Assembly: GCA_964585475.1 (NCBI GenBank)
Contig: CAZPDF010000005.1
Span: 3,323 to 67,322, forward strand
Direction: 5' to 3'
Length of the DNA: 64,000 nt
Source: an uncultured Candidatus Saccharibacteria bacterium
Lineage (GTDB): Bacteria > Patescibacteriota > Minisyncoccia > Sungbacterales > HO2-52-23
Shown here: positions 1-64,000 of the stretch, piece after piece
Numbering within the stretch: the stretch's first letter is position 1
Layout of the letters: each line of letters starts with the position of its first letter
Made by a program: the position numbers and the translations under genes
Notes under the pieces: generated by a model
Database searches by the model: none
Told to the model about the DNA's origin: nothing
Seen by the model: the letters and a program-made list of their open reading frames with translations, nothing else

Positions 1-313
1 TTCGTGTAGCAAGTCCTAAACCGGGCAGTATTATAACGAGCCCCCTTGAAATTAGGGGAGAGGCGCGGGGGATTTGGTTTTTTGAGGCATCATTTCCGGT
101 GCGGCTTCTTGACGGTAACGGATCGGAGATTGTGAGGGATCACGCTGAAGCCGAAAGCGATTGGATGACGGAAAATTTCGTGCCGTTTAGGGCCATCCTT
201 AATTTTAGGACGTCGAATACGCGAGAAGGAACTTTGATTTTGGAAAAAGATAATCCGTCCGGGCTTCCGGAGAATGATGACGAGCTGCGAATACCGATTA
301 GATTTCGCTAAGT

Positions 314-829
314 TTGTTTTGGTATATGGATCAAGCCATTTTTCGTCCTATTCTTATTACGGTTGTCGTTTTCACCATCCTCGTTGGGATCGCTTTTTTT
401 ATTTCCCCGTATCTCTTTCCGAAAGTCGAGGAGGGAAGTGGCGTCGTGCCCAAAACGCCTGTATCAGAACACCCGCCTGAAATTCCTGCGGTTTCTCCGC
501 CGATCAGGATAAAGAATGAAGAGGAATTTAGGGGGGCCGAGGTAAGATATTCAGATCGAGGATTTTTACCAAAAAATATAGATCTTTCGCGCCAAGCCCC
601 GGAAGATAACTGTTTTATAAAGATTATAAATGAAAGCATTTTGCCGCTCACCATTCGTTTAAGTCCGCATAGCCCCAAAGACGATCGCGGTTTTCACTAT
701 ACCCCTATTCCTCCGGCAGAAGCTCTCATTATTGATCCGCGATACGGCACCATGGAGAATTTATCTTTTCATAATCACGCCAAGCCAATAGACGAGTTTT
801 CGGTTACGCTCGACCCGATCTGTTTTTGA
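314..829 (+). CDS. hypothetical protein with N-terminal transmembrane segment
   Basis: 171-aa ORF with a hydrophobic N-terminus (ILITVVVFTILVGIAFFISPYLF). No recognisable motif. A hairpin plus T-run lies downstream at about 886-915. Confidence 0.3.
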   Translation: MFWYMDQAIFRPILITVVVFTILVGIAFFISPYLFPKVEEGSGVVPKTPVSEHPPEIPAVSPPIRIKNEEEFRGAEVRYSDRGFLPKNIDLSRQAPEDNCFIKIINESILPLTIRLSPHSPKDDRGFHYTPIPPAEALIIDPRYGTMENLSFHNHAKPIDEFSVTLDPICF

Positions 830-1001
830 TTGGATTTGTCATTATCACTCCGCAAGATTTAAAATTGATCCCTGTGTTTACATAAAATAAGGCCGTCCAA
901 GGGCTGGACGGCTATTTATGCGGCGGCGCAAACCGGGATTTTCTCAGCTACAACACGACGACGAGGGTTCATTTTGTTCCATTACTGACTTTTGCTACAG
1001 T

Positions 1002-1433
1002 TCAGGGCGTTTTCTTAGGTTTGTTTATAAGCACAAAGTGGGGAATCGGCGGACCCAAATACGAGTTGGCGAGATCCTCAAAGTCACGGGAAAAAGAACG
1101 GTTTTTTTCGCGATCCATACCCATGTGCTCGGCGAGTTTCCTGATATGCTGCAGAAAAGCGGGATGAATAACGCGTTGCCATTTGGGGTCGTTACAGCCG
1201 CGAGGACACTCGACTCGACCAGCTACGGGGTGCAACCATGAGCCCTCCCCTTCACATGCGGAGCAATCCGGATCCGGACGGATAACCTTGATCCATTTTG
1301 TCGTTGGCGTGAGGCGGCGTGCGAGCGCTCTGATAAGCGGGGGTCCAAAGAATATCAGAGAAAAAAACAGGAGGAAAAATGTCCGCGACTCGATTAGGGT
1401 CATTGCCGTCTCTTCCCATGGCTTTTCTATCAT
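1002..1433 (-). CDS. hypothetical membrane-anchored Cys-cluster protein
   Basis: 143-aa ORF with an N-terminal hydrophobic stretch and a CxxC...CxxxC cluster (CSACEGEG...ECPRGC). It is more protein-like than the overlapping + strand ORF. Confidence 0.3.
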   Translation of the reverse strand: MIEKPWEETAMTLIESRTFFLLFFSLIFFGPPLIRALARRLTPTTKWIKVIRPDPDCSACEGEGSWLHPVAGRVECPRGCNDPKWQRVIHPAFLQHIRKLAEHMGMDREKNRSFSRDFEDLANSYLGPPIPHFVLINKPKKTP

Positions 1434-1527
1434 TATAAGATGTAGCGAAAAAATAGCAAATGAAAATCAGCCCGTCTTCTAATGGTTCACCAATAGTTAA
1501 TTAAATGAGCCACCGTGAGGTGGCTTC

Positions 1528-2706
1528 TTATGATCGTGACGCTTCAACTGCCGCAGTAACCAGATTTTTAACCAATTCCCGCGTTTTTCCGTTAGAGTCA
1601 AATTCCGGCTTGAATTCCGTGATGTGGAAGAAATGGCAAGGCAGGGGAGATTTATGTATGGCTTCCATCGCCTCTCGTATCATGGTTTGATCCGGCACGG
1701 CAATACCCGGACATTCGATTTTGTGCCGGTAGTAGGATATATACCAGAGGTCGCGGATGAGGTTATATAAAGCGCGGTTTTTGTTCCGTAGTTTTGTCAT
1801 CTGGAAACGCTCTTGGGCCTCCCTACGCAGTCTTTGGGGGAGATGAGGACCGTAATCTACGCCCTGGATTACTTTGGAATCGAATGCGTCCAGATCAATT
1901 TCAAAGCCGAAACTCTGAAAAGTCGCCTCCCGCCCTGGTCTCATCTTTTTTCTTATCGCAAGCTGATTGAATCCGTGAGTATCGGCAAGGTAATAGGAGT
2001 TAAGAATCGAGAGGCCGTCCTCCACCGCAGTTTTAAAATCAGGTATGCCCTCGGCAGGAATTACACTAAAAAGATCTTTGAGGCCGGCGTGTTGGCCCTG
2101 GGAGTGTCGCAAAATGGCGTAGAGAAGATCCAATGGCGAGCGCCTGAAGTGCAGGACTTCGGGAAGAAGAATAAATGGTTCGAGAAACGCCATCTCAAGT
2201 TTCCGCGCTCCAAGAAAGAGGACAAACTCAAGAAGATTATGGTCAAGCGCCAAGCGGTAGGGGTTGGGTTTCGCGAGAAGCTTCCCGTGGGTTCGGTAGC
2301 TATAAATATCCATGTGTTGATCGAATACAAGGTTCATGTTTACTGGCCAGCCTTTTCGCCGGAGACATTTGATAATTGCGTATGAAACGGCGTTATCCGG
2401 CGAGAAAACTATGTCACTGGCCTCTACGTGTCGCATGATACTCGTATCCAATTCTTCGCGATTGGCAAGATCAAGATAAACAGTTTTTACGCCGAGCGTC
2501 TTCTCAAAACTCTCAAGCAGTGGTCGAATCAGTTCCTCGCTGGTTTTCGGCGGGGGTTTGGCGGGTCCTGCAGAGGTGGGGCATCCGGTTCCGAGCTCTA
2601 TGTTGGCAAAGACCACTTTGTTGATTGGCTGAATGAACAAATTACTTCTCCGATTATTCGATGGGGAGATTATAGCAGGAGATGCGGACTTTTTCCATAG
2701 CAACAA
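1528..2706 (-). CDS. hypothetical protein, possible SAM-dependent methyltransferase-like (MnmC/DUF752-like) N-terminal domain
   Basis: 392-aa ORF. The N-terminal IELGTGCPTSAGP resembles a glycine-rich MTase motif I. The rest is not recognised and the true start may lie downstream. Confidence 0.3.
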   Translation of the reverse strand: MLLWKKSASPAIISPSNNRRSNLFIQPINKVVFANIELGTGCPTSAGPAKPPPKTSEELIRPLLESFEKTLGVKTVYLDLANREELDTSIMRHVEASDIVFSPDNAVSYAIIKCLRRKGWPVNMNLVFDQHMDIYSYRTHGKLLAKPNPYRLALDHNLLEFVLFLGARKLEMAFLEPFILLPEVLHFRRSPLDLLYAILRHSQGQHAGLKDLFSVIPAEGIPDFKTAVEDGLSILNSYYLADTHGFNQLAIRKKMRPGREATFQSFGFEIDLDAFDSKVIQGVDYGPHLPQRLRREAQERFQMTKLRNKNRALYNLIRDLWYISYYRHKIECPGIAVPDQTMIREAMEAIHKSPLPCHFFHITEFKPEFDSNGKTRELVKNLVTAAVEASRS

Positions 2707-2740
2707 AAAAGCCGCGGCAAGGCGCCTGCGGCATTGAAAC

Positions 2741-3262
2741 CTATTCTGACAAAATTTCGTGTACTAACCCCAGCATCAATGCGTCTGCGGAAGTGAGAAC
2801 CGTTTCAGAGAGCATCATATTGAGGAAGGCCTTCTTCTCAATTTTACCGCCAGTTTTCTCTGCTACGATTTCAGCCAGTTTATCCTCACAGTGCCTAAGG
2901 TCTTTTCCGAGCCCATTAATCGTCGCCGTGCTGATCCGCACATCCTTGAAGTGCCTTCCCATCTGGTGAATGTATAAAGTTGTGTGCGGAGTGACGAATC
3001 TTCTCTCACCCGCCAGCAGTATGAGCAAAGCGGATGAATCCACCGAGCCCGAGCCAATGGTATGAAGCTTAGGTTTCCACACCAACCTGACCAGATCGTA
3101 GAAAGAAAAGGCGATATCCGTAAATCCACCCTCGCTTGTCAGGATAAGGCGTATTACCTCGTCCTTATTTTCCTTTAACAGGTTGAGAATGCCCTTACTT
3201 ACTTCTTCGAAATTCTTTACGTTGACATCTCCAACCCACGGCAAGGTGCGGTCAAGATTCAT
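2741..3262 (-). CDS. ClpP-family (S14) serine protease-like protein
   Basis: TSEGGFTD and GSGSVDSSALLILLAG resemble the ClpP SPGG and active-site Ser motifs, and IHQ is present. At 173 aa it is shorter than canonical ClpP. Confidence 0.5.
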   Translation of the reverse strand: MNLDRTLPWVGDVNVKNFEEVSKGILNLLKENKDEVIRLILTSEGGFTDIAFSFYDLVRLVWKPKLHTIGSGSVDSSALLILLAGERRFVTPHTTLYIHQMGRHFKDVRISTATINGLGKDLRHCEDKLAEIVAEKTGGKIEKKAFLNMMLSETVLTSADALMLGLVHEILSE

Positions 3263-3345
3263 ATACCCCCCATTTGGTGCTAAATTTTTAAGAACAGTAA
3301 AACTAAAATAGCATAATATAGATTATTCGTCAAGCCATTTTTCTA

Positions 3346-4383
3346 CTATATGAACGTGGCTCCTAAAAGATCAGGATGCCCCAGAAGAAATGCCTGTGTC
3401 TCTATACTCTTTTTCCCCTCAAGTTTGAGTTTTTTTACAAGAAGTCCTCCTTTGCCGCACTTTACGAGTATCACGTCTTTTTGCTCGCCCGAGATATAAC
3501 CCGGAGAGCCGGCCGGAATATCATCTCGAACCGTATCTGCCTCCTCGATCTTAATGCGGCAGATTTTTTCCCCAGATGGCCAGATGGTCCACGTTCCTGG
3601 CCACGGATTGAAAGCGCGAACCATCCGCTCGATTTCTTCTGCTGGCCGCGACCAATTAATTCTGCCGTCGTCTTTTTTAAGAATTTTGGAATAAGTCGCT
3701 TGGGAATCGTTTTGTGGTACCGGCGTAATCTCTCTCCTGATCCATTTTGGTAGCGTTTCAATTAAAAGCTCTGCCCCCAATTTCGCCAGCTCATCGTGTA
3801 GGGTTTTGTAATTTGTAATTTGTAATTTGTAATTTTCCAATTGTCGCCATGCGACAATTGGACCGTGATCCATCTGTTCATCCACTTTTATGATCGTTAC
3901 TCCGGTCTCCGTATCGCCTTTAAGAATGGTGTATTGAATCGGCGAAGGCCCGCGCCAACGAGGGAGGAGGGAGGGATGAATGTTCAAGAACCCGAGTTTC
4001 GGAATTTCTAGAATCTCTCTTAGAATAATTTTTCCGTAAGCCGCTACAATACAAAGATCCGGCTGAAGTTCTGAAAATTCTTTCGCAAAAAAAGGATTGG
4101 ATTTCAACGTTTCCGGCTGAAAAACCGGAATTTTACCCCGCACCTTTTCTGAACTGCGCTTCGCGCGAGAATCTACTGGTTCAGAAAAGGTGCGGGGTTT
4201 ATGTTTCTCGGCAAATACCTTCACCGGCGGGGGAGTGAGAATCTGTTTTCGGCCAACCGGCTCATCAGGATTTGTTACCACGGCAACAATGTTACAGCCA
4301 GCTTCAATAAGCGCCTCAAGCGAGGGAAGCGCAAATTCCGGCGTACCCCAGAAAATTATTTTAATTTCTTTTACCTGCGTCAT
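3346..4383 (-). CDS. fmt: methionyl-tRNA formyltransferase
   Basis: IIFWGTPEFA...VVTNPDEPVGRK, NIHPSLLPRWRGPSPIQ and the C-terminal domain are present. It is paired with def. It contains two unusual in-frame inserts (see repeats). Confidence 0.9.
   Translation of the reverse strand: MTQVKEIKIIFWGTPEFALPSLEALIEAGCNIVAVVTNPDEPVGRKQILTPPPVKVFAEKHKPRTFSEPVDSRAKRSSEKVRGKIPVFQPETLKSNPFFAKEFSELQPDLCIVAAYGKIILREILEIPKLGFLNIHPSLLPRWRGPSPIQYTILKGDTETGVTIIKVDEQMDHGPIVAWRQLENYKLQITNYKTLHDELAKLGAELLIETLPKWIRREITPVPQNDSQATYSKILKKDDGRINWSRPAEEIERMVRAFNPWPGTWTIWPSGEKICRIKIEEADTVRDDIPAGSPGYISGEQKDVILVKCGKGGLLVKKLKLEGKKSIETQAFLLGHPDLLGATFI
3804..3838. repeat. heptanucleotide microsatellite (ATTTGTA)x4-5 inside fmt coding region
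   Basis: The sequence ttttgta atttgta atttgta atttgta attt is seen directly. It encodes NYKLQITNYK in the Fmt interdomain linker. Confidence 0.8.
4135..4198. repeat. perfect 20-bp-arm palindromic element inserted in-frame in fmt
   Basis: The arms accccgcaccttttctgaac / gttcagaaaaggtgcggggt surround a 24-nt loop. The element encodes the extra segment SEPVDSRAKRSSEKVRGKIP, absent from typical Fmt. Confidence 0.8.
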
Positions 4384-4550
4384 GTGACACTTTTTATATT
4401 TCTTCCCAACAACGTTCTTACATTCTCAAGTATGTTGGTATGTTTTTATCTCCCATGACACATTTTATATTTCTTTCTGGACTATTCGCTTATTCGTACG
4501 AATAAGCGAATAGTCTCCCACATCGCATGACACTTTTTATATTTTTTTTC
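4381..4550. repeat. def-fmt intergenic array: three ~25-bp direct repeats (catgacacWttttatatttctt) at ~73-bp spacing plus a perfect 32-bp palindrome (4482-4513)
   Basis: Copies lie at about 4381, 4454 and 4526. The first contains the fmt ATG. The palindrome is ctattcgcttattcgta|cgaataagcgaatag. Confidence 0.7.
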
Positions 4551-4555
4551 GCCAA

Positions 4556-5137
4556 TCACTTTGTCATGGAACGGCTCTCGATTATTCTCTCCGCTTTATC
4601 TATAAAAAGCGTCCCGTCCAGATGATCCAGTTCGTGCTGCACCACCCGGGAAAAAAAACGCGAGGCGCCGCGGGTGAATTTTTTGCCATGCTCATCATAT
4701 GCCACCACCGTGATTTTTTCGTGCCGCTTTACGGAGCCGAATTTCCCCGGGACCGAAAGGCACCCTTCTGCTCCATCCAGTTTGTTTTTGGACATCTTTT
4801 TTATTGTGGGATTTATGAATACATAATATTTCCATTCCCGCATTTCATACGGTTTTTCATTCTTTTCCGAGATGTCATCCTCGCGTTTGCGCTTCCATCC
4901 TGCCTTCTCCGCCTTATCGATCTCTTCCGCTTCTTCGGAGATGATAAAGATGCGCAGGGATTCTCCTATCTGCGGCGCGGCAAGTCCTACCCCGTCAGGA
5001 GTAATTTTGAGCGTTTCTTTCATATTCGAAATCAACCTTCGTATTTTGGGAGTAGCAAGGTCTTTAATTTGGACCCCACGAGCGACTTGACGAAGTGTGG
5101 CCTGCGGAGTTTTAATTATGGATAGCACCCTGGACAT
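4556..5137 (-). CDS. def: peptide deformylase
   Basis: GVGLAAPQIG, EGCLSVPG and HELDHLDG metal-binding motifs are present. An acidic/basic insert of about 40 aa (EEAEEIDKAEKAGWKRKREDD...) is also present. Confidence 0.9.
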   Translation of the reverse strand: MSRVLSIIKTPQATLRQVARGVQIKDLATPKIRRLISNMKETLKITPDGVGLAAPQIGESLRIFIISEEAEEIDKAEKAGWKRKREDDISEKNEKPYEMREWKYYVFINPTIKKMSKNKLDGAEGCLSVPGKFGSVKRHEKITVVAYDEHGKKFTRGASRFFSRVVQHELDHLDGTLFIDKAERIIESRSMTK

Positions 5138-5152
5138 AGTTAGGTGGAATAG

Positions 5153-5533
5153 ATGGATTTGTTAATTAATGCCCTTTTCGGACTCTTTCTTGTTTTTTGG
5201 GCCGTGTTTACGGCGAAATTCTATCTTGGTATCCTTTGGAAGTTACGGGAGAGGAATGTCCCGCTGCGTGGAAAAGTGATCGTGATGGTCGCGATGGGCT
5301 GGTTTTCTTGTCTCGGTTTACTTATCACCTTATTAGCGCTCGATTATTTTTCTATATTCTTTCCGCGCGATCCTATAGAGCGGTTCATCTATTTTGATCT
5401 TCTTGAACAAAAGTATGCGTTGGCGGTAGGAATTTATATGGCGGTTGCGTTCTATTTGAGTTATTGCCACCATTTTCCTAAGAAGTACCCCCCAAGCCAG
5501 ACAGCCCGAAAAGTTGATATTCACTATTTGTGA
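5153..5533 (+). CDS. hypothetical small integral membrane protein
   Basis: 126 aa with 3-4 hydrophobic helices. Confidence 0.35.
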   Translation: MDLLINALFGLFLVFWAVFTAKFYLGILWKLRERNVPLRGKVIVMVAMGWFSCLGLLITLLALDYFSIFFPRDPIERFIYFDLLEQKYALAVGIYMAVAFYLSYCHHFPKKYPPSQTARKVDIHYL

Positions 5534-5826
5534 GATTCTCGCGGAGATTTTTTTCTCCGCTTTTCCTTTTTTCTCTTGTTCAATTTTGCGCCTGGTCGTT
5601 TAGAGAGGCCTTTTAAAGCCGCAAAAAAATATTTCCCGCGCGCCTCCAGCGGCAAATCGTCTTTCTCAAGCACCCTCCGCGCGAGGGCCCGCAGGTCAGA
5701 TTCATAGTAAAGTTTAGCAATGCCAAGATAAGCTGCAAAGCGCTTGGGTTCCGACATCATGCGTGACACGTCATCGGCTAGGACGTGTTCCCGTGAGTGA
5801 AGGTGTGTATCCGGGGTCAATCTCAT
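5524..5826 (-). CDS. hypothetical protein with highly basic C-terminus
   Basis: 100 aa with a KLNKRKKEKRRKKSPRESHK tail. Confidence 0.3.
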   Translation of the reverse strand: MRLTPDTHLHSREHVLADDVSRMMSEPKRFAAYLGIAKLYYESDLRALARRVLEKDDLPLEARGKYFFAALKGLSKRPGAKLNKRKKEKRRKKSPRESHK

Positions 5827-5912
5827 ATCCTTACTATTTTATTACATTTCTTGACATTCGTAAATCGGTTGGATAACCTTGATTTAGATCTCTTTGCGGA
5901 GGGAGGAGAAGA

Positions 5913-6743
5913 ATGCCGACTTTTGTTATTGAACTGACGATGTTAAAATTCCTCTCTTCGGTTCTCCGCGATTTCGATTCAAGCTTCGTAATTGTGAATA
6001 GCTTGGACGATCCGCGTCTCTTGGTAAAAATTTTGGAAAGAGACGATTTCCCGTTGGGTACGGAGGTGATTACTTCGGAACTATCTGCGGTGTCCTGCGA
6101 AGAATTATGGAAAGAATTTAGTATCGACCGCAGAGATGTTGCAAAAGAACTTGCCAGTCGTGGTATCCCGGACGAATTAAAGTCCGTTTCGTTCAAGAAG
6201 CAGTTGAGATTGTGGCTCGGTATGCCGGTGATGGAAGGTGGGAAATGCTACAACGCTTATATTTTGCTTGACCGGGGAGAAATAAAATTCATTCACCGCA
6301 AGCGCCACATATACACGAAAGAGGAAAAGGCGATTTTTGATCGCCCTCGCATCTACGACGGTCATTTCGAAGGACGCACAGTTCTTATTTGCCACGAGCT
6401 TTTCGGCGCCTGGGATCCTACATGGCATAAATGCCATACCCCGGAAGTAAGAAGCAGGAAATCAAGGATAATTCTGGTTCCTGCCTACTGGGGTTGGGGG
6501 GCCGGCAACCCAAAAACACTAATACGGGCTGCACGGGAGGTTGTTTGGAGAGTTAAAGAGCCGAGTGACCGCAAGTCCGCCATGCACCCATCCGGTGCGC
6601 TTTTGCTTCTTGCCAATGCCAAGTGGGCTGCAGTGTTCGGGCCGCTTGAGAAAGGAAGACAAAAAGGCGGCTGTTACGCCCGTCTTGATAAACCCGGCTG
6701 GATCCGCGTTTCCCGAACCTCCCTTTCCACCAATGAGTTATAA
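5913..6743 (+). CDS. carbon-nitrogen hydrolase (nitrilase superfamily) family protein
   Basis: IHRKRHIYTKEE matches the nitrilase K-x-HL motif, and VLICHELFG matches the catalytic Cys motif. Confidence 0.55.
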   Translation: MPTFVIELTMLKFLSSVLRDFDSSFVIVNSLDDPRLLVKILERDDFPLGTEVITSELSAVSCEELWKEFSIDRRDVAKELASRGIPDELKSVSFKKQLRLWLGMPVMEGGKCYNAYILLDRGEIKFIHRKRHIYTKEEKAIFDRPRIYDGHFEGRTVLICHELFGAWDPTWHKCHTPEVRSRKSRIILVPAYWGWGAGNPKTLIRAAREVVWRVKEPSDRKSAMHPSGALLLLANAKWAAVFGPLEKGRQKGGCYARLDKPGWIRVSRTSLSTNEL

Positions 6744-6827
6744 TCCACATTGCCGCGTATAGTTTCCGCAGAGTTGACGAAATAGAACAGATGTGCTACT
6801 CTATCTTTAGCACAAAAGAGGTTCGCC

Positions 6828-7058
6828 GTGAAGGAATATACGACTCTACGGGAGGCGATTAGAGTTCTTGGTAAACACGTGAAAGAAGAGGATGTAGAGA
6901 TTGCAAAACTTTACAAGGAAAGCAATCCAAAATTGGATCGAGGAGCTCTTGGTACTCTACTTGAGCACGAGGGTCTAGGCATAGGTCATCATACCCATAG
7001 TGGGTGTGCCGATCGATGCGAATACATAAATTTGGTTTTGGATAGAATTCCAATCTAA
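6828..7058 (+). CDS. hypothetical small protein
   Basis: 76-aa ORF followed by a hairpin/T-run terminator. Confidence 0.25.
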   Translation: MKEYTTLREAIRVLGKHVKEEDVEIAKLYKESNPKLDRGALGTLLEHEGLGIGHHTHSGCADRCEYINLVLDRIPI

Positions 7059-7061
7059 CTA

Positions 7062-7090
7062 CCCGCACGGCTCTGTCCTGCGGTATTTTT
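7062..7090 (+). terminator. rho-independent terminator-like hairpin + T-run
   Basis: The sequence is cccgcacggctctgtcctgcgg tatttttta. Confidence 0.45.
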
Positions 7091-7203
7091 TATACAAAAG
7101 CAGGAATCAATTTCAAATCTTCCCCTATCCTTACTCAATCCAGAGTTCTAAACGTAGCTAGTTTCGCGACTTTCTTTTTTATAAAATTTGTGATATCATT
7201 TTT

Positions 7204-8529
7204 ATGATGAAGAGGGGATCAGTTGATGAGGTTATTTATTTTATCGGCATTGGCGGCATAGGAGTATCCGCCCTTGCTAAATATTATCTTTCTACTGGTG
7301 CTAAAGTAAGCGGCTCGGATTTGGTATCTTCCGAAAACACTGATGAGCTTAAGAAATTGGGCGTAGCGATACGAATAGGCAAGCAAGCGAGAAAAAATTT
7401 GCCAAAAGACGTTACGTTTCTTATTTATACCGCCGCCACGCCGCGCGATAACCCGGAACTGCAGGAGGTACGCCGGAGAAAGCTTAAAGTTCAAAGTTAT
7501 CCCGAGGCAATAGGGGATCTTACCAAGCGATACAAGACCATAACCGTATCCGGCGCCCACGGGAAAAGCACCACGACTGCTCTGGCCGCGCTGGTGCTTG
7601 AAGAAGGATATTTTGACCCTACCGTTATTGTCGGAACGCGGGTGAAGGAATTTGGCAATTCAAACTTCCGCCTGGGCCGCGGCTCGCATTTGGTTCTTGA
7701 AGCCGACGAGTGGAACAAATCGTTTTTAAAGTATGCTCCCCAAATCGCTATCGTGACGAATATTGATGCGGAGCATTTGGATACGTATAAAACAGTTGAC
7801 GCGGTGGAGCGCGCATTTGCCGAGTATCTGGGGAAGGTGCCGGCGGAGGGCGCGATCATTGCCAATCGCGATGACCGGCGGCTTGCCAAAATCGCCAGAA
7901 AATTCGGTAAGAAGGTGATATGGTATTCGCGAGGTGACGAGGAGGCCGGTGCCATGAGGCATTTTCTGCGAGTGCCCGGAGAGCATAACGTCGTAAATGC
8001 GCTGGCCGCATTGCGGCTGGGTCAGGTCCTCGGAATACAGTCGCCCTCGATTTGGCGCGCCGTATCGCGCTTTAGCGGTACGTGGAGAAGGTTTGAATTT
8101 AAAGGGATTTCGAAGGGCGCTTTTATTTTTACCGATTACGGGCATCATCCATCGGAAATTCAAGCGACGCTATCTGCCGCGAGGGAGCGTTTTCCATTCC
8201 GGCGCATATGGTGCGTATACCAGCCGCATCAGTATCAGCGCCTCGCTTATTTATGGGACGATTTTATTGGCGCATTTGACATGGCGGACCGTGTATGTCT
8301 GCTTCCTGTTTATGATGTTGTCGGGCGGGAGACGAAGACGGCAAAATCGCGGGTGAGTTCCGAAAAACTTGCGCATGCGATTGCATCGCGCGGCAAGGAC
8401 GTCTATTACCATACATCTTTTGCTCAAGCGAAGTCATTCATAGATTCCAAGATCCGCCCCGGAGATATCCTGCTTATTATGGGAGCGGGCGACATCTATC
8501 AACTGACAAATCAGATAACGGCGCACTGA
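7204..8529 (+). CDS. murC: UDP-N-acetylmuramate--L-alanine ligase
   Basis: GIGGIGVSALAKYY, GAHGKSTTTA (P-loop), and Mur ligase middle and C-terminal domains are present. Confidence 0.9.
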   Translation: MMKRGSVDEVIYFIGIGGIGVSALAKYYLSTGAKVSGSDLVSSENTDELKKLGVAIRIGKQARKNLPKDVTFLIYTAATPRDNPELQEVRRRKLKVQSYPEAIGDLTKRYKTITVSGAHGKSTTTALAALVLEEGYFDPTVIVGTRVKEFGNSNFRLGRGSHLVLEADEWNKSFLKYAPQIAIVTNIDAEHLDTYKTVDAVERAFAEYLGKVPAEGAIIANRDDRRLAKIARKFGKKVIWYSRGDEEAGAMRHFLRVPGEHNVVNALAALRLGQVLGIQSPSIWRAVSRFSGTWRRFEFKGISKGAFIFTDYGHHPSEIQATLSAARERFPFRRIWCVYQPHQYQRLAYLWDDFIGAFDMADRVCLLPVYDVVGRETKTAKSRVSSEKLAHAIASRGKDVYYHTSFAQAKSFIDSKIRPGDILLIMGAGDIYQLTNQITAH

Positions 8530-9329
8530 TGAGTAACGTAGAAATAAAGAACCACCAAATAAATATTAAGGGGCTTAATGTCTATTACAGAACCGCAGGC
8601 GATTCAAATAACTCGCCCGTAATACTATTAAACGGCTGGGGCGCACGGACTACAGGCTTTTTACTGGGAAGCGACAAGGTTATTAGAGAGTTAGTAAGGC
8701 ACCGATTTTACGTGTATTCTCCCGAACATCCGGGCCTTATGCGTTCCGAGACGCCGAAAGAGATTTGGGGATTTAAAGAATATGACGAGTATCTTGAAGA
8801 GTTTATCCAAAAACTCAACATTAAAAATTTTATTCTCATCGGTCAATCATTTGGCGGAGCAGTGGCAACGGCTTATGCTGCCGAGCATCCATCGGATATA
8901 AGGGTACTGGTTCTAGTAAGCGCTGGTCTCTCAAGTGATAAATTGCATGGGTTTCTCTTCCGCCATCTTTTATATGGGAAATGCTTTAGTTTAACCCTCC
9001 GATCAAAATTTGTATTAAAAACAGTTAAGAAATTGTTTGCATCGGCAGTTCTTGGAATACCGTGGAGTCATTTGGAAAAAGAGAACTTGGAGAACCGAGC
9101 AACTATGGGCGAGATCTTTTCGCAGTGGTCGTTAGAAAATATGTATAAAAAGGTAACAACCAAAACTATCTTAATCTGGGGAAAATACGATCAGTTTTTT
9201 CCTATTTCTTCAGCCCGAAAGGTGGCCACAGAGTTACCAAACGTAAGGTTATATGTAGTTAATGCCGGTCACAGCGTTCTTTACAGGAATCCTAAAAGGA
9301 CGGTTGAGCTTATAGTGAGCGCTCTATGA
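8529..9329 (+). CDS. alpha/beta-fold hydrolase
   Basis: GQSFGG nucleophile elbow with the fold pattern. The start overlaps the murC stop (ATGA). Confidence 0.7.
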   Translation: MSNVEIKNHQINIKGLNVYYRTAGDSNNSPVILLNGWGARTTGFLLGSDKVIRELVRHRFYVYSPEHPGLMRSETPKEIWGFKEYDEYLEEFIQKLNIKNFILIGQSFGGAVATAYAAEHPSDIRVLVLVSAGLSSDKLHGFLFRHLLYGKCFSLTLRSKFVLKTVKKLFASAVLGIPWSHLEKENLENRATMGEIFSQWSLENMYKKVTTKTILIWGKYDQFFPISSARKVATELPNVRLYVVNAGHSVLYRNPKRTVELIVSAL

Positions 9330-9373
9330 TTTTTTTATAGGTAAAGAACGTTTAATATACCCACAGTGGACTG

Positions 9374-9480
9374 ACCCCGTTAGAGATGCGGAATGGAGTA
9401 ACACCGGTTATATGCATGTGGCTGCAGAGCGACTCTTATCCCTTACTTCAATCTGGAATAAATCTCTAACGGGGTTGACC
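9374..9480. repeat. ~107-bp inverted-repeat element with termini gaccccgttagagat / atctctaacggggttgacc
   Basis: Seen directly. It belongs to a CCCCGTTA-terminated IR family also present at 21274, 25126 and 58607. Confidence 0.7.
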
Positions 9481-9517
9481 GCCTTTTTAATTTTTGCGAT
9501 AATTGAACTAACAATTT

Positions 9518-10747
9518 ATGTCAGAGTTTGATTGGAGGCGTTACACCAAGGCCATAAGCATACTCGTCGCCCTGCTCCTTCTTGGAGCGAGTTTTTTTGG
9601 AGGGGTGTATTTTGGATATCAGAATCGCCCGGCGGTGGAGAAGGTTTTGAGCGTCGCGGGTCAAAATCCGCCTCCGCAGTTCCAGGATGTTGATTTTAAC
9701 CTTTTCTGGGACGTATGGTCACGACTTGAGCAAAAATACGTTGATAAGTCAAAAATAGACCGCCAAAACATGGTTTACGGCGCCGTATCCGGCCTGGTCA
9801 AATCGCTTAAAGACCCCTATAGCGAATTTTTGCCGCCCGCGGAAACAAAACAGTTTCAGGAGGATGTGAGGGGTTCATTTGAGGGCATTGGTGCCGAGAT
9901 CGGGATGCGCAAGGGGATTCTTACGATTGTTGCTCCCTTAAAAGATAGTCCTGCGGAAAGAGCAGGTATCAAGGCCGGGGATAAAGTGCTCAAAATTGAC
10001 GATACGGTGACTGCTGATCTTATGCTGGATGAGGCCGTGCGTCTGATCCGGGGCCTAAAAGGGACAGAGGTGCGGCTTACCATTATCCGAGATTCATTTG
10101 ATAAAACGCAGGAATTCAAGATAATCCGCGATACCATCCGGGTGAAGGTTTTAACAACCGAAACCCGGCCGGAAGGGATATTTATAATAAAGCTGAATCA
10201 TTTTACGGAAAACGCCGCTTTTGAATTCCGCAAAGCGGTTCAGGAATTTTTTAGATCAGATTCCAAAAAAATAGTGCTGGATGTTCGCAATAACCCTGGT
10301 GGATTTTTGCTGGTTTCCGTGGATATCGCGAGTTGGTTCCTGCCGCCTGGAGAAACGGTGGCGCGCGAACGTTTTGCCGATGGCAGTGAGGATATGTACC
10401 GTTCCAGCGGCTATCGCTTGCTTGAAAAAGTCCCCATGGTGGTTTTGATAAACGAGGGGTCGGCGTCCGCATCCGAAATTTTGGCAGGGGCCTTGCGCGA
10501 TACAAAGGGGGTGAAACTCGTAGGGATGAAAACTTTCGGAAAAGGATCGGTGCAGGAGGTTCAGCCGCTTCCGGACGGTGCTTCGCTAAAACTTACCATT
10601 GCTAAGTGGCTGACTCCTAAGGGCGAGGAAATTAATGGAATTGGGCTTGAGCCGGATGTGAAAGTGGAATTGCCTCCGGCCGAGGAGCAGGACCCGAAAA
10701 TAGATCCGGTTTTGGAGAAAGGGATTGAGGTGCTGAAAGGATTATAG
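9518..10747 (+). CDS. ctpA: carboxyl-terminal processing protease (S41 family)
   Basis: N-terminal TM, a PDZ domain (GIKAGDKVLKIDD), NNPGG, and the LINEGSASASEILAGALRD catalytic Ser region. Confidence 0.85.
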   Translation: MSEFDWRRYTKAISILVALLLLGASFFGGVYFGYQNRPAVEKVLSVAGQNPPPQFQDVDFNLFWDVWSRLEQKYVDKSKIDRQNMVYGAVSGLVKSLKDPYSEFLPPAETKQFQEDVRGSFEGIGAEIGMRKGILTIVAPLKDSPAERAGIKAGDKVLKIDDTVTADLMLDEAVRLIRGLKGTEVRLTIIRDSFDKTQEFKIIRDTIRVKVLTTETRPEGIFIIKLNHFTENAAFEFRKAVQEFFRSDSKKIVLDVRNNPGGFLLVSVDIASWFLPPGETVARERFADGSEDMYRSSGYRLLEKVPMVVLINEGSASASEILAGALRDTKGVKLVGMKTFGKGSVQEVQPLPDGASLKLTIAKWLTPKGEEINGIGLEPDVKVELPPAEEQDPKIDPVLEKGIEVLKGL

Positions 10748-10909
10748 TTTACGCTGTGTTTCCCTCGACAATATGATTTTGAAACACGATTCGCTCGTCC
10801 AGCGACTCGCTCACTAAGCATCAGGCGCGGCACTCGCCTTCGGCGAGACCATGCTGCCGCGCCTTCTGATTGTTTCAAAATTATATTGCCTCGACCACAG
10901 CGTAACTAT
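10745..10909. repeat. ~165-bp element with ~40-bp imperfect terminal inverted repeats (tagtttacgctgtg...ttttgaaaca) and nested GC-rich hairpins
   Basis: Arm 1 is 10745-10786 and arm 2 is 10871-10909 (about 85% match). The interior has ggcgcggca...tgccgcgcc and ctcgccttcggcgag hairpins. Confidence 0.7.
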
Positions 10910-10980
10910 TAGTGGTGGTGTGGGGATTGACGAAAATAAAAAAGGCACGCGCTAGGGGCGCATGCCCATGAAGGGTTTTG

Positions 10981-11484
10981 TTAACCGAAGTGCAGTTCCT
11001 CCTCCTGATCTGCTGAAAGGGCCAGCGCGCACTGGAGTCGTTTTTCGTTCAGTGCACGACTGGCGTACAGTCGACCAATGAGTTTCGAAAGCATCAGATG
11101 GCGCAACTGCTTCTCGGAGGTTAGCAGGACAGAGTGCGGATCGTTTCGGCCAGGATCCGTTACCGTAACATCGGAGTTGCACACGATGTGGTGCAGCTCG
11201 ACGAATTTAGGACCTTCCCATGCAACCTCTGCGCTCCACGCTACTTTGAGTCCTTCCGGACCCTCGCAGTGCGGAGCATACGTTGACAGCCGGACGCTGA
11301 ACTGGAGATTGAGTTCTTGCTCCAGTTCATCCAACAGAGCGAGAAGTGTTTCGCGAAACTCCCGGTGTCCGGGATCGTCCCACTGGAAGCGGTGGTTGAA
11401 CTGAACTGTTGCCATTTTTCCCTCCATGCCGCTCATCCTTTGGATTGCGGCTCTGGAATGGGTGAAAGAACGGAATGCCGTCAC
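10981..11484 (-). CDS. hypothetical protein in locally GC-rich (~55%) segment
   Basis: 167-aa ORF with possible internal starts. Composition differs from the flanks. No motif recognised. Confidence 0.35.
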   Translation of the reverse strand: MTAFRSFTHSRAAIQRMSGMEGKMATVQFNHRFQWDDPGHREFRETLLALLDELEQELNLQFSVRLSTYAPHCEGPEGLKVAWSAEVAWEGPKFVELHHIVCNSDVTVTDPGRNDPHSVLLTSEKQLRHLMLSKLIGRLYASRALNEKRLQCALALSADQEEELHFG

Positions 11485-11548
11485 TGACCGTCCGCTATGA
11501 ACCTTCAGACGGCCTATATAAATTACGCAAACTTATTTATAAAGTCAA

Positions 11549-11821
11549 ATGGAGAAGCGGGTAGAAATTAAAGTAACCGGTTCTGTACAAGGAGTTTTCT
11601 TCCGTACAGGTGTTAAGGTAGAGGCAGAACGTTTTGGCCTTACCGGTTGGGCAAGAAACGAGCCCGATGGTTCGGTACGTATTATGGCAGAAGGCGAAGA
11701 AGAGAATTTGCAAAAGTTAGTGGAGTGGTGTAGAAAGGGAACGGAGTATTCCCATGTGGATAAGGTGGAGGTTGAATGGGGAGAGGCAAAAGGGGAGTTT
11801 TATATCTTTGAGGTTAGGTAA
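11549..11821 (+). CDS. acyP: acylphosphatase
   Basis: VTGSVQGVFFR and GWARNEPDGSV acylphosphatase signatures in a 90-aa standalone protein. Confidence 0.8.
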   Translation: MEKRVEIKVTGSVQGVFFRTGVKVEAERFGLTGWARNEPDGSVRIMAEGEEENLQKLVEWCRKGTEYSHVDKVEVEWGEAKGEFYIFEVR

Positions 11822-11826
11822 AATAT

Positions 11827-11906
11827 CTTTACGAATTACGAATAAGTATGAAGGTATGAATAAAAATCCAGATTCGTAAATTCGTAGAAATTCGTATTTC
11901 GTAAAG
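11827..11906. repeat. MITE-like element with TIRs ctttacgaaWtacgaat...aattcgtatttcgtaaag (copy 1)
   Basis: It fills the acyP-rplI spacer and shares both termini with the 32068-32220 copy. Confidence 0.75.
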
Positions 11907-11909
11907 TTC

Positions 11910-12356
11910 ATGAAAATAATTCTTCTCCAAGACATCCCCATATTGGGCAAAAAAAGCGACGTAAGGGACGTGAGCCCCGGCTACGCCCGCAATTTTTTGT
12001 TTCCGCGAGGAATGGCCAAATCAGCAACGGAATTAGCAGTAAAAATGGTTGCAGTGCAGAAAGTCCACGAAGAGCAAGAAAAATCACAAGAATATCAGAA
12101 ATATAAAGCTCTTGTGGATAAATTAAAGTCGCTTGTACTCACTTTTAAAGTTAAACTAGGGACTAAGGGCAGAGCGTTTGGATCGGTAACCGCAGTAAAA
12201 ATTCGAGATGCATTGAAAAAGCAGGGAATTGGAATAGAAAAGGAGTGGGTTCTGCTTGAGGAATTCATTAAGACCGCCGGGGAGCACCAGGTAAAAATAA
12301 AGTTTCCGCACGGCTTAACCGGGGAAGTAAAAATCGTTGTGGAATCGGAGACATGA
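11910..12356 (+). CDS. rplI: 50S ribosomal protein L9
   Basis: MKIILLQDIPILGKKSDVRDVSPGYARNFLFPRG N-terminal signature. Confidence 0.9.
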   Translation: MKIILLQDIPILGKKSDVRDVSPGYARNFLFPRGMAKSATELAVKMVAVQKVHEEQEKSQEYQKYKALVDKLKSLVLTFKVKLGTKGRAFGSVTAVKIRDALKKQGIGIEKEWVLLEEFIKTAGEHQVKIKFPHGLTGEVKIVVESET

Positions 12357-13663
12357 TACTTAAAAATGTAGAAAAGGAAATACTTGCCAAACAGAAAAAG
12401 GGAGAATGGATCCTCCCTTTTTATGATAAATTTTGTCTCTCGAACATTCCGGCAACGATTCTGGATCTTTTTTCTTTGTCTGCCCAGCGCTCGCTTCTTC
12501 CGTTTTTTCCGGAAAAATACCGGAAATTGGCCGGAACCAAACATCTCAAAGTAGTTCTTCTCGTTATTGATGCGTTTGGTTATTATGCGTGGCTTCAAGC
12601 GGCCAAAGAAAAATCATTTTATCGCACCATCACTAAGAAAGGAACGCTCCTGCCTTTAACTTCTGTGTTTCCGTCCACAACCACGGCCGGTATCACTTCG
12701 CTTCAAATAGGGCTCACACCCCAAGAACATGCATTTTTTGAATGGCATCTTTATTTGAGGGAACTCGATGAGGTGATATTGTCACTGCCGTTTTCTCCCA
12801 TAAAGCCCAAAGCCCAGGATAAGCTTTTAGAGCGCGGGGTAGATCCTAAAATTATACTGGAATCGCAGGTGGACCGACACATCATTTATAGAAAATTGCG
12901 CAAGGCAGGAATACCTTCGTATGTATTTGCTTCTGAACCGATCGCCAAGAGTGTCTATACTACACGGATTTTCCAGGGCGGCAGCGTCGTGGCCTATAAG
13001 AGATCGTCGGATCTCGTCGTGGCGTTGCGAAAACATTTAATAAACGCGCGCGGCCGGTCATATTTTTATACTTACTGGGACGGCATTGACGGCATGGTGC
13101 ATAAATATGGCCCCAATACCGAAGAGTATCTGGCGGAGGTGAGAAATTTTTCTGTACTTCTGGAAAGAGAATTGTTGGGGAAATTGCCCCCCAAAATAGC
13201 ACGGGATGTGGTAATTTTAGTTACGGCTGACCACGGACATGTACCTATTAGTCCGGCGAGGACCATTTATCTTAATCAATACCGCTGGCTTGTGAAAAAT
13301 TTTGAAAAGAGCAGGCGCAGAAAACCGATTTTGCCTTGCGGAAATCCTCGCGATATATTTTTGCATATTCAGCCGTCGAAACTGCCGGAAGTAATACGTA
13401 AACTTCACCACGTCCTTCAAGGAAAAGCTAAGGTCATAAGAGTTGAGGATGCTATTAGGGAAGGATTTTTCGGCGTAAACTCGGCAGGCAGAAAATTTAG
13501 AGAGCGCGCAGGGAATCTTTTAATCTTGCCTTCCGGGAATAATTCTATTTGGTACGAGCACATTGCGGGGAAGAAACTGGATCATCTCGGTCACCATGGA
13601 GGACTTTTGAAAGAAGAAATGCTGATTTCTTTGGCTATAGCGCGGCTTTCCGATCTGATATAA
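12353..13663 (+). CDS. alkaline-phosphatase-superfamily metalloenzyme (phosphoglycerate/phosphopentomutase or nucleotide pyrophosphatase-like)
   Basis: VLLVIDAFGY, FPSTTTAG (Ser/Thr nucleophile) and TADHGH metal ligands are present. Confidence 0.55.
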   Translation: MILKNVEKEILAKQKKGEWILPFYDKFCLSNIPATILDLFSLSAQRSLLPFFPEKYRKLAGTKHLKVVLLVIDAFGYYAWLQAAKEKSFYRTITKKGTLLPLTSVFPSTTTAGITSLQIGLTPQEHAFFEWHLYLRELDEVILSLPFSPIKPKAQDKLLERGVDPKIILESQVDRHIIYRKLRKAGIPSYVFASEPIAKSVYTTRIFQGGSVVAYKRSSDLVVALRKHLINARGRSYFYTYWDGIDGMVHKYGPNTEEYLAEVRNFSVLLERELLGKLPPKIARDVVILVTADHGHVPISPARTIYLNQYRWLVKNFEKSRRRKPILPCGNPRDIFLHIQPSKLPEVIRKLHHVLQGKAKVIRVEDAIREGFFGVNSAGRKFRERAGNLLILPSGNNSIWYEHIAGKKLDHLGHHGGLLKEEMLISLAIARLSDLI

Positions 13664-13669
13664 AATAAC

Positions 13670-13710
13670 ACCACATAGTTATTTAGAGTTTAGGGTTTAG
13701 AATTTAGAGT
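13670..13710. repeat. tandem TTTAGA-type repeats (tttagagtttagggtttagaatttagagttt)
   Basis: The same motif recurs at 50048-50075, at 50178-50210, and in-frame at about 16650-16695. Confidence 0.7.
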
Positions 13711-13713
13711 TTT

Positions 13714-15360
13714 ATGTCAAGATACATTTTTGTCTGCGGCGGGGTGATGTCCGGAATCGGAAAAGGAGTGGCTACCGCTTCCATCGGTCGGATTTTAAAA
13801 AGCCGCGGATTCCGGGTTACTGCCGTAAAAATTGATCCTTATTTGAATGTGGATGCAGGCACCATGAACCCCATTGAACACGGGGAAGTTTTTGTTACGG
13901 AAGACGGCATGGAATGCGATCAGGACGTGGGGAATTACGAACGGTTTCTCGGCGAGAATATTCCTAGAGAGAACTATATGACGTCCGGATCGATTTACCA
14001 AACGGTGATTGAGCGGGAGCGGAATTTGGAGTATGACGGGAAGTGTGTGCAGATTGTGCCGCACATCCCGGAAGAAGTTATTAGGAGGCTTGACCGCGCA
14101 AGCAAGAAAGCCAAAGCCGATTTTACGGTGGTAGAGATCGGAGGGACGGTCGGGGAGTACGAGAATATATTATTTCTTGAAGCAGCCCGCATGATGCGTC
14201 TTGCGCGTCCGGGAGAGGTGCTTTTTGTTTTGGTCTCCTACCTGCCTATTCCAAGCATGATTGGCGAGATGAAGACCAAACCGACCCAGCACGCGGTTCG
14301 TGCTATGAACGCTGCGGGGATCCAGCCGGATGTCATTATTGCGCGCTCGGTCGTGCCTATGGACGAGCCGCGGAAGAGAAAATTGGCGGTTTTTTGCAAC
14401 GTATTGGAGGAGGATATAATTTCCGCGCCGGATATTAAGTTCATTTACGAGGTGCCGGTAAATTTTGAAAAGGATGATCTGGGGGATAGGATTTTAATGA
14501 AGCTTGGGTTGCGGGCAAGAAAGCGTGACCTCGGCGAGTGGCGGGAGATGGTCAGGCGCATTAGGCGACTCAAGAAGTCGGTTAAAATAGGCATAGTCGG
14601 AAAATATTTCGGAACGGGCGATTTTATACTTAAGGACTCTTATATTTCGGTGATTGAGGCGGTCAAGCATGCGAGCTGGCATCACGGACGGGCGCCCGAG
14701 ATTCAATGGCTTGATGCGGAAAGTTATGAGAAAAGCGCCAAGGCGCTTGAGGAAATTAAGTCGTTTGACGGCATTATTGTGCCGGGCGGATTTGGGAGTA
14801 GAGGAGTGGAGGGGAAAATCAAAACAATTGAATTTTGCCGCAAAAATAAAATTCCTTTCCTCGGACTTTGCTACGGTTTGCAGCTTGCGGTTATCGAATT
14901 TGCGAGAAACGTCTGTGGACTGCGAGGGGCTCATACCACCGAAGTGAACCCAGAGATAAAATACCCGGTGATTCACACGATGCCGGAACAAATGGTGAAT
15001 ATTCGCGAGAAACATATGGGCGGATCCATGCGGCTCGGGGCATATAAATGTAAATTACGGGAGGGGACTATCGGTTTTCGCGCCTATGGATCAAAGTCAA
15101 TTTCCGAACGGCATCGCCACCGCTATGAAGTTAATAACGAATACCGGCACCGTCTCGAGAAAAAAGGGATGATATTTTCGGGGATTAATCCGGAGCGAAA
15201 CCTTGTAGAAATCGCCGAATTAAAGGATCACCCCTTTTTTCTCGGAACGCAGTTTCATCCAGAATTTAAGTCAAGGCCATTAGAACCTCACCCGGTCTTC
15301 AAAGAGTTTGTTAGGGCCGCAGTAAGCTGCCACAGCAAAAATAACGTACCTCTTAGCTGA
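13714..15360 (+). CDS. pyrG: CTP synthase
   Basis: MSRYIFVCGGVMSGIGKG N-terminus, synthetase domain, and a C-terminal GATase domain with GLCYGLQ. Confidence 0.95.
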   Translation: MSRYIFVCGGVMSGIGKGVATASIGRILKSRGFRVTAVKIDPYLNVDAGTMNPIEHGEVFVTEDGMECDQDVGNYERFLGENIPRENYMTSGSIYQTVIERERNLEYDGKCVQIVPHIPEEVIRRLDRASKKAKADFTVVEIGGTVGEYENILFLEAARMMRLARPGEVLFVLVSYLPIPSMIGEMKTKPTQHAVRAMNAAGIQPDVIIARSVVPMDEPRKRKLAVFCNVLEEDIISAPDIKFIYEVPVNFEKDDLGDRILMKLGLRARKRDLGEWREMVRRIRRLKKSVKIGIVGKYFGTGDFILKDSYISVIEAVKHASWHHGRAPEIQWLDAESYEKSAKALEEIKSFDGIIVPGGFGSRGVEGKIKTIEFCRKNKIPFLGLCYGLQLAVIEFARNVCGLRGAHTTEVNPEIKYPVIHTMPEQMVNIREKHMGGSMRLGAYKCKLREGTIGFRAYGSKSISERHRHRYEVNNEYRHRLEKKGMIFSGINPERNLVEIAELKDHPFFLGTQFHPEFKSRPLEPHPVFKEFVRAAVSCHSKNNVPLS

Positions 15361-15413
15361 AGCTCTCGGGGTATTCTGCCAGAGAATATAAAAACGGGGG
15401 GTGGAAACCCCCT

Positions 15414-15914
15414 TTATTTTTTAGCGCCAGGCGAACCGGATCTTATCAATGGTTTTCGGCATACCGCCCATATAACCAATTCGTATGCCTTGTTATAGTC
15501 TTCCTCGTCCTTTAGTGCAAGTTTAATATGGTTATCCGGATCAATTTCTTTCTCCGCGCCCGGTATGTAAACTATTGCGGCAAAAACATTTAGATTTGAC
15601 TGATCTTGTTCGATCAAGATTTCAGGATCATTTCTCATCCGTTCGACGCCAAAATACTTCCTCAGAAGACTCTTACAAAATTGCTTAAGCTGTTCTTCGG
15701 TTACTCCGGGCCTCCCGATTATAATCAATTTTTTCGGCTCGTAGGTTTCTACTCTTCCGCAGAAAATCCCATTGCACCTTCGTTCATCCGGGACCCAATC
15801 CTCCAGCTTGCTGTCTCTTTCGACTTTATGAAAATCAAAGATAAAAATGCCGCCGCATCCCTCATGTATAGTCGGTTGAGGGGTTCGGCGTGTCTGACCT
15901 TCTTTGGCAGTCAT
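15414..15914 (-). CDS. hypothetical protein
   Basis: 166 aa with several Cys. Not recognised. Confidence 0.3.
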   Translation of the reverse strand: MTAKEGQTRRTPQPTIHEGCGGIFIFDFHKVERDSKLEDWVPDERRCNGIFCGRVETYEPKKLIIIGRPGVTEEQLKQFCKSLLRKYFGVERMRNDPEILIEQDQSNLNVFAAIVYIPGAEKEIDPDNHIKLALKDEEDYNKAYELVIWAVCRKPLIRSGSPGAKK

Positions 15915-15930
15915 TGGCCGATCCCCCGGG

Positions 15931-16209
15931 TCAAGGAGCTACTACATTTACCACCTTAGCATATCGCTTGCTGCCGTCAAAATGCACTTTTCTCTTAGTT
16001 AGAAATTTGACAAAACCCGACTTTAAGGCAAATAATGTGTCATCGCCGCCCCTTTTAACTCCTTGGCCTGGAAAGAATTTTGTACCTCTTTGGCGGATAA
16101 TAATATCGCCGGGTTTTACCCGTTCTCCGTCAAACTTCTTTACGCCTAAGTATTTGGGTTGCGAGTCGCGGCCGTATTTGGCCGCACCTGAAGATTTGGT
16201 ATGTGCCAT
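15931..16209 (-). CDS. rpmA: 50S ribosomal protein L27
   Basis: [28 protein letters not shown] signature. No rplU (L21) is found upstream. Confidence 0.9.
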
Positions 16210-16423
16210 TGTTGCTCGCCATTATGCTTTTTCGACACGACTCGGTCACTCCTGCGGTGACCTCGCTAAGGGTCGGACAAAATTTTCATGCTGCGGTATG
16301 AAACCAAGCAATTTTGTCCTCCCATTGTCTCAAAAGCACAATGCGCTCGCTGTTAGATTTTCTTAGTGTAGACCCCAGGATACTCTTTATATTTATAAGT
16401 TTTTCTCCGCAAAATAGAGAGGG

Positions 16424-16852
16424 GTGCCATACATTATGATTATGCTATACGAATACCTCCAAAAAGTCAAATCCTTTATTTCGGCCAATAAATCCGACCT
16501 CTACGTTGCGGCTATTATCTTTTTGGTCGGCCTTTCCAGTTTCGGCTTGGGGCGCCTTTCGGTTTTGTGGCCCACGAAAGAACCAATTAGAATTGAGAAT
16601 CTAGAATCTGGAGTACAGGATCTAGAAAAATCAACATCTGACGGTAACACCGATAACCCATCATTAAATTCTAAATCCCAAATTCTAAATTCTGGTGGCA
16701 AGTACGTTGCGTCCAAAAACGGCACGGCGTATCATTATCCGTGGTGTTCGGGAGCTTTAAGGATTAAGGAAGAAAATAAAATCTGGTTTGAAACCAAAGA
16801 AGCGGCGGAAAAAGCCGGATATAAGCCGGCAGGGAATTGCGAGGGATTATAG
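16424..16852 (+). CDS. membrane-anchored Ada-like metal-binding domain protein
   Basis: N-terminal TM. The C-terminal YHYPWCSG...IWFETKEAAEKAGYKPAGNC resembles the Ada N-terminal Zn-binding domain. The middle carries in-frame ttctaaat/atctagaa repeats. Confidence 0.45.
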   Translation: MPYIMIMLYEYLQKVKSFISANKSDLYVAAIIFLVGLSSFGLGRLSVLWPTKEPIRIENLESGVQDLEKSTSDGNTDNPSLNSKSQILNSGGKYVASKNGTAYHYPWCSGALRIKEENKIWFETKEAAEKAGYKPAGNCEGL

Positions 16853-16943
16853 CCGTTTTCTAATCAATAGCTTGACCTTTTGTTGGTGATTTGATATATT
16901 CTACTTGTTCATTAAAACCTAAAACATAGTAGGAGGGTGAGAA

Positions 16944-17276
16944 ATGGACGAACTCAGTCGTACTATTATCTTTATGACTGGTAGCCCCATCGTGGTTATG
17001 GCCATTCTATTCGGAATTTTCTTTTGGAAGACCAGAAAAGAAGGGTCCGGAATTAGCGAAAAAAGACTCTGGCAAGTAGTTGTGAAAGGGTATGTCGATC
17101 CACGGAATAACAGTCCCCTGAAAAGTATTTACTGCCACGCAGAAGACGAGGGACAGGTTTGGCGGATATTTGCGAACGAATGGATGGAGGATAGTATCGT
17201 GGCAGTAAGCGAGGTAGCCGCAGTTCCAAAGGATGGCTACTACTGGAATTACTGGGCTCACGCGGGTTCACAGTAG
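16944..17276 (+). CDS. hypothetical small membrane protein
   Basis: 110 aa with an N-terminal TM helix. Confidence 0.3.
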   Translation: MDELSRTIIFMTGSPIVVMAILFGIFFWKTRKEGSGISEKRLWQVVVKGYVDPRNNSPLKSIYCHAEDEGQVWRIFANEWMEDSIVAVSEVAAVPKDGYYWNYWAHAGSQ

Positions 17277-17400
17277 GTATAACTAACATATCAGCCGGAG
17301 AAACAGAATCATCTTCCGGCTATTTTATTTCTTCCTCCGGTTGCTTATATAAGCAGACAGTGCTATTTTTATATTATCTTTCCTGAAAGGATATGCCGAT

Positions 17401-17745
17401 ATGGACCTTGAAAACCTTGTGCAGAGACTGGCATCCAAGATCAGGCCGGGAACTCTTTTAACCATCGTCACGAGTGATCTCGGAGTAAATTTATGCCTTG
17501 ATGATAACGGACATTGGCATGAGTGTTTTAGCACCGTTGATAAAAATCTAGAAAACGACCCGATTGAAACAATCTTAATGATCCTGGTTGCCATGAAGGG
17601 CTATGTCATGCCGAGTCGCAGCAAAGATGTTGATCCTCTTATCTTCCCAAAGCAAATAGAATATTATATAGAATCAAACAAGCAAAAACTGATTGCTGAA
17701 CTGATGACGGCTTTAAATCATGCTGATCAAGCGCTCACTTCTTAA
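17401..17745 (+). CDS. hypothetical protein
   Basis: 114-aa ORF. Nothing recognised. Confidence 0.3.
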   Translation: MDLENLVQRLASKIRPGTLLTIVTSDLGVNLCLDDNGHWHECFSTVDKNLENDPIETILMILVAMKGYVMPSRSKDVDPLIFPKQIEYYIESNKQKLIAELMTALNHADQALTS

Positions 17746-18971
17746 AGGGGCGTTTTTTCTTGACGAGACGGTTCCTTTATACGTTTTATAGAAGCACTTA
17801 ATATGGCATATTCTTTGGAAACGGTACGGGTATTCTCAACAATTAGCCGGGTTTCTTCCGGAATTTCTTTGAGAACACGCCGCAATTTCATCTCGTCAGC
17901 CCTCAGAATCTCCTCCCATTTTCCGATAGGGGAGAGGAGAGATTTTACTTTATCCCAGTCATAGTCATAGCGCTGGACAGTTTTTTTGGAAATCATGCCT
18001 TCCTCGCCGAAAACCCGCGTGAGCCCTTCCTTTCCCATATATTCCTTAATCTGCCCTTGAAGTTCTCCCATCCGCGCCTCATTCCGCTGTTCCGACTTTT
18101 TCAGTTCAAAATACTCTTTTATCGCGGCTTCGATCTGGTCTTTGGTTACTGTATCTTGATTATCGGTTTTTCGATAAAGATGGCGCCACGCGGGACAAAT
18201 GGGTTTAAATGCACACCAATCGCATAAAGGCCCGGGCATCGGCTCGAATTCCTTACCTTCATGGATTTTCTTCTGAATTTCAGTAATGGTTTTTAAAACA
18301 TGCTCTTTGGTTTTTTCCGTGGTTTCGGTGGTAGGCCGAGTGCTTAATTTTTCTCCGTGTTTCAAAAAATAAAGGGAGAGCTTGATGTCTTCCGGTTTCA
18401 AATGCGGCCAGCGTTTTTGCAGCCCGAGCGAATAAAGGGAAAGCTGAAGATCGCGGTTTAGCGCATCCTGCGAGGGCATGCGTTTTGAGGTTTTATAATC
18501 AATAATTTCGTACGTATCATCGGAAAGTTTGTCGATGCGATCAATTACGCCCGCCAAAATATGCGTCTCCCCGGTTTTTTCATCAGAGATTGCGACCTCA
18601 AAACGCGATTCAAGATCAACTATGGTGAAATTCCAAGGAGCGTTTCTCTCATAAAACTTTTTCAGCATCCGTACGCCTTCTTCAAAATAGGCCCTTTCTT
18701 CGGTTTCGGTCCAGGTACGTTTGAGCGGATCGTTCTTTGATTCTTGTTCGAAAACTTCGCGTGCGGGCCAATTCTCCCGAAAGTATCCGATTACTTCATC
18801 CAGAGTAGGGAAGAGGGGATCACGCTTAAACATGAATTTGAGCGTCTGGTGGATCAGAGTGCCAAAAATCGCCTCGCGTCCTTTGGGAGTGCGAATTCGA
18901 TCAATTTCCTGGAATTTATATTTTTGCGGGCACTGAAGATAGGTGCCTATTGACGAATAGGAGGTGCGCAT
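17742..18971 (-). CDS. PD-(D/E)XK nuclease family protein (RecB/AddB-nuclease/Cas4-like with C-terminal Cys cluster)
   Basis: GVIDRIDK...EIIDYKTSK matches the PD-(D/E)XK core. The C-terminal CDWCAFKPICP is a Fe-S-type Cys cluster. Confidence 0.7.
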   Translation of the reverse strand: MRTSYSSIGTYLQCPQKYKFQEIDRIRTPKGREAIFGTLIHQTLKFMFKRDPLFPTLDEVIGYFRENWPAREVFEQESKNDPLKRTWTETEERAYFEEGVRMLKKFYERNAPWNFTIVDLESRFEVAISDEKTGETHILAGVIDRIDKLSDDTYEIIDYKTSKRMPSQDALNRDLQLSLYSLGLQKRWPHLKPEDIKLSLYFLKHGEKLSTRPTTETTEKTKEHVLKTITEIQKKIHEGKEFEPMPGPLCDWCAFKPICPAWRHLYRKTDNQDTVTKDQIEAAIKEYFELKKSEQRNEARMGELQGQIKEYMGKEGLTRVFGEEGMISKKTVQRYDYDWDKVKSLLSPIGKWEEILRADEMKLRRVLKEIPEETRLIVENTRTVSKEYAILSASIKRIKEPSRQEKTPL

Positions 18972-19025
18972 GATACTACTTACTTTAGCTTAGCAAAAAT
19001 TCTTTCACAAGATGGAGGAGGATGC

Positions 19026-19691
19026 GTGAGGGAAGCAGAGAGGAGAAGTAGCTCTTTATATATAATCTGTGAAGCAAAAGATACGGGTCGGCCGCTTTCT
19101 GTTATTGGACTTACCCCAGATGCATTTCCGCAGGACTATTCCGCTATAGACAGGGCAGTTGCTTTAGAAAATTTTTGCGCCGGTGCCGAGCACCCGCAAA
19201 AGGTTTTGACCCATACGAATACAGTGCCTTATGCCATCCGCGATGAGGGGATAGAGAAGGTGTATGTTAATTCTTTGCGGGCTTTTGCAAAGTTAATCAA
19301 GCAGTTCTCTGCCGAAGGATGGGTTTTTCAAAAAGGCCGTAATGAGTCTCGGCAATGGAAAGATCAATTAGGAATTAATAGAGATTGGGGCGAGAGACTC
19401 GGTTTTTGGGATAGTTTCAGCGATAAGGTCGTTGGCATCGTGGAGAGGCATCCAGCCGCCGTAGCTATAGTAGCCATCCCGGTAGCGTTAATGCTGGGCA
19501 TTATTGCTCTGGGGGTCGTTGTGGCCTTTGGCGTGATTGCCTTTATAGCCACCGTCGCTTTAATTGCAGTCGTTCTTGCAGGGATCGTAGCCCTTTTTCT
19601 TGCAGTCATGGTTTTGGAAAGCGCGAGCGTGGTAAGAGTGTCCTGGAAGAAATTACTGCGGGGGGCTAGAGGCAAATGGTCAACATTATAG
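19026..19691 (+). CDS. hypothetical protein with C-terminal hydrophobic (Ala/Val/Ile-rich) membrane region
   Basis: 221 aa with a long C-terminal hydrophobic stretch. Confidence 0.35.
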   Translation: MREAERRSSSLYIICEAKDTGRPLSVIGLTPDAFPQDYSAIDRAVALENFCAGAEHPQKVLTHTNTVPYAIRDEGIEKVYVNSLRAFAKLIKQFSAEGWVFQKGRNESRQWKDQLGINRDWGERLGFWDSFSDKVVGIVERHPAAVAIVAIPVALMLGIIALGVVVAFGVIAFIATVALIAVVLAGIVALFLAVMVLESASVVRVSWKKLLRGARGKWSTL

Positions 19692-19891
19692 TTAGATACT
19701 GTTTTAACCCGGAATGCCGGAGACCCATAACCGAGTGTAACGGCTTTGTGATCGCTCGCGATTTTCTTGCATTTTGGGAGGGTAGGCTTCCGGCCGAGAA
19801 AGTACGGGAACTTTGCGGCATGTGCCGCGAAAGGTTATACGGAAAAAATGAGGAGTTCCTCGCGCTTATTGAGGCGACTCAACCTAAATAG
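19676..19891 (+). CDS. hypothetical small zinc-ribbon-like protein
   Basis: CFNPEC...CNG...CGMC Cys pairs in 71 aa. Confidence 0.25.
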   Translation: MVNIIVRYCFNPECRRPITECNGFVIARDFLAFWEGRLPAEKVRELCGMCRERLYGKNEEFLALIEATQPK

Positions 19892-20325
19892 GGACTTTTA
19901 GGTAGAGGCGTCCTTGACATAAAAAGCCTGTTTTGATAGATTTAGCCAGGATCATTATGATGAAAACTGATCAGGAGGCATGAAATGTCGTGGGAAGAGG
20001 AGATGGAGCACGGCCGGGCTTTGCAGGAACGGCTTAAGGGCCTAAGGTTTTGCGATCTCAATCCAACATTCGAAGAGTTGCGCTCGATCATAGACGTAAT
20101 GAATGTGGGATACGGGCATGGAGCAAATCGATATGCCAATGGTGTGGTTGAGAAAATTCTTGCCAAATATGACAGCCGCCAGACAATGTCGCAAGCCCGC
20201 GGATGAATGTGGAGTAGATCACCGCAACAAGCACGTTGCGGTTTTTTAATGGGGGAGGTGTGGATAAGCCGATCTTGCTTTATATGCTGTACTTCGTATA
20301 ATGTACGTAAATCCACCTAACCAAT

Positions 20326-21327
20326 ATGATAAAACCCGTCCTTCAATATCTAACCGATTTTCTTACCTTCTGCGAGGTTGAGAAAGGACTTACTCCGACC
20401 ACGGTCAAAAACTATGCCCGTTTCTTAAATAAATTTTTTATCTGGCTTGAGAAGAATAACTTGAGCAATCTTACTCCTGATAAACTTTCCGAGGATATAA
20501 TTTGGAAATATAGAGTTTGGCTTTCCCGCTTGCCCAACATGGTGCGCCATGCCTCCCGCGGGCTTAGTCCGTCCACCCAGTCGCGCTATCTAATTGCGCT
20601 ACGCGCCCTCCTGGCCTATTTCCACGAAAAAGATATACCATCTCTGCCTACCGAGAAGATCAAGCTGCCGAAAGACCGCGAACGGCAAGTCAAATTCTTG
20701 GATTTAGAACAAGTTGAAAAATTGCTTGTTTCACCCAATACCTCCACCCTTACCGGCATGCGGGACCGGGCGATACTTGAAACCTTGTTTAGTACCGGGG
20801 TTCGCGTATCTGAACTTATCTCCCTTGACCGGAAACATCTGGTTGGCTCCAAGGGCAAAAAAGATTTTGAAATGAGTGTGGTTGGCAAGGGCGGGTATAT
20901 CCGGACGATTTATTTTTCCGAAAGGGCCATCTTTTGGATACAAAAATACCTTGCGGCACGCAAGGATGAGGAGCAGGCTCTATTTATAAGAATTAGGGGC
21001 CCTAAAAATGCCTCCCCCACCAGATTAACGCCTCGGGGTATAGAGCTTATCGTAGAAAAATATGCCAAGTTGGCCGGCCTTTCCATTCTGGCTACGCCGC
21101 ATACACTGCGTCATAGTTTTGCCACGGATCTCTTGAATCAGGGAGTTGATTTGCGAACCGTGCAGGAATTCTTGGGGCACCGCAATATCGCAACTACTCA
21201 AGTGTATACGCATGTGACAAGTAGACGCCTTCGCGAAGTCCATCGCAAATATCACGGCGGGAAAATGCTTCATCCCGTTAGAGAAAAACACCGCAAACCA
21301 TTTTTGGTTTCAAATAATTTGATATAA
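20326..21327 (+). CDS. tyrosine-type site-specific recombinase (XerC/XerD/integrase family)
   Basis: N-terminal SAM-like domain. The catalytic R...HTLRHSFAT...GHRNIATTQVYTHV with Tyr is present. The C-terminal extension and stop are supplied by an IR element. Confidence 0.85.
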   Translation: MIKPVLQYLTDFLTFCEVEKGLTPTTVKNYARFLNKFFIWLEKNNLSNLTPDKLSEDIIWKYRVWLSRLPNMVRHASRGLSPSTQSRYLIALRALLAYFHEKDIPSLPTEKIKLPKDRERQVKFLDLEQVEKLLVSPNTSTLTGMRDRAILETLFSTGVRVSELISLDRKHLVGSKGKKDFEMSVVGKGGYIRTIYFSERAIFWIQKYLAARKDEEQALFIRIRGPKNASPTRLTPRGIELIVEKYAKLAGLSILATPHTLRHSFATDLLNQGVDLRTVQEFLGHRNIATTQVYTHVTSRRLREVHRKYHGGKMLHPVREKHRKPFLVSNNLI

Positions 21328-21375
21328 AACATCCCTTTAATCCTAAATTTGATTTGTCTGTTTTTCTCTAACGGG
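21274..21375. repeat. ~100-bp element with perfect 15-bp terminal IR cccgttagagaaaaa / tttttctctaacggg overlapping recombinase 3' end
   Basis: Seen directly. Arm 1 encodes the last residues and stop of the recombinase. Confidence 0.75.
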
Positions 21376-21392
21376 ATTCATAGCTGATTCCC

Positions 21393-21791
21393 CTACTGCG
21401 TGCCCAGGGCCTTGGATAATGATTCGATCAAGGAGATAATGAATTGGAAAAATATCTTGAGGATTTTAGCGAGCCATCCAAAGAATTTGGCAAAATCTAT
21501 TCCTACCTCTTCTTGAATTTCTTTATTGATCTCAGCTAATTTTGGAGAAGCACTTTTTAGGGCTTCTTGCGGAATTGGAATATTAAGGTTTTCTTGTCCG
21601 GAAACCGGGATAGTGATATTTTGTTTAAGCGTATCAAACCACCTATCCGGATTGATTATTTCTCCAATGACAGTCGCGCTAAAGCCGTCCCCTTTCACAT
21701 AAAAAGCATTTACACTCAAAGGTAGAAGCAGTATTGCCGCTGCCAACCATTTTATAGATACTAGCAAATGTCTAGTGTAAAAAATATGCAT
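21393..21791 (-). CDS. hypothetical secreted protein
   Basis: 132 aa with a signal-peptide-like N-terminus. Confidence 0.35.
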   Translation of the reverse strand: MHIFYTRHLLVSIKWLAAAILLLPLSVNAFYVKGDGFSATVIGEIINPDRWFDTLKQNITIPVSGQENLNIPIPQEALKSASPKLAEINKEIQEEVGIDFAKFFGWLAKILKIFFQFIISLIESLSKALGTQ

Positions 21792-21841
21792 ATGTACGGC
21801 GTTTATATGATAATTATATTATACCATATTGCCGTCAATAT

Positions 21842-23170
21842 TTAAAGATAATCCAGCGGATTTAAATAACCGTTAATCGGGGAAATAGGAACGGTCATAA
21901 TTGTGCCGCAGGTACGCGAGCGGATTTTTTCAATCCGAACCGCCTGGCTTGCGAATACTGTAAAGTGTAAATGCGGACCCGTTGCGTAGCCGCTTGCGCC
22001 GGAAAGGCCAATTGGCCCTCCCCTACTCACTTCTTGTCCCGAGCGAACGCTGATACCCGCAAGGTGTGCATACAATGTTGATAGATTATTTCCATGCCGG
22101 ATAAGAATCCATTTGCCGTAGGATGCTCTCCTGCAGGCAAGATCAGTATCCCCGACTGTTTCCACCGTTCCGTTGGATGCGGCAAAAACCGGCGTACCTT
22201 GCACAGCGCGAAAGTCAACTCCATTGTGTCCTTTGCCAGAATACCCCCCGACTGCGGCAAATGACGTATAGCCGAAGTATTGAGTGATACAATTTTTAAG
22301 ATCGCCTCCCTTGCTCCAACAGGAAGCAAGGGAGATATCCGGAAGCGGCCACCCCAAAACCCCTGTGCCCGTTGGAGGCAAGGATGCCGGATCAATGGTA
22401 ATGCGCATTTTTTCTTCAATTTCCCGGATTTCTTCTTCCAGCGCATTTCTCTTTTTCTCCCGATCGCGCAGGATCTCTTGGTATTTTTTCTCCTGACTTT
22501 GGGTGGCGCGAAGAAGATCGGATCTATCCTTTTTAGTGTTTTCCTGCAGGGTCCTTCGCGTACGCAATGAGTCCTCTAAATTTTCTAGTTCATCCTTTTT
22601 ATCTTCCGCCTCGGCTTTTTTAATCTGTAACTCATTCCGTAGAGTGCGCAGGGTATCGAGCGATCCAAGGATCTTTTTTTTGAGGAGCGCTGCATAATCA
22701 ATTTGCTGGAAGAAATCGGAAAGGAAACGGTTTTTGAGTAAGATTTCAAGGAGCGATTGCTGCTCGCTTTCCACGAACGATTGCATAAGATTGGCAAGTC
22801 CGAGGCGCAATCTTTGGATGGCAATTTCTTTTTCTCTGATTTCAAGGTCCAGGGTTTCAATTTCAAGTTCTGACTTTTGAATTTTCCGCTCGGTAAGGGA
22901 AATGTCTCTTTTTAGTTGCGCAATGGTGCGATCCACCCGGGCTAGCTCCTCTTTCAGGGTTTTCCCCATTTGTTGTTTCTCCGCAATTTCATCCCGGTAT
23001 TTTTTTGCTTCCTCCTCGAGTTTTTTGATCTCCTCGTTTTTAGCCGTAACCGATGTCCGCAGTTCTTCAAGCGTTGCCGCTTTACTGTATGCGGCCAAAA
23101 ACAACAAAGCGATGAGAAATATCGCTAAGGTAAGACATATTTTAGCAGTTCCATATCTCATCTTTTGCAT
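21842..23170 (-). CDS. M23 family metallopeptidase with N-terminal coiled-coil (EnvC-like)
   Basis: TM, a long coiled-coil, and a C-terminal LytM domain (GKGHNGVDFRA, LIRHGNNLSTLYAHL). Confidence 0.85.
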   Translation of the reverse strand: MQKMRYGTAKICLTLAIFLIALLFLAAYSKAATLEELRTSVTAKNEEIKKLEEEAKKYRDEIAEKQQMGKTLKEELARVDRTIAQLKRDISLTERKIQKSELEIETLDLEIREKEIAIQRLRLGLANLMQSFVESEQQSLLEILLKNRFLSDFFQQIDYAALLKKKILGSLDTLRTLRNELQIKKAEAEDKKDELENLEDSLRTRRTLQENTKKDRSDLLRATQSQEKKYQEILRDREKKRNALEEEIREIEEKMRITIDPASLPPTGTGVLGWPLPDISLASCWSKGGDLKNCITQYFGYTSFAAVGGYSGKGHNGVDFRAVQGTPVFAASNGTVETVGDTDLACRRASYGKWILIRHGNNLSTLYAHLAGISVRSGQEVSRGGPIGLSGASGYATGPHLHFTVFASQAVRIEKIRSRTCGTIMTVPISPINGYLNPLDYL

Positions 23171-23232
23171 TCATCATATCATTCTCTTGACAGCTTTTGA
23201 AATGTCCCGTTAAATGGGGTTAGTACCCGAAA

Positions 23233-23520
23233 ATGAGCGAGGAAACACTTATGGCAGGCGAACATACCGTAACAGTAACTCTACAAAAACCTCTCAAACA
23301 AGTCATTGAAGAAATTATTGCCGAAGATAAAAAATTCGGACGTTCTTATGATGAACTCTGGGCGGAGCTACGAAAACGTCTACCCTTGGCCGAATGGCCG
23401 ATTGGCCTAGTTCTTTCAGAGATTATCGAAGAACTTATCACTGATCGTAAGATAAAATTGTGGTTTGTCCAAGCCAAAGAAAATATAAACGTTACTATTG
23501 TTCGGTTTCTATTACGCTAA
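23233..23520 (+). CDS. hypothetical protein
   Basis: 95-aa ORF followed by a clear terminator. Confidence 0.35.
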   Translation: MSEETLMAGEHTVTVTLQKPLKQVIEEIIAEDKKFGRSYDELWAELRKRLPLAEWPIGLVLSEIIEELITDRKIKLWFVQAKENINVTIVRFLLR

Positions 23521-23526
23521 AATTAA

Positions 23527-23552
23527 TACGAGGCCTATCCTCGTATTTTTTA
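23527..23552 (+). terminator. rho-independent terminator
   Basis: The sequence is tacgagg cctat cctcgta tttttt. Confidence 0.6.
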
Positions 23553-23563
23553 TTTATGCAGAT

Positions 23564-23599
23564 TCACTAAAGTTTTGACGATCGTCAAAACTTTAGTGA
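23564..23599. repeat. perfect 36-bp palindrome tcactaaagttttgacga|tcgtcaaaactttagtga
   Basis: Seen directly between the terminator and the gltX 3' end. Confidence 0.8.
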
Positions 23600-23641
23600 C
23601 ATTGATATGCCAAAAACATTAGGACCGGGGTGTTCATGTTA

Positions 23642-25108
23642 TCATGTCTTATAAAAGTTTTTCGCTTTTGCTAGACGTTTCAGCGTTTCCTCGACTCCCA
23701 AAACCTCCATTATCTCAAACGGCCCCGGAGACGTTTTTTTGCCGGTGAGGGCAACGCGGAGAGGCCAGAGGATTTGTCCCCTATCCCCGCCTTCGCCCTT
23801 CAGGCTACGGCGGGCAAGCCCTCCCCCGATTTCTTCAAAGAAAGTTTTTTCAAGATTCACCTTATTGAAGTCCGACTTGGGTATGGCCGCTATGATCTGT
23901 AGAGATTTATCAAGCGAGGCACCAATTTCTTCATCCGTCATATTTTTCCAGCGCAAAAGTTCCTTATCATATTCGGGGGTTTTGAAAAAATAATCGGTCT
24001 TCGCTTCGAGTTCGGATAGTTTTTTCAACCGCGGCTGCTCAAGGGCTAGTATCTTTAAAACATAGCCCTGGGGCTTCTTGGCCGCCGGGAGAAAAGGGTG
24101 CGCCCATTTTAAGAGTTCCTCGGTGGATAAACTTCTAATGTATTCTGAATTCATCCAGTCGAGTTTCTGTACATCGAATATCGCGCCGGATTTCTGTACT
24201 CTACCCAGGGAAAATTTTCTAGTTAGCTCCTCTTTGGTGAAAATTTCACGATCATCTCCCGAGTTCCAGCCAAGAAGAACCATAAAATTTAAGAGCGCCT
24301 CTGGAAGATATCCCGCCTCCCGATATTCAATAAGGGAGGTTGCGCCGTGGCGTTTGGAGAGTTTGGAGCGGTCCGGGCCGAGGATTAAGGGAAGATGCGC
24401 ATACTGCGGCATTCTGAAGCCAAGCGTCTCGATAAGTAGCATCTGCTTAGGAGTGTTTGAAATATGATCTTCGCCGCGGATCACGTGCGAAATTTGCATT
24501 TCTTCATCGTCCACCACTACAGCAAAATTATAAAGAGGAACATCCGTGCGCTTAGCAATAGAAAAATCACCCAAAAGGTCTGATTCAAAACTAACCTCTC
24601 CGCGGACAAGGTCTTGAAATACGATTTTTCGTCCGGCAGGAGTTTTGAAACGGATAATATAATCCTCCTTGGCTTTAGTAAGAATTTCTGCTTCTTTCGG
24701 GTCGAGAGTTCTGTATTCACAAAGATGCAGGGGCGGTTTTTTGGCTTCGAGCAGTTTTGCTTTTTCCTCCTCAAGTTCTTTTTCTGAATGAAAACAAAAA
24801 AACGCCTTTCCTTCTTTACGGAGTTTCTCGCAATATTTTTTATAAGTTTCTATCCGCTCGCTTTGGCGGTACGGCCCGTATGGGCCGCCCTTTTCTGGAC
24901 TTTCGTCGGCCTCTATTCCTAGCCATTTAAGGCCTTCAAAAATATCCTTCTCGTATTTTTTATCCGAGCGCTCAAGATCGGTATCCTCAATACGCAACAC
25001 AAAAACGCCGCCATGTTTTTTGGCAAATAAATAATTAAATAATGCAGTCCTTGCAGTACCAACATGTAATGGGCCAGTTGGGCTTGGGGCAATACGTACT
25101 CTAATCAT
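23642..25108 (-). CDS. gltX: glutamyl-tRNA synthetase
   Basis: MIRVRIAPSPTGPLHVGTARTALFNY (HIGH) and KLSKRHG (KMSKS-type) motifs. The start is reassigned to the internal Met at 25108. Confidence 0.9.
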   Translation of the reverse strand: MIRVRIAPSPTGPLHVGTARTALFNYLFAKKHGGVFVLRIEDTDLERSDKKYEKDIFEGLKWLGIEADESPEKGGPYGPYRQSERIETYKKYCEKLRKEGKAFFCFHSEKELEEEKAKLLEAKKPPLHLCEYRTLDPKEAEILTKAKEDYIIRFKTPAGRKIVFQDLVRGEVSFESDLLGDFSIAKRTDVPLYNFAVVVDDEEMQISHVIRGEDHISNTPKQMLLIETLGFRMPQYAHLPLILGPDRSKLSKRHGATSLIEYREAGYLPEALLNFMVLLGWNSGDDREIFTKEELTRKFSLGRVQKSGAIFDVQKLDWMNSEYIRSLSTEELLKWAHPFLPAAKKPQGYVLKILALEQPRLKKLSELEAKTDYFFKTPEYDKELLRWKNMTDEEIGASLDKSLQIIAAIPKSDFNKVNLEKTFFEEIGGGLARRSLKGEGGDRGQILWPLRVALTGKKTSPGPFEIMEVLGVEETLKRLAKAKNFYKT

Positions 25109-25308
25109 GGGGAAAGAGCGGCCCGCCCCGTTAGATATTTGGTAAAACCAAAATCTAACGGGGTAAATGCAGTACCGATGTGCAGTGGGCCGGTTGGACT
25201 TGGAGCAATACGGCAACGAATGGTTGTGATTTCCTTCATGTCTTGAGCCTGATGAACAATAAGATTTCCGCGCATATCAGCGTTAAGCGGCATGGCAGGG
25301 AATAGCAA
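25105..25308 (-). other. upstream leader ORF duplicating the GltX N-terminus (..IRCRIAPSPTGPLHIGTA..), stop overlapping gltX ATG
   Basis: Tandem duplication of the gltX 5' end (25169-25239 against 25054-25108), separated by a ccccgttagat...atctaacgggg hairpin (25126-25163). The TGA stop overlaps the gltX ATG as ATGA. Confidence 0.5.
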
Positions 25309-25382
25309 TTAAGATCAAAGTTTGTGCCGCTTAGGTCCGCGTCAGATCCGCGGAGATGACTGTATGGATAGTATTCAGCATG

Positions 25383-26510
25383 TTATATCCTTTGGTGCTG
25401 GCCTAGCTTCAGGAGCTCTTTAGCAAGTATTTCTGCGGAGTCGACGCGGGCAAATCTCTGGGCGGTTTCGCGCATCTCCTGCATTTTTGGGGGGTTGGCA
25501 ATAAGTTTTCTTATTTCGGCCAGCAAGACATGCGGGGTCAAATTTTCCTCCTCAATTACCACCGTAGCGCCGGTGGCCGCATATTCGTACGCGTTCTTTC
25601 TTTGATGATCTTGGGCGGCGTTATGAAGCGGTATAAGTATGGAGGGTTTGCTCCAGGCGGCAATTTCATAAATTGAGGTTGCGCTTGCGCGGGAAACAAC
25701 TATCTCTGATAAGAGATAAAAAGCACGCAGTTCCCGCTCGTCAAGAAATCCAAAAGGATGATAGCGTTCTTTATGTGCAAATTCCAATACGACCCCCGCC
25801 TCCCCCTTGTTGTCTTCAAAGTTTTTCGTGCCGGTCTGGTGCAATACTTCAAATTCTTCGGTTAATTCCTTCAATATCGGTATGATAGCTTCGTTAATTT
25901 TTTCCGCGCCTTGCGAAGCGCCGATAAACCCAATGATCGGCAGACCGGATGATATATCAAGTTCGTTCCTGGCCTGTTCGCGGTTACCTCCAAGGATCCG
26001 TTTGCGGATTGGTATCCCCACCAGGGCGGTTTTGGATGCAGGAAAATATGAAAATGCTCCGGGGAATGCGACGCCGATGCGTTTGGCAAAATGGCCCGAA
26101 TAAAGACTAACTTTCCCAGGCACTGCATCCGAATCGTGGATTATGAGCGGGATCCGGAGAAGGCGCGCGGCAATGAGCGCCGGAAGCGCGCCGTAACCCC
26201 CTTTTGAAAAAACCGCATCGGGCATGATTAGGAACATGTTCCAAATCGCCCGGCAAGCAGCTAATGCGGTTTTGAATATATCCAGAAAATTCTGGAGCGA
26301 AAAGTAGCGGCGCATTTTACCGGAGTCCAGGGGTATAATGATTATTTGTTCCTCCTCGAGATCTGCTTTGGCAAAATCCGTCGGCCCCATGAAATATATT
26401 TCAAGATCCAAAATCCGCTCCTCCTCCGCGACTCGCTTGAGCTCGCGAATTATGGCCAGGATCGGAAAGATATGCCCTCCGGTGCCGCCGCCGGTGAATA
26501 GTATGCGCAT
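25383..26510 (-). CDS. murG: undecaprenyldiphospho-muramoylpentapeptide beta-N-acetylglucosaminyltransferase
   Basis: MRILFTGGGTGGHIFP N-terminus and a GT28 C-terminal domain. Confidence 0.9.
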   Translation of the reverse strand: MRILFTGGGTGGHIFPILAIIRELKRVAEEERILDLEIYFMGPTDFAKADLEEEQIIIIPLDSGKMRRYFSLQNFLDIFKTALAACRAIWNMFLIMPDAVFSKGGYGALPALIAARLLRIPLIIHDSDAVPGKVSLYSGHFAKRIGVAFPGAFSYFPASKTALVGIPIRKRILGGNREQARNELDISSGLPIIGFIGASQGAEKINEAIIPILKELTEEFEVLHQTGTKNFEDNKGEAGVVLEFAHKERYHPFGFLDERELRAFYLLSEIVVSRASATSIYEIAAWSKPSILIPLHNAAQDHQRKNAYEYAATGATVVIEEENLTPHVLLAEIRKLIANPPKMQEMRETAQRFARVDSAEILAKELLKLGQHQRI

Positions 26511-26530
26511 TTTTCTTCTCAGCGCACAAT

Positions 26531-26627
26531 TTCAGCGTAGTAATCAGCGTCTTATCAGCGGTTTCCAAGGTTAGTCCGCTGATTTAACGCTGATCCGGCA
26601 CGCTGATCGAGCGCTGAATAATCAGGT
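26531..26627. promoter_or_regulatory. array of heptamer CGCTGAT (x4 direct, ~11-bp period) and inverted ATCAGCG (x2-3) between murG and ftsW
   Basis: Direct copies at 26577, 26588, 26601 and 26612. Inverted copies at 26543 and 26554. The helical-turn spacing suggests a regulator binding array. Confidence 0.4.
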
Positions 26628-27710
26628 GTGTTTTGATATATTCAATAATACTCCAATGCTGGCCAGAGTCATAACCAGCGAAGTCCCGCCGTAGCTGATA
26701 AAGGGCAGAGGAATGCCGGTTAAAGGAAGGAGTCCGGAAATAGCGGCCATATTTATGAATGCCTGAACCGTGATTTCCACCGAAAGACCGGCTGCCAAAA
26801 GTTTGCCGAAGGTATCGGGGGCGCGTTTGGCAATAAGAATTCCGCGCCAAAGAAGTAAGGCAAAAAGACAAATTAAAGCGACCGATCCGATAAATCCGAG
26901 CTCCTCCGTAAAAATAGCAAAAATAGAATCGCCGAGGGGCTCGGGCAAGTAACTATATTTTTGTATCCCTCGGCCAAACCCCATACCCCAAAATCCGCCG
27001 GAACCGATGGCGATGGAGGCCTGCGTAATATGATATCCGATGCCTTGGGGGTCAAGCGAGGGGTTTAAAAATACCAAAACCCTAGCGATACGGTACGGAG
27101 CCATCTGGATAAGAAAATATAGGGCGCTTAAGCCAAATACTCCCAAGGTAATAATTTGCGATATCCTTCCGCCCCCGAGAAAATAAAGTATTCCGGCGCT
27201 CGCGACAACTACGCCCAGCGTTCCAATGTCTGGCTGCATGATTAAAAACATTCCCACGATCGAGAGCATGGTAGCAAAAGGGAGTAGGCCGTAGGAGATG
27301 CTGGTTAAATCCTGCCGCCTGGCCGTAAGCCAGCTGGCGAGATACGCAATAAAAGAAAATTTCAGAATTTCCGACGGCTGAAAGGTAAAACCGCCTAGTT
27401 TAATCCAGCGCCGCGCTCCCCCGTAAGAGAAACTTAAATCCGGAATGAAAAGAAGGGCCAGGAGCAGGAAGGAAATAAGCATAAGCGGCACGGCCAATTT
27501 TCTCCATACTCTGTAAGGGATGCGGGAAAAAAGAAGAAGCACCGGAATTCCAATGAGGCCGCCGTAAAGAAGTTGTCGAAGAACGTAGTAGCCGATCGAA
27601 CCAAAGTTTTTTTGTGCAAGAGCGACCGAAGCAGAGGCAAGGATTAAAAACCCGGCGCCGAGTAGCGCCAAAGTAATATAAAAAAGAGGTTTATCCGCGG
27701 TATGCGGCAT
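26622..27710 (-). CDS. ftsW: peptidoglycan glycosyltransferase FtsW/RodA (SEDS family)
   Basis: Ten TM helices and SEDS conserved segments (GGARRWI, PSE, QPDIGT). Confidence 0.9.
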   Translation of the reverse strand: MPHTADKPLFYITLALLGAGFLILASASVALAQKNFGSIGYYVLRQLLYGGLIGIPVLLLFSRIPYRVWRKLAVPLMLISFLLLALLFIPDLSFSYGGARRWIKLGGFTFQPSEILKFSFIAYLASWLTARRQDLTSISYGLLPFATMLSIVGMFLIMQPDIGTLGVVVASAGILYFLGGGRISQIITLGVFGLSALYFLIQMAPYRIARVLVFLNPSLDPQGIGYHITQASIAIGSGGFWGMGFGRGIQKYSYLPEPLGDSIFAIFTEELGFIGSVALICLFALLLWRGILIAKRAPDTFGKLLAAGLSVEITVQAFINMAAISGLLPLTGIPLPFISYGGTSLVMTLASIGVLLNISKHT

Positions 27711-27722
27711 GTTTTTCCTTTG

Positions 27723-27885
27723 AGGTCATCTCTAAACTCCCCTTTCTACTACAACCGCCTAATTTCGGCTGCGGCTTCGTCCGTCCTCCTTGGCGTATAT
27801 TGCCCATATACGCCTTCGTCGTCCGTCCTCGCCTCGCTCGAAATTAGACAGTTTCGTTACGAAAAAGAGTTTGGAGATGACCTCC
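27723..27885. repeat. nested inverted-repeat element spanning ftsW-murD spacer and the last codons of murD
   Basis: Outer IR gaggtcatctc / gagatgacctc (27723-27733 and 27875-27885). Inner IR cctaatttcg / cgaaattag. Direct cttcgtccgtcct x2. Central ggcgtatat-tgccc-atatacgcc hairpin. Confidence 0.7.
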
Positions 27886-29221
27886 TTAAATTATGAACTG
27901 CCGAAACGAATTGTGCTCCGCGGTCAAACTCATTTAAAAAAAGTCCAAAACTTGCCGCCCCGGGAGACAGCAATACATAATCCCCTCTTTCGGCAAGCCC
28001 GTATGCTAGTCGAACGGCATCCTGCATTCTCGGCGCGGTATGAAGCGCCTGATCCCGCTTCCCCGATAGATATTTTTTTAGCTTATCTGTTGCGTTTCCC
28101 GGCAAAAATATTGTGATATCTACCTTTTCTTTGATAGTATCAGCCAGATCAGAAAAGTTAAGTTTTTTGTCCGATCCGCCGCAAATAAGAATTAATTTAT
28201 GCCCTTTTGAAATTTTTTCTCGGAAGCGTTTTAGAGCTGCCATTGTTGCTTCTGGAATGGTTGCGGTCGTATCATTGATAAAATGAACCCCATCCATAAT
28301 CGCTATTTGCTCTTCTCGGCCCTCCAGGCCCCTGAAGGAGCGCAATATTCTTTTCACGGTTGCCTCGGGCACGGAAAAGTGTTTGGCAACCGCCAAGGCG
28401 ATGGCCACGGATGCACGGTAGTGCGCCCCGAGTTTCTCATCCACCAGCGGTATAAATTTTTTTGGCAGGCGTGCCCAAATTATGCGTGAGCGGGCACTTT
28501 GCGCCATGGCTCGGACGGTTTTATCGCCCGGATTCGCAAAAAAGTAATCCCCCTTTTTCTGGTAAGAAAAGACTGTTTTCTTCGCACGCAGATATTCAGC
28601 AAGTGAACCATGCCAATTCAGGTGATCACGGAAAATATTCGTGAGGACGGCGATAGGCGGGCTCTTTCTTTCTTGCGCAAGGTCTTGCAGTTGGAAACTC
28701 GATAATTCAAGTACTGCCCAGTCACCCGCTTTCATCAGCGGAAGAAATTCAAGTACTGATTTGCGTATGTTTCCGCCGAGAAACACCCGTCGCCCTTTTT
28801 TAGCGCGTAGAAACCTCCAGATGAGGAAGGCAGTGGTTGATTTTCCTCGGGTGCCGGTTATTCCGATAATTTTCCCCGGGCATAAATTGAAAAAAATTCC
28901 AACGTCGCTCGTTATTGGAATTCTATGCGATCTTGCTAATTTTAAAAAGGGAGAGCTTGGCGGAACGCCTGGGTTTTTAATAATTAAGTCCTGCGATAAA
29001 AAATCTTTGCGGCGATGGCGGCCCAACACATAGTGAATGCGGCGGTAACGTGAAAGTTGTCGTATGGATTGGCGGAGAGATTTCGGGTTTCGTAGGTCGG
29101 TAACGGTAATTTCGGCCCCCAAGTTAGCTAAAAATTTAGCTGTGCCCGCTCCTCCGCCATGGAGTCCTAGCCCCATCACTAATATGCGCTTTCCGCGAAA
29201 ATCTATCGTACGCCGTTTCAT
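27857..29221 (-). CDS. murD: UDP-N-acetylmuramoylalanine--D-glutamate ligase
   Basis: ILVMGLGLHGGG and GITGTRGKSTT P-loop with Mur ligase domains. Confidence 0.9.
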   Translation of the reverse strand: MKRRTIDFRGKRILVMGLGLHGGGAGTAKFLANLGAEITVTDLRNPKSLRQSIRQLSRYRRIHYVLGRHRRKDFLSQDLIIKNPGVPPSSPFLKLARSHRIPITSDVGIFFNLCPGKIIGITGTRGKSTTAFLIWRFLRAKKGRRVFLGGNIRKSVLEFLPLMKAGDWAVLELSSFQLQDLAQERKSPPIAVLTNIFRDHLNWHGSLAEYLRAKKTVFSYQKKGDYFFANPGDKTVRAMAQSARSRIIWARLPKKFIPLVDEKLGAHYRASVAIALAVAKHFSVPEATVKRILRSFRGLEGREEQIAIMDGVHFINDTTATIPEATMAALKRFREKISKGHKLILICGGSDKKLNFSDLADTIKEKVDITIFLPGNATDKLKKYLSGKRDQALHTAPRMQDAVRLAYGLAERGDYVLLSPGAASFGLFLNEFDRGAQFVSAVHNLRRSSPNSFS

Positions 29222-30792
29222 GTGCGTTTAATGACATGGCCAGCACGTATTCCGGTGTACCTTCCGTTCTCAACTGCCACTTTGCCGTTAACCAGTACCC
29301 ACTCAATCCCTGAAGGATAGCGAAAGGGGTTTTTATATGTTGCCCGGTCCCGGATGAGCCGCGGATCAAATACAGCGATGTCGGCAAAATTGCCTTTCTT
29401 AAGAACGCCCCGCCCTTTAATGCCGATTCTTTCTGCCGGCCGTGAGGCGATTTTTTGTATCGCTTCTTCCGCCGAAAGAACCTTCAAGTCGTTTACAAAA
29501 TGGTGCCAAAAATGAGAAAATGCGCCGAAGGAACGCGGATGCACGAGATTACCGGATTTTTGCTCTTCCTGCGAATATCCAGCGCCATCAGACGCGACGA
29601 TCGAGTTGGGGTATGCTACGGCGAGGGCTGTATTTTTTGTTGAAAGGGTTTTGCCGACAATTTTTACGCGGCCTTCATTCGCGCGGATGGTATCAAGGAT
29701 GGCTTCGGCAGGCCGAAGGCCTGAATGTTCGGCAATTTCTGCGAGTGTTTTGCCGACTATGGAATTCATTTTTGCCGAGACAATAAGAATTTTATCATAA
29801 TGGAGGGTGGATGCCTCGATGGCTTCAATTATCCTTTCTCGCTCGTCAGGTTTCCTGATTTTTTGAAATAGTTCCCGGAAACCGTTTTCCCGCGCCCAAG
29901 ACGGTACTAGAAGGTACAAAAGTGAGCCCGTGGTGCTATACGGAGACACGTCAAAGGTAATATCCGCTCCGGAGGTACTGGCGTTTTGTATCATCTCAAG
30001 GGCTTTCGGGAGAGCCGGCCACGTCTTTCTACCTATGGCTTTCAAGTGGCTGATTTCTACCGGAATTGCGGCCTCGCGCGAAATTCTAATAACCTCATTG
30101 ATGCTTGCAATTAGTTCTCTCCCCTCGGAGCGGAGATGGATTTTTAAGAGTCCCCCCTGTTCTTTAAGAGGCGCGCATAAATCAAGTAGTTCTTCCGTGG
30201 CGGCAACCCGCTCGTGGCCGTAGGCAAGACCGAGCGAGAATCCAAATGCTCCTTCTTTCAACCCCTCGCTAAGAAGAAGTTTTACCCGCGCTCTCTCATC
30301 TATATTCAGGGATCGTGATTCCCCTCCAATGACTCCGCGCCGTAGCGTTCCGTGTCCCACCAATGTTCCAAAGTTAATCCCGAGCCGCAGTTTTGCAACC
30401 TCATCCAGAAATTCGCCAACCCGAGTCCAATTTACATTAATCTCTGATGGATTGGCCCATTTGCGCACCGCCTCAAGCGCATGGCTACTGCCGAGAGGCG
30501 CCAAAGATGCTCCGCAATTTCCTCCGATTATCGTTGTCACCCCCTGCATAAGAAGCGACTCCTGTGCCGGATATTTAAATAGCGTAAGATGGGTATCCGA
30601 ATGGTTGGTAATATCAATGAAACCGGGGGTCACGTATTTTCCGGCAGCATCCACGATTATTTTTGCTTGAGGAGGATCAAGCGAGCCGATGGCAGCGATT
30701 TCTTTGCCGTTTATGCCAACATCAACCGTCCGCATCTTGGTTTTGGTGCCGTCGAGCACCGCCCCGCCTTTGATGATAATGTCGTAAGCCAT
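29218..30792 (-). CDS. amidohydrolase family protein (N-acyl-D-amino-acid deacylase / D-aminoacylase-like)
   Basis: MAYDIIIKGGAVLDG...GFIDITNHSD metal-dependent hydrolase N-terminus and a composite domain. It sits inside the dcw cluster. Confidence 0.75.
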   Translation of the reverse strand: MAYDIIIKGGAVLDGTKTKMRTVDVGINGKEIAAIGSLDPPQAKIIVDAAGKYVTPGFIDITNHSDTHLTLFKYPAQESLLMQGVTTIIGGNCGASLAPLGSSHALEAVRKWANPSEINVNWTRVGEFLDEVAKLRLGINFGTLVGHGTLRRGVIGGESRSLNIDERARVKLLLSEGLKEGAFGFSLGLAYGHERVAATEELLDLCAPLKEQGGLLKIHLRSEGRELIASINEVIRISREAAIPVEISHLKAIGRKTWPALPKALEMIQNASTSGADITFDVSPYSTTGSLLYLLVPSWARENGFRELFQKIRKPDERERIIEAIEASTLHYDKILIVSAKMNSIVGKTLAEIAEHSGLRPAEAILDTIRANEGRVKIVGKTLSTKNTALAVAYPNSIVASDGAGYSQEEQKSGNLVHPRSFGAFSHFWHHFVNDLKVLSAEEAIQKIASRPAERIGIKGRGVLKKGNFADIAVFDPRLIRDRATYKNPFRYPSGIEWVLVNGKVAVENGRYTGIRAGHVIKRT

Positions 30793-30883
30793 ATCTTATA
30801 TTATATCAGTTAATGACGTTTTTCTGCAAAGAAACCTCGGTTTCTGGCCGAGGAAGGATATTTAGCTGTTCTGGTCGGAGCGA

Positions 30884-32065
30884 TTAGCGCCCTATCAACG
30901 CAATGGCCATACCTATAATTGCGGCCACTACGCTAATCACCCAAAATCTCATCGTGACTTTATACGGAGGCCATCCCAGGGCCTCAAAATGATGATGGAG
31001 GGGCGCTATAAGAAACACCTTTTTTCCGCGAAAACGCTTGGATGCGAATTGGATGATGTCAGACACAACTTCAGCCATCAGTATAAGGCCAATAATGGGC
31101 AGAACCACGACCGAATCGGTAAGAAAGGCAACTACAGTGAGAGAGGTGGTAAGTCCGAGGATGCCCGATTCCCCCATATAGAAGCGGGCCGGAGGGATAT
31201 TGAACCAAAGAAAGGCAAGAATGGCTCCGAGAATGACGGCGGCAAATGCGGCCACATCAATCTGTCCTCTGAAAAATGCTATACCCGCATAGGCCGCAAA
31301 AGCGGAGGCAAAAACCCCGCCTGCCAAACCGTCAATGCCATCCACGATGCTGGAAGAAAAAAGCAGGATCATGGTGAATATAAAAAGCGGTATGTACCAA
31401 AGGCCTAGATAAAGATCTCCGAAGCCGGGGATATAAATGGCCCGCCAATCAAGCTTGAAATAAAACCACCAGGCGCCGGCAGCGGCAATGAGAAATACGA
31501 CCAAAAGCCGGTGGCGGAATTTTACCCCCCCACCTTCCTGGATGCCTTGCCTCCATGGCTTAAGAACGGCTAGGAGCTTGCGAGTAAAAGAAATTTTGGG
31601 TGTGACTTCGTTTGAAAAGGTGGGGGGGTTTATTCCCCCGGCAACATATCCGCCGCGTCCGTACACTTGCAAGAGATCGTCAACTAATCCTAAAACGGAA
31701 GCGGCGAGAAGTATAAATAACGGAAGCCATGTCTGATTTCTTGAAAGAAAATTTGCTTTATCCCAAAATGAACTATCGGTGGCGTAGGCCACAAGCCAGA
31801 TAATAAGCGCCAAGGCAATGGTGGTTGCCCAGATGAGCACCCCGCCCAGACGCGGCACGCTAACCTCGCGATCTTTATGCAGGGCCGCAAACAAAGGGGT
31901 TTGAGATCCGTCCGGAGACAGCGTACGCACTTCTTTCCGCCAGAGCTTATGGGTATAGAGAAATTTGGTAAGAAGCGGCGTCCAAAGAATGGCCAAGACG
32001 AAAGATACGGCGGAGAGGCCGAATACTTTGATGACGCTTACAATGTTGTTAACTTGGGACTCCAT
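30884..32065 (-). CDS. mraY: phospho-N-acetylmuramoyl-pentapeptide-transferase
   Basis: Polytopic with a DGIDGLAGG motif. The N-terminal region has the typical cytoplasmic loop. Confidence 0.9.
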   Translation of the reverse strand: MESQVNNIVSVIKVFGLSAVSFVLAILWTPLLTKFLYTHKLWRKEVRTLSPDGSQTPLFAALHKDREVSVPRLGGVLIWATTIALALIIWLVAYATDSSFWDKANFLSRNQTWLPLFILLAASVLGLVDDLLQVYGRGGYVAGGINPPTFSNEVTPKISFTRKLLAVLKPWRQGIQEGGGVKFRHRLLVVFLIAAAGAWWFYFKLDWRAIYIPGFGDLYLGLWYIPLFIFTMILLFSSSIVDGIDGLAGGVFASAFAAYAGIAFFRGQIDVAAFAAVILGAILAFLWFNIPPARFYMGESGILGLTTSLTVVAFLTDSVVVLPIIGLILMAEVVSDIIQFASKRFRGKKVFLIAPLHHHFEALGWPPYKVTMRFWVISVVAAIIGMAIALIGR

Positions 32066-32067
32066 AT

Positions 32068-32220
32068 CTTTACGAAATACGAATTAGTACGAATTTACGA
32101 ATTCTCCGGAACCGACATACGAATAGATTAACACGGTTCCGGTTACGAATAGTTCGTACCCGAACGCCCAGATGCGTATACGGCGTTAGGTACATCCGTA
32201 AAAATTCGTATTTCGTAAAG
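32068..32220. repeat. MITE-like element with TIRs ctttacgaaatacgaatt / aattcgtatttcgtaaag (copy 2)
   Basis: Perfect 18-bp TIRs. The internal ccggaaccg...cggttccgg IR exactly fills the mraY-dacA spacer. It shares termini with the 11827-11906 copy. Confidence 0.8.
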
Positions 32221-33189
32221 CTAAAAACTTTCTTCGAGCCACTGAATCAGTTTTCTTCCGTCTTCGAATCTATCCTCCGATCCAAGAATGATGATGGCGG
32301 CGGCCCCGCGCGGCCTGACAGGATAGATAAGAAGCAGTGCCCCTTTCGCTTCATCGGTGAAGCCGGTTTTTCCTCCAAGGATGGCCGGAAACTCTTTCAG
32401 AAGGATATTGGTATTGAACAGAGAATATTCGCGTCCGGATACGGAATAGATTTTTGTTTCTATATTTCGTGAAATTTCCCAGATTTGGCGGTGATTATAC
32501 CACGCGTATTCCGCGAGGTCTGCCAAGTTCTCCACTGTGCTAAGGTGACTCTCTTCGTCCAAGCCGGTCGGATTCCGGAAGGAGGAATTTCTCATTCCAA
32601 GCACACGAGCGCGGTTATTCATCAGATCGACAAAGGTTTTAATCCGATCTTCAAACGTGCCGCCGCCCTTATTTTCGCCCGCGGCTTCAGCCAAGGCCAG
32701 GGCGGCGTCGTTAGCGGAATTGATCAAAGCAAGGCGTATGGCATCATCACGGAAAAAAATTTCTCCGGCCGGTGCCGCGCTCAATTTCGGCTCGGCACGA
32801 AGTTTCGAGTCATTTGAGAGACGGATTTTATCGGTCGCCTCCAATTCCTCTCGCGCAACAGCGGCAGTCAAAATTTTGGTCAAACTTGCCGGGGCAAGAC
32901 GTTTTTCCGGACGCCGTGACAGAAGCGGGCGAATATCTCCGAAGAGACGGACCAAATACGCTTCTGCATCTATATTCGGCTCCGGGATATTTTTTTTCAC
33001 CGTTGGAGTTTCTTCCGCCGTTGCGACGGCTGTGTGACGCGATTCTCTAGGCAGGTTTTCGTCTCTTGAGTAGTAGTTGAAACCTCCGTGGAGTGCGGAG
33101 AGAAGAACAGGCACGCTTATAAGAAGCCCCAGAGTTTCGATTATAATCCGGCGTTTTTCAAATGGATCGCGAGGCACCAAAAAAACCAT
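32221..33189 (-). CDS. D-alanyl-D-alanine carboxypeptidase (S11 family serine peptidase)
   Basis: SxxK (ASLTK), SxN (SAND) and KTG (KTGFT) motifs with an N-terminal TM. Confidence 0.8.
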   Translation of the reverse strand: MVFLVPRDPFEKRRIIIETLGLLISVPVLLSALHGGFNYYSRDENLPRESRHTAVATAEETPTVKKNIPEPNIDAEAYLVRLFGDIRPLLSRRPEKRLAPASLTKILTAAVAREELEATDKIRLSNDSKLRAEPKLSAAPAGEIFFRDDAIRLALINSANDAALALAEAAGENKGGGTFEDRIKTFVDLMNNRARVLGMRNSSFRNPTGLDEESHLSTVENLADLAEYAWYNHRQIWEISRNIETKIYSVSGREYSLFNTNILLKEFPAILGGKTGFTDEAKGALLLIYPVRPRGAAAIIILGSEDRFEDGRKLIQWLEESF

Positions 33190-33255
33190 GATTAGGCGTT
33201 CTCCTTATCTTTACCCGGTAGTAGTCGTCGACAACATTCGTCTTTTGTCGAGCAC

Positions 33256-33822
33256 TCAACGTATTGAGTGCTCGACAGTCGAAGAGTTACTACCGGGCTT
33301 AGTTTCAAATATTTCCATCTTTTCTTTTTCAAATTCGGTAAAATGCGGCAGTTCTTGAATGCGAGTAACCCCGAGATACTTCAAAAATTCGGCACCTACG
33401 CTATAAAGATACGACCGGGCGTCTTTGGGGTTATCTATCCGTTCCACCAGCCCCCGCATTAAAAGATTTCGAAGGGTAAAGGATGAATTAACGCCCCGGA
33501 TGTATTCAACCTCGGCTCGGGTCAGCGGCCCCTTATAAGCGATAATGCTCAAGGTCTCCAAAGCCGCTCGGGAAAGTTCTTCCGTAAACTCGTTTTTTAC
33601 GAGATCCTCCACATAGCGGGAATTTTCCGGACTTGAACCGAGCTGCCATTTGTCTTCATGGCGGATTAGCGTAAAACCGCGATTGGCATAGTCCCCGGCA
33701 AGTTCTTCAAGGGCGGAGACCACCTCTTCTTTTTTTGCTTTGGTGATTTTGGCAAGCTTTTCCAAAGCCAGCGCCTCCCCGTGGACGAAAAGAATTGTTT
33801 CGAGTATGGATTTAAGGGCCAT
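33256..33822 (-). CDS. scpB: segregation and condensation protein B
   Basis: ILETILFVHGEAL winged-helix signature in 188 aa, adjacent to scpA. Confidence 0.85.
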   Translation of the reverse strand: MALKSILETILFVHGEALALEKLAKITKAKKEEVVSALEELAGDYANRGFTLIRHEDKWQLGSSPENSRYVEDLVKNEFTEELSRAALETLSIIAYKGPLTRAEVEYIRGVNSSFTLRNLLMRGLVERIDNPKDARSYLYSVGAEFLKYLGVTRIQELPHFTEFEKEKMEIFETKPGSNSSTVEHSIR

Positions 33823-33859
33823 TTCAGTTTACTAAAGTCATTCGTATGCCACCTGTGCG

Positions 33860-34561
33860 TTAAAGACGCTTAATTCTGATATCAGCAAAGATTTTGTCCT
33901 GTTTTAGTTCGACAAACCTCTGTTTGGCAAGTTCGAGTATGGCGAGAAAACTTACAATAACTTCCACCTTTTCTTTGGTTCCCAGAACTAGGTCCGAGAA
34001 AGCCCGTTCGATGGTATCTTGCAGGAAAGAGCGGATATGCATAATTTTTTCCTCAAGCGAAATTATCTTTTTAATTTTTTCCTCGGCGAGCCGTTCAATT
34101 TTGGGTAGTGAGGCGAGAAAAGAGCGGAAAATCTGGGCAAGTACACTCGAATTTAATTTTGGCGGAGGATAGAAGACGGGCTCCATTCCGAAGTACGCCT
34201 CGCGGGTGAGAATATAACGTTTTTTCGACTCCACCTCCCGCAATTCTTTCATGAGCTCGCGGATTTGTTGAAGTTTCTTAAGACGCATTTCCAGCTCATC
34301 AATAGAGACCTCTTCCTCCTCCGATAATTTGAGATTAGGAAGGAGAGTTTTGGATTTGATAAGGAGAAGTTCGGCTGCGATTACCAAAAACTCAGCAAGT
34401 TCCTCCGGATCAATCTTGCCTAAGGTTTTGAGATGCTTAATGTAGCCATCCGTTACCTTAGCCAGCGATATTTCAGAAATAGAGAGTTTCTCCTTGTCTA
34501 TGAGGTCAAGCAACAATTCAAGCGGCCCTTCGAATTTATCCTGTTTTACCACATAGGCCAT
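33860..34561 (-). CDS. scpA: segregation and condensation protein A
   Basis: FEGPLELLLDLIDKEKL signature. Confidence 0.85.
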   Translation of the reverse strand: MAYVVKQDKFEGPLELLLDLIDKEKLSISEISLAKVTDGYIKHLKTLGKIDPEELAEFLVIAAELLLIKSKTLLPNLKLSEEEEVSIDELEMRLKKLQQIRELMKELREVESKKRYILTREAYFGMEPVFYPPPKLNSSVLAQIFRSFLASLPKIERLAEEKIKKIISLEEKIMHIRSFLQDTIERAFSDLVLGTKEKVEVIVSFLAILELAKQRFVELKQDKIFADIRIKRL

Positions 34562-34591
34562 AGTGTTACTCTAAACGAGATTTTGTTCGCG

Positions 34592-35986
34592 TTATTTCCT
34601 TTTGGTTTTAATTTCAAGGCCGAGCTCCTTAAGCTGGCTCGCATCAATTTCGGATGGAGCATCCATCATAAGATCCCGGGCATCCCCTGTTTTTGGAAAA
34701 GCGATGACTTCGCGAATATTTGGTTCACCCGCGAGCACCATAATTAACCGGTCGATCCCTGGGGCAATTCCTCCGTGCGGAGGAACGCCATATTCAAACG
34801 CCTCTAACATATGCCCGAATTTTTTCCTGATATTTTCTTTGACATTACCCATGATTTCAAAGACCGTCTCGAGCATCTTGGGATCATGGATTCTTATAGA
34901 TCCGCCGCCTATCTCATATCCGTTTAGAACAAAGTCATATTGCTCGGCTAATTGTCCCTCTGGGTTCCGCCGTAATTCCTCCGGATCTTTGGTTTTTGGT
35001 GCGGTAAATGGATGGTGCACCGCGTCCCATCTCTTTTCTTCTTTTTTCCACTCAAAAACCGGAAAGTCAACTACGAAAAGAAAAGCGAGCTCATTAGGGT
35101 CGTTTTTATTCTTTCTTAAATCCGGCTTATCGGTTCCGTATTTTTCCATGACTTCCCCGTAGGATGGGCGCGGGAACGGTATGGAGGTGATATGTTTTTC
35201 GGGACAGACCCTTTTTACAATATTTATGTAAAGATCCTCGGTGAGATTTAGTATCTCTTCTTGGGTGGTGAAACTCATCTCCAAGTCGAGTTGCGTAAAC
35301 TCCGGCTGTCGGTCCCCCCTCGTATCTTCGTCACGGAAACAACGCGGGATCTGAAAATAACGCTCGATACCAGCCACCATAAGAAGCTGCTTGTATTGCT
35401 GCGGGGATTGCGGCAAGGCGTAAAACTTTCCCGGATAGAGACGCGAAGGCACCACATAATCACGTGCACCCTCGGGAGTGGATTTCGTGATAATCGGAGT
35501 CTCAACTTCAATAAAGTCATTTTCGTGAAGGTATTGACGTATAAAAGAAACTACTTTATCTCGCAAAATCAGATTTTTTTTCAACCGGTCGCGGCGAAGA
35601 TCCAAATAACGGTACTTTAAGCGATTCTCCTCCCCTATCTCATAGCCTTCAGTGTCCAGAGCAAAAGGAGGAGTTTTTGACTCATTTAAAATTGTGAGTT
35701 TTTTTGCCTCTATCTCAATCGTTCCGGTTGGAAGGTCGGGATTTTCCATATTCTCGGGTCGTTCTTTTACCGTCCCCTCCACGGAGACAACCCATTCCGG
35801 ACGCAGGCGACTTGCCTCCTCAAGTAGAGAGGCATTTTTGGGATTAAAAACTACTTGCACTATCCCCCATCGATCACGAAGATCAATGAAGATAAGCTTT
35901 CCATGATCGCGTCTCGTTTGCACCCAACCCATAAGGGTAACTAATTCACCCATTTTATTTACCGTATCCTTAGTCAGTGTTCGCAT
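34592..35986 (-). CDS. aspS: aspartyl-tRNA synthetase (archaeal/eukaryal-type, probably non-discriminating)
   Basis: OB-fold N-terminus, QSPQQYKQLLM, class II motif 2 FRDEDTRGDRQPEFTQLD, and motif 3 GGGSIRIHD. The 464-aa length fits the short form. Confidence 0.9.
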   Translation of the reverse strand: MRTLTKDTVNKMGELVTLMGWVQTRRDHGKLIFIDLRDRWGIVQVVFNPKNASLLEEASRLRPEWVVSVEGTVKERPENMENPDLPTGTIEIEAKKLTILNESKTPPFALDTEGYEIGEENRLKYRYLDLRRDRLKKNLILRDKVVSFIRQYLHENDFIEVETPIITKSTPEGARDYVVPSRLYPGKFYALPQSPQQYKQLLMVAGIERYFQIPRCFRDEDTRGDRQPEFTQLDLEMSFTTQEEILNLTEDLYINIVKRVCPEKHITSIPFPRPSYGEVMEKYGTDKPDLRKNKNDPNELAFLFVVDFPVFEWKKEEKRWDAVHHPFTAPKTKDPEELRRNPEGQLAEQYDFVLNGYEIGGGSIRIHDPKMLETVFEIMGNVKENIRKKFGHMLEAFEYGVPPHGGIAPGIDRLIMVLAGEPNIREVIAFPKTGDARDLMMDAPSEIDASQLKELGLEIKTKRK

Positions 35987-36076
35987 GGGAGGTAATATAA
36001 CATAAGTTCTCTAAATTTTCAATTAAAAATTAGAGAATTAGGGCTTGATTGGAAATTGAAAAGTGATAATTGGAAA

Positions 36077-37699
36077 TTACTTTTGTCGAATAGGCAATTC
36101 TATAAAAAACGTGCTTCCCTTCCCCACCCCCTCTGACTCGGCCCCAATCCATCCTCCGTGGTCCTCCACAACTCGTCTCGCAAAATATACACCGAGTCCC
36201 ATGCCTTCCGGATCTACTTTTCTCGATTCTTCAGTTCGAAAGAATTTAGTAAATAGACGCTCCTGGTCAACCTCTTTTAGACCGATGCCGCTATCGCGAA
36301 TGCTTACCCTCGCAAGATTTTTTCCATCTCTCGTGGTTTTTTCTACCCGAATATGGATCTCTCCCCCATTCGGAGAATATTTTATGGCATTATCCGTGAG
36401 GTTATTGATGGCTTCCCGCACTTTATCGGAATCGAATAAAAACGGTTCTATTGGTGCGGCTTTATCAACCGTAAGGGTAAGGTTTTTTTTCTCAGCCAGG
36501 GGCCGAAATTCTTCTGCCACGCTTTCTACTACGCTACTTATATTATGCTCGATGAATTTGTAGCGTATGGTACCGGCTTCAATGCGAGAAAGATTAAGAA
36601 GGTCCGTGACAAGTTTTACCAATTGGTTGGTTGAAAGAAAAATTTTTCTTATCGCATCTTTTGCCCCTATGCTCAAATTACCGAGTGTTCCTTCAGCCAG
36701 TACCGAAGAATATCCCCGGATGACGGTTAAGGGAGTCCGCAACTGATGGGACGCTACGGAAATGAATTCTGACTTTGCCTGATCAAGCCGCAGGAGTTCT
36801 TCGTTGCTTTTCTCAAGCTTTTTTGCCAGTTTGCTAATATGCTCTTTATCCCGTACTTCTTTTACACTTGCCCGTATAAGCAGCATGCCAACCATAGTGG
36901 AGATTATCAGGATAGAACCATTGATGAGCATTTCCGCATTATCGCGGCTTAGCAGAAACCTAACTAAAAGTATAAGGGAAAGCAAACTAACAAAAATTTC
37001 TACCGCAATTATTTTTACATTCAAAAGATTATGGCGGATAATTGCAAATCCTATGAAGCTTACCATGATAAGCGTACTTATGGGCCCCATAAAAATATAT
37101 TGATGCGTGGAAAATTGCGTAAGGAAAACATTGGTAATACCGGAGATAATCGAGGTGGCGAGAGTTCCCAGGATGACCAGAAGAATTTGAGTTTTAATGC
37201 TTTTCTCGACGGATTCATAGTAATTTTTTATGAGTCGCCGAAAAGCGTCTCCGAGGGTGATGACAAAAAATAGAATATAAAGGGAATGTAACGGGCCCAG
37301 AGCTATAATTTTATTAGGTGATGCAAGGTTAGAGATTCCTACGATGAAGCCCGGAAGAAAGAGAGCAAGACAAATATTGAGAAAACCGCCAATCAAGATT
37401 ATGTTGCGAAGACGTTTTGGGACGACAGACAACGGCGATCCGAAATAAATTGCAAAGTGCCAGAAACTTGCCATGATAATAACCCCCGCAATAAAGGAAG
37501 CGGCAAGACTGTAGAATGCAACCGAGGACTCGGTGGTGAAACGAAGAGAAATAATTGCTACTACCCAAAGTATAATTCCCAGGACGGTAATGGCGTAACT
37601 TATATCCGCGCTTTTTCTTGGTCCGTGAGCAAAAATAATGATAGCAAGGAGTACGTTTACTACTCCGGCCATGACAAGCAGGATTGAAATTGTATCCAT
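36077..37699 (-). CDS. sensor histidine kinase (multi-TM sensor + HisKA + HATPase_c)
   Basis: Six or more TM helices, an ASHQLRTPLT H-box, and N, G1 and G2 boxes (DNAIKYS, DSGIGL, GMGLGV). No adjacent response regulator. Confidence 0.85.
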   Translation of the reverse strand: MDTISILLVMAGVVNVLLAIIIFAHGPRKSADISYAITVLGIILWVVAIISLRFTTESSVAFYSLAASFIAGVIIMASFWHFAIYFGSPLSVVPKRLRNIILIGGFLNICLALFLPGFIVGISNLASPNKIIALGPLHSLYILFFVITLGDAFRRLIKNYYESVEKSIKTQILLVILGTLATSIISGITNVFLTQFSTHQYIFMGPISTLIMVSFIGFAIIRHNLLNVKIIAVEIFVSLLSLILLVRFLLSRDNAEMLINGSILIISTMVGMLLIRASVKEVRDKEHISKLAKKLEKSNEELLRLDQAKSEFISVASHQLRTPLTVIRGYSSVLAEGTLGNLSIGAKDAIRKIFLSTNQLVKLVTDLLNLSRIEAGTIRYKFIEHNISSVVESVAEEFRPLAEKKNLTLTVDKAAPIEPFLFDSDKVREAINNLTDNAIKYSPNGGEIHIRVEKTTRDGKNLARVSIRDSGIGLKEVDQERLFTKFFRTEESRKVDPEGMGLGVYFARRVVEDHGGWIGAESEGVGKGSTFFIELPIRQK

Positions 37700-37784
37700 A
37701 GAATCAGAGTTCTAGTATATGAATTAAAAAAACCTCACAGGTATAATATCACACCCGTGAGGTGCTATCCAGCTTTTGGCTGGT

Positions 37785-38858
37785 CTAGACGCGGACTATG
37801 GCCGAGCCATATTGCCATCCCGCCCCAATTGCTGCAAAAAGGACCAGGTCACCTTTTTTAATTCGTCCACTCTCCTTGCCCTCATGAAACGCAACAGGTA
37901 GCGTTGCCGTATCAAGATTGCCATAGTGATCTACGTGGACAATCACTTTTTCCCAGGGAATTCCCAGACCGTGTGCAATTCTTTTCAGAAGACGGTAGTT
38001 CACCTGATGAAAAACAAAATGATCGATCTCTTTCAGGGTCATGCCAGAACGATTTAGAATGGACCGAATCGTATGATGAAAATGTGACGGACCTACATTT
38101 TTAACCGTACCCACATTCATGTTAAACCGGTGGAGGCCCCTGTGTACCGTATCATGGGTGGCTGGATTTTGTGAACCTCCTCCCTCGAATATTACCGGGT
38201 TGTCCTTACCATGAGCGCCCGCATAAGTGAAGAGTATCCCGTCTTCTCCTTCCTCGGCACGTAAGATCAGTGATCCAGCGCCCTCCCCAAAAATATACGC
38301 ATTGATAAGATTTTTACCAAGAAGTACCATCCGCTCCTGTGGATCTTCAAGTGAATTAACCGCCTGTATGTAGGGTCCCACGGATACACTTCCTACCAGG
38401 AGGATAGTCCTATACTTACCAGCTCTAATTTCAGAATCGGCAATATCAAGAATATAAATAAATCCACCGCAACCTACTGCAGTTGCACCAAGTGCTGGTG
38501 TATCTTCGTTTAGCCCCAGACGCAGATGGAGCATGGTAGCAGGATCCGGCATAAGGTATTCCGGCGTGGAAGTTGCATAGAGTACCCGATCAATTTCTTT
38601 GGCTTCAATATTAGCGTCTTCTAACGCAAACACTGCTGCCGCAAAAGCATTATCAAGATCATAGTAGCCAGAGCGCATCATACCAAGGTTGAAATCAAAG
38701 GAATTACGTCGTTCCTTTATGCCTAGTTTTCTTTCAACCCAAGAAGGAGTCCACTCTTCCGACTGCGGTTTTGGAAAGAACTCGCCAATAACCTGATTGG
38801 TAATCGGGAATGGAGGAAGAAATGCTCCGCTGCCCAAGATTTTAGCCCTTAGCGCCAT
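37785..38858 (-). CDS. 3-oxoacyl-ACP synthase III (FabH/KAS III)-like condensing enzyme
   Basis: Active-site Cys in AVGCGGF, His in HQVNYRLL, and Asn in GNLDTATLP. The start overlaps the ddl 3' end by 17 nt. Confidence 0.7.
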   Translation of the reverse strand: MALRAKILGSGAFLPPFPITNQVIGEFFPKPQSEEWTPSWVERKLGIKERRNSFDFNLGMMRSGYYDLDNAFAAAVFALEDANIEAKEIDRVLYATSTPEYLMPDPATMLHLRLGLNEDTPALGATAVGCGGFIYILDIADSEIRAGKYRTILLVGSVSVGPYIQAVNSLEDPQERMVLLGKNLINAYIFGEGAGSLILRAEEGEDGILFTYAGAHGKDNPVIFEGGGSQNPATHDTVHRGLHRFNMNVGTVKNVGPSHFHHTIRSILNRSGMTLKEIDHFVFHQVNYRLLKRIAHGLGIPWEKVIVHVDHYGNLDTATLPVAFHEGKESGRIKKGDLVLFAAIGAGWQYGSAIVRV

Positions 38859-39915
38859 CGTATCTTCTCCCCGATTTTCTAAGAGCGCTGTTTATAATTA
38901 TATCAAGTAATTGTGAAAAGCCAATTCCTGTTACACGTGCCGCATCCGGCAATAAGCTTGTCGAAGTCATGCCGGGAATGGTGTTTATTTCGAGGATATA
39001 AAGCTTTTTGTCGTTTCCGAGGATAAAGTCGGAACGCGACATGTCGGAACAGCCAAGAGCCGCATGGGCCGTGCTTGCCGCGCTCTTGATTTCTTGGAGA
39101 GTTTTATCCGAAACACCCGGCGGCGGAATTACGTGTTCCGAACCGCCTGTTTCGTATTTGGAGCGATAGTCGTAAAAACGTCCTGCTTTGGGCAAAATTT
39201 CAATTGGCGGGAGCGTGACAAGTTTTCCTTTTTCATCTTCCAAAACAGCGCACGTTATTTCTCTGCCCTTGATAAATTTCTGCAGTATAACTCGCGGAGA
39301 GTGACGAAACGCTTCTCTTATTCCCGACCGAAGCTCTTTTTTATTACGCGCGATGTTCACCCCCACGCTTGATCCTTGGTTCGCGGGTTTAACCACTATC
39401 GGCCAGGAAAGGGTTTTAATAATCTTTGTGAGCAGATGAGAATTTCTTAGGTCGTCCTTGGTGATTACTTCATATTCAGGAACCAGGAGTCCCGCCTCGT
39501 TAAAAATCGCGCAGGATCGGGGCTTATCCATTCCTAAGGCGCTTGCGAGAACCCCTGATCCCGTATAGGGAATGCCTATGCCTTCTAGAAGTCCTTGAAT
39601 AGTGCCATCTTCTCCGTATTTTCCATGCATGGCGATAAAGGCCACGTCTGGCTTTTCGCGGCGAAACTTGTGGAGCGCCGTTTTTTCGCGGAGCATCGCG
39701 GCTTTTGTGGCTACATCTGGTTTCTTAAGCAATGTTGCCGAATTTTCCGGAAGAAGCCATCCCCCGCTTTTACTGATGATGACGGGAAACAATTCGTACT
39801 TATTTTTATCCAGATTTTTCATAATCTCCTCTCCTGTATCCAAAGATACCCCGTGTTCAGATGAGGGCCCGCCCATTAAAACCAGAATTTTTATTTTTCT
39901 CTTGCGATGCGCCAT
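38842..39915 (-). CDS. ddl: D-alanine--D-alanine ligase (ATP-grasp)
   Basis: KILVLMGGPSSEHGVSLDTG N-terminus and an ATP-grasp core with a C-terminal EINTIPGMT motif. Confidence 0.8.
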   Translation of the reverse strand: MAHRKRKIKILVLMGGPSSEHGVSLDTGEEIMKNLDKNKYELFPVIISKSGGWLLPENSATLLKKPDVATKAAMLREKTALHKFRREKPDVAFIAMHGKYGEDGTIQGLLEGIGIPYTGSGVLASALGMDKPRSCAIFNEAGLLVPEYEVITKDDLRNSHLLTKIIKTLSWPIVVKPANQGSSVGVNIARNKKELRSGIREAFRHSPRVILQKFIKGREITCAVLEDEKGKLVTLPPIEILPKAGRFYDYRSKYETGGSEHVIPPPGVSDKTLQEIKSAASTAHAALGCSDMSRSDFILGNDKKLYILEINTIPGMTSTSLLPDAARVTGIGFSQLLDIIINSALRKSGRRYDGAKG

Positions 39916-39960
39916 ATATTAACTGTAACGCCTTTATCTAGTAAAAGTAATTGCCGACTC

Positions 39961-40998
39961 CTATCGGAATCGGCTTAAAATTGAACGGGCCCTGCAGGAT
40001 TCAGGCCAGGATTCGCAACGGTGATACTTGCCTTCCAGAGAAAAAGGAGCAAGGGCATATTCCGGCTTTTCTTTTATGCGCCGGCCAAAGTATGGAATCC
40101 AAATAATTCCGACGGGAACATATACGAAAAGCGTGAATCCTTCAGCGACAAGATGCGAAGCGCTGTTTCTTTGTCTTCCAAGGAGCATGGCAAACCTGAA
40201 CCAGCTTGGATGGATATTTCTCCTTCTAGTTTCGCGCTTCAGCTCGTCAATGGCCCAAAGATCCTGCGTTGCAAATTCGGGGTAAAGTATCCCCTTTCCT
40301 CTTTTTTGGGACCAGGCCGTAAGTTCCAAGGCGCGTTCGCAAAGTGCGGAGAATCGTTCACGGATCTCATTCGAATCCCGGAGAATGGATTGCTCGGAAG
40401 ACGTGTATGCTCCCTTGCAGAGTCGAAGCCCGAGGATCTTACCTTTCGGGAGATACTCGACATAGTGAGGTAATACGTTATCGAAAAATTCAATGCTGTC
40501 GAATTCTCCGGTTCCGTATGCTTGGAGCGCTACGCCGACAAAATCGTTGTGGCGGTGCACCTCTTTCGCAAGAAGCCAAGTATCTCTTCTGCTCTTCAAT
40601 AATTCCGCATCCAGCCACGGCCGGACTCCAGAGAGATGCGCTCTCTCCAAAACTTGTGAAATTTCTGGAAAATCTTTTTGCCAGACGCCATGACGCCAAA
40701 CCGTGCGCGGTTCGTGAATTCCGTACTGGCTCGGCTTCATCGAGACGTCGGCCAGGAGTTTTTGTCCATGAACCCCGTCAATCAGATGCTGATACGCTAC
40801 CCCGGTTTTTATTATTTCGGTTTTGTCCGAAATATCCTCGCCGATGTAGTCAATGATGGCTCCAAATCCCATAGAATTAAGCCATGCAGTTTTGGTCAGG
40901 GCATGCCTGAGTTGGAGTCCGGCGAAAAAGCGATGTACCATGGGCCACGCGGCAACATACGCCAACCGGTTGAAAACCGGGCTTCGTACTAAGTTCAT
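39961..40998 (-). CDS. proline dehydrogenase family protein
   Basis: GVALQAYG, LRLCKGAYTS (compare RLVKGAY), FATQDLWAI (compare FATHN) and VYVPVG...PYFGRRIKE (compare vPYG..pYL.RR) are present. It lies in a GC-richer segment. Confidence 0.55.
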   Translation of the reverse strand: MNLVRSPVFNRLAYVAAWPMVHRFFAGLQLRHALTKTAWLNSMGFGAIIDYIGEDISDKTEIIKTGVAYQHLIDGVHGQKLLADVSMKPSQYGIHEPRTVWRHGVWQKDFPEISQVLERAHLSGVRPWLDAELLKSRRDTWLLAKEVHRHNDFVGVALQAYGTGEFDSIEFFDNVLPHYVEYLPKGKILGLRLCKGAYTSSEQSILRDSNEIRERFSALCERALELTAWSQKRGKGILYPEFATQDLWAIDELKRETRRRNIHPSWFRFAMLLGRQRNSASHLVAEGFTLFVYVPVGIIWIPYFGRRIKEKPEYALAPFSLEGKYHRCESWPESCRARSILSRFR

Positions 40999-41103
40999 CC
41001 TATGCCTCGTAGCTTAATTAAGGATCAAAACTTCCGCTATCATCCCAAAAATTTGTGAGGGTGTCAAATAATTCCAATAAAAAGCCGCGCCGGTAGAGGC
41101 GGG

Positions 41104-42429
41104 CTATGCGATAAAAAGCTGTGCGTTCATGGCGAGGCGAATATAGCTTTCAGGTACGATGGCGTCATCCGTGAAGCCAAGCTCCGTAATCACGGTCATG
41201 AGTTCGTCCTCCGTGGTACGCGTGTACCCCTTGATCTCGGTGAATTCTCCGAGCTTATTAACGGAATCCCGGTGCATGATGAAGCCGTCGCGGCTGAATA
41301 GCTCGCGCGATTTCTCAATTATGTACACTGGCGTGAATTCGGAGAGAAGCTCGCTCATGCATTCCCTTGAGATGGGGATTGGAATCTTTGGGCGGAAGCG
41401 CGTACTAAAGGATTCCTTCTTGTAGATAAAGTAGTGCTGTTTTTCCCCGCAAGAGCTCATAACGAAACATTCGTTGTCTTCAAGGAACCGCCTGTTTTTG
41501 GGGGTAAGGTAGGTATCATGCTCCGAAACCGCCCCCTCGAATCTCCAGCCGCATTTCCGAAGCTCTTCGTGTGTCCGCGCGCCGCGAAGCTTGATCTCCG
41601 GGCCGGTAACGCAAGCCCTTTCTTTCATGAGGTCGATACTCCACGGGAGTACTTCATCTTCGGAGAGCGCAAGCCGCCGCTCCAAGCTTTCGATCATGTG
41701 AGCCACAAGTTTGTGTTCGGTCTCTTCCTCGGGTTCGCTCGAGGTATCAATGATGTTAAGCGAGAGGTGGGGAATTTCTCGCGTGAGCGTTTCGCAGATA
41801 TGCATTACGCAATCACGATAGCTTGCAAGAAATGTCGGGTTCATCTTTGACCCGAAGATCACCTTTCCCTCGCGCCATGCCGGGCCGAACTCGCGGTCGA
41901 GCGCCACCTCCGGCGTTACCGTGAGGCATTCGATAAAATCAAACTCTTTCAGCCAGTCGGTCTGCATAATGAAGGCTTTGAGCACCTTGAAGAGATGGCC
42001 GCTGATTGCCCCGTCGCGCCGGTCTTTCTCAAGCCATACGAGCGTATCAAGAATTCCGCGGTTTGCGAGCATCATGTGGTAGTCGCGGTTCACCGCACCT
42101 TTGAGCAGACGGTCAAATGAATATACAAAGTGCTGCATCTGGGAGCTTAGAGTGTGATCCTTGGGGCGTTTGCGGATGTCGTCCGCTTCAGCGCTTTCCT
42201 GATGGACAAGCACCCGGAACTTGCTTTGCCTGAACCAGCGATCAAGCCGCACAAGCTGTCTATCCTTTCCGGCCTTTGCCATGCCGAAGAGTTCGCCCAG
42301 CGCCGGTTTTACCGGACGCTCGCTCTTCCGTCTTGGTTCATCCAGCCGTCTCAAAATTCCAAGAGCTTTTGCGCGAAGCAGGGCTTCATTATAAATGAGT
42401 CCGCTTTCCATGCGTCTCCTCCTACTCAA
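41104..42429 (-). CDS. hypothetical protein with C-terminal CYTH-like (class IV adenylyl cyclase / triphosphate tunnel) domain
   Basis: C-terminal EIKLRGARTHEEL...EKSRELFSRDGFIMHRDSVNKLGEFTEIKGY parallels the CyaB EVELKF...EKQRSIYF..HITVDHLTGLGDFAEI. The N-terminal 250 aa or so are unknown. Confidence 0.4.
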   Translation of the reverse strand: MSRRRRMESGLIYNEALLRAKALGILRRLDEPRRKSERPVKPALGELFGMAKAGKDRQLVRLDRWFRQSKFRVLVHQESAEADDIRKRPKDHTLSSQMQHFVYSFDRLLKGAVNRDYHMMLANRGILDTLVWLEKDRRDGAISGHLFKVLKAFIMQTDWLKEFDFIECLTVTPEVALDREFGPAWREGKVIFGSKMNPTFLASYRDCVMHICETLTREIPHLSLNIIDTSSEPEEETEHKLVAHMIESLERRLALSEDEVLPWSIDLMKERACVTGPEIKLRGARTHEELRKCGWRFEGAVSEHDTYLTPKNRRFLEDNECFVMSSCGEKQHYFIYKKESFSTRFRPKIPIPISRECMSELLSEFTPVYIIEKSRELFSRDGFIMHRDSVNKLGEFTEIKGYTRTTEDELMTVITELGFTDDAIVPESYIRLAMNAQLFIA

Positions 42430-42524
42430 AGAGCTAGTACGTCTTTTATTAGTACGTCATGAAATAAACTGCGTCAAGAATTGCGTCTTATCCAATTTTA
42501 TGGTAATTTAGGTTGAGTATTTAT

Positions 42525-42598
42525 CCGCCCGTAGCTCAGCCTGGTAGAGCACCTGCCTTTTAAGCAGTGTGTCGGAGGTTCAAATCCTCCCGGGCGGA
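42525..42598 (+). tRNA. tRNA-Lys (anticodon UUU)
   Basis: Cloverleaf with acceptor ccgcccg/cgggcgg, D-arm gctc-agcctggta-gagc, anticodon loop cTTTTaa, T-arm ggagg-ttcaaat-cctcc, and discriminator A. No encoded CCA. A hairpin/T-run terminator follows. Confidence 0.8.
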
Positions 42599-42629
42599 TT
42601 TAAAAAGTGTAATAAAAAAACCGCGAGTA

Positions 42630-43061
42630 TTACATACCCTGCGGTTCTGTTTTTTGTTGAATTTGCTGTTGCAAATCCTCTGGTAGGAGTCCGGCGATTG
42701 ATCGTCCGTTGATCTTTGGGAGTCTTAAGGCGTTTATAGCCGTCAGGCTGTCATTGGTGAGCCCAGCGTAGTATTCGCGCATGATTCTCGTCATCTCCGT
42801 GTGAGACATGTTTGGGTCATTGAAACGAGCCCACTTGGAGCGTTCCGCGGCGGTAATGCTGCTAAACCTCTTTACTACCGTATCTTCAGTTACCTCAAGG
42901 AGAAGCGAGAGACCGTCCAGGAAGTGCCCCTCGATTAGCTGTCCTTTCTTAAAGTCATTTGAACCTTCCCTATAGATACGAAAATCTAGGCAATCTTCTC
43001 CGGTCAAAAAGTTTCCGATAAGTCCTTCTACGAAAATCAGTCGCCACGCCTGCTTTGCCAT
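42630..43061 (-). CDS. hypothetical protein
   Basis: 143-aa ORF. Its 3' end overlaps the tRNA terminator hairpin. Confidence 0.3.
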   Translation of the reverse strand: MAKQAWRLIFVEGLIGNFLTGEDCLDFRIYREGSNDFKKGQLIEGHFLDGLSLLLEVTEDTVVKRFSSITAAERSKWARFNDPNMSHTEMTRIMREYYAGLTNDSLTAINALRLPKINGRSIAGLLPEDLQQQIQQKTEPQGM

Positions 43062-43174
43062 TATCTATCCTCCAACACGGATCTAAACGAATTATGTTCT
43101 GACGAAAATTACTCGTCAAGTAGCTCCTACAGAGCTGATTTTAAAAGTCCTGCGGTCTTCGCAGGACTTATGCT

Positions 43175-43885
43175 TTATGCCCCGGAACGTCGTTCGCGGG
43201 ACTTGAATTCTTTGATCATGGAAGCAAGTTCGTTCATCGTAAAATCCGGCCAGAGCGTTTCGGTGGAGAAGAAATGCGCCTTTCTCAATTGCCACATGAG
43301 CTCTCCATTTGAAAGATGCATTTCCCCGCCGGTGCGAACATACATATCCACGCATCCGAGAAATCCGCTTGGCATGCACTGGTCAATCAAGTTGGCAGTT
43401 GTTGGGATGCTTCTCGGAATACCGCGCATGCGGTCAATCGCCCCAAGAAACTCTTCGTCGCCGTTATATGCGAGAAGAAGCGTAAAGGTTTGGCCGCATC
43501 TTGACTTTGTTTCTTCTTGAAGAGTATCTACTTTGAGGGCAAGACGCGCAGGAACTAGATTTCTATTCCAATAATCCCCTACTACGCGGAAACGAATGTC
43601 GCGCTTCTTAAATTCGGCGTCTTCCCGAAGTTCTTCAATGCCTTGGTCAAGAAGCCGGAAGAGGTTCCCCACCTCTTCAGGTTCCCTATTTTTGCCATTA
43701 TCTTTTGAAAGAGCCCAGAAGATAAAATTGTCTACGTCATGGTCCCAGACATCGCGTAGGATGCATTTCAAGGCGTCATACCCCTTCCGGTGGCCCTGGT
43801 AGCGCTCTAAACCCTCTTGCATCTCGTATCGCCTGTTTCCGTCAGGAACACAGCATATAGCAAGACCCTGCGTCTGGATTTCCAT
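43175..43885 (-). CDS. uppS: undecaprenyl-diphosphate synthase (cis-prenyltransferase)
   Basis: VPDGNRRY N-terminus, and VRTGGEMHLSNGELMWQL...ETLWPDF matching the UppS RTSGE..LSNFLLWQ..WPDF block. Confidence 0.75.
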   Translation of the reverse strand: MEIQTQGLAICCVPDGNRRYEMQEGLERYQGHRKGYDALKCILRDVWDHDVDNFIFWALSKDNGKNREPEEVGNLFRLLDQGIEELREDAEFKKRDIRFRVVGDYWNRNLVPARLALKVDTLQEETKSRCGQTFTLLLAYNGDEEFLGAIDRMRGIPRSIPTTANLIDQCMPSGFLGCVDMYVRTGGEMHLSNGELMWQLRKAHFFSTETLWPDFTMNELASMIKEFKSRERRSGA

Positions 43886-44146
43886 CCCGTTTTTTCCTTA
43901 AGCAGGTTATTTGATATTTTACGATATTTTCTGATATAATGCAATAGCAGGAAATTCGGGCCTATAGTTCCGACCTTCATTAAAGTTATATAGGAAGTCG
44001 AGAATCCACGATTTGACCAAATGAAGACTTGGTCAAATCGGGACTTAGTGGCAGTGTCCCGATTCAATTTTGATTGAATCGAGGATGCTCGATTTTCAAA
44101 GAAAATCGGCACATCCGGTTTGTTCACCCTCCCACCTTTTATGTTA

Positions 44147-44217
44147 GGGCTCATAGCTTAGTGGTAGAGCACCCGGTTTGCATCCGGGAGATCGGGGTTC
44201 GATTCCCCGTGAGTCCA
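44147..44217 (+). tRNA. tRNA-Ala (anticodon UGC)
   Basis: Acceptor gggctca/tgagtcc with a G3:U70 identity pair. Anticodon stem cccgg/ccggg with loop ttTGCat. T-arm cgggg-ttcgatt-ccccg. Discriminator A. Confidence 0.85.
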
Positions 44218-44342
44218 TTGGTAAAGGTGGGAGGGCAAGTCCGGTAGATGGGAGTTCCTCCGATTTTGTCTGCGGTATTACCGCAGCTACAAAATCGAGA
44301 GTCCTCGATGTGGTAAATCAAATCAAAGATTTGAACCACATC

Positions 44343-44362
44343 GGGAGATTCCCCGTAGGTCC
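44343..44362 (+). repeat. partial direct duplication of tRNA-Ala 3' end (gattccccgtaggtccat vs gattccccgtgagtccat)
   Basis: Seen directly 125 bp downstream of the tRNA. It is att-site-like. Confidence 0.6.
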
Positions 44363-44474
44363 ATCGAGCTAAGATTGAGGGGGGTTGTTACCAAGCCAAG
44401 CGTTCAGACAATCCAAAAAATCGTCAAGTCGTTAGGCGTTCCTATGGAGGATTTATTAAAATAATTTTTACAAT

Positions 44475-45410
44475 ATGAAAATAGAAATCTTTGAAGAAGA
44501 CGGCGACAATACACTCTCATTTGACGACAAGTACGCCGATTTTACAATTGACATATACTCTGATTCAAAAACCTATCAATCAAGAATGAACTTGAAGGAC
44601 GATGTCTATTATCGTACCGAAAAATTTGAGTATCGTATCAAAACTGACCCTTTGAAAGTAGAGACTAGATTAACCGAACGAGTAGATGAACCCCCAGAAA
44701 GATACTGTGTGAAAGACGGAGTTGTTTTAGAGTCAGATATTCTTGCTGATAGAAAGGAAATGGCTATGTCCTCAATGACTAAAGAGTTTATTGATGGTCT
44801 TAAAAAAGAAGTTGAATGGCACGAGGATTGGGTGGGCAATCCTGTCTCAATGTACATACTTTCTAAACATCCTGAAATAGTTACGCCAGACGATTATCGC
44901 CGAAACTTGCGACAATTGTCAGAAAAAATAAAGAACGCAACTCTCAAGGTAGAAAAAGCACTTGAGTCAGACAAAATGGGTTTGCAGGTAACGGATGAAT
45001 GGGTAGATTCAGGGCGAACAATCTGGCTTTCAAAATCAAAACAGGATGAGTTGTCGGAAGAGGAAGTCAAAAAAGCTATTGAGCATCAGCACAAACTCCA
45101 AGAACAATTTTTTGATGAGAAATCAAGTGAATATGTAGGCGTTTCTGAAGGTGAATTTAGGTCAAGTGTCGACATACTGGAAAATATTGAGACATTTCTA
45201 AACAAAAAGCCCGCCTCTGTAAAAAAAGAAGCTGACCAAAAAATCTCAAAAACGAAGGGGTATATTATCTCTGTACTTTTGACTCTATTTCTTTCATGGG
45301 TCATAAGTTGGTTTGTTGATATAAACCCATTTTTGATTTTTGTTATTGTGCAGGTTGTTGCGTTTGCACAAAGCATTATTGGAGGTTGGTTGGGTAAGTT
45401 TTTTGAATAA
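44475..45410 (+). CDS. hypothetical protein with two C-terminal transmembrane helices (AT-rich island gene 1)
   Basis: 311 aa, roughly 36% GC. A cytoplasmic domain precedes VLLTLFLSWVISWFV and LIFVIVQVVAFAQSIIGGWL. Confidence 0.4.
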   Translation: MKIEIFEEDGDNTLSFDDKYADFTIDIYSDSKTYQSRMNLKDDVYYRTEKFEYRIKTDPLKVETRLTERVDEPPERYCVKDGVVLESDILADRKEMAMSSMTKEFIDGLKKEVEWHEDWVGNPVSMYILSKHPEIVTPDDYRRNLRQLSEKIKNATLKVEKALESDKMGLQVTDEWVDSGRTIWLSKSKQDELSEEEVKKAIEHQHKLQEQFFDEKSSEYVGVSEGEFRSSVDILENIETFLNKKPASVKKEADQKISKTKGYIISVLLTLFLSWVISWFVDINPFLIFVIVQVVAFAQSIIGGWLGKFFE

Positions 45411-45425
45411 GTAAGATTATATTTT

Positions 45426-45875
45426 ATGAACCAAACAAAATCAATTTCATTTCAAGGACAGGAATACTTTGATGATAGACTGTATGTTTTATATTTGTGC
45501 AAAGGCACTGTTGAAATTGAACCTGATAGCGATGGGGCTGTTTGGACGAGAATTTATCACGAACAGGCACCAACCGATCACATTTGGTGCGTAGCAACAT
45601 ATAGAAATTGTAATCGTTATCCTTTATATCGAGTAGATAGTTTTTATAAAAAAGAAGATGCGGTATTGTATATGAAGAAAATTGAGCCAGAAACTCCCCT
45701 GATCAGTTTAAGTGGCAAGTCTCCACTCCACCCAGTTTCTTATGAAGAATATCTATCATGGAAAAAAGAAAATGATATTAAAGAATATGATTGGCAGTCG
45801 CTGTATTCGCCTGATGGGAAAAATGCTAGTGAATCTATAGGGCAAACAAAGGAACAATTTAAGGGGATAATGTAA
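45426..45875 (+). CDS. hypothetical protein (AT-rich island gene 2)
   Basis: 149-aa ORF. AT-rich. Confidence 0.35.
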   Translation: MNQTKSISFQGQEYFDDRLYVLYLCKGTVEIEPDSDGAVWTRIYHEQAPTDHIWCVATYRNCNRYPLYRVDSFYKKEDAVLYMKKIEPETPLISLSGKSPLHPVSYEEYLSWKKENDIKEYDWQSLYSPDGKNASESIGQTKEQFKGIM

Positions 45876-45916
45876 GAATCAACATTTGGTAAGGACTACC
45901 CTTACTAACCCAAAAA

Positions 45917-46435
45917 ATGAATAATCAAGAAAAACATAAATACGCCTACGCTCTTACGAGCGTAGCTTCTACCGGGCTTTCTTTTATAGAAAATTCTTTA
46001 TCGAGCATAATGAACGAAGCAACAGACATGGCTTATTTAAGATCATTCTACATTTTGTTGTCTTACAATTTTGAACTTGTTTTAAAATCAAGAGTAGTAA
46101 TGATAAAAAGTTTTTCTGACAAAAAATCTATAAATAATGAGTTAGGAAAATTAGGTCACGATATAACAAAAATAGGAAAAACTCTCGCCACCAATTTGGA
46201 AGAGTTAGGTGTAAAAGAAATAATCGAGAATGGGAGCCAATATAAAATTGTCACTACTGACAACAAGGAAATTTATATAGAAAACTTTACGAAAATTAGA
46301 TACGATTTTCTCGATGATGTGATGCGTAATGTAGACAATCAAGAACACACACGGATAAAAGAATATGCCGATATATTAGTTTCTATTTTGAGAAAGGCGA
46401 AACAGAAGAACGAGGAAGCAAAAAATCAACCGTAG
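45917..46435 (+). CDS. hypothetical protein with HEPN-like Rx6H motif (AT-rich island gene 3)
   Basis: 172 aa, predicted helical. MRNVDNQEHTR fits the HEPN Rx4-6H catalytic motif. Confidence 0.35.
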   Translation: MNNQEKHKYAYALTSVASTGLSFIENSLSSIMNEATDMAYLRSFYILLSYNFELVLKSRVVMIKSFSDKKSINNELGKLGHDITKIGKTLATNLEELGVKEIIENGSQYKIVTTDNKEIYIENFTKIRYDFLDDVMRNVDNQEHTRIKEYADILVSILRKAKQKNEEAKNQP

Positions 46436-46489
46436 TATCTAGCAAGAACAGTAGAGGGAGCAACCCACGCCGTTTTATAATTCCATCAA

Positions 46490-47686
46490 ATGATCAAATT
46501 TTTACTTAGCATCGGGATCATTATATTTTTACTGGGCGGCTCCTCTTTGTTGTGGTGGGACGAGACCGGTGTTGACGTAGACGAAACGGCGGGCATCGCT
46601 TCGCCTCCGTCTCAACCAAGAATCACCGAGCCGCCGTTGCCGGATGTTACAAAAAAACCAAATGATACCGTTGAGAAAGCTAAAATTCCGGAAAAGGTCA
46701 TAACGCCGGAGATTACGGCGAAGGCGACGTCAACTTCGGATGTTTTACGCTGTTTCGGATCCACGCCGGATCAATTTAAATGCTACCGCGAATATTACGG
46801 TGAACTTATTGCCAAAGATGGAGCCAAGCCCGCAATTATTGATATTAAAGGCAGGTACGCTGATTCGTTCGTGAAGTCCCAGTGCCATCAGCTCATGCAT
46901 ATTATTGGCCGCGCCTCGGCGGATAAATATAAAACCGTAGCTGAGGCGTTTCAAGAAGGCGATCCTTTTTGCTGGTCAGGATATTACCATGGAGTTATGG
47001 AAGGGGTAGCACTACACCTCGGGAGAGAAAAACTTGCGCAGTCTCTTGATATAATATGTGCAGGAATTCCCGGCAAAGAGCGATTCTCGTTTGATTATTA
47101 TAATTGTGTACACGGCTTGGGACATGGCATCATGGCGATTTTGAATGACGAGCTTATGGATACGCTCGCTATGTGCGATAATCTTAGCGGGTCTTGGGAG
47201 CAATCCTCATGCTGGAGCGGAGCGTTCATGGAAAATATAATAGCCAATGGCATAGACCACCGTTCAAAATACTTGAAAGATAACGACCCCCACTACCCCT
47301 GCGACGCCGTAGATGAAAAATATAAAGGCGTTTGCTATATTATGCAGACCTCGCGGATGTTGGCCCTGACCGGTTACGATTTTGTGAGAGTTTATGCGCT
47401 ATGTGCCGCAGCGGAGGAACCCTATATCAATATCTGCTATCAGAGTTTAGGTCGCGATGCGTCTGGCTCAACCGTAAGCGATGTAGAACGAACCAAGGCA
47501 TATTGTCTTCTTGGCAAAGACAACCGTCAGCAATCAAACTGCGTGATAGGGGCGGTAAAGGATTTCATATCCTACTTCCACTCGGATAAACAGGCGCGCG
47601 AATTTTGCTCCGCACTTCCGGAGGATCTTCAGTCGATCTGTACGTCAACAGCGGAGAGTTACTACCTCTCGTTCAGGCCGTCTTAA
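46490..47686 (+). CDS. hypothetical membrane-anchored Cys/His-rich protein
   Basis: N-terminal TM, more than 20 Cys, and a duplicated C.H...H..G segment (CHQLMHIIG / CVHGLGHGIM). Confidence 0.4.
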   Translation: MIKFLLSIGIIIFLLGGSSLLWWDETGVDVDETAGIASPPSQPRITEPPLPDVTKKPNDTVEKAKIPEKVITPEITAKATSTSDVLRCFGSTPDQFKCYREYYGELIAKDGAKPAIIDIKGRYADSFVKSQCHQLMHIIGRASADKYKTVAEAFQEGDPFCWSGYYHGVMEGVALHLGREKLAQSLDIICAGIPGKERFSFDYYNCVHGLGHGIMAILNDELMDTLAMCDNLSGSWEQSSCWSGAFMENIIANGIDHRSKYLKDNDPHYPCDAVDEKYKGVCYIMQTSRMLALTGYDFVRVYALCAAAEEPYINICYQSLGRDASGSTVSDVERTKAYCLLGKDNRQQSNCVIGAVKDFISYFHSDKQAREFCSALPEDLQSICTSTAESYYLSFRPS

Positions 47687-48219
47687 TCCTCGCGTCCTCC
47701 GATACGCCGGAGAATTATGAGTGCGGCCAGCGGCAGGATAAACCACCAGATATGAAGATTTGGATTGGCAAAAAGATTTTTTGTAAGCGGAGCAAGCATT
47801 TTTAATTTGTCCGGGGGCAGAAAGCCAACGAGGATATGAATTAGAAGCCCCACTTGCAGAAAGCTCAACAAAAAAACCTGCCACCACGAAGTTGAGAAAG
47901 CAATGCTTCTTTTGCGCCGTCCGCCAAGCATGAAGGCAAAAAAGAGAAGCAAGGCGATAAAACCCGCAATTTTTATAAGAAAGGCCTCGGCAAAATTGAG
48001 CGACTGCGTCCATCGGTCAACCGGAAGAGAAGAAAAAAGCGCGAAGGCGACATAGGTATACATTATTGATGCCGCAATCCTGACTTTTCCGGCACTTATG
48101 CCATAAAAAAATCCTCCGGCGATCAGGGCAAAAACAGAAATTATATCCCAAGTGGGATGTGAAAGAATTTGCTCGGCGGTGGTTTTAAAATATATAAGCT
48201 CCGTAGGCATTGTTTCCAT
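47683..48219 (-). CDS. hypothetical integral membrane protein
   Basis: 178 aa with about five TM helices. Confidence 0.4.
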   Translation of the reverse strand: METMPTELIYFKTTAEQILSHPTWDIISVFALIAGGFFYGISAGKVRIAASIMYTYVAFALFSSLPVDRWTQSLNFAEAFLIKIAGFIALLLFFAFMLGGRRKRSIAFSTSWWQVFLLSFLQVGLLIHILVGFLPPDKLKMLAPLTKNLFANPNLHIWWFILPLAALIILRRIGGRED

Positions 48220-48243
48220 TATATAGTGCTATCTCTTTAACGC

Positions 48244-48270
48244 AAAATCCCGCCGGAGAGGCGGGATTTT
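48244..48270. terminator. bidirectional terminator-like hairpin aaaatcccgcc-ggagag-ggcgggatttt
   Basis: Perfect stem flanked by A and T runs, downstream of groEL. Confidence 0.45.
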
Positions 48271-48286
48271 GACATCAGCAAGGTAT

Positions 48287-48342
48287 GTTCTCGACAGGCT
48301 CGAACAATATTCTTCGAGCGAGCGAAGCTAGTCGAGAAGCTT
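48287..48342. repeat. palindromic repeat copy B (ttctcgacaggctcgaaca...cttcgagcgagcgaagc) of TTCGAGC/GCTCGAA family
   Basis: It shares 13-14-mers with the copies at 56214-56284 and 61891-61993. Confidence 0.6.
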
Positions 48343-48391
48343 CCTTTTATACCGACCTGCAAGCAGGTCGGAGGTTCATTCTCCGTATTGA

Positions 48392-50215
<1,824 letters not shown>

Positions 50216-50512
50216 TTATTCTAAAACGGCGAGTATATCTTCCTCCCTTGCAATTAAGTATTCTTTATCGTCGACTTTTATCTCATTCGGCCCGTATTTG
50301 GTGAAGAGAACAATGTCCCCTACTTTAACGCTCATGGGGATTCTTTTCCCTTCATCGGAAAGTTTGCCGGGGCCTACGGCAATTATTTTGCCCTGCTCCG
50401 GACGCTCTTTATCGGCGGTCTCGGGCAGATAAATTCCGGTCTTGGTTTTACCCTCCTTGGTCTCGTTCAAGGGTTCAACCACCACCCGGTCATTTAATGG
50501 CTTTATATTCAT
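50216..50512 (-). CDS. groES: co-chaperonin GroES
   Basis: [12 protein letters not shown]...GIYLPE...GKIIAVGPG signature. Confidence 0.95.
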
Positions 50513-50587
50513 GAAGCTTCTTAGCTTTTTTAGCTTCTTAGCTTTTTAAGGTGGAGTTCCTAAAAAGCCAATTCCTAACAAGCTATT

Positions 50588-50614
50588 TTAGCACTCTTGG
50601 TGTTCGACTGCTAA
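50588..50614. promoter_or_regulatory. CIRCE operator (HrcA binding site) upstream of groES
   Basis: TTAGCACTC-N9-GACTGCTAA has one mismatch to the consensus TTAGCACTC-N9-GAGTGCTAA. Confidence 0.8.
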
Positions 50615-50716
50615 CCATTATATGAAACCGCAAAATCTTGTCAAGAGGTTACGGGGTTGACCTCGCCGAAAATCTAAGTTTGAATACTAATTAGGGGTTC
50701 TTTATATAGCAAGGGG

Positions 50717-51466
50717 GTGACGGATTTGGGTACCCGCTGGGAACGATGGCGTGAGAAACGGAAGGGCAAACTCAAGAGGCGCTGGGAGCGATGGCTTGCA
50801 AAGCAGGACGAATGGACTCAAAGCGAGATTATCCGACGGGACGAGTGGTTAGAAAATTGGTGTTTGCGTACGTTTAAGTATGGGGTAACCGCTAATCGTC
50901 TGACCGCATGGAGCGCAGGACTCATTCTTCTCTGGATCATTCTTTATGACGGGTTAGGGGCTGATCGCCTCTGGCTTCATCTTCTCCTAGGCGTTGTTAT
51001 AGGAGCAATAGATGCTTGGGACGGATCGCAGGCAAGAAATAACGATAACGTTACCGGTTTAGGTGCGCTCGGTGATCACTTTCGGGATCTTGCCTATGTT
51101 CTCTATATGGAGAGGATCGCGCTTGATTACGGATTATCGCTCTACCCCATTTTTGCTTTTATCGTAGTTGAACTTTTTACGCTCTATTTCAAATGGTGTG
51201 CATTCTACAAATACGCGGGGGGTCTATATGGCTGGGAGAAATTAGCCGAGTTTGCCGAAGACAACTTTCAGAACACGGTATATGACAGGTGGCAGGGAAT
51301 CTTTATTTGCGTAGGGCTTGCTATCTTCGGCATAGGCGCTTCATATAAGGTTTCACCGCTTGAAATCATTGGCATGGGGGTTATCTGGATATCGATCGGC
51401 ATCGGCATAATGAATTTATATAAAGAAATGAAATGGAAACCGTTGCCGCCAGTAGAGCCTACTTAA
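50717..51466 (+). CDS. CDP-alcohol phosphatidyltransferase family protein
   Basis: DAWDGSQARNNDNVTGLGALGDHFRD fits DGx2ARx8Gx3Dx3D. Multi-TM. Confidence 0.6.
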   Translation: MTDLGTRWERWREKRKGKLKRRWERWLAKQDEWTQSEIIRRDEWLENWCLRTFKYGVTANRLTAWSAGLILLWIILYDGLGADRLWLHLLLGVVIGAIDAWDGSQARNNDNVTGLGALGDHFRDLAYVLYMERIALDYGLSLYPIFAFIVVELFTLYFKWCAFYKYAGGLYGWEKLAEFAEDNFQNTVYDRWQGIFICVGLAIFGIGASYKVSPLEIIGMGVIWISIGIGIMNLYKEMKWKPLPPVEPT

Positions 51467-51572
51467 GTCTTAGGGGGATCTAGCTTGACTCAATATAACA
51501 ACAAAAATGCCGCATATTTGCGGCTTTTTATAATCTTTGGTGGAAGATTATGGGCTCGCCCGTGGGTCTTTA

Positions 51573-52142
51573 TTATGCGGCGGGGCGGTGCAGAAGATGG
51601 CCGATTATGCTTAAACTTGCAAACAGGATTGCTGACCAAAGTGTCCATATGATAATTTCTATGGACATAATTTTTATCATACTAACAGGCAGCCCAAGTT
51701 CTACCAAGAGGAGCATTGCAACAAATGCTATCTCGCAGCGCATTTTAATTTTGCCAAAGATATTTGCGCCAAGTCTTTTTGGATCCAGGCCATATTTGTA
51801 AAGCCCAAAGACACCCAAAGACAAAAGTACGCCTTCAAATCCAACAAGGACAGTCCAAAGAGGAATAAGTGTCCCGGGAAGAAGAAACCATGAGGTTGGA
51901 AGAAAAAAAAATTTATCGGCTAGAGGGTCCAGTACTGAACCGAGTGCAGTTACCTCATCAGTTCTTCGCGCGACCCGACCATCCAGCCAATCAGTTAACC
52001 CTAGAGCGAGGAAAAGTATAAATGCTGGGACAAACCTCTTTTCAGAAAGTAAATACCATAGAAGTGGAGACCAAGTGATGCGGCAGAGAGTTATTAGGTT
52101 TGGAAGTTTTTCAAAATCTTTCAGAAAGTTGGCTGAAACCAC
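51573..52142 (-). CDS. CDP-alcohol phosphatidyltransferase (PgsA-like)
   Basis: DWLDGRVARRTDEVTALGSVLDPLAD matches the family motif. 189 aa with four TM helices. Confidence 0.7.
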   Translation of the reverse strand: MVSANFLKDFEKLPNLITLCRITWSPLLWYLLSEKRFVPAFILFLALGLTDWLDGRVARRTDEVTALGSVLDPLADKFFFLPTSWFLLPGTLIPLWTVLVGFEGVLLSLGVFGLYKYGLDPKRLGANIFGKIKMRCEIAFVAMLLLVELGLPVSMIKIMSIEIIIWTLWSAILFASLSIIGHLLHRPAA

Positions 52143-52196
52143 GGAGAAACCTCCAAACTCAACGTGCTATAAAAAGCTGTAGCACATTCTATGTCT

Positions 52197-55184
52197 CTAA
52201 GCAACTTTCTTAAGCCACTGCCCTGTGTAGCTAGCCTTATTGGTAATGATATCCGATGGTTTCCCCTCCGCGACAACATAACCTCCTTTCTCCCCCCCTT
52301 CCGGCCCAAGATCAACTATCCAATCCGCATTTTTTAAAACATCTAAATTATGTTCAATAACAAGCACGGTGTTCCCTTTCTCCACGAGAGCGTGAAGGAC
52401 CTGAAGAAGTTTCCGGATGTCGTCAAAATGAAGTCCGGTCGTTGGTTCGTCAAGAATATAGAGCGTGGTTCCCGTGTCGCGCCTCGAAAGTTCGGTTGCG
52501 AGTTTCACTCTCTGCGCTTCGCCCCCCGAAAGAGTTGGTGCCGGCTGCCCCAGCTTTATATAGCCAAGGCCCACATCTTGAAGTGTCTGCAATTTGGATT
52601 TGATTTGCGGCACGGCGTTGAAAAACTGCAGTGTTTCTTCCACCGACATGCCAAGGATGCTGGCAATATTTTTTCCGTTATACTCAATCTCCAAGGCCTC
52701 ACGGTTATAGCGCGTCCCGCGGCACTCTTCACATTCCACGTAAACATCGGGGAGAAAGTACATTTCTATTTTTTTCACCCCCTGACCTTCGCAGGTTTCG
52801 CACCTTCCGCCCTTTACGTTAAAACTGAAGCGTCCCGGCGTATATCCAAGGGCCCTCGCATCAGAGGTTCGCGCGAATAGACTACGGATAAAACCAAACG
52901 CTCCGGTATATGTTGCCGGATTTGAACGCGGCGTTCTTCCAATCGGTGATTGATCCACCACGACAGTTTTATTTATATGCTCTATCCCAACAATCTCTTT
53001 ATGTGCGCCTGGAAATACATGAGCTCGATGGAGTTTCGCGAGGAGTGCTTTAGCCAAGACGTCATTTACCAGTGTAGATTTGCCCGAACCCGAAACCCCG
53101 GCAACGCACACAAACTTGCCCAGCGGAATTTTTACGTCAATATTTTTAAGATTGTGCTCCGTTGCCCCTTTAATGGTAAGATATTTATCGCTAATCAGCC
53201 GCGAATTTTTACCCGAATCTTTGCTCGCCGCTTCGTTTCTATTCGAGATAATTTGAGATGAAATTTGAGATTGATTAGTGACTAACACTCTTTTCCTCCC
53301 GGAAAGGTACTCCCCCGTAAGAGTTTTTGCTCGAAAGAGTTTCTTGGGGTTACCCGTAAATATAACTTCGCCGCCGTGTTTTCCCGCGCCGTGGCCAAGA
53401 TCAATTATCCAATCGGCCGAACGCATGGTCTCCGCGTCATGCTCCACCACAATGACCGTATTTCCCAAATCGCGTAGGTCTTTTAAGGTAGCAATCAGCC
53501 GCGCATGGTCCCGTGGATGAAGACCGACCGATGGTTCGTCCAGTACATAAATAATCCCTGTCAGGCGCGAGCCGATTTGGGTGGCAAGTTGTATCCGTTG
53601 TGCCTCTCCGCCAGCCAGTGTCGTTGAATCCCGGGCGATGGTTAAATACTCAAGTCCCACATCGCGCAAGAATTCGAGGCGCTTCAGAATTTCTTTTACC
53701 AATGGAGTTGCGATTTTAAGATCTCCAGAAGATAATTTCGGTGACTTTCCTTTTAGAAGTTCTTTGAAATAATTGCCGGCTGTTTCTATATTTTTTTCGC
53801 TAAGTGACGCTATATTTTCCTCCCCGATTTTTACTCCAAGTGCTTCTGGTCTTAAGCGACGCCCATTACAAGAAGGACAAGTTTTTATAATCATATATTT
53901 CTCTATCTCGGCCCGGGTAAATTCCGAATCGGTTTCCTTCCATCTGCGTTTAAGGTTGGGTATTACACCTTCAAATACGCCGCTTGAACGCGTCTCCTTA
54001 ATTTCTCCTCCCTCCTCCCCGTTAAGAATGATGTCGATCGCCTGTTGAGAAAGTTTCCCTACGGGCGAATTTAAGGAGAATTTATGGCGCTTGGCAACGT
54101 CCTCCAGAATCCACCAATACCAACTCTGCCGTCCGAGGCGATGCGAGGCAGAAGCCCAAGGGCGGATCGCGCCTTCGGCAAGGGTGAGACGCTTATTTGG
54201 AATTACGAGTTCAGGGTCAACTTCGAGAGTGGAACCTAGGCCGGTGCACATAGGGCATGCTCCGTAAGGGCTGTTGAAAGAGAACGTGCGCGGCTCAATC
54301 TCCGGCAGATTTATGCCGCAGGCAGAACAGGCAAAATGTTCGGAGAAAATATAATCGCTAATCGAACTCGAATTTTCTCCCGAATACTCGCGGATCTTTT
54401 TTGCATCATTTGAGATCATTCGAGACGGAATTCGCGATTGATTAGGGACATTTACCACCATCGCCCCTTTACCAATTTTAAGGGCGGTTTCCAGAGAATC
54501 GCGGATCCGCGCGCGATCAATATCGGTACCAAGCGTAAAACGATCCACCACTACCTCGATTGTATGTTTCTTTTTTTTGTCTAGGGTTGCTGCAAGAGCG
54601 TCGTCGAGGAGTTTCAACTCTCTGTCAATGCGTACACGCAAAAACCCGCCCCGCTTTACCTCCTCAAGAATTTGTTTGTGCTCGCCTTTTTTTCCACGAA
54701 CGAGAGGGGCCAGAATAATTATTTCCTGTTTCTTGGGAAGTTTTGAAACTGCCGATAAAATTTCGTCCACCGTCTGGCGGCCTATAGGCTTATTGCAACT
54801 CGGACAGTGAGGTTTGCCGACACGCGCAAATAGGATCCGCATATAGTCATAAATTTCGGTGATAGTCCCGACGGTGGAGCGCGGGTTTTTGGAAACAGAT
54901 TTCTGATCAATGGAAATTGCCGGCGAAAGTCCTTCAATGGATTCAACATCCGGCTTATCCTTTACGCCCAAAAATTGGCGTGCGTATGAGGAGAGTGATT
55001 CTACATAGCGGCGTTCGGCCTCGGCATAAACAGTATCAAAAGCCAACGAGGATTTTCCAGAGCCGGAAAGGCCGGTTATCACCACGAGTTTATTCTTCGG
55101 GATATCAACGTCAATATTTTTCAGGTTATGCACCCGTGCGCCGCGAATTCTTATGAAATCCGAGAGTTCCTTTGCCATAGCCAT
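52197..55184 (-). CDS. uvrA: excinuclease ABC subunit A
   Basis: Two ABC modules ([14 protein letters not shown] and [13 protein letters not shown]), Zn-finger Cys pairs, and the N-terminal [19 protein letters not shown]. Confidence 0.95.
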
Positions 55185-55229
55185 ACATCCTACAGCATTT
55201 TTTTGAATAAATCAAGAAGCAAAATCCCG

Positions 55230-55871
55230 TCAGCGAGACGGGATACGAATTGGTACGGGCTGGGGGCGAGGCATGAATACGTTCCCTAATGAGGCCGCAA
55301 AACTTTCTAGCCATTTCCGCGCTTTTGATTTTGTAGCAGGAGGGAGATCGCAGGACCCAAAGTAAAGCGTAATTACTAACCAAAATAGGAAACTCGCGCC
55401 TAAAACCTTAAAAAAGAGCGGAACATTCGGTGTAGCCGTAGAGATTAGAAAGAACATCTTTAATATGAATGGCGGAATCACTAAGCTACAGAGAATTCTT
55501 ACCGGCGCTAAATCGAATTTAAGGTGATTTGCAAGCGATCGCATTTGTAGATCCTGCACTGTTTTTTCAAGCCGATTTACCCACCGGTATAATAAAATCC
55601 CCGGAACGAGTTCGATAAGTAAACTAGTGGATACGTCTAAATGTTTAGGCTCGTATAGTAAAACCCCGGCAAAATAAACGAGTAAACTAAGCGAGAAGAA
55701 TAGGGCGCTTTGTTTCGCGAACCAGAAACAATCTTGCCCAAATATTTTGTGCCACCAGCAACTGAAGGATTCGAACTTGTTAAGGATCCATTGATCGAAA
55801 GCCATGAGCAAGAGGATCTCCTTGCTGAATTGAGATGTCCACACTATACTCCTAGATATGCTTAATGTCAA
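55230..55871 (-). CDS. hypothetical integral membrane protein
   Basis: 213-aa ORF with about five TM helices. The start is uncertain. Confidence 0.35.
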   Translation of the reverse strand: MTLSISRSIVWTSQFSKEILLLMAFDQWILNKFESFSCWWHKIFGQDCFWFAKQSALFFSLSLLVYFAGVLLYEPKHLDVSTSLLIELVPGILLYRWVNRLEKTVQDLQMRSLANHLKFDLAPVRILCSLVIPPFILKMFFLISTATPNVPLFFKVLGASFLFWLVITLYFGSCDLPPATKSKARKWLESFAASLGNVFMPRPQPVPIRIPSR

Positions 55872-57327
55872 GAAATGGAAGAGGGCGCCGAATACACCCG
55901 GCGTTTATGCATTCCAAAAAGGTTCCGCACAACTTTATATAGGCAAAGCCGTAAATCTTAAAAAGCGGGTTGCTTCATATTTCCGGAAAAATATAAGCGG
56001 CAAAACGCGCGAACTTCTAAAAGAAGCGACAAAACTTGATTGGATCGAAACCGCGTCTGAAATAGAGGCCTTTCTAAAAGAGGCGGAACTCATTAAAAAA
56101 TACCGCCCCAAATATAATATCCTGATGCGGGATGACAAAAATTATTTTTATGTGGGGATTACCCAAGAGCAGTTTCCGAGAATTTTTCTAACCCATCAGC
56201 CCAACCAATATCTTTCGAGTGGAGCGAAGCGAAATCGAGAAAAATTCCATAAGGTAAATTCTCGACTTCGCTCGAACAGTAATTTTACTGGTCCTTTTAC
56301 GAGCGGAAATGCGCTGAAATCAGTCTTGCGGCTTCTGCGCCGTATTTTTCCCTACTGCACTTGCAAAACGTCGCACAGGCGGCCGTGTTTGAATACGGAG
56401 ATTGGGCGATGCCCTGGCTACTGTTGTCTCCAAGGCGAGCTACAACACACCAACATTCTCAAGTATGTTGGTGTGTTGTCAGAGCGAAAAAAAGAATACG
56501 GGACAAATATAAAAAATATAATTGCCGTGCTTTGCGGGAAAAAGAAGCGGATTCGAACGGAATTGAGACGCTCGATGAACGAGGCGGCAAAGAGGGAAGA
56601 CTTTGAAAAAGCGGCAAAAATTAGGGACCAACTCAATGGACTTGAAAATATATTTTCGCATCGGAAATTTTTAGAGGTTGAACCTCCCGTTGGGGGTTCA
56701 ACCTCCCCGAGACTACTATGGCCCAGGGTCGAAAAGTACATCCGGAGTCTCCTAGGAATAAAAAAGCCCATTTCTCGAGTTGAGGGCTATGACATTTCAA
56801 ATATATCGGGGGCCGAGGCGACCGGCTCAATGGTGGTATTTATTGAAGGGAAACCGGTAAAATCCGAGTACCGTAAATTCAAAATTAAGACCGTCCGGGG
56901 CATAAGCGATGTGGGTATGTTACGAGAAGTGGTCGCCCGGCGAATGGCACATGAGGAATGGCAATATCCGGACCTCATGTTAATTGATGGGGGGAAACCG
57001 CAGTTCAATGCGATACTTAGTACGCTCTCTAATCAGTCACGAATAAAAAGATCTCGAATAATCTCGAATGCCCAGCATAAAATTCGAGATATTTCGGGTA
57101 TGAATTCGGGACCGATTAAAGGGATTAAAGTGGCGGCGCTCGCTAAACGCGAGGAGGAATTATATACTGAAGGCGCGGGAAGGCCTATCCGTCTTTCCTC
57201 ACTCCCTGAAAATACTGCCAATTTCTTGAAACGCGTGCGGGACGAATCGCACCGCTTCGCCAAAAAATATCATCATAAGTTACGCGAAATAAGCTTTCGC
57301 AGTAATGCAGAAAAAAGCGAAATCTGA
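55858..57327 (+). CDS. uvrC: excinuclease ABC subunit C (short form lacking C-terminal HhH)
   Basis: GIY-YIG N-terminus (GVYAFQKGSAQLYIGKAVNLKKR), a Cys cluster, and a C-terminal RNase-H-like endonuclease domain. It contains an in-frame palindromic insert. Confidence 0.8.
   Translation: MLNVKKWKRAPNTPGVYAFQKGSAQLYIGKAVNLKKRVASYFRKNISGKTRELLKEATKLDWIETASEIEAFLKEAELIKKYRPKYNILMRDDKNYFYVGITQEQFPRIFLTHQPNQYLSSGAKRNREKFHKVNSRLRSNSNFTGPFTSGNALKSVLRLLRRIFPYCTCKTSHRRPCLNTEIGRCPGYCCLQGELQHTNILKYVGVLSERKKEYGTNIKNIIAVLCGKKKRIRTELRRSMNEAAKREDFEKAAKIRDQLNGLENIFSHRKFLEVEPPVGGSTSPRLLWPRVEKYIRSLLGIKKPISRVEGYDISNISGAEATGSMVVFIEGKPVKSEYRKFKIKTVRGISDVGMLREVVARRMAHEEWQYPDLMLIDGGKPQFNAILSTLSNQSRIKRSRIISNAQHKIRDISGMNSGPIKGIKVAALAKREEELYTEGAGRPIRLSSLPENTANFLKRVRDESHRFAKKYHHKLREISFRSNAEKSEI
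56214..56284. repeat. palindromic repeat copy C inserted in-frame in uvrC (gagtggagcgaagcgaaatcgag...ctcgacttcgctcgaacagtaa)
   Basis: It shares gctcgaacagtaa with copy D and gagcgaagcga with copies A and B. It encodes LSSGAKRNREKFHKVNSRLRSNS. Confidence 0.6.
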
Positions 57328-57457
57328 AAAACGTGCGGCCAAGAAAAAGCGTAGAAAGTACCCCATAAGCGGGCATTCGGTTTTTCTCATTCAAAAACTG
57401 CAACACAAAACGCGTCGGTGATCACCGACGCGTTTTGTAAAGTTTTATGGTTTAATG

Positions 57458-58564
57458 CTAAAGTCCTTCTTCTTTTAATTCTTGGGCGATTTCTTTTACC
57501 TTTCGGGCGCCCTTCCGCGGGATTTCGACCTTCATCTGAATTAAAAGATTGCCCCGTCCGTACCCCGAACTCGTATAAGCGCCCTTGCCTCGCGCCCGTA
57601 GCACATCTCCGGGTTGCGTTCCTTCCGGTATTTTAAGCTTTATTGAACCGTCTAAGGTATCTACTTCTACATTATCCCCCAGGATTGCTTGAGAAAGTTT
57701 TATCGTAAGCAGCATGATTATGTCATCTCCTTGCCTACGAAAAATCTTATGCGGCATAACGCGCAATTTAATATAAAGATCCCCGGGTACGCCGCCGCTA
57801 AATGATGCCTCCCCCTTCCCGGTTATTTTTAGGATCTCGCCATCCTGCACGCCTTTTGGAATAAATACTTCCAGTCTCTCCGCCGTAATCCTTGCGCCCT
57901 GCCCTCGGCAGAAAGTACATAGATTCTCAGGCCTCCTGCCGCTGCCGAGACACTCGGGGCACGCCGAAACCTGCGTAAAGGATCCGAGAAACGTTCTCTG
58001 GGTTTTTTGAATATTTCCCTTGCCCTGGCAGGTCTGGCAATTTTTCAATTTAGTGCCGGGCTCCCCGCCGGATCCTTGGCAATGTTCACAGCGCGCCATG
58101 CGTTCAAATTGAACCTCCTCTTTCCCACCCAAAACCGATTCCTCAAAAGGAATATCAAGGGGCAGGCGCACGTCCTTTCCCCTGCGCTCACGCGTTCTTC
58201 CCCGCGGAGCTGATCCCATTCCTCCACCTAAGAAATCCTCAAAAATATCTGAAAAATCAAAATCAGCAAAACCGCGGCCGTCGCCCGGCACGCCCTCGCC
58301 AAAATCAAAGCGGATTCCGCCGGGCCATTCAAATCCCCCCTGCTGGGGGCCCGCTCCCTCAAAAACGCGGCCGAATTGATCATATTGCGACCGTTTTCTG
58401 TCGTCGGCCAATACCTGATACGCCTCGTTAACCTCTTTGAATTGGGCTTCATCCCCGCCTTTATCGGGGTGGTATTTATGTGCAAGGGAACGATAGGCCT
58501 TCTTTATGTCTTCTTTGGTAGCGTTTCGCGGAACACCAAGAATTTTATAGTAATCTCCTGTCAT
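57458..58564 (-). CDS. dnaJ: molecular chaperone DnaJ
   Basis: J-domain (YYKILGV...HPDK), Gly-rich linker, four CxxCxGxG repeats, and a C-terminal domain. Confidence 0.9.
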
Positions 58565-58606
58565 AGATTAATACTAAGGTATGTAATGCGTGTTTAGCAA
58601 TATGTG

Positions 58607-58703
58607 AACCCCGTTACAACCCGACCTAAAATCTGGGGCTTCCATCTGGCTTTTTTAAAACTTTCCATTCCTCGCCGGTCTGAAAGCCGGAGTTTCCGAG
58701 TTG
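58607..58703. repeat. ~97-bp IR element with perfect 13-bp termini accccgttacaac / gttgtaacggggt in dnaJ 5' region
   Basis: Seen directly. The interior has a ccggtctgaaagccgg hairpin. It is related to the CCCCGTTA family. Confidence 0.7.
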
Positions 58704-58724
58704 TAACGGGGTGAATAAATGGAA

Positions 58725-59732
58725 TTAATTTAACTTAGCCGGTTTGGGTGTGGCAAGCGCTATCCGTTCCACCATCAATTGTTCCCCGCGGCGTGAGAGT
58801 ATTCCTAAAGTCAGCATAAGTTTCACCGACGCAAACGTCGTAAGAAGCGCCAAATAATATAGCGGTATGGTGAGAGTTTTCAGCGCAAAGAAAAATGTAA
58901 CGGCGGCAGCGTAGGGAAGAAATACTTTGTATGGCCCGAGCAGGGTTTCCAGACGTTGGGTAAGAGCAGTATAGAAGATATCCGCGATTTGCTCCTTACC
59001 GCTTAGTTTAAGGCCAAAGTTTTTGGCGAATTCATCGCGCTGCGCCAAAATTAATTTCTCAAACTCAATTTTGGATATTGAACCAAGAGGTATTTTTTGC
59101 GCCTCGAACTGCTCCACGAGAAGCTGCCTGATAGCTTCATCCACGGTTGCGTTAAGATCAAGACCCTGAAGCCCGCCCAGAGACGTAAGCGATTTTCCAA
59201 AAACTTCGAGTGCTGCCGTAAACGCGGATTTCGGAAAAATAGCTACGATGGCTTTATCTTCGGGGATAGCGCCCAAGAAAAAAACCGAAACAATAATTGA
59301 GAAGGCAGTAAAATATATCGGAAGGCCGGATTTCAGAAATTTGGTTATGCTGAATCCGAGCGATAACTCATACTCTTCGTGTATGCGAAACGCGGCAAAT
59401 GCCGCAAGCAGAATGCCCAAGGCCAGCGCTCCTAACGCTGCGCCCGATGGCGGCATAAAAAAATATGCTAAAGCCATGCTCGCGACAACGGCCGGATAAA
59501 GAACGTACTTTCCTTTTATAAAAAGAGCGCCAAGTGAAAAAAATAAAGCCGCAAGAACGAGAGTTGCGATCGAAGCAAGATATACAGTCGCCGTCCCGAA
59601 TTCCCCGGCAACGATTTGAGGCGCCACGTCCTGCCACAACCAAAATGCAACGGCGCTGGTGGAAACAGCAAGAAACGCGAGAATAAGTTCTTTGAGATTA
59701 AAGTTCAAGGTATGGGTGATATCCCTCAACAT
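58725..59732 (-). CDS. hypothetical integral membrane protein
   Basis: 335 aa with multiple TM helices. It sits between dnaK and dnaJ. Confidence 0.4.
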   Translation of the reverse strand: MLRDITHTLNFNLKELILAFLAVSTSAVAFWLWQDVAPQIVAGEFGTATVYLASIATLVLAALFFSLGALFIKGKYVLYPAVVASMALAYFFMPPSGAALGALALGILLAAFAAFRIHEEYELSLGFSITKFLKSGLPIYFTAFSIIVSVFFLGAIPEDKAIVAIFPKSAFTAALEVFGKSLTSLGGLQGLDLNATVDEAIRQLLVEQFEAQKIPLGSISKIEFEKLILAQRDEFAKNFGLKLSGKEQIADIFYTALTQRLETLLGPYKVFLPYAAAVTFFFALKTLTIPLYYLALLTTFASVKLMLTLGILSRRGEQLMVERIALATPKPAKLN

Positions 59733-59738
59733 TTTTTT

Positions 59739-59915
59739 CTATTTCTTCCAATCCGAAATTGCCACACGGTTTTTGCCGAGCGACTTTACCACGACCTTTT
59801 GGCGTTCTTGCCAGCCGAGATTACGGATGATCGAGGTTGGTATCGTAATATAGTACGTTCCTTTGGAGCGCTGGATATTTCGAACGTGATGTTTATAGAG
59901 TTTTCTTCGGGCCAT
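59739..59915 (-). CDS. AbrB/MazE/SpoVT-family small DNA-binding protein (58 aa; below ORF-track cutoff)
   Basis: Manual translation gives MARRKLYKHHVRNIQRSKGTYYITIPTSIIRNLGWQERQKVVVKSLGKNRVAISDWKK. It has the swapped-hairpin signature (ItIP..iR..lG...g..V). Confidence 0.45.
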   Translation of the reverse strand: MARRKLYKHHVRNIQRSKGTYYITIPTSIIRNLGWQERQKVVVKSLGKNRVAISDWKK

Positions 59916-59926
59916 ACACCTATGAT

Positions 59927-59972
59927 AAAAGAATCCTAGTCAGAATCCTAGGATTCTGACTAGGATTCTTTT
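59927..59972. repeat. perfect 46-bp palindrome aaaagaatcctagtcagaatccta|ggattctgactaggattctttt
   Basis: Seen directly, immediately 3' of the dnaK stop. It may act as a bidirectional terminator or attenuator. Confidence 0.8.
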
Positions 59973-59983
59973 GATGTTCCGCT

Positions 59984-61876
59984 CTACTCCTTTTTATCTT
60001 CGTCTTTTTTCTTCTCTTCAAATTCTGCCTCTTTGACGTCTCCCTCTTTTTTCTCTCCTTCGCCGCCCGCACCCGCCTGTTTATATAGTACCTCGCCAAT
60101 CTTTTGCAGTGAAGTTGAAAGATCCTGGCTCGCACGCTTAATCGCCTCGCCATCGCTGTTGTCTTTCACGCTTTTCAAAGCGCTGATTTTTGCCTCGATT
60201 TCGTTTTTTAGTTCAGCGCTGACCTTATCTCCCGCATCTCTCAATGCCTTCTCAGCAGTATAAATAAGCGTATCCGCTATGTTTTTACCCTCAATCAGTT
60301 CCCGCTTCTTGCGATCCTCCTCCGCATGAAGTTCGGCATCCTTCTTCATCTTCTCAATTTCCTCCTTGGAGAGAGAAGTTGAGGCCTCAATTCTAACCGA
60401 CTGCTCTTTTCCGGTGGCCTTGTCCCTGGCCTTTACGGATAAGACACCGTTCGCATCAATATCAAACGCCACCTCAACTTGAGGCATGCCTCTTGGAGCT
60501 GTCGGAATCCCATCTAAAATGAATCTTGCCAGAGTTTTATTGTTTTCAGCCATTTCGCGCTCGCCCTGCAAAACATGAATTTCAACCGAGGTTTGATTGT
60601 CGGCTGCGGTTGAAAAAACTTGGGATTTTGCCGTAGGAACGGTGGTATTTTTCTCAATGATTTTGGTCATAACACCGCCAAGGGTTTCGATTCCGAGCGA
60701 TAAGGGGGTCACATCCAGAAGCAATACGTCTTTTACTTCTCCCTGCAATATACCCGCTTGGATCGCAGCGCCGATCGCCACCACCTCATCCGGGTTGATA
60801 GTACGATTGGGTTCTTTGCCAACAAGCTTTTTTACTGCATCAATTATGGCCGGCATCCGGGTTTGCCCTCCCACCAATATTATCTCGTCAATGTCGGCCA
60901 TGGGAAAACCGGAGTCCTTGATGACTTGCCTGGTAATTTCGACTGATTTATCAATCATATCTCTTACTAATTCCTCCAGTTTTGCCCGGCTGAATTTCAT
61001 CACCAGATGCTTAGGACCGGATTCGTCGGAAGTTATGAAGGGAAGATTGATTTCTGTCTCGGGGGTGGTGGAAAGTTCATGTTTTGCTTTTTCGGCAGAT
61101 TCTTTAAGGCGTTGGAGCGCCAGAGTATCTTTGGATAAATCAATTCCCTGATCCTTCTTAAACTCCTCCACGATCCATTTGATTATCCGCTGATCAAAAT
61201 CGTCTCCTCCCAGATGCGTATCGCCGCCTACTGCTTTTACTTCGATCGTATCTTCGGTAACTTCCAGCACCGAGAGGTCAAAAGTTCCTCCCCCGAAGTC
61301 GTACACTACGATTTGTTCGTTCTTTTTCTTGTTGAATCCGTAAGCCAGAGCCGCCGCAGTCGGCTCATTCAAGATCCGGCGTACTTTAAATCCGGCAATT
61401 TCTCCGGCGGCCTGCGTGGCTTTTCTTTGCGAGTCATCAAAATAAGCCGGCACGGTGATCACCGCCTCGGTTATTTTTTCCCCGAGCTTATCCTCGGCAT
61501 CATGCTTCAATTTTTGGAGCACCATGGCGGAGATTTCTTCAGGGCGATATGCCTTGTCGCCCATTTTTATCTCAACTCCGTTGTTGGCCGTCTCTTTTAA
61601 TTCATACGGAAGCCACTCTTTATCGCGCTTTACTTCCTTATCGCTAAATTTCCGTCCGATAAGGCGTTTAACGGAAAAAAGGGTGTTCTTTGGATTGGTC
61701 ACGGCCTGCCTTTTGGCTAAAAGGCCCGCTAGGCGATCGCCAGATTTTGAGATCGCGACAATTGAGGGAGTCGTACGATTCCCCTCTTTACTTTCTATTA
61801 TTTTCGGTTCGCCATGTTCAATCACGGCCATGGCGGAATTGGTAGTGCCGAGATCGATTCCTAAGATTTTGGGCAT
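59984..61876 (-). CDS. dnaK: molecular chaperone DnaK (Hsp70)
   Basis: [18 protein letters not shown], a substrate-binding domain, and an acidic C-terminal tail. Confidence 0.95.
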
Positions 61877-61890
61877 TTTAGATGTTTATA

Positions 61891-61993
61891 CTTCGAGCCT
61901 GTCGACGGTTCGACAAACTCACCGCAGGGAAGAACATTCACATAATTTCTTTACCCTGAGCAGCGTCGAAGGGTCGACAAGCTCGAACAGTAA
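61891..61993. repeat. palindromic repeat copy D (ttcgagcctgtcgacggttcgac ... gtcgaagggtcgacaagctcgaacag) upstream of dnaK
   Basis: Arms of about 23 bp with 3 or so mismatches and a roughly 50-bp loop. It shares ttcgagcctgtcga with B (reverse complement) and gctcgaacagtaa with C. Confidence 0.65.
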
Positions 61994-62068
61994 CTTTATA
62001 GAGTTGACATTAAATTTTATATTTGATAGGATGTTTACGACCTGAGATTTGGAAAAGGAGGAGCGTCT

Positions 62069-62278
62069 ATGTGGGTTGCTGGAGGAATATTCTTTATACT
62101 ACTCGGGTTTCTTCTCTTCTGGGTGAGTGCCTTAGCGCATATTCCATTCCTCATGAAGGGGGTACTTATCGGATATGGTGCTATCTTCATTAGCGGAGCA
62201 ACTGGCATCATGTCCGAAAGGATATACAAACGCCTTCTTATCAAATCTCAATCCGTAAATCGTTCTTTGGAAAAATAG
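62069..62278 (+). CDS. hypothetical small membrane protein
   Basis: 69 aa with two hydrophobic helices. It is wedged between grpE and dnaK on the opposite strand. Confidence 0.3.
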   Translation: MWVAGGIFFILLGFLLFWVSALAHIPFLMKGVLIGYGAIFISGATGIMSERIYKRLLIKSQSVNRSLEK

Positions 62279-62280
62279 CC

Positions 62281-62640
62281 ATGTGGCCATCTTCTTCCAC
62301 CACTCCGAAACTCGATTGGATGGGGCATAAATTCATGCTGGTGACATCCATGCCGTTCTATCCCCATGGGCATCTTTATCCCGGCACGATTGTCACGACA
62401 ACCGGCAGGTTCTCTTCGGCGCTCAAAGATCCTGAATGTAAAAATATCAAACCATTAGATCCCCGACTCCTATATATCGGCATAACTCGCCCCGTTCGAA
62501 CTGGGGATGAGGTAGGACTCTCGGAAAACGAATGGCTGCGGGTAGTAGATCTTCTAAACTCAAACCAGGCAATTCCGGTCATCCTTGAATTTAACCAGAG
62601 GTCAGCTGAAAAACGGTTAAAAGCCTTGTTTCTATCTTAA
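62281..62640 (+). CDS. hypothetical protein
   Basis: 119-aa ORF immediately following the small membrane ORF. Confidence 0.3.
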   Translation: MWPSSSTTPKLDWMGHKFMLVTSMPFYPHGHLYPGTIVTTTGRFSSALKDPECKNIKPLDPRLLYIGITRPVRTGDEVGLSENEWLRVVDLLNSNQAIPVILEFNQRSAEKRLKALFLS

Positions 62641-62697
62641 TTCATTGATCACAAGTCTCCTTGGCAAGCACGCCGGGGAGATATTTTTTGCAAAAAA

Positions 62698-63237
62698 CTA
62701 TTTCTCTTTAGCTATCCTCACTCTTGCCGGGCGAAGCACTCGCTCGCGAAAGTAATAACCTCTCTGCACTACGTCCCCAATGCTTCCGGCTTCGAACTCC
62801 GATTCTATTTCGCCGATACTTTCGTGCTTTTCGGGATCGAATCTCTCCCCTTTCTCCACTTTCATCACTTCAAGCCCCCGCTTTCTTAAAATATCTTCAA
62901 ATTGCGAACGTATCAAAAGCACCCCCCTCTCTGTTTCCGGCTCGAGTCCATGCCCTACTGCCAGATCAAAACTGTCTAATATAGGTAAAACTTCTTCGAT
63001 AAAACCAGTGGTTACGAACCGCGCCAGATCTTCAAATCTTTTCCCTTCGTCCTTTCTATAATTTATTAAGTCGGCCTTGGCTCTCTGCCAACCCTCAAGA
63101 TAGTCTTTGCGCTCCGCATCGCATTTCTTTAAATCTTCTTTTGTCTTTTTAATCTTTTTCTGCAATTCACTCGCATCTCCTTCCTCATCAGGGACTAACT
63201 CGATATCGCTGGTGTCTTCATTTTTTTCTTCATTCAT
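62698..63237 (-). CDS. grpE: nucleotide exchange factor GrpE
   Basis: Acidic N-terminus, a coiled-coil, and C-terminal GrpE beta domain motifs (VLPILDSFD, VVQRGY). Confidence 0.9.
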   Translation of the reverse strand: MNEEKNEDTSDIELVPDEEGDASELQKKIKKTKEDLKKCDAERKDYLEGWQRAKADLINYRKDEGKRFEDLARFVTTGFIEEVLPILDSFDLAVGHGLEPETERGVLLIRSQFEDILRKRGLEVMKVEKGERFDPEKHESIGEIESEFEAGSIGDVVQRGYYFRERVLRPARVRIAKEK

Positions 63238-63940
63238 ACCGTTTCGACTTTAAACTTTTTATAAATGCCCTATGTTTCGGATAGTTCGTCCGCTTAGGCC
63301 CAATCATGGCCAGAAACCCGTTAAATCCGTGCGGATGAATCCATGAAGAAAAAATTATGGTATACGGATGCGCAAGCTTCAAAGGATTCTCCTCGCCGAT
63401 AAAAATTCTTTCTTCGTCCATAAAGCCGGGGTCCCGAAATAATTTTCCTAGTGCATCAATGTTATCGATAAATTCTCCGAAATCCCTCAAGCTTGCCGGG
63501 TTATGGAATTCCGGTTCGCCAAGTAGTTCCGAAAACCCGGTATTGTAAAAAGTCGCCTCATCCTGCAGTCCTCCTAAGGCAAACGCCGAAGAGATATGCG
63601 CTGCGGCTTTGCAAAGCTCTCGCACGAATTCTTCTTCCTTGAGCTCCCCATCAAATATATGCTGGATCATCCTCTCCTCCCGGGCAGAAAGTTCAAAATC
63701 TTCCAAGAGATTATCAACAAAAAAGCGGTATCCTTTGTCGGTAGGAATACGTCCGGCAGAAGTATGCGGCTGTTCCAAGTAGCCATATTCATCCAATTTA
63801 AACATTTCATTGCGGATGGTTGCCGTACTAAATTCCGGACTAAATTCATGCACCAATTCTCTCGACGCAACCGGCCGTGCTGTCCTGATATATTCTTTAA
63901 CAGTCGCCCCCAAGATAGTTTTTTGTCTGTCTTTGAGCAT
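63230..63940 (-). CDS. hrcA: heat-inducible transcription repressor HrcA (short form)
   Basis: N-terminal winged helix KDRQKTILGATVKEYIRTARPVASREL. Confidence 0.85.
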   Translation of the reverse strand: MLKDRQKTILGATVKEYIRTARPVASRELVHEFSPEFSTATIRNEMFKLDEYGYLEQPHTSAGRIPTDKGYRFFVDNLLEDFELSAREERMIQHIFDGELKEEEFVRELCKAAAHISSAFALGGLQDEATFYNTGFSELLGEPEFHNPASLRDFGEFIDNIDALGKLFRDPGFMDEERIFIGEENPLKLAHPYTIIFSSWIHPHGFNGFLAMIGPKRTNYPKHRAFIKSLKSKRYE

Positions 63941-63962
63941 GCTAAATTGTAGTGTATCTGAT

Positions 63963-63989
63963 TTAGCACTCCCATGTCAAGAGTGCTAA
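63963..63989. promoter_or_regulatory. CIRCE operator upstream of hrcA-grpE-dnaK
   Basis: Perfect TTAGCACTC-N9-GAGTGCTAA. Confidence 0.85.
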
Positions 63990-64000
63990 TATTGACAGTT

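Follow-up and report, generated by a model that had tools for sequence, protein, structure and literature searches.

The perfect hairpin found inside the methionyl-tRNA formyltransferase gene (fmt) of the 64-kb stretch of DNA analyzed here (hereafter the window) is genuine: it is a mobile DNA element of 62 bp inserted in frame. It belongs to a family of hairpins dispersed over several phyla, and it is quite probably a noncoding, MITE-like derivative of a ~300-bp element carrying a GIY-YIG nuclease gene, the mobility of which we infer to be driven by that nuclease. Both the hairpin family and its parent element look new: full-text literature searches yielded no account of these repeats, of prokaryotic GIY-YIG genes bounded by inverted repeats and duplications, or of any MITEs from these phyla, in keeping with the original prediction that such an insertion is not described for this lineage. 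The interpretation offered there, i.e., a palindromic insertion tolerated in an essential gene, is supported by our data.

Table 1 Features of the fmt insertion and further superfamily members in the window
Feature	Position	Strand	Basis or remark
fmt (methionyl-tRNA formyltransferase, 345 aa), host gene of the insertion	3346..4383	-	ORF list, relatives, PDB matches
Left arm as originally predicted, 20 nt, ACCCCGCACCTTTTCTGAAC	4135..4154	+	First base is part of the duplicated tetranucleotide
Right arm, 20 nt, GTTCAGAAAAGGTGCGGGGT	4179..4198	+	Last base is part of the duplicated tetranucleotide
62-bp core of the mobile hairpin, CCCCGCACC...GGTGCGGGG	4136..4197	-	Inverted repeat; comparison of filled and empty sites
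Inner mini-hairpin GCGC-TTC-GCGC, adjoining one arm	4156..4166	+	Folds; covariation; comparison with L133 and L136
Small hairpin ttccgg...ccggaa, native fmt codons (IPVFQPE), outside the element	4111..4130	+	Motif conserved in all homologues
Target-site duplication copy 1, TTTA (coding strand TAAA)	4132..4135	+	Single TAAA in orthologous empty sites
Target-site duplication copy 2, TTTA	4198..4201	+	Flanks; empty sites; family-wide register
Second in-frame family member, 104 bp, in mraY (30884-32065), termini CCCCCCCACCTT/AAGGTGGGGGGG, +36 codons	31525..31628	-	
Superfamily member, CCCCGTTAGAG subfamily, 100 bp, intergenic	9375..9474	.	Flanks CTGA/TTGA
Superfamily member TCCCGTTAGAG..., 104 bp	21273..21376	.	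Flanks TTCA/TTCA
Superfamily member CCCCGTTAGAT..., 38 bp, immediately upstream of the probable gltX start	25126..25163	.	No flanking repeat
Superfamily member CCCCGTTACAAC..., 103 bp, intergenic, adjoining dnaJ	58609..58711	.	Flanks TGAA/TGAA

A 62-bp hairpin element is inserted in frame in fmt

The identity of the host gene was established by several lines of evidence. A protein with a 100% match to the window Fmt (P0001) carries PF00551 and PF02911, the relatives are named as Fmt of Candidatus Sungbacteria, and Fmt entries in the PDB matched the window protein at E values down to 1e-60. Moreover, the catalytic residues N134, H136, and D172 were invariant across the Fmt alignment.

As originally predicted, fmt contains two perfect 20-nt arms, which are 100% complementary and have 24 nt between them. 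The hairpin is thus real, but the unit is not the proposed 64-bp element; it is made up of a core of 62 bp and a target duplication of 4 bp. Likewise, the smaller hairpin said to precede the arms does exist, but it lies outside the insert and codes for the conserved motif IPVFQPE, the codons of which are present in insert-free fmt orthologues too. The minus strand is the sense strand both for fmt and for the GIY-YIG gene of the parent-type element. The net insertion of 66 nt, i.e., 22 codons, keeps the frame and specifies the peptide that had been predicted (KPRTFSEPVDSRAKRSSEKVRG); the 62-bp insert has no coding capacity of its own, being open solely within the frame of fmt.

At ≤3 mismatches, the arm sequence was found at two places only in the window, compared with 0.01 matches expected by chance, and none of 100 shuffles reached two arm matches. 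Folding of a 116-nt stretch of the mRNA, a check that had been named beforehand, gave -51.6 kcal/mol versus -27 ± 3.5 for shuffles (z = -7.05), indicative of strong structure.

Comparison with orthologues, also named beforehand as a check, revealed the empty target site. More specifically, the filled site reads CA-TAAA-[62 bp]-TAAA-ATT, whereas four orthologues have CAT AAA ATT with one TAAA; precisely emptied, the site in the window would read GAGAAACATAAAATTCCGGTT. No residues occupy the insert position in 29 of the 31 aligned Fmt relatives, and in the alignment with the solved Fmt structures 4iqf and 1fmt, AEKHG and IPVLQP are separated by a clean gap of 22 residues. Fmt is otherwise contiguous at this point.

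Insertions into Fmt genes of Candidatus Sungbacteria have occurred repeatedly, as independent events. The Fmt gene of P0004 carries a 32-bp family member at the same site as in the window, that of P0047 has a member of the same 62-bp subfamily at a different site, and that of P0049 has a 26-bp member at a third site, flanked by TTAA/TTAA. These inserts and that of the window are all multiples of 3 and in frame. The nearest relative of P0004 (P0017, 77.6% identity) is without any insert, as are the nearest relatives of the window Fmt. A 41-aa insert in the Fmt of P0003 was considered as well and is not a member of the hairpin family.

The segment might be read as an assembly artefact, or else as an ordinary lineage-specific linker with chance symmetry; the sole argument for this is that the source is a metagenome-assembled contig. 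An artefact is unlikely because a separate ENA assembly (L123, 9.7-kb contig) has the identical fmt gene, including the hairpin. Given this independent assembly, the empty site in orthologues, the chance expectation for the arm pair, and the target duplications seen in a family of more than 120 related copies, both versions of this reading have a negligible probability and are already refuted.

The fmt hairpin belongs to a dispersed family with TNNA target duplications

Hairpins with the termini CCCCGCACCTT...AAGGTGCGGGG were found at no fewer than 120 loci (≥120) in a species-representative genome set, against ~2 expected by chance according to our own estimate. Other copies of the element, the lack of which would have counted against the original prediction, are numerous in other genomes, but identical copies within the window are lacking, the exact subfamily of the fmt hairpin having one copy only in the 64 kb. 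The family loci belong to Patescibacteria, Omnitrophota, Planctomycetota, Chloroflexota, and others, with a taxonomy that follows MAG labels and may include mis-binning. The elements range from 26 to 104 bp, share the same 11-13 terminal bases in several phyla, and are found in both orientations and every frame, between genes as well as inside them, across many unrelated genes and phyla.

Identical 4-mers flanked 46 of 124 copies in exact register, compared with 1-3 copies at other offsets, and the flanking 4-mer was T..A (TNNA) in all 46/46 copies with identical repeats. Perfect or near-perfect flanking repeats were missing in about half of the family copies. An extended target consensus was rejected, as only the T and A of TNNA are fixed; a palindromic target was likewise rejected, the self-complementarity of reconstructed empty sites being at chance level (6.65 of 24 positions). 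A single match among 2.9 million viral contigs leaves transport by phages unsupported, and conserved probes detected no rRNA genes near copies in the fetched loci.

In-frame copies with Pfam domains flanking or surrounding the insert occur in unrelated conserved proteins: LigA, CobB, MoaA, HolB, IspE (in two orthologous genomes), LplA, and a radical-SAM enzyme. All validated intragenic copies lengthen the host gene by a multiple of 3 and carry no stop in its frame, and 63 of 126 copies overall add a multiple of three bases, versus one third expected. Taken together with the stop codon that the target duplication supplies in three coding relatives (L136, L141, and L142; see below), this proportion suggests, at the level of sequence, that the element is adapted to life in coding DNA. 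In such a scheme, the 3n+2 size class would keep the reading frame through the sum of element and duplication.

The hairpin structure itself is conserved. Among nine copies of the 62-nt class, picked by eye for this architecture, 95.6% of cells pair (versus 84% in shuffles), and nine pairs change on both sides, a number reached in 0/500 shuffles. The inner mini-hairpin is kept in this size class with compensatory changes (2/4 pairs change on both sides), and its counterpart in the coding relatives is a subterminal hairpin located where the GIY-YIG ORF has its 3′ end.

These compensatory changes, which preserve structure across copies, together with the perfect arms and the very stable fold (z = -7), could also be expected of a functional cis-acting RNA in fmt mRNA, e.g., a ribosome pause or RNase III site regulating Fmt. 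We regard such a role as improbable, since the element occurs in both orientations, all frames, intergenic DNA, and unrelated genes and phyla, whereas most Fmt genes lack it, and the need for matching terminal repeats explains the covariation equally well. Nor was any Rfam family found above threshold: a scan of positions 3300-4700 with E values up to 10 returned only generic miRNA-precursor-like hairpin matches, far under threshold.

Longer relatives with the same ends encode a GIY-YIG nuclease

Full-length relatives of the hairpins span ~250-390 bp (typically ~300 bp) and have a 16-20-bp terminal inverted repeat starting with CCCCGCACC, a TNNA duplication outside both ends, and a single gene, which encodes a GIY-YIG nuclease of ~90 aa (Slx1/UPF0213 type). 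The junction of target and element may be written TNNA|CCCCGCACCTTTTCTGAAC. The start of the gene lies a few bases past the left repeat, and its frame continues through the right one. One of these relatives (L133) is 295 bp long, with identical 19-20-nt arms, TCAA/TCAA flanks, and a 90-aa protein; the fmt core is identical to it over the left 20 and the right 24 nt. Three further coding elements (L136, L141, and L142) share their ends with the fmt hairpin and are flanked by TTGA/TTGA, and each of their ORFs stops in the flanking repeat. Four others (L053, L086, L045, and L048) have other terminal subfamilies; L086 is bordered by a complete 51-nt hairpin in two direct copies and not by simple inverted repeats. 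In all eight coding relatives, representing at least 4 terminal-repeat subfamilies, GIY-YIG is the sole ORF between the repeats and runs into the repeat. The Pfam GIY-YIG domain (PF01541) was recognized at E values of 1e-12 to 1e-15 in the four proteins that were scanned directly, and for the remainder the call comes from precomputed PF01541 annotation or, for L048, from a tblastn match.

The nuclease was modeled with a pLDDT of 90, and its closest solved folds are UPF0213 and Slx1 (TM ~0.6 at ~30% identity), with I-TevI and UvrC further off. The element-encoded protein consists of nothing but the catalytic core and a single basic helix, and the family of small GIY-YIG proteins comprises 4,659 clusters at 50% identity.

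Because the ~300-bp coding elements share its 20-24 terminal bases and its TNNA repeats, the fmt hairpin is quite probably a MITE-like deletion derivative, which has kept both terminal repeats and the subterminal mini-hairpin and lost the gene. We infer that the GIY-YIG protein drives mobility. The nuclease would be supplied in trans by a coding copy elsewhere and would recognize the terminal repeats or their hairpin/cruciform; it would cut the TNNA junction, staggered cuts followed by host repair giving rise to the duplication. In fmt, the element went into the TAAA within the codons for His-Lys-Ile. We know of no biochemically documented transposase among GIY-YIG proteins.

The alternative is that these are ordinary MITEs moved in trans by a DDE transposase, e.g., one of the IS1380/piggyBac type, and that GIY-YIG is a passenger or an independent selfish gene. 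The target of piggyBac is TTAA and its ends are CCC...GGG, and IS1380 makes 4-5-bp duplications. Elements of the present family resemble these in their 4-bp T..A duplication and CC...GG termini, more precisely CCC...GGG with an exact 4-bp TNNA duplication, but no DDE gene lies between their repeats. The pairing of IS1380 with piggyBac is itself established (PMC5718144). Moreover, the window is without a GIY-YIG gene, none having been found there or in the fetched Sungbacteria loci. We nevertheless consider the DDE reading unlikely, as GIY-YIG is the only ORF between the repeats in 8/8 coding relatives and no transposase recurs in the ~800 kb around 120 copies, where clustering of ORFs of ≥250 aa returned only housekeeping families. 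No transposase was found among the ten window ORFs of unclear function that were scanned, and no repeat pair >1 kb apart brackets a larger coding element, all such pairs being made up of separate small elements. A resemblance to the terminal repeats of IS5 (GGAAGGTGCG) was also considered and rejected, as these would read the opposite way relative to the duplication.

The fmt insert is most likely translated as a 22-residue loop

Since 62 + 4 = 66 bp and no stop occurs in the fmt frame, the insert is most likely translated, as judged from its sequence, into a 22-residue basic disordered loop. In the structure model, the insert is predicted coil with a pLDDT of 47-58. The loop would sit in the N-terminal domain, with helix alpha2 on one side and strand beta3 on the other, and on account of this modeled position, Fmt probably still works.

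Alternatively, the insert could be left untranslated, either through removal from the mRNA or through ribosome skipping of the kind known from the hop in T4 gene 60 and from mitochondrial "byp" elements. Indeed, the duplication leaves the same AAA codon on either side of the insert, and these codons could act as take-off and landing sites, and a strong hairpin follows the first AAA. However, bypassing needs neither a multiple of 3 nor an open frame, yet the validated intragenic copies are all multiples of 3 and stop-free, and no stop codon follows the take-off codon; we therefore deem this explanation very improbable. In-silico excision yielded no validated disrupted gene, and the candidate that was checked (L040) proved to be two separate genes. 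Translation of the insert would give peptides spanning KPRTFSEPVDSR, and bypass or removal would give peptides spanning AEKHKIPVFQPE.

Comparison with known elements

The likeness to Rickettsia palindromic elements (RPEs; Ogata et al. 2000, as summarized in PMC10969869) that the original prediction had drawn holds for a lineage-specific, in-frame palindromic insertion in a conserved Fmt region. Both families are palindromic selfish DNA found in frame in unrelated, often essential genes, where they add a peptide at fold-compatible positions, and both have many copies, intergenic ones included. They differ in their hosts (Rickettsia versus CPR, Omnitrophota, and others here) and in length (roughly 100-150 bp versus 26-104 bp here), which sets RPEs apart as an analogue. 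Furthermore, the present family has a clear 4-bp TNNA duplication, defined terminal repeats, and GIY-YIG coding relatives, whereas we know of no mobilizing gene for RPEs. In-frame palindromic selfish DNA in essential genes, chiefly known from Rickettsia, thus extends to streamlined CPR genomes and several uncultivated phyla, and in these genomes such inserts can interfere with gene calling, apparent protein lengths, and alignments.

Bacterial MITEs (Correia, ERIC, QMITE, Nezha, and others; reviewed in PMC10969869) are likewise small, noncoding, and dispersed, with terminal inverted repeats, a target-site duplication, occasional in-frame copies, and a longer coding element with the same ends. 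The fmt element has the size of a MITE, 19-20-nt perfect terminal arms, a duplication with an empty site, dispersed copies, and a coding relative. However, this relative is without a DDE transposase and encodes a ~90-aa GIY-YIG protein, the whole "autonomous" unit being ~300 bp; the term MITE is valid here in a structural sense only, because the sole ORF of the parent is a GIY-YIG nuclease and not a DDE, HUH, serine, or tyrosine transposase.

Other systems fit less well. REP/REPIN elements, which have a conserved 5′ GTAG-type tetranucleotide, no target duplication, and an associated RAYT gene, are set apart by the exact variable TNNA duplications present here and by the lack of a recurrent neighbor gene. 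PATEs derived from IS200/IS605, with subterminal, non-identical hairpins and insertion 3′ of a fixed tetra- or pentanucleotide that is not duplicated, are set apart by repeats that are terminal and mutually complementary, with identical variable 4-mers on both sides. Self-splicing introns, intervening sequences, and inteins are not indicated either, as no Rfam match was above threshold and no intein motifs were present in the 62-nt/22-aa fmt segment. The GC clusters, double-hairpin elements, and "byp" elements are palindromic mobile inserts of fungal mitochondria; they too are tiny, GC-rich, and palindromic, with short flanking repeats, and lie within protein genes. By description they differ in being organellar, in that some are bypassed in translation, and in having no nuclease gene known to lie within their repeats.

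GIY-YIG homing endonuclease genes (I-TevI, Seg proteins) are selfish elements with a GIY-YIG nuclease as the sole gene, and the coding relatives possess this catalytic domain, the fmt element itself having no gene. Homing endonucleases differ, however, in their extra DNA-binding domains, their long allelic sites, and their spread by double-strand-break repair into the same locus; they also lack terminal inverted repeats and target duplications, both of which are found here, at unrelated TNNA sites. Slx1 and UPF0213 (YhbQ-like) proteins are closest to the element protein in solved fold and in sequence. Slx1 depends on Slx4 and has a RING domain, whereas in model bacteria UPF0213 is a single-copy host gene with no known role; to our knowledge, neither has been found bracketed by repeats or mobile. 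Slx1 cuts branched DNA, which would suit an element able to form a hairpin or cruciform.

The hairpins are thereby linked to a concrete candidate, a ~90-aa Slx1-like GIY-YIG nuclease between the same repeats. If this nuclease moves the element, it would provide a new enzymatic route to cut-and-paste mobility and a role for the large family of small GIY-YIG proteins. We tentatively propose that the elements could constitute an undescribed class of prokaryotic transposable elements, the sole gene of which encodes a Slx1/UPF0213-type GIY-YIG protein. A ~300-bp unit with YCCCG... repeats and TNNA duplications would be moved by a structure-specific nuclease and not by a DDE, HUH, or recombinase enzyme, and it would give rise to hairpin derivatives, mostly of 3n+2 length, in essential genes of CPR, Omnitrophota, Planctomycetota, and other phyla. 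Such a class, if true, could explain many small genes annotated as "GIY-YIG nuclease family" and the short non-intron insertions in CPR rRNA genes. GIY-YIG ORFs have been reported in non-intron insertions of CPR rRNA genes "outside the context of homing," with many inserts of <200 bp (PMC11270868). That report makes no mention of inverted repeats, and we found in it no account of target duplications or of insertions into protein genes; its rRNA-gene insertions, which come from the same lineage, may belong to the present element family.

Other members in the window

Altogether, the window contains 6 superfamily members, 4 of which have perfect repeats, compared with 0.65 hits in shuffles and 0 with repeats. 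The element in mraY is flanked by TAAA/TAAA (31629-31632 and 31521-31524), and its target (AATAAAATTCCG) has 11/12 bases in common with that in fmt (CATAAAATTCCG); alignment of MraY with solved structures gave no clean gap around the insert. The element at 21273-21376 provides the last 17 codons and the stop codon of a XerC/D-like ORF (20326-21327).

A 62-bp palindromic element lies in frame within fmt

The pair of arms predicted within fmt, the methionyl-tRNA formyltransferase gene, was confirmed: the arms are exactly complementary and enclose 24 nt, the RNA fold of the region has an energy of -51.6 kcal/mol, lower than that of shuffles by 7 standard deviations, and a separate ENA assembly (L123) carries an identical fmt gene, hairpin included. 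The arm has no other occurrence in the window at ≤3 mismatches (0.01 matches expected by chance), and no Rfam family matches the hairpin. The smaller adjoining hairpin of the original prediction is also real, but it consists of native codons, which encode the conserved IPVFQPE motif, and lies outside the insert.

The best protein matches to this Fmt are those of Candidatus Sungbacteria (CPR/Parcubacteria), typically 316-322 aa long versus 345 aa here. In a 32-sequence alignment, residues KPRTFSEPVDSRAKRSSEKVRG sit between AEKH and KIPVFQP, where 29 of the 31 relatives have nothing, and solved Fmt structures leave a clean gap of 22 residues opposite the insert, which bears out the claim of an in-frame addition where homologues are contiguous. 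The coding strand reads CA-TAAA-[CCCCGCACC...62 bp...GGTGCGGGG]-TAAA-ATT. The segment is lineage-specific; four orthologues carry an empty site with a single TAAA (CAT AAA ATT in three, TAT AAA ATT in one). Since the filled site has two copies of TAAA and the empty site one, the event brought in 62 bp and duplicated 4 bp of target, a gain of 66 bp or 22 codons; this comparison shows that the element inserted at TAAA and that these four bases were duplicated in the process.

The host frame stays open through the insert, which is placed after helix 53-60 and before the IPVFQP strand; here the structure model predicts low-confidence coil. Catalytic residues N134, H136 and D172 are intact in the alignment, and from general Rossmann-fold topology we take the insert to lie on the opposite face. 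Given the open frame, the coil position and this placement, the insert is most likely translated and tolerated by Fmt.

Table. Features of the window
Feature	Position	Strand	Description
fmt	3346-4383	minus	345 aa
fmt hairpin, left arm	4135-4154		ACCCCGCACCTTTTCTGAAC
fmt hairpin, right arm	4179-4198		exact reverse complement of ACCCCGCACCTTTTCTGAAC
Small hairpin	4111-4130		adjoins insert
Heptamer-repeat stretch in fmt, with adjoining palindrome	3805-3862		GTAATTT, four tandem copies, encoding NYKLQITNYK
Palindrome in fmt	3836-3862		12-nt arms
fmt-def spacer	4380-4548		three tandem units, ~72 nt each
Palindrome in spacer	4480-4515		36 bp, perfect
Family member	9375-9474
Family member	21273-21376		CCCCGTTAGAG-type, TTCA/TTCA
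XerC/D-like integrase ORF	20326-21327
Family member	25126-25163
mraY	30884-32065
mraY element (family member)	31525-31628		104 bp, TAAA/TAAA; adds 36 codons
Family member	58609-58711
tRNA-Ala	44147-44217
Low-GC stretch	44000-48000		GC 0.39
ORF	44475-45410	plus	no Pfam match
ORF	45917-46435	plus	no Pfam match
ORF	46490-47686	plus	no Pfam match
Intergenic palindrome	23564-23599		36 bp, perfect
Intergenic palindrome	33246-33277		14+14, perfect; GAGCACTCAA...TTGAGTGCTC
Intergenic palindrome	57405-57438		34 bp, perfect
Intergenic palindrome	59927-59972		46 bp, perfect

The hairpin belongs to a widespread family

Scanning one genome per species with the pattern CCCCGCACCTT-N(10-40)-AAGGTGCGGGG returned at least 120 loci, against an estimated ~2 by chance, supporting the interpretation as a palindromic insertion. 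The loci listed span numerous Patescibacteria lineages as well as Omnitrophota, Planctomycetota, Chloroflexota and some MAGs with a Gammaproteobacteria label. Elements within the scan pattern measure 32-62 bp; longer copies (70-300 bp) also occur, and other terminal subfamilies (CCCCGTTAGAG..., CCCCGCACTAAA..., CCCCGCCC...) have the same layout. Identical 4-mers flank 46 of the 124 copies listed and 14 more match at three of four bases, while any other offset gives a match in only 1-3 of the copies listed. The repeat is T-N-N-A in all 46 identical cases (TTTA, TGAA, TTGA, TCAA, TTCA, TAAA), from which no wider target consensus emerges. Six members, including the fmt hairpin, lie in the window, and the repeats of four of them are perfect; shuffling the sequence produced 0.65 hits, none of them with repeats. 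Among 2.9 million viral contigs there was a single match, and no transposase recurs near family copies in the loci listed or the window.

At Omnitrophota and Planctomycetota loci (e.g., L055, L065, L069, L076, L099, L104 and L115), many copies sit in the centre of another palindromic repeat (...GCGAATTNA before, TNAATTCGC... after). In CAZXUX01 (Gammaproteobacteria-labelled MAG) and JACRLC01 (Chloroflexota MAG), the hairpin is the core of longer repeated units.

Nine 62-nt-class copies from different genomes, picked by eye for shared architecture, have 12-13 invariant terminal pairs, then 6-7 pairs that vary yet stay complementary, a 4-bp mini-hairpin beside one arm and ~11 unpaired bases. Paired cells make up 95.6% in these copies, compared with 84% in shuffles and 35-53% with partners slid, and both-sided changes occur at nine pairs, which 0 of 500 shuffles reached.

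Family hairpins recur in Fmt and in other genes

Three related Fmt proteins also carry family members: P0004 has a 32-bp element (KPRTFPSRKVRG) at exactly the site used in the window's Fmt; P0047 has a copy of the latter's 62-bp subfamily (KPRTLSEQEKVDAKRSSEKVRG) in a C-terminal domain loop, with the window-type site empty; and P0049 has a 26-bp element (CCCCGCCC...GGGCGGGG; TTAA/TTAA) at a third site. The length added is divisible by three in all four cases. In a quick neighbour-joining tree, the window's Fmt and P0004 belong to separate clades; P0017, the nearest relative of P0004 (77.6% identity), has no insert, and likewise the nearest relatives of the window's Fmt (P0002, P0003, P0005) have no hairpin-family insert. 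Comparison of these sequences indicates that Fmt has been struck repeatedly and independently. In the unbiased DNA scan, two loci (L090 1632-1693 and L107 ~3671) also have a family member at fmt, either at its 3' end or immediately upstream; roughly 0.6 such loci are expected, and the def-fmt region may be a preferred location or the two copies may be there by chance.

Among the matches listed, long open frames host about a fifth of the copies. Pfam domains flank or surround the insert in NAD-dependent DNA ligase, CobB, MoaA, DNA polymerase III delta', lipoate-protein ligase, a radical-SAM activase and IspE, the last at an orthologous position in two genomes. Because intragenic copies use both orientations and all three frames (peptides PRTF...KVRG, PAPF...RCGV, PHL...GAG), no particular insert peptide is under selection. 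The mraY element, in frame and immediately past the catalytic DD region of MraY, has termini CCCCCCCACCTT/AAGGTGGGGGGG and a G-to-C change compensated in both arms, and its target (AATAAAATTCCG) equals the fmt target at 11 of 12 bases. The dominant size classes (62, 47, 41, 32 and 59 bp; L001-L122 and the window) are all 3n+2, so that an element together with its 4-bp duplication leaves the reading frame intact. With 4 added, element length is divisible by three in 63 of the 126 copies listed (one third expected), an excess that is suggestive only, as the copies are not independent. In-silico removal of each element yielded no validated case of a restored split gene; the single candidate examined, L040, proved to be two separate genes. 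The member at the end of the XerC/D-like integrase ORF provides its last 17 codons and stop and has thus rewritten its C-terminus.

Coding relatives carry a small GIY-YIG nuclease gene

Scanning JGI metagenomes with a 19-nt arm of the fmt hairpin revealed two further elements with this arm at both ends (129 bp and 295 bp). The 295-bp element (L133; TCAA/TCAA) codes for a GIY-YIG-domain protein of 90 aa (PF01541, E 1.6e-15). The terminal repeat encodes its C-terminus, ...RSLRSSEKVR, which equals the ...KRSSEKVRGK peptide of the Fmt insert. Over its left 20 nt and right 24 nt, the fmt element matches L133 base for base and is therefore an internal-deletion derivative; this shows that the fmt hairpin derives, as a non-coding form, from a GIY-YIG mini-element bounded by repeats.

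Homologues of the L133 protein pointed to three additional loci (L136/L134, L141 and L142), each arranged as TTGA|CCCCGCACCTTT...|ATG...ORF...|...AAAGGTGCGGGG|TTGA. Their ORF starts 0-11 nt past the left repeat and reads through the right one, and its TGA stop codon is part of the duplicated TTGA. In the protein library, many members of the nuclease family terminate precisely at ...KVRG or ...GAG, which is consistent with such a target-derived stop. Four further repeat-flanked GIY-YIG mini-genes (L053, L086, L045 and L048) belong to other terminal subfamilies. In L086 (2219-2607), a complete 51-nt hairpin stands on either side of the gene, the two copies being in direct rather than inverted orientation, and one hairpin in its entirety encodes the C-terminus of the ORF; element architecture is thus not uniform, and a simple inverted-repeat model does not explain this locus.

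A HMMER search of 1.84 billion representatives with the nuclease gave 4,659 clusters at E <= 0.001. Most top matches listed are 80-125 aa, and a fifth of the small ones have repeat-encoded peptides in an N-terminal extension or a ...GAG/...KVRG end. The protein is modelled with confidence (pLDDT 90). Among solved folds it comes nearest to UPF0213 proteins and to the Slx1 nuclease domain, Slx1 being an endonuclease that cuts branched DNA in a structure-specific manner; I-TevI and UvrC rank behind. The window and the fetched Sungbacteria loci contain no small GIY-YIG gene.

Proposed mechanism and comparison with known systems

We infer that a coding copy elsewhere would supply the nuclease, which may recognise the terminal repeats or the hairpin/cruciform they can form and would cut at the TNNA junction, host repair then completing insertion. 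The identical direct repeats would also permit precise excision.

The fmt hairpin behaves like Rickettsia palindromic elements, the parallel originally drawn, and like intragenic MITEs (PMC10969869). It has all the structural attributes of a MITE, except that its parent has no recognised transposase. The fmt feature is an in-frame palindromic mobile element, a kind already known. REP/RAYT and IS200/IS605 do not fit, because the family has exact duplications. Its ends and duplication resemble those of the piggyBac/IS1380 class; no DDE gene was found between such family ends. IS1380 and piggyBac have been paired as one family grouping (PMC5718144).

GIY-YIG homing endonucleases are unlike the family in domain structure and in the length of their targets, and they lack its repeats and duplications. 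A 2024 survey of CPR rRNA reported GIY-YIG ORFs in non-intron insertions, not homing-like, and many short unexplained inserts, with no mention of inverted repeats (PMC11270868); these insertions may belong to the same family as the hairpins. Full-text literature searches of incomplete coverage, so that an earlier description may exist elsewhere, returned nothing on this hairpin/GIY-YIG family, in line with the suggestion that it is new for this lineage. The family appears undescribed, and its candidate mobilising enzyme unusual.

Other features of the window

The heptamer-repeat stretch of Fmt is hypervariable in relatives (similar peptides NYKSQITSYK, NDKLQMT), and LigA of L060 has a similar NDKLQMT stretch; the second arm of the adjoining palindrome is an inverted copy of native PIVA codons. 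Each fmt-def spacer unit starts with a 26-nt box containing the fmt-type start context (TATAAAAAGTGTCAC-ATG, minus strand), followed by a different hairpin, including the 36-bp palindrome. The low-GC stretch directly after tRNA-Ala may be an integrated element. Of the perfect intergenic palindromes, the 14+14-bp one resembles a CIRCE-type heat-shock operator.

Follow-up and report, generated by a model that had tools for sequence, protein, structure and literature searches.

What separates def from fmt in the genome of this ultra-small, Sungbacteria-type CPR bacterium, and what might the separating sequence do? In the 64,000-nt stretch of DNA analysed here (the window), def, encoding peptide deformylase (4556..5137, minus strand; Pfam Pep_deformylase, 2.3e-45, and the open reading frame list; C-terminal end ...SMTK-TGA), is followed directly by fmt, encoding methionyl-tRNA formyltransferase (3346..4383, minus strand; Pfam Formyl_trans_N, 3e-36, and Formyl_trans_C, 4e-24). 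The two genes, identified by Pfam, on the same strand and in an order kept in relatives, form a def-fmt operon. A protein search returned 7947 Fmt homologues, the closest about 63% identical and from Sungbacteria, with none above that value. Between the genes lies a 172-nt spacer (4384..4555, minus strand), longer than in every relative examined: def-fmt gaps, for which our statistics cover 34 loci, run from -23 to +29 nt in more than 25 relatives, and the rare longer gaps contain unrelated hairpins. An earlier, sequence-only reading had called the spacer abnormally long for such an operon, and the comparison it proposed bears this out, the relatives being without the long spacer.

Architecture of the def-fmt spacer

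The spacer holds three direct repeats (R1 to R3) and two palindromic inserts, one between each neighbouring pair of repeats (HP between R1 and R2, PAL36 between R2 and R3), and it folds much more strongly than shuffled sequence (z = -5.6). The repeats and a perfect palindrome had been noticed from the sequence alone, and all are where they were described, with some adjustment of detail. The repeats are 24–25 nt long, 81–100% identical over 26 nt, and start 71 and 72 nt apart rather than about 73; the palindrome is indeed perfect but spans 36 bp rather than 32 (PAL36, 4480..4515, GACTATTCGCTTATTCGT/ACGAATAAGCGAATAGTC); and the fmt start codon, placed in the last copy, is there in the direction of transcription, but in the first copy in window coordinates, the genes being on the minus strand. 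Exactly three repeat copies occur in the 64-kb window at three or fewer mismatches, against 0.00 expected from shuffles, and no further good copy of the 15-mer repeat core was found there. The 25-mer, whose possible ubiquity had been raised as an objection, is thus not ubiquitous in the window, and we rejected the repeat as a dispersed motif.

A mis-joined or expanded repeat in the contig would also produce such a pattern, the source being a metagenome assembly and repeats being prone to mis-assembly. We regard such an artefact as barely credible: a 281-nt region is identical in an independent ENA assembly contig of different length (ERZ27284378 k139_9950, hereafter L007), and the spacer is therefore not an assembly accident; the inter-repeat sequences moreover differ between units, which therefore cannot have come from collapse or expansion of a single one.

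Searches for known elements gave little. An Rfam scan of the whole window at gathering thresholds returned two tRNAs only, and a permissive Rfam 15 scan of positions 3000–6000 assigned the spacer to no family, with chance microRNA matches only (18 bits against thresholds of 88–110). A promoter and terminator scan had no match within the spacer. Intrinsic terminators consist of a GC-rich stem followed by a T-run; PAL36 was considered as one and rejected, there being no terminator-like site in the spacer and CAGAAAG following PAL36 on the coding strand.

Origin of the repeats in a gene junction

Read along the coding strand, the repeat is GAAAGAAATATAAAAAGTGTCA(CA)TG. The fmt-adjacent copy, R1 (GAAGAAATATAAAAAGTGTCACATG, 4381..4405, minus strand), contains the working fmt ATG (4383..4381), and its motif is found once, at the fmt start, in four relatives (L002, L005, L008, and L009). 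The conserved TATAA of the repeat corresponds to the relatives' final def codons and stop (GAA ATA TAA, or E, I, stop), and in L003 and L009 the motif contains the stop codon of def. The repeat is the ancestral junction between def stop and fmt start, running from the final codons of def through their TAA and about 10 nt more to the ATG of fmt, and it is single in relatives. R1 is the working fmt start, and the middle copy, R2 (GAAAGAAATATAAAATGTGTCATG, 4454..4477, minus strand; recognised from sequence and repeat search), and the def-side copy, R3 (GAAAAAAAATATAAAAAGTGTCATG, 4526..4550, minus strand), are relics, R3 standing at the orthologous place to where L008 has its one junction. R2 and R3 have in common a derived TGGGAGA behind the ATG and differ at three positions plus a 6-nt indel. 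After R2, the sequence continues with GGAGATAAAAACAT, which matches fmt codons 4–7 of L009 (GATAAAAACAT, 11/11). None of the relatives examined has the three-copy array; in L003, 20 nt of this junction are cleanly duplicated in tandem, without a hairpin.

The first insert, HP (4409..4446), is a decayed 38-nt hairpin of a second CPR palindrome family, 23/24 identical over its 5' arm and loop to an intact copy at 56442..56479, where it adds about 13 codons to uvrC (55858-57327). Related copies occur in L179 and L095, and the HP core had 0 matches in IMG/VR. The suggestion that the spacer carries repeat-element insertions was therefore right for the two hairpins, both of which come from dispersed palindrome families. 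This genome is rich in strong hairpins, with 17 counted against 1–9 in shuffles, several of them within fmt and uvrC.

Each relic start codon opens a 12-codon frame that terminates within the palindrome behind it. From the ATG of R3, uORF3 (MRCGRLFAYSYE-stop, 4490..4528, minus strand) runs to a TAA within PAL36, ending TCG TAC GAA TAA (SYE-stop), an ending also found on the regulator genes in other genomes that are described below. From R2, uORF2 (MGDKNIPTYLRM-stop, 4418..4456, minus strand) is a relic of the Fmt N-terminus (M..DKNI), recognisable by its 11-nt identity to the L009 fmt codons, fused to HP; the HP copy in L095 reads FNIPTFCRMLECC, in the same frame as uORF2. Stop-to-start gaps are 27, 33, and 34 nt.

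Such regularity invites a reading of the spacer as an array built for regulation, either of tandem promoters or leaderless starts (TATAAA, 7 nt, ATG) or of a re-initiation relay in which the two uORFs set fmt output. Many genes in the window do have a -10-like box 6–9 nt ahead of the ATG, the TATAAA-N7-ATG geometry is present in R2 and R3, PAL36 lies at the -35 position for R2 in a manner resembling the box at regulator promoters (below), and the exact agreement of the two uORFs in length and the narrow range of the gaps would suit a relay. We nonetheless consider such an array improbable. The TATAA is accounted for by terminal def codons and stop in relatives, the hexamer has no conserved final T, the promoter scan is empty in the spacer, and the arrangement is missing in all relatives; furthermore, uORF2 derives by decay from the Fmt N-terminus and is no conserved peptide, and twelve open codons occur by chance about half the time. 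Of the promoter- or initiation-like modules proposed from the sequence alone, the initiation-region character thus stands and the iterated promoters do not; a regulatory reading is revived through the palindrome and not the repeats, by its tie to an ArsR-family regulator.

The same regularity—a 71/72-nt period, two unrelated inserts closely matched in length (36 and 38 nt), and the same repeat on both sides of each insert—also recalls arrays made by integration, in which the repeats would be long target-site duplications produced by hairpin insertion machinery, whether CRISPR-integrase-like (a 'neo-CRISPR' with repeats of about 25–35 nt and inserts of 36–38 nt) or a miniature TIGR array. TIGR arrays have at least 5 units of 36 nt, with 8–12 nt edge and loop repeats, two 9-nt spacers, and box C/D motifs, and an adjoining tas gene with a Nop domain (PMC12045711); none of these features is present at the locus, and we rejected a TIGR array. 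A CRISPR array was likewise rejected: the repeat is native sequence from a gene junction, fmt ATG included, the would-be spacers are dispersed palindromes, and the genes around the locus are housekeeping genes, with no cas, tas, or transposase gene among 19 open reading frames compared with Pfam, most of them no more than about 10 kb away. Target-site duplication also fails as a general property of the elements, for no long flanking repeat was found at any of the 100 remaining box copies, HP in uvrC adds just its 13 or so codons, and a search for junction-like flanking repeats at 317 strong hairpins (0.95 Mb) returned no other case, the next best being 14/16. On this evidence, an integration array of either kind seems to us very improbable.

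The PAL36 box family and an ArsR-like gene

The core of PAL36 had been linked from the sequence alone to a TACGAAT repeat family, and TACGAATAAG does recur at 11837, within a TACGAAT heptamer inverted array (11823..11906) just upstream of rplI; a second TACGAAT element with identical termini (32064..32223) lies upstream of a GT4 (MraY-like) gene. Since PAL36 has the CGAAT(A) half-site in common with the array, a relationship between them is plausible on sequence grounds. CIRCE is also present in the window.

Beyond the window, PAL36 belongs to a family, here termed boxes, that we define by the core CTTATTCGTACGAATAAG in the middle of a longer palindrome, perfect or nearly so, whose arms are of the CGAATA(A)G type, in general form (C[T]TATTCG)n-TA-(CGAATA[A]G)n. 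The core of PAL36 matches exactly, and its outer arms, CTATTCG/CGAATAG, are those seen most often (18 of 101 copies). In a set of GTDB representative genomes that does not include the source genome, the 18-nt core occurs 101 times, on 96 stretches from 67 species genomes, where about 9 copies were expected. Most of these genomes (61/67) are CPR or unclassified, and 76 of the 96 stretches are labelled as CPR lineages, so that the palindrome is a CPR-wide box. Together with the native junction and the Fmt N-terminus relic, this is what the present analysis adds to the sequence-only reading. PAL36 has one exact copy in the window; elsewhere, exact-core copies number up to 4 per genome, and L124 has 8 variants within 7 kb. 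No description of the box sequence, of CPR palindromic repeats, or of ArsR in CPR was found in the searchable, incomplete literature.

At 21 loci, spread over 19 genomes, a small gene of the ArsR/SmtB family adjoins the box, with boxes on both sides. It was missed by our first neighbour clustering, limited to open reading frames of at least 100 aa (the regulator has about 85–100 aa), and was found through locus L124. The gene matches Pfam HTH_5 and NCBIfam NF033788 (71 bits, cut-off 55), no match to the protein reached an equivalog cut-off, and its closest solved structures are ArsR-family proteins. Three homologues picked by protein search alone all carry box variants upstream and downstream (6/6 positions). 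The architecture is fixed, with one box overlapping the regulator's -10 box and another at its stop codon, and L124 contains two paralogous modules, each with its own box variant (CGAATG or CGAATA). Given that boxes bracket the ArsR/SmtB gene in 19 genomes and in all three independently picked homologues, a box is most likely the regulator's operator combined with a stable hairpin, a candidate assignment drawn from gene context. The family thus includes an inverted repeat in the promoter of its cognate regulator gene; the window copy is a solo box, and an HMM search of six-frame open reading frames found no ArsR-like gene in the window or in L007.

The hairpin component is suggested by the arms. 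The palindrome reaches a median of 7 nt past the core across the 101 copies, and the outer arms covary, with pairing at 73.9% where shuffles give 63.3% and slid controls about 40%, and a covariation score of 0.314 against 0.141 (0 of 500 shuffles as high). Such compensatory changes point to a hairpin constraint beyond recognition by a protein, and so count against an operator alone; PAL36 is predicted to be both an ArsR-family operator and an RNA hairpin.

Gaps between convergent genes hold more than their share of solo boxes: they make up 18 of 44 gaps with a box, but 56 of 417 in the baseline (P = 2.5e-5). Of 95 solo boxes, 18 fall within called genes. A classical operator accounts for this distribution less well than a REP-like or terminator-like element would. 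The palindromes could accordingly be selfish or structural REP-like hairpins, bound by no regulator here and tolerated in duplicated, dispensable DNA, with the box-gene-box unit a small mobile or self-regulating module. The covarying arms would be at home among such hairpins, as would the abundance of strong hairpins in this genome, fmt and uvrC included. The box-gene-box module has differing neighbours in different genomes, no recurrent neighbour other than the ArsR-like gene was found, and neither a conserved set of target genes nor a regulon emerged: by eye, genes downstream of solo boxes are mixed, several of them tRNA or translation genes and others cell-wall, protease, or nucleotide genes. 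Against this, REP families are species-specific and would not be expected to keep 32–36 nt near-identical from one CPR class to another; the fixed overlap with the regulator's -10 box and stop codon and the paralogous regulators with their own box variants also speak against it. The core had 0 matches in IMG/VR and none in plasmid or phage collections, and no target-site duplication was seen at any of the 101 copies. Weighing both sides, we think it possible, though doubtful, that the elements are REP-like hairpins without a regulatory role here.

A duplicated junction with lodged palindromes

The account we favour, and judge moderately probable, is of a junction copied twice over with palindromes lodged between the copies, PAL36 being a predicted ArsR-type operator and hairpin that affects fmt. 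The duplications would have been local, by tandem duplication or template switching at the junction, and not target-site duplications of the elements. One has HP at its joint and the second PAL36; R3 shares the decayed TGGGAGA of R2, and the duplication at the HP joint therefore preceded that at the PAL36 joint. In a very compact genome, the duplications would have made dispensable DNA in which palindromes could lodge. PAL36 could then act as the operator of a regulator encoded outside the window, and also as a very stable RNA or DNA hairpin, and, bound or folded, would uncouple or throttle the expression of fmt in relation to that of def. With an intact copy of the junction following each insert, fmt would still be produced. 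A link to fmt is supported by two further boxes adjoining this gene, where about 0.2 would be expected: one lies directly behind fmt in L179 (Kaiserbacterium), with an HP-like hairpin 20 nt past it, and the other in L110 (Liptonbacterium). The equal period of 71/72 nt, arising from inserts of 36 and 38 nt and duplicated segments of similar length, may be a coincidence; and, since R2 and R3 have diverged on either side of a PAL36 whose symmetry is perfect, the insertion and the duplication may date from different times.

A more speculative extension, which we think rather unlikely, is that of a 'mobile operator': the putative 32–36 bp site of an ArsR/SmtB regulator shared across CPR would spread as a hairpin into gaps, gene ends, and reading frames, wiring in new genes, with fmt captured here through insertions that survived by way of the duplicated junction and left a uORF relay behind. 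The fmt product formylates the initiator tRNA, and the boxes behind fmt in L179 and L110 hint at formylation as a recurrent target.

CPR bacteria (Patescibacteria) have very few regulators, and to our knowledge almost nothing is known of how their genes are controlled. Spread over many CPR classes and about 60 genomes, a near-constant box that flanks a single small ArsR-family gene on both sides would offer a testable candidate pair of regulator and operator. The def-fmt spacer itself may be read as a rare fossil of a tightly coupled junction that tolerated insertions by duplication, the sole case among the strong hairpins surveyed.

Among known systems, the bracketing gene and its box most resemble ArsR/SmtB repressors (SmtB, CzrA, CadC, NolR, HlyU, and PagR), in which a winged-helix gene of about 90 aa carries a palindromic box over its own promoter. 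They differ in the length of the box (32–36 bp, with doubled half-sites), in the second box at the gene's stop codon, in the position of solo boxes, mostly at gene 3' ends and even intragenic, and in the hairpin-like covariation of the outer arms. As with CIRCE and HrcA, the palindromic site of a regulator stays near-constant across very distant lineages; unlike CIRCE, which stands upstream of a fixed chaperone regulon, the box has no conserved target set. Dispersed hairpins that favour gene 3' ends or convergent gaps and sometimes sit in frame within genes are familiar from REP/BIME, the Correia elements of Neisseria, and Rickettsia palindromic elements (RPE), and the source genome resembles Rickettsia in placing hairpin elements in frame within essential genes (fmt and uvrC); the boxes are set apart by low copy number, conservation across classes, the tie to a regulator gene, the lack of target-site duplication, and the lack of a transposase seen alongside. 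With CRISPR and TIGR arrays, the spacer has in common short repeats at a regular period with unrelated sequences of equal length between them, but the repeats number only three and consist of a gene junction, and the inserts are dispersed palindromes. Hairpin-forming inserts stall replication, and tandem duplications with a palindrome at the join are known, as are microhomology-mediated template-switch duplications with templated inserts. The order seen here, of duplicated segment, short foreign insert, and duplicated segment, is that of such events; the def-fmt spacer differs in that this happened twice at one gene junction of 25–45 nt, with two unrelated palindromes.

Repeats at the def-fmt junction

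The 172-nt spacer (4384-4555) between the minus-strand genes def (5137..4556) and fmt (4383..3346), both assigned with Pfam, carries three direct repeats: R1, proximal to fmt (4381-4405), R2 in the middle (4454-4477), and R3 on the def side (4526-4550). A search of the 64 kb window allowing ≤3 mismatches recovered exactly these three copies (0.00 in shuffles), and the 15-mer core had no additional good copy there, so the motif is not ubiquitous within the window. The three repeats reported by the sequence-only reading are thereby confirmed, as is their regular spacing, although the period is 71 and 72 nt rather than about 73. On the coding strand, each copy reads GAAAGAAATATAAAAAGTGTCA(CA)TG and ends in an ATG; R1, which is transcribed last, provides the fmt start and is the sole junction copy with fmt behind it. 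An assembly artefact was rejected, as a separate ENA assembly (L007) has the same sequence over 281 nt of this region.

R2 and R3 each open a 12-codon ORF (uORF2, 4456..4418, and uORF3, 4528..4490). The first stops inside HP, a decayed hairpin between R2 and R1 (4409-4446), and the second inside a palindrome between R3 and R2, leaving stop-to-start gaps of 27, 33, and 34 nt across the spacer. This palindrome, previously described as a perfect 32-bp element, is indeed perfectly symmetric but spans 36 bp (PAL36, 4480-4515), and its hairpin dominates the folding of the spacer RNA (z = -5.6 versus shuffles).

The closest Fmt relatives of this Sungbacteria-type CPR bacterium are ~63% identical. Among 34 loci with def upstream of fmt, most gaps measure -23 to +29 nt, compared with 172 nt here; the two genes overlap in L001 and L006, and lie 10 (L009), 20 (L002), 27 (L008), or 29 nt (L003) apart in other relatives. 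Four relatives carry a single copy of the motif where fmt begins (L002, AGAAATATAAAAAGCATCATATG; L005, AAAAATAAAAGGTGTCACATG; L008, GAAATATAAGAGGTGTCACATG; L009, GAAAGAAATCTAAAAAGTGTCTTATG). The def frame terminates within it in L009 (…E K E I TAA) and L003 (…V D E I TAA), so the conserved TATAA represents the last def codons plus stop and not a -10 box. The earlier view of the repeats as promoter-like modules therefore falls, and with it a designed promoter array; we also rejected a CRISPR-like or TIGR array and an intrinsic terminator.

R3 occupies a position orthologous to the sole junction of L008, both def genes ending …MTK-TGA. The R2 ATG is followed by GGAGATAAAAACAT, and because the 11-mer GATAAAAACAT after R2 is identical to L009 fmt codons 4-7 (MTQDKNI), R2 keeps the remains of an Fmt N-terminus (uORF2 encodes MGDKNIPTYLRM and then a stop). 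A decayed TGGGAGA common to R3 and R2 indicates that their duplication was later than that of R2/R1. In L003, the same junction shows a clean 20-nt tandem duplication without a hairpin, indicating that the junction is duplication-prone by itself.

A palindromic box and an ArsR/SmtB-type regulator

Scanning one genome per species with the central 18-mer of PAL36 (CTTATTCGTACGAATAAG) yielded 101 copies in 96 stretches from 67 genomes, where ~9 were expected. Of these stretches, 76 were labelled CPR (Saccharibacteria and many Parcubacteria classes), 5 were unclassified, and 6, the chance level, were clearly non-CPR; another 9 came from three ~1 Mb MAGs with a doubtful Gammaproteobacteria label, one of which has a CPR-type regulator adjoining the box. 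There was no match to the core in IMG/VR, phage, or plasmid collections. Most copies share the outer arms of the window (CTATTCG/CGAATAG), and others have symmetric alternatives (CTATTCT/AGAATAG, TAYACCC/GGGTRTA, ACATCC/GGATGT), the palindrome reaching a median of 7 nt and a maximum of 16 nt past the core. The outer arms covary: pairing was 73.9%, versus 63.3% in shuffles and ~40% in slid controls, with a covariation score of 0.314 versus 0.141 (0/500 shuffles equally high). The general form of the box is (C[T]TATTCG)n-TA-(CGAATA[A]G)n, including an n = 1 version.

In L124 (Uhrbacteria, JACQMO010000003.1; 2777-6420), eight box variants within 7 kb form two tandem box-gene-box modules. The regulators of the two modules are 63% identical, each module uses a separate half-site variant (CGAATG or CGAATA), and both share a divergent promoter-like segment (GGGGCATATATATACCGCTGAAGGAAAA). 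The gene product is an 84-aa winged-helix protein matching Pfam HTH_5 and HTH_20; the regulator passes NCBIfam NF033788, an ArsR/SmtB subfamily (71 bits, cut-off 55), and its closest solved relatives are Lmo1102, an Rv-type ArsR protein, HlyU, PagR, and NolR. The family comprises 427 proteins at E ≤ 1e-10, named by their sources as ArsR/SmtB regulators of Patescibacteria.

Homologues adjoin the box in 21/96 loci from 19 genomes with a constant layout: the first box, 0-100 nt upstream of the gene, overlaps or abuts a -10-like box 6-9 nt before the regulator ATG, and the second sits at or just past the stop codon. Several regulators take their last residues (…NSYE or …SLL, then stop) from the box sequence itself; TCG TAC GAA TAA translates as S Y E stop, and uORF3 has the same ending (…YSYE, then stop). 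As an unbiased test, three homologues (P0155, P0209, and P0232) were picked solely by protein similarity, and box variants (CTCTAATTCG[C/T]GCGAATAG.CGAATAG) were found both upstream and downstream, at 6/6 positions. Since this architecture recurs, including in the independently picked homologues, we read the box, by association, as the predicted operator of the regulator. The regulator gene is absent from the window and from L007. We found no description of a box-regulator pair conserved across the CPR in open-access papers and preprints, where it appears to be undescribed.

Besides its predicted role as operator, the box also behaves as a REP-like hairpin at gene ends, and its placement is not what a simple operator would show: 18/44 box-bearing gaps (41%) are convergent, versus 56/417 other gaps in the same loci (13%; Fisher odds ratio 4.5, P = 2.5e-5), 18/95 copies lie inside called genes, and no recurrent target gene was found beside boxes. 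In two other CPR genomes, a box lies directly behind fmt, 32 nt (L110) and 3 nt (L179) from its stop, where ~0.2 would be expected by chance.

Inverted arrays of the heptamer TACGAAT, with shared termini ATATCTTTACGAA… / …ATTCGTATTTCGTAAAG, occur just upstream of two genes, rplI (array at 11823-11906) and a GT4, MraY-like gene (array at 32064-32223). The repeated heptamer is identical to the box half-site, and the regulator may therefore bind these arrays too. In a Saccharibacteria-labelled MAG (L132), boxes at 2201 and 4794 are each followed by the same 45-nt segment with a strong sigma-70-like promoter (TTGACA-17-TATACA/TATAGA); there, the box belongs to a longer repeated promoter unit.

Origin and possible effect of the triplicated junction

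Over its 5' arm and loop, HP agrees at 23/24 positions with a perfect 38-nt hairpin within uvrC (56442-56479, ~13 added codons). An HP-like hairpin also lies 20 nt past the box in L179, in the same PAL-then-HP order as in the window, and a box stands within 220 nt of 3/4 HP-family copies seen. A perfect 34-nt HP-family palindrome (L095:2915-2950) sits inside an MsrB-like ORF adjoining a regulator gene, in the frame of uORF2 (FNIPTFCRMLECC vs NIPTYLRM).

We ruled out that such elements make the duplications: none of the 101 box copies has a target-site duplication, and long flanking repeats are absent at every other box copy. Of 18 window hairpin sites (17 strong plus HP), none but the two at def-fmt has a long flanking repeat, and a survey of 0.95 Mb of CPR DNA, with 317 strong hairpins, gave no second pair like the 21/23 one flanking PAL36 (runner-up 14/16). 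The duplications are thus local events. Of the decayed repeat-element insertions proposed earlier, the inserted palindromes stand, and the repeats themselves are instead local duplications of the native junction. A tandem duplication like that of L003 could have come first, with palindromes then lodging in new dispensable DNA; alternatively, template switching could have copied a hairpin at the joint. R2 and R3 differ at three sites and a 6-nt indel, yet PAL36 shows perfect symmetry, which mildly favours duplication before palindrome, or else selection on the box.

The hairpins, and probably also the bound (predicted) regulator, would break the tight def-fmt coupling of relatives and may restrict read-through into fmt. 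Initiation of fmt would then depend on R1, either through re-initiation or through ribosomes entering independently.

Unrelated hairpins were independently inserted at this junction in several Parcubacteria lineages (L179:395-430; gaps of L024, L025, L076, and L090), none flanked by a junction duplication; in L025, a hairpin arm provides the fmt Shine-Dalgarno sequence AGGAGGGG. The def-fmt gaps of other Parcubacteria (L037, L052, and L080) are filled by heptamer-repeat hairpins. Similar TTTAGAA/TTTAGGG-type arrays, likewise in inverted pairs, closely precede two genes of the window, that for CTP synthase (array at 13674-13713) and a 551-aa gene at 48392-50047 (array at 50057-50199).

Hairpin elements and gene starts across the window

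Further perfect palindromes, 36, 34, and 46 bp long, are found at the 3' ends of genes (23564-23599, 57405-57438, and 59927-59972), two with flanking A-runs/T-runs like bidirectional terminators. Two elements (50585-50614 and 63963-63992, the second upstream of the gene at 63230-63940) are CIRCE-like, resembling the HrcA operator consensus, TTAGCACTC-N9-GAGTGCTAA. In many genes, a TATAAT-like box ends 6-9 nt before the ATG without a Shine-Dalgarno sequence (e.g. starts at 29218-30792(-), 34592-35986(-), 55858(+), and 59984-61876(-)), which suggests leaderless transcripts; other genes have clear GGAGG sites. The def start lies only 15 nt from that of a divergent 126-aa membrane-like ORF (5137-5153), so each promoter must fall within the coding region of the other gene, unless the starts are mis-called.

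Within fmt, a 64-nt hairpin (ACCCCGCACCTTTT…AAAAGGTGCGGGGT; 4135-4198) is in frame and adds 22 residues missing from 16/17 aligned orthologues. The element recurs, with compensatory changes in its arms, in a GSDH-like gene a little beyond the window (L007:6881-6944), and a 63% identical relative has a shorter version at the same fmt position (L005:299-332). Four tandem GTAATTT repeats and, after them, a 27-nt hairpin (3808-3862) encode NYKLQITNYK in the hypervariable Fmt linker, where several relatives have KLQxT-like insertions. The uvrC frame contains three strong hairpins (56228-56272, 56442-56479, and 57047-57094). With 17 strong hairpins in the window versus 1-9 in shuffles, in-frame palindromic insertions seem common in the source genome.

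The local def-fmt structure is a combination of known processes, junction duplication and palindromic-element insertion. The box resembles REP-like hairpins in lying at gene ends, and the in-frame palindromic insertions of the source genome resemble Rickettsia RPEs.

Follow-up and report, generated by a model that had tools for sequence, protein, structure and literature searches.

The window analysed here, by which we mean the whole stretch of 64,000 nucleotides (64 kb), carries four places at which short and closely matching inverted repeats face each other, and these loci raise the question of whether they are inserted copies of a mobile element and, if so, what kind of enzyme could move them. 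The sequence-only reading had described inverted pairs with shared termini and differing interiors at four loci, and both observations stand. The motif CCCGTTASA was found nine times in the window, counting both strands, against 0.90 +/- 1.04 expected, a number that 0 of 100 shuffles reached. Eight of the nine sites make up four inverted pairs, named E1 to E4 (Table 1), with perfect arms of 11-17 bp at all four loci and with interiors that are mutually unrelated. The ninth site (37287-37295, minus strand) is probably a chance occurrence, since it is unpaired and lies in a coding region. The fourth locus had been ended at 58703, where its right arm is cut off; the arm extends to 58711. All four copies fold with their arms paired (z = -4.1, -8.4, -7.8 and -2.7 against shuffles for E1, E2, E3 and E4, respectively). 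Pfam-confirmed genes near the elements of the window include fmt, an MraY-family gene, scpB, dnaJ, gltX and murC, among others, and the window, part of a metagenome contig, belongs to a genome of Candidatus Sungbacteria (Patescibacteria), the group that also contains the closest named relatives of its S41 peptidase and its recombinase (74-79% identity).

Table 1. Inverted-repeat elements of the window and the features that adjoin them.
Feature	Position and size	Arms	Flanks	Host gene, neighbours or content
E1	9375-9474, 100 bp	CCCCGTTAGAGAT / ATCTCTAACGGGG, 13 bp, perfect	CTGA 9371-9374, TTGA 9475-9478; 3/4 bases match	alpha/beta-hydrolase gene 8529-9329; S41 peptidase gene 9518-10747
Promoter-like site	9475-9503 (+)		abuts E1	TTGACC-17-(TG)GATAAT; the -35 box begins with the duplicated 4-mer TTGA
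E2	21273-21376, 104 bp	TCCCGTTAGAGAAAAAC..., TCCC...GGGA variant, 17 bp	TTCA 21269-21272 and TTCA 21377-21380; exact 4-bp duplication	XerC/D-type tyrosine recombinase gene 20326-21327; insertion two codons ahead of the stop
E3	25126-25163, 38-bp hairpin, short form	11 bp	CCCG/TAAA (+ strand)	
Upstream ORF	25105-25239 (-), 44 codons			MKEITTIRCRIAPSPTGPLHIGTA-FTPLDFGFTKYLTG-RAALSP*; start at 25239 in gltX sense
E4	58609-58711, 103 bp	CCCCGTTACAAC / GTTGTAACGGGG, 12 bp perfect; 16 nt at 94%, one mismatch	TGAA 58605-58608 and TGAA 58712-58715; exact duplication	unannotated ORF 58725-59732 (-); dnaJ 57458-58564 (-)
Sister element in fmt	4136-4197	CCCCGCACCTTTTCTGAAC, 19 bp	TTTA 4132-4135 and 4198-4201; duplication	fmt
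Sister element in MraY-family gene	31525-31628	CCCCCCCACCTT	TTTA 31521-31524 and 31629-31632; duplication	MraY-family gene 30884-32065 (-)
Possible sister element, weakest of the set	33214-33297	CCCGGTAGTA, 10 bp	TTTA/CTTA	overlaps the 3' end of scpB (33256-33822, -)
Sister cassette	44127-44235 (+)	CCCTCCCACCTTT, 13 bp	TTCA...CAAG	brackets a complete tRNA-Ala(UGC), 44147-44217

The extent of the arms is given by covariation. In a set of 99 distinct relatives, position 11 of the arm is paired in 94 sequences, position 12 in 86 and position 13 in 77, with changes on both sides in 43, 27 and 38 sequences, respectively, and 0 of 500 shuffles reach the observed value, while positions 14-16 pair in only 40-46 of the 99, which is background. 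Pairing with compensatory change through position 13, followed by background, therefore indicates that the arm is 13 bp long, with 10 conserved and three co-varying bases. The same length is the mode among 124 relatives. A typical arm consists of the conserved CCCCGTTAGA and three copy-specific bases that are complementary between the two arms, and outside of it an A-T pair is usual.

Evidence for insertion comes from the flanks, from orthologous sites and from the arrangement of neighbouring copies. An identical flanking 4-mer was detected in 64 of the 124 relatives and in 193 of 332 distinct elements (58%), compared with 0-3 in shifted registers, so that the target-site duplications for which the sequence-only reading had advised a check are indeed present. 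Within the window, the repeat is exact for two of the four copies (E2 and E4), agrees in three of four bases for E1 and is missing at E3. The empty target, rebuilt from 87 solitary sites, reads G/A-T-N-N-A-C/T (R-TNNA-Y). Excising E2 together with one TTCA yields a recombinase of 317 aa ending in ...KYHGGKMLHS*; 119 of 120 recombinase homologues are without the extended tail, most of them being 315-318 aa long, and the closest among the matches listed ends in ...KYHGGKMLRG. This comparison of protein ends confirmed E2 as an insertion into the end of the recombinase gene, the predicted excision product having the normal C-terminus. Presence and absence at orthologous sites, seen in E2 as this restored C-terminus, was further found as an empty site for the sister element in fmt, and in E1 as absence in relatives: the peptidase gene of three syntenic loci (L123, L125 and L127) is not preceded by an element, and the syntenic relatives carry elements at other places. 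Moreover, 32 of 49 tandem pairs, some of them made up of unrelated neighbours, have one and the same 4-mer at all three positions; nested copies occur, such as a relative of E1 inside another element in locus L119; and junctions made of a right arm, 4 bases and a left arm are very common in metagenomes, among the matches listed. The flank duplications and the E2 recombinase comparison back the earlier description of MITE-like elements with terminal inverted repeats, and, on these sequence comparisons, the four loci are inserted mobile DNA and real copies of a tiny mobile element.

The family is not confined to this genome. Rather than a genome-specific MITE or REP family, it is a cross-phylum one, the full-length members of which encode a GIY-YIG nuclease. 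Pairs of the form CCCCGTTASA-N(65-95)-TSTAACGGGG occupy at least 120 loci in one-genome-per-species contigs, and the matches listed for this pattern are all MAGs. Among the matches listed are Omnitrophota, many classes of Patescibacteria, Planctomycetota, Desulfobacterota/Thermodesulfobacteriota and Nitrospirota, as well as Spirochaetia, Stahlbacteria, WOR-3, Cloacimonadota and others, with identical 10-bp ends common to at least 10 phyla. Carriage by phages was considered as the vehicle and rejected, as the viral contigs searched contained almost no copies (0 junction matches and 3 pair matches).

To find full-length copies, the fetched loci (1.6 Mb) were searched for arm pairs with a spacing of 150-900 bp. 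A class with 274-283 bp was detected in which the sole ORF between the arms is a GIY-YIG nuclease of 84-86 aa, represented by at least nine independent arm-bounded loci (L046, L190, L209, L215, L251 with two tandem copies, L252, L263, L150 and L005); the class, to which L052 also belongs, was confirmed by tblastn and direct reading. Larger elements with the same ends were dropped from consideration, no arm pair in the 1.6 Mb enclosing more than about 283 bp. Three cassette proteins match PF01541 with E values of 1e-17 to 1e-16 and amount to a bare GIY-YIG catalytic domain; NCBIfam returned a weak match only, to a group I intron endonuclease, and the nearest solved structures, BH0048 and EF2693 (1ZG2 and 1YWL), are UPF0213 proteins. 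In the full-length form, the ATG follows the left arm at a distance of 10-20 nt, and the codons for a conserved C-terminal (RF)-LSLTG are provided by the right arm. L[ST]LTG is present in 103 of the 120 closest nuclease homologues (of at least 4,934), and 71 of the 120 end exactly there, with the stop codon in the flanking 4-mer, which is often TGAA or TAAA. Furthermore, other GIY-YIG lineages (36-58% identity) have other CCC...GGG arm families, namely ACCCTGTGAAATAA, ACCCCGCACCT... and ACTCTTCACCCC; the element in the fmt gene of the window is of the ACCCCGCACCT type, and GIY-YIG cassettes with such arms occur in L192 and L117. As far as sequence association goes, the GIY-YIG gene is shown to be consistently linked to the arms.

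Miniature and full-length forms can be found together, since one Omnitrophota MAG holds both a miniature element and a GIY-YIG cassette (L046, L078). Locus L240 is a 150-bp element in which about 33 codons from the N-terminal part of the nuclease gene and a few from its end are preserved and is, judging from these remnants, an internal-deletion derivative of a GIY-YIG cassette, and in L005 a miniature copy nested within the nuclease gene interrupts it. A search of the 64-kb window gave no GIY-YIG gene. Interior homology of the window copies to the cassettes was rejected, the similarity scores of the E1-E4 interiors beyond the arms being no better than those of shuffles, and it is from L240 only that we infer descent of the window copies by deletion, because their interiors are without similarity to the cassettes. 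A clean 4-bp duplication flanks only 2 of about 7 full-length cassettes. Candidates for identical nucleases at multiple loci (P0126 and P0225) were discarded, each being one locus sampled repeatedly. Horizontal transfer of GIY-YIG genes out of Patescibacteria has been predicted (PMC12455944).

In addition to E1-E4, the window contains four elements of sister arm families that were absent from the earlier list (4136-4197, 31525-31628, 33214-33297 and 44127-44235; Table 1). The insertion in fmt is 66 bp long and in frame, adding 22 aa (KPRTFSEPVDSRAKRSSEKVRG) to methionyl-tRNA formyltransferase. These 22 aa are absent from three orthologues, and the TAAA-element-TAAA of the window corresponds to a single caTAAAatt in L123; on this alignment, that stretch of L123 is the true empty site of the sister element. 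The insertion in the MraY-family gene is in frame as well (108 bp, 36 aa). The architecture of the sister cassette, with a tRNA gene between the arms, also occurs in six tRNA-cargo elements of other loci; the fetched loci hold 58 tRNA genes, of which 6 are enclosed by arms as cargo and another three directly adjoin an arm. A reading of the elements as tRNA introns was tried, as deletion of the element restores the host tRNA in L068, L093, L070 and L032, but it was rejected because the points of excision vary and most copies lie between genes. The tRNA introns of Patescibacteria described in PMC13011429 are group I introns, unlike these elements.

Regarding location, the copies had been assigned to the 5' UTRs and 3' ends of genes, which describes part of the family: some members are intergenic or at gene ends, but many lie in frame inside coding sequences. 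The length plus 4 is divisible by three in 135 of 307 elements (about 102 expected); an open frame runs through 70 elements, of which 57 have such a length, and about a quarter of the copies are in frame inside genes. When neighbouring proteins were clustered by BLAST, the largest cluster consisted of type IV prepilin-like genes. There, the insertion site is made up of the G|FT cleavage codons, GGN TTT ACN, which equal the target G-TTTA-C. Read in frame, the left arm yields F-T-P-L-E, and S-L-T-G from the right arm precedes F-T; the leader peptide is therefore predicted to be longer, with the prepilin peptidase site regenerated, as in MRNQQG-FTPLE...SLTG-FTLIELMIG of L065. Promoters offer a parallel location, a TTGACA/TTGACC right flank recurring in essentially all TTGA-class relatives with the -35 box placed as for E1.

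The locus of E3 is of a more composite nature. E3 lies 17 nt upstream of the gltX ATG (25108, minus strand), and its flanks in the gltX sense are TTTA...CGGG, therefore without a duplication. The 44-codon upstream ORF encodes a diverged second copy of gltX codons 2-19 and then runs through E3 (A-FTPLD...YLTG-R), its stop overlapping the gltX start as ATGA; the duplicated gltX segments are at about 25050-25095 and 25168-25213. Thus, the copy ascribed to the gltX leader is correctly placed just upstream of the gltX start, but it actually sits between a duplicated 5' gltX fragment and the intact gene. A flank class without duplication, TTYA...CRRG, includes E3 and nearly all tRNA-carrying copies. 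A search for a record identical to the gltX product of the window found none.

With respect to the mobilising enzyme, we think it rather probable that the four loci are non-autonomous copies and that the nuclease recognises the arms and moves arm-only copies in trans. The GIY-YIG nuclease would recognise the arms, either as duplex or as paired stem, and would make cuts offset by 4 nt, both at the ends of the element and at targets resembling the G|TNNA|C junction, after which the cut element would be joined in by ligation or repair; arm-only copies, such as those of the window, would be served in trans. The 4-bp direct repeat that flanks most copies is made on insertion at R-TNNA-Y. Copies would survive where they are harmless, in intergenic DNA or at the extreme end of a gene (E2), and E1 would survive exactly at a -35 box that the duplication regenerates. 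Stop-free inserts in frame would survive because their arms are translated as FTPLE... and ...SLTG, which restores cleavage sites for the prepilin peptidase. We infer that the nuclease is the driver of movement, and it could be a passenger rather than the driver. To our knowledge, no GIY-YIG enzyme acts as a transposase, and characterised GIY-YIG nucleases leave 3' overhangs of 1-2 nt, not a 4-nt stagger. Further points against this reading are that a GIY-YIG gene is missing from the window, that the interiors of its copies resemble no cassette, that clean duplications are few among the full-length cassettes and that the TTYA...CRRG class lacks one. The same non-palindromic 4-mer recurs within subfamilies and in tandem arrays, which is consistent with cut-and-join via matching ends; the kept 4-mer and the orientation bias may also be explained because the nuclease stop lies in the 4-mer and open frames are selected.

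The passenger role is central to an alternative that we hold to be unlikely, in which the elements are ordinary MITEs of an IS1380/piggyBac-like DDE transposase family and the GIY-YIG ORF is carried in the same way as the tRNA genes. PiggyBac makes a TTAA duplication and has CCC... termini, IS1380 makes a 4-5 bp duplication, and published titles link the two; by analogy, the elements would resemble them in the 4-bp duplication at TNNA and in having 13-bp arms that start with CCC, and the variable cargo between the arms also fits. However, the GIY-YIG nuclease is the only ORF enclosed by arm pairs in the 1.6 Mb of fetched loci, in which no DDE transposase gene was found between inverted repeats. 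Thousands of homologues have the right arm built into the conserved codons for the nuclease C-terminus, each arm family has its own GIY-YIG lineage, and this embedding and matching argue for co-evolution over hitch-hiking. A recurrent neighbouring transposase or recombinase was a further candidate, rejected after BLAST clustering, the first round of which yielded none and the second of which gave prepilin genes instead; this counts against a DDE family and equally against movement by a host tyrosine or serine recombinase. The latter, which we rate as slightly more doubtful still, would be a conservative site-specific recombination via a small circle, with the junction TCTAACGGGG-TNNA-CCCCGTTAGA and the 4-mer as crossover core. 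The junction does resemble a core site, with inverted arms of 13-14 bp around a short centre, and its abundance in metagenomes, the 4-mer common to tandem neighbours and the single non-palindromic 4-mer kept in fixed orientation by subfamilies all agree with such a route, as does the tyrosine recombinase gene adjoining E2. Nevertheless, that gene is a conserved syntenic XerC/D-type gene of Sungbacteria, present also in element-free relatives, the target flanks are without recombinase arms, and the orientation bias fits a stop codon in the 4-mer with selection for open frames just as well.

A very improbable reading is that the hairpins are RNA-level regulatory or processing signals of the host, such as a terminator, an attenuator or an RNase III stem, with a sequence conserved through recognition by a host protein. 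The stems are stable, with compensatory changes, some copies flank genes for stable RNAs (tRNAs, RNase P RNA in L081 and, in L037, upstream of 23S), and E3 is just upstream of the gltX start. Yet an intrinsic terminator, in the form of a GC-rich hairpin with a T-run, was found neither at nor adjoining any of the four loci, and the proposed second role as terminators or attenuators was abandoned, since no T-run follows any of the hairpins. Known RNA families were discarded too: at gathering thresholds, Rfam gave only tRNAs in the window and no element match in 18 element-rich loci, there was no element match at E<=1 around the tRNA-Ala cassette (44127-44235), and matches were limited to tRNA, rRNA and an unrelated FMN riboswitch. 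Flank duplications, empty sites in orthologues, nested and tandem copies, locations in coding sequences and occurrence in either orientation likewise speak against a host RNA signal.

Among known systems, bacterial MITEs such as the Correia elements of Neisseria, ERIC and RUP are alike in being about 100 bp long, non-coding, bounded by TIRs, flanked by a short duplication and intergenic, and known MITEs also insert next to or into promoter elements. In agreement with this class, we found TIRs around short non-coding sequence, a fixed 4-bp duplication and presence/absence polymorphism. Longer elements with the same arms (274-283 bp; none in the window) encode the GIY-YIG nuclease, a candidate for the mobilising enzyme. 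Known MITEs are, however, tied to DDE or other classical transposases, lineage-specific and homogeneous in their interiors, whereas here at least 10 phyla have the ends in common, most interiors bear no relation to one another and the sole coding partner is the 86-aa GIY-YIG nuclease. Rickettsia palindromic elements (RPE) are non-destructive in-frame inserts in protein-coding genes, including essential ones, and the in-frame inserts in fmt, mraY and prepilin leaders are similar to them; RPE occur in Rickettsia only, and no enzyme is known to mobilise them, in contrast with the 13-bp arms, the 4-bp duplication and the candidate enzyme described here. REP and REPIN sequences are short hairpin repeats that are sometimes arranged as inverted pairs about 100 bp long and that are moved in trans by an enzyme encoded in single copy. 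The suggested REP-like membership did not hold, as the arms contain no GTAG-type REP motif, no RAYT or IS200/IS605-like Y1 transposase was among the recurrent neighbours in the BLAST clustering, and the elements have a 4-bp duplication, which REPINs do not make.

The cassette protein shares its GIY-YIG catalytic domain with free-standing homing endonucleases (I-TevI, Seg) and with UPF0213/YhbQ-like proteins, and its patchy, selfish distribution is like that of free-standing GIY-YIG genes. Homing endonucleases, however, have a DNA-binding domain, enter one cognate site by homology-directed repair and involve neither inverted repeats nor duplications, while the cassette protein is a bare domain of 84-86 aa whose gene is bracketed by inverted repeats at many unrelated sites. 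In the full-length relatives, the catalytic domain is present and a separate DNA-binding domain and a single cognate site are absent; by its domain content, the coding partner is a UPF0213-type GIY-YIG domain protein and not a classical homing endonuclease. Integron cassettes and attC sites offer another likeness, with variable cargo, near-palindromic ends, lengths of 55-140 bp, tandem arrays and the core letters GTTAGA/TCTAAC. An attC identity was rejected because the core order is inverted (RYYYAAC...GTTRRRY in attC, GTTAGA...TCTAAC here) and no integrase is linked; unlike attC, the elements form perfect stems with no unpaired central spacer or extrahelical bases, have no IntI nearby and are scattered among housekeeping genes.

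Taken as a whole, we see a serious possibility, though somewhat short of an even chance, that the window copies are miniature members of an undescribed class of prokaryotic transposable elements. Such elements would be about 280 bp long and have an 86-residue GIY-YIG nuclease as sole protein, with no DDE, tyrosine, serine or HUH transposase; they would cross phyla, could carry tRNA genes and, with ends that are read through in frame as FTPLE...SLTG, would enter prepilin leaders and loops of essential proteins harmlessly. In the searchable literature, the coverage of which is incomplete, we found no description of inverted-repeat-bounded GIY-YIG cassettes or of miniature derivatives; the topics covered were the DNA motif, the peptide motifs, GIY-YIG with TIR, TSD or MITE, and UPF0213/COG2827.

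The practical value of the arms lies in gene annotation and strain tracking. They may serve as a marker to correct gene calls with false N- or C-terminal extensions, such as the tail of the recombinase or the long gltX ORF, and they mark insertion polymorphisms usable for tracking strains of uncultivated bacteria. If the nuclease mobilises these elements, DNA transposition would gain a further enzymatic route, new in kind, and autonomous elements a new lower limit of size, about 280 bp being among the smallest autonomous DNA transposons known to us. Furthermore, if true, this would explain the thousands of orphan "GIY-YIG nuclease family protein" genes in Patescibacteria, Omnitrophota, Planctomycetota and Desulfobacterota, would identify a source of unannotated in-frame inserts in the essential genes and type IV pilin leaders of reduced genomes, and would provide a possible vehicle for the passage of small RNA genes, such as those of tRNAs, between lineages.

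Members of sister families, related to the mobile inverted-repeat elements under study and carrying other CCC...GGG arms, lie within the genes for Fmt and for a MraY-family protein of the window, each with a TTTA duplication, and they add 22 and 36 amino acids, respectively, in frame. Both host proteins are essential enzymes. At gltX, the 5' coding segment (peptide RIAPSPTGPLH[IV]GTA) is present in two copies, ~80% identical, with E3, the 38-bp hairpin copy of the element family, between them. The gltX start shares ATGA with the end of an upstream 44-codon ORF, and this overlap suggests that the two may be translationally coupled.

Elements were also found at stable RNA genes of other genomes and metagenomes. 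Where they adjoin tRNA genes, the tRNA either begins with the arm's own GGG (tRNA-Pro, tRNA-Leu) or is followed immediately at its 3' end by the arm; in L209, a complete GIY-YIG cassette, the full-length nuclease-encoding form, is located within the 5' part of tRNA-Pro, and a CCATCGG direct repeat at the cassette regenerates the tRNA. Short element forms were further observed on both sides of an RNase P RNA-like gene, and one precedes a 23S rRNA gene by ~20 nt. In the window, an arm-bracketed tRNA-Ala gene is surrounded by ~590 bp of non-coding, hairpin-rich sequence, for which Rfam at E<=1 returned tRNA as the sole match; it might encode a structured RNA of unknown type, or be a heap of decayed elements. 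Further inverted-repeat families in the window, of the types TTCGTAAAG / ACGAATTACGAAT and AAATTCTAAATCCTAAG, are intergenic and unrelated to the element family.

Features with their coordinates (window positions, or positions within L-numbered loci from other genomes and metagenomes)
Feature	Location	Detail
Sister-family palindromic elements	4136-4197 (Fmt); 31525-31628 (MraY-family)	arms CCCCGCACCT..., CCCCCCCACCTT
gltX segment copies	25050-25095; 25168-25213
E3	25126-25163
Hairpin-rich tRNA-Ala stretch	43886-44474
Unrelated inverted repeats	11827-11906; 32065-32223; 50057-50206
Perfect palindromes	4480-4515; 23564-23599; 57405-57438; 59927-59972	34-46 bp, arms without spacer
Elements adjoining tRNA genes	L209 3293-3573; L019 1915-2102; L066 3442-3609
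Short elements flanking RNase P RNA-like gene	L081 1438-2034
Element at 23S rRNA gene	L037 6508-6553
Larger repeat	L011 1966-2459 and 4741-5234; L006; L045	~330 bp, MAG DX4.bin27
Shared interior subfamily	L015; L018; L026; L033; L050; L085; L104; L125 14933-15025

In MAG DX4.bin27, a 94-bp CCCCGTTAGA element occupies the centre of a larger repeat with ends of its own type (TTAACCCGAAAAATGC...GCATTTTTCGGGTTAA), which occurs in at least four copies, two of them inverted and flanking a gene for a secreted protein of 686 aa. Loci L252-L261 hold a single GIY-YIG cassette, with a YgjP-like gene on one side and radC on the other, adjoining a type I restriction subunit and a HepT/MNT toxin-antitoxin pair, an arrangement that recurs in many metagenome samples.

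One subfamily shares its interior, which contains a hairpin with loop GCATTAAAC (T-loop-like on the opposite strand), among Omnitrophota, Saccharibacteria, Sungbacteria, Nitrospirota, and Desulfobacterota. Conservation of a single interior from Omnitrophota to Desulfobacterota hints that this interior may be functional or that its horizontal spread may have been very recent.
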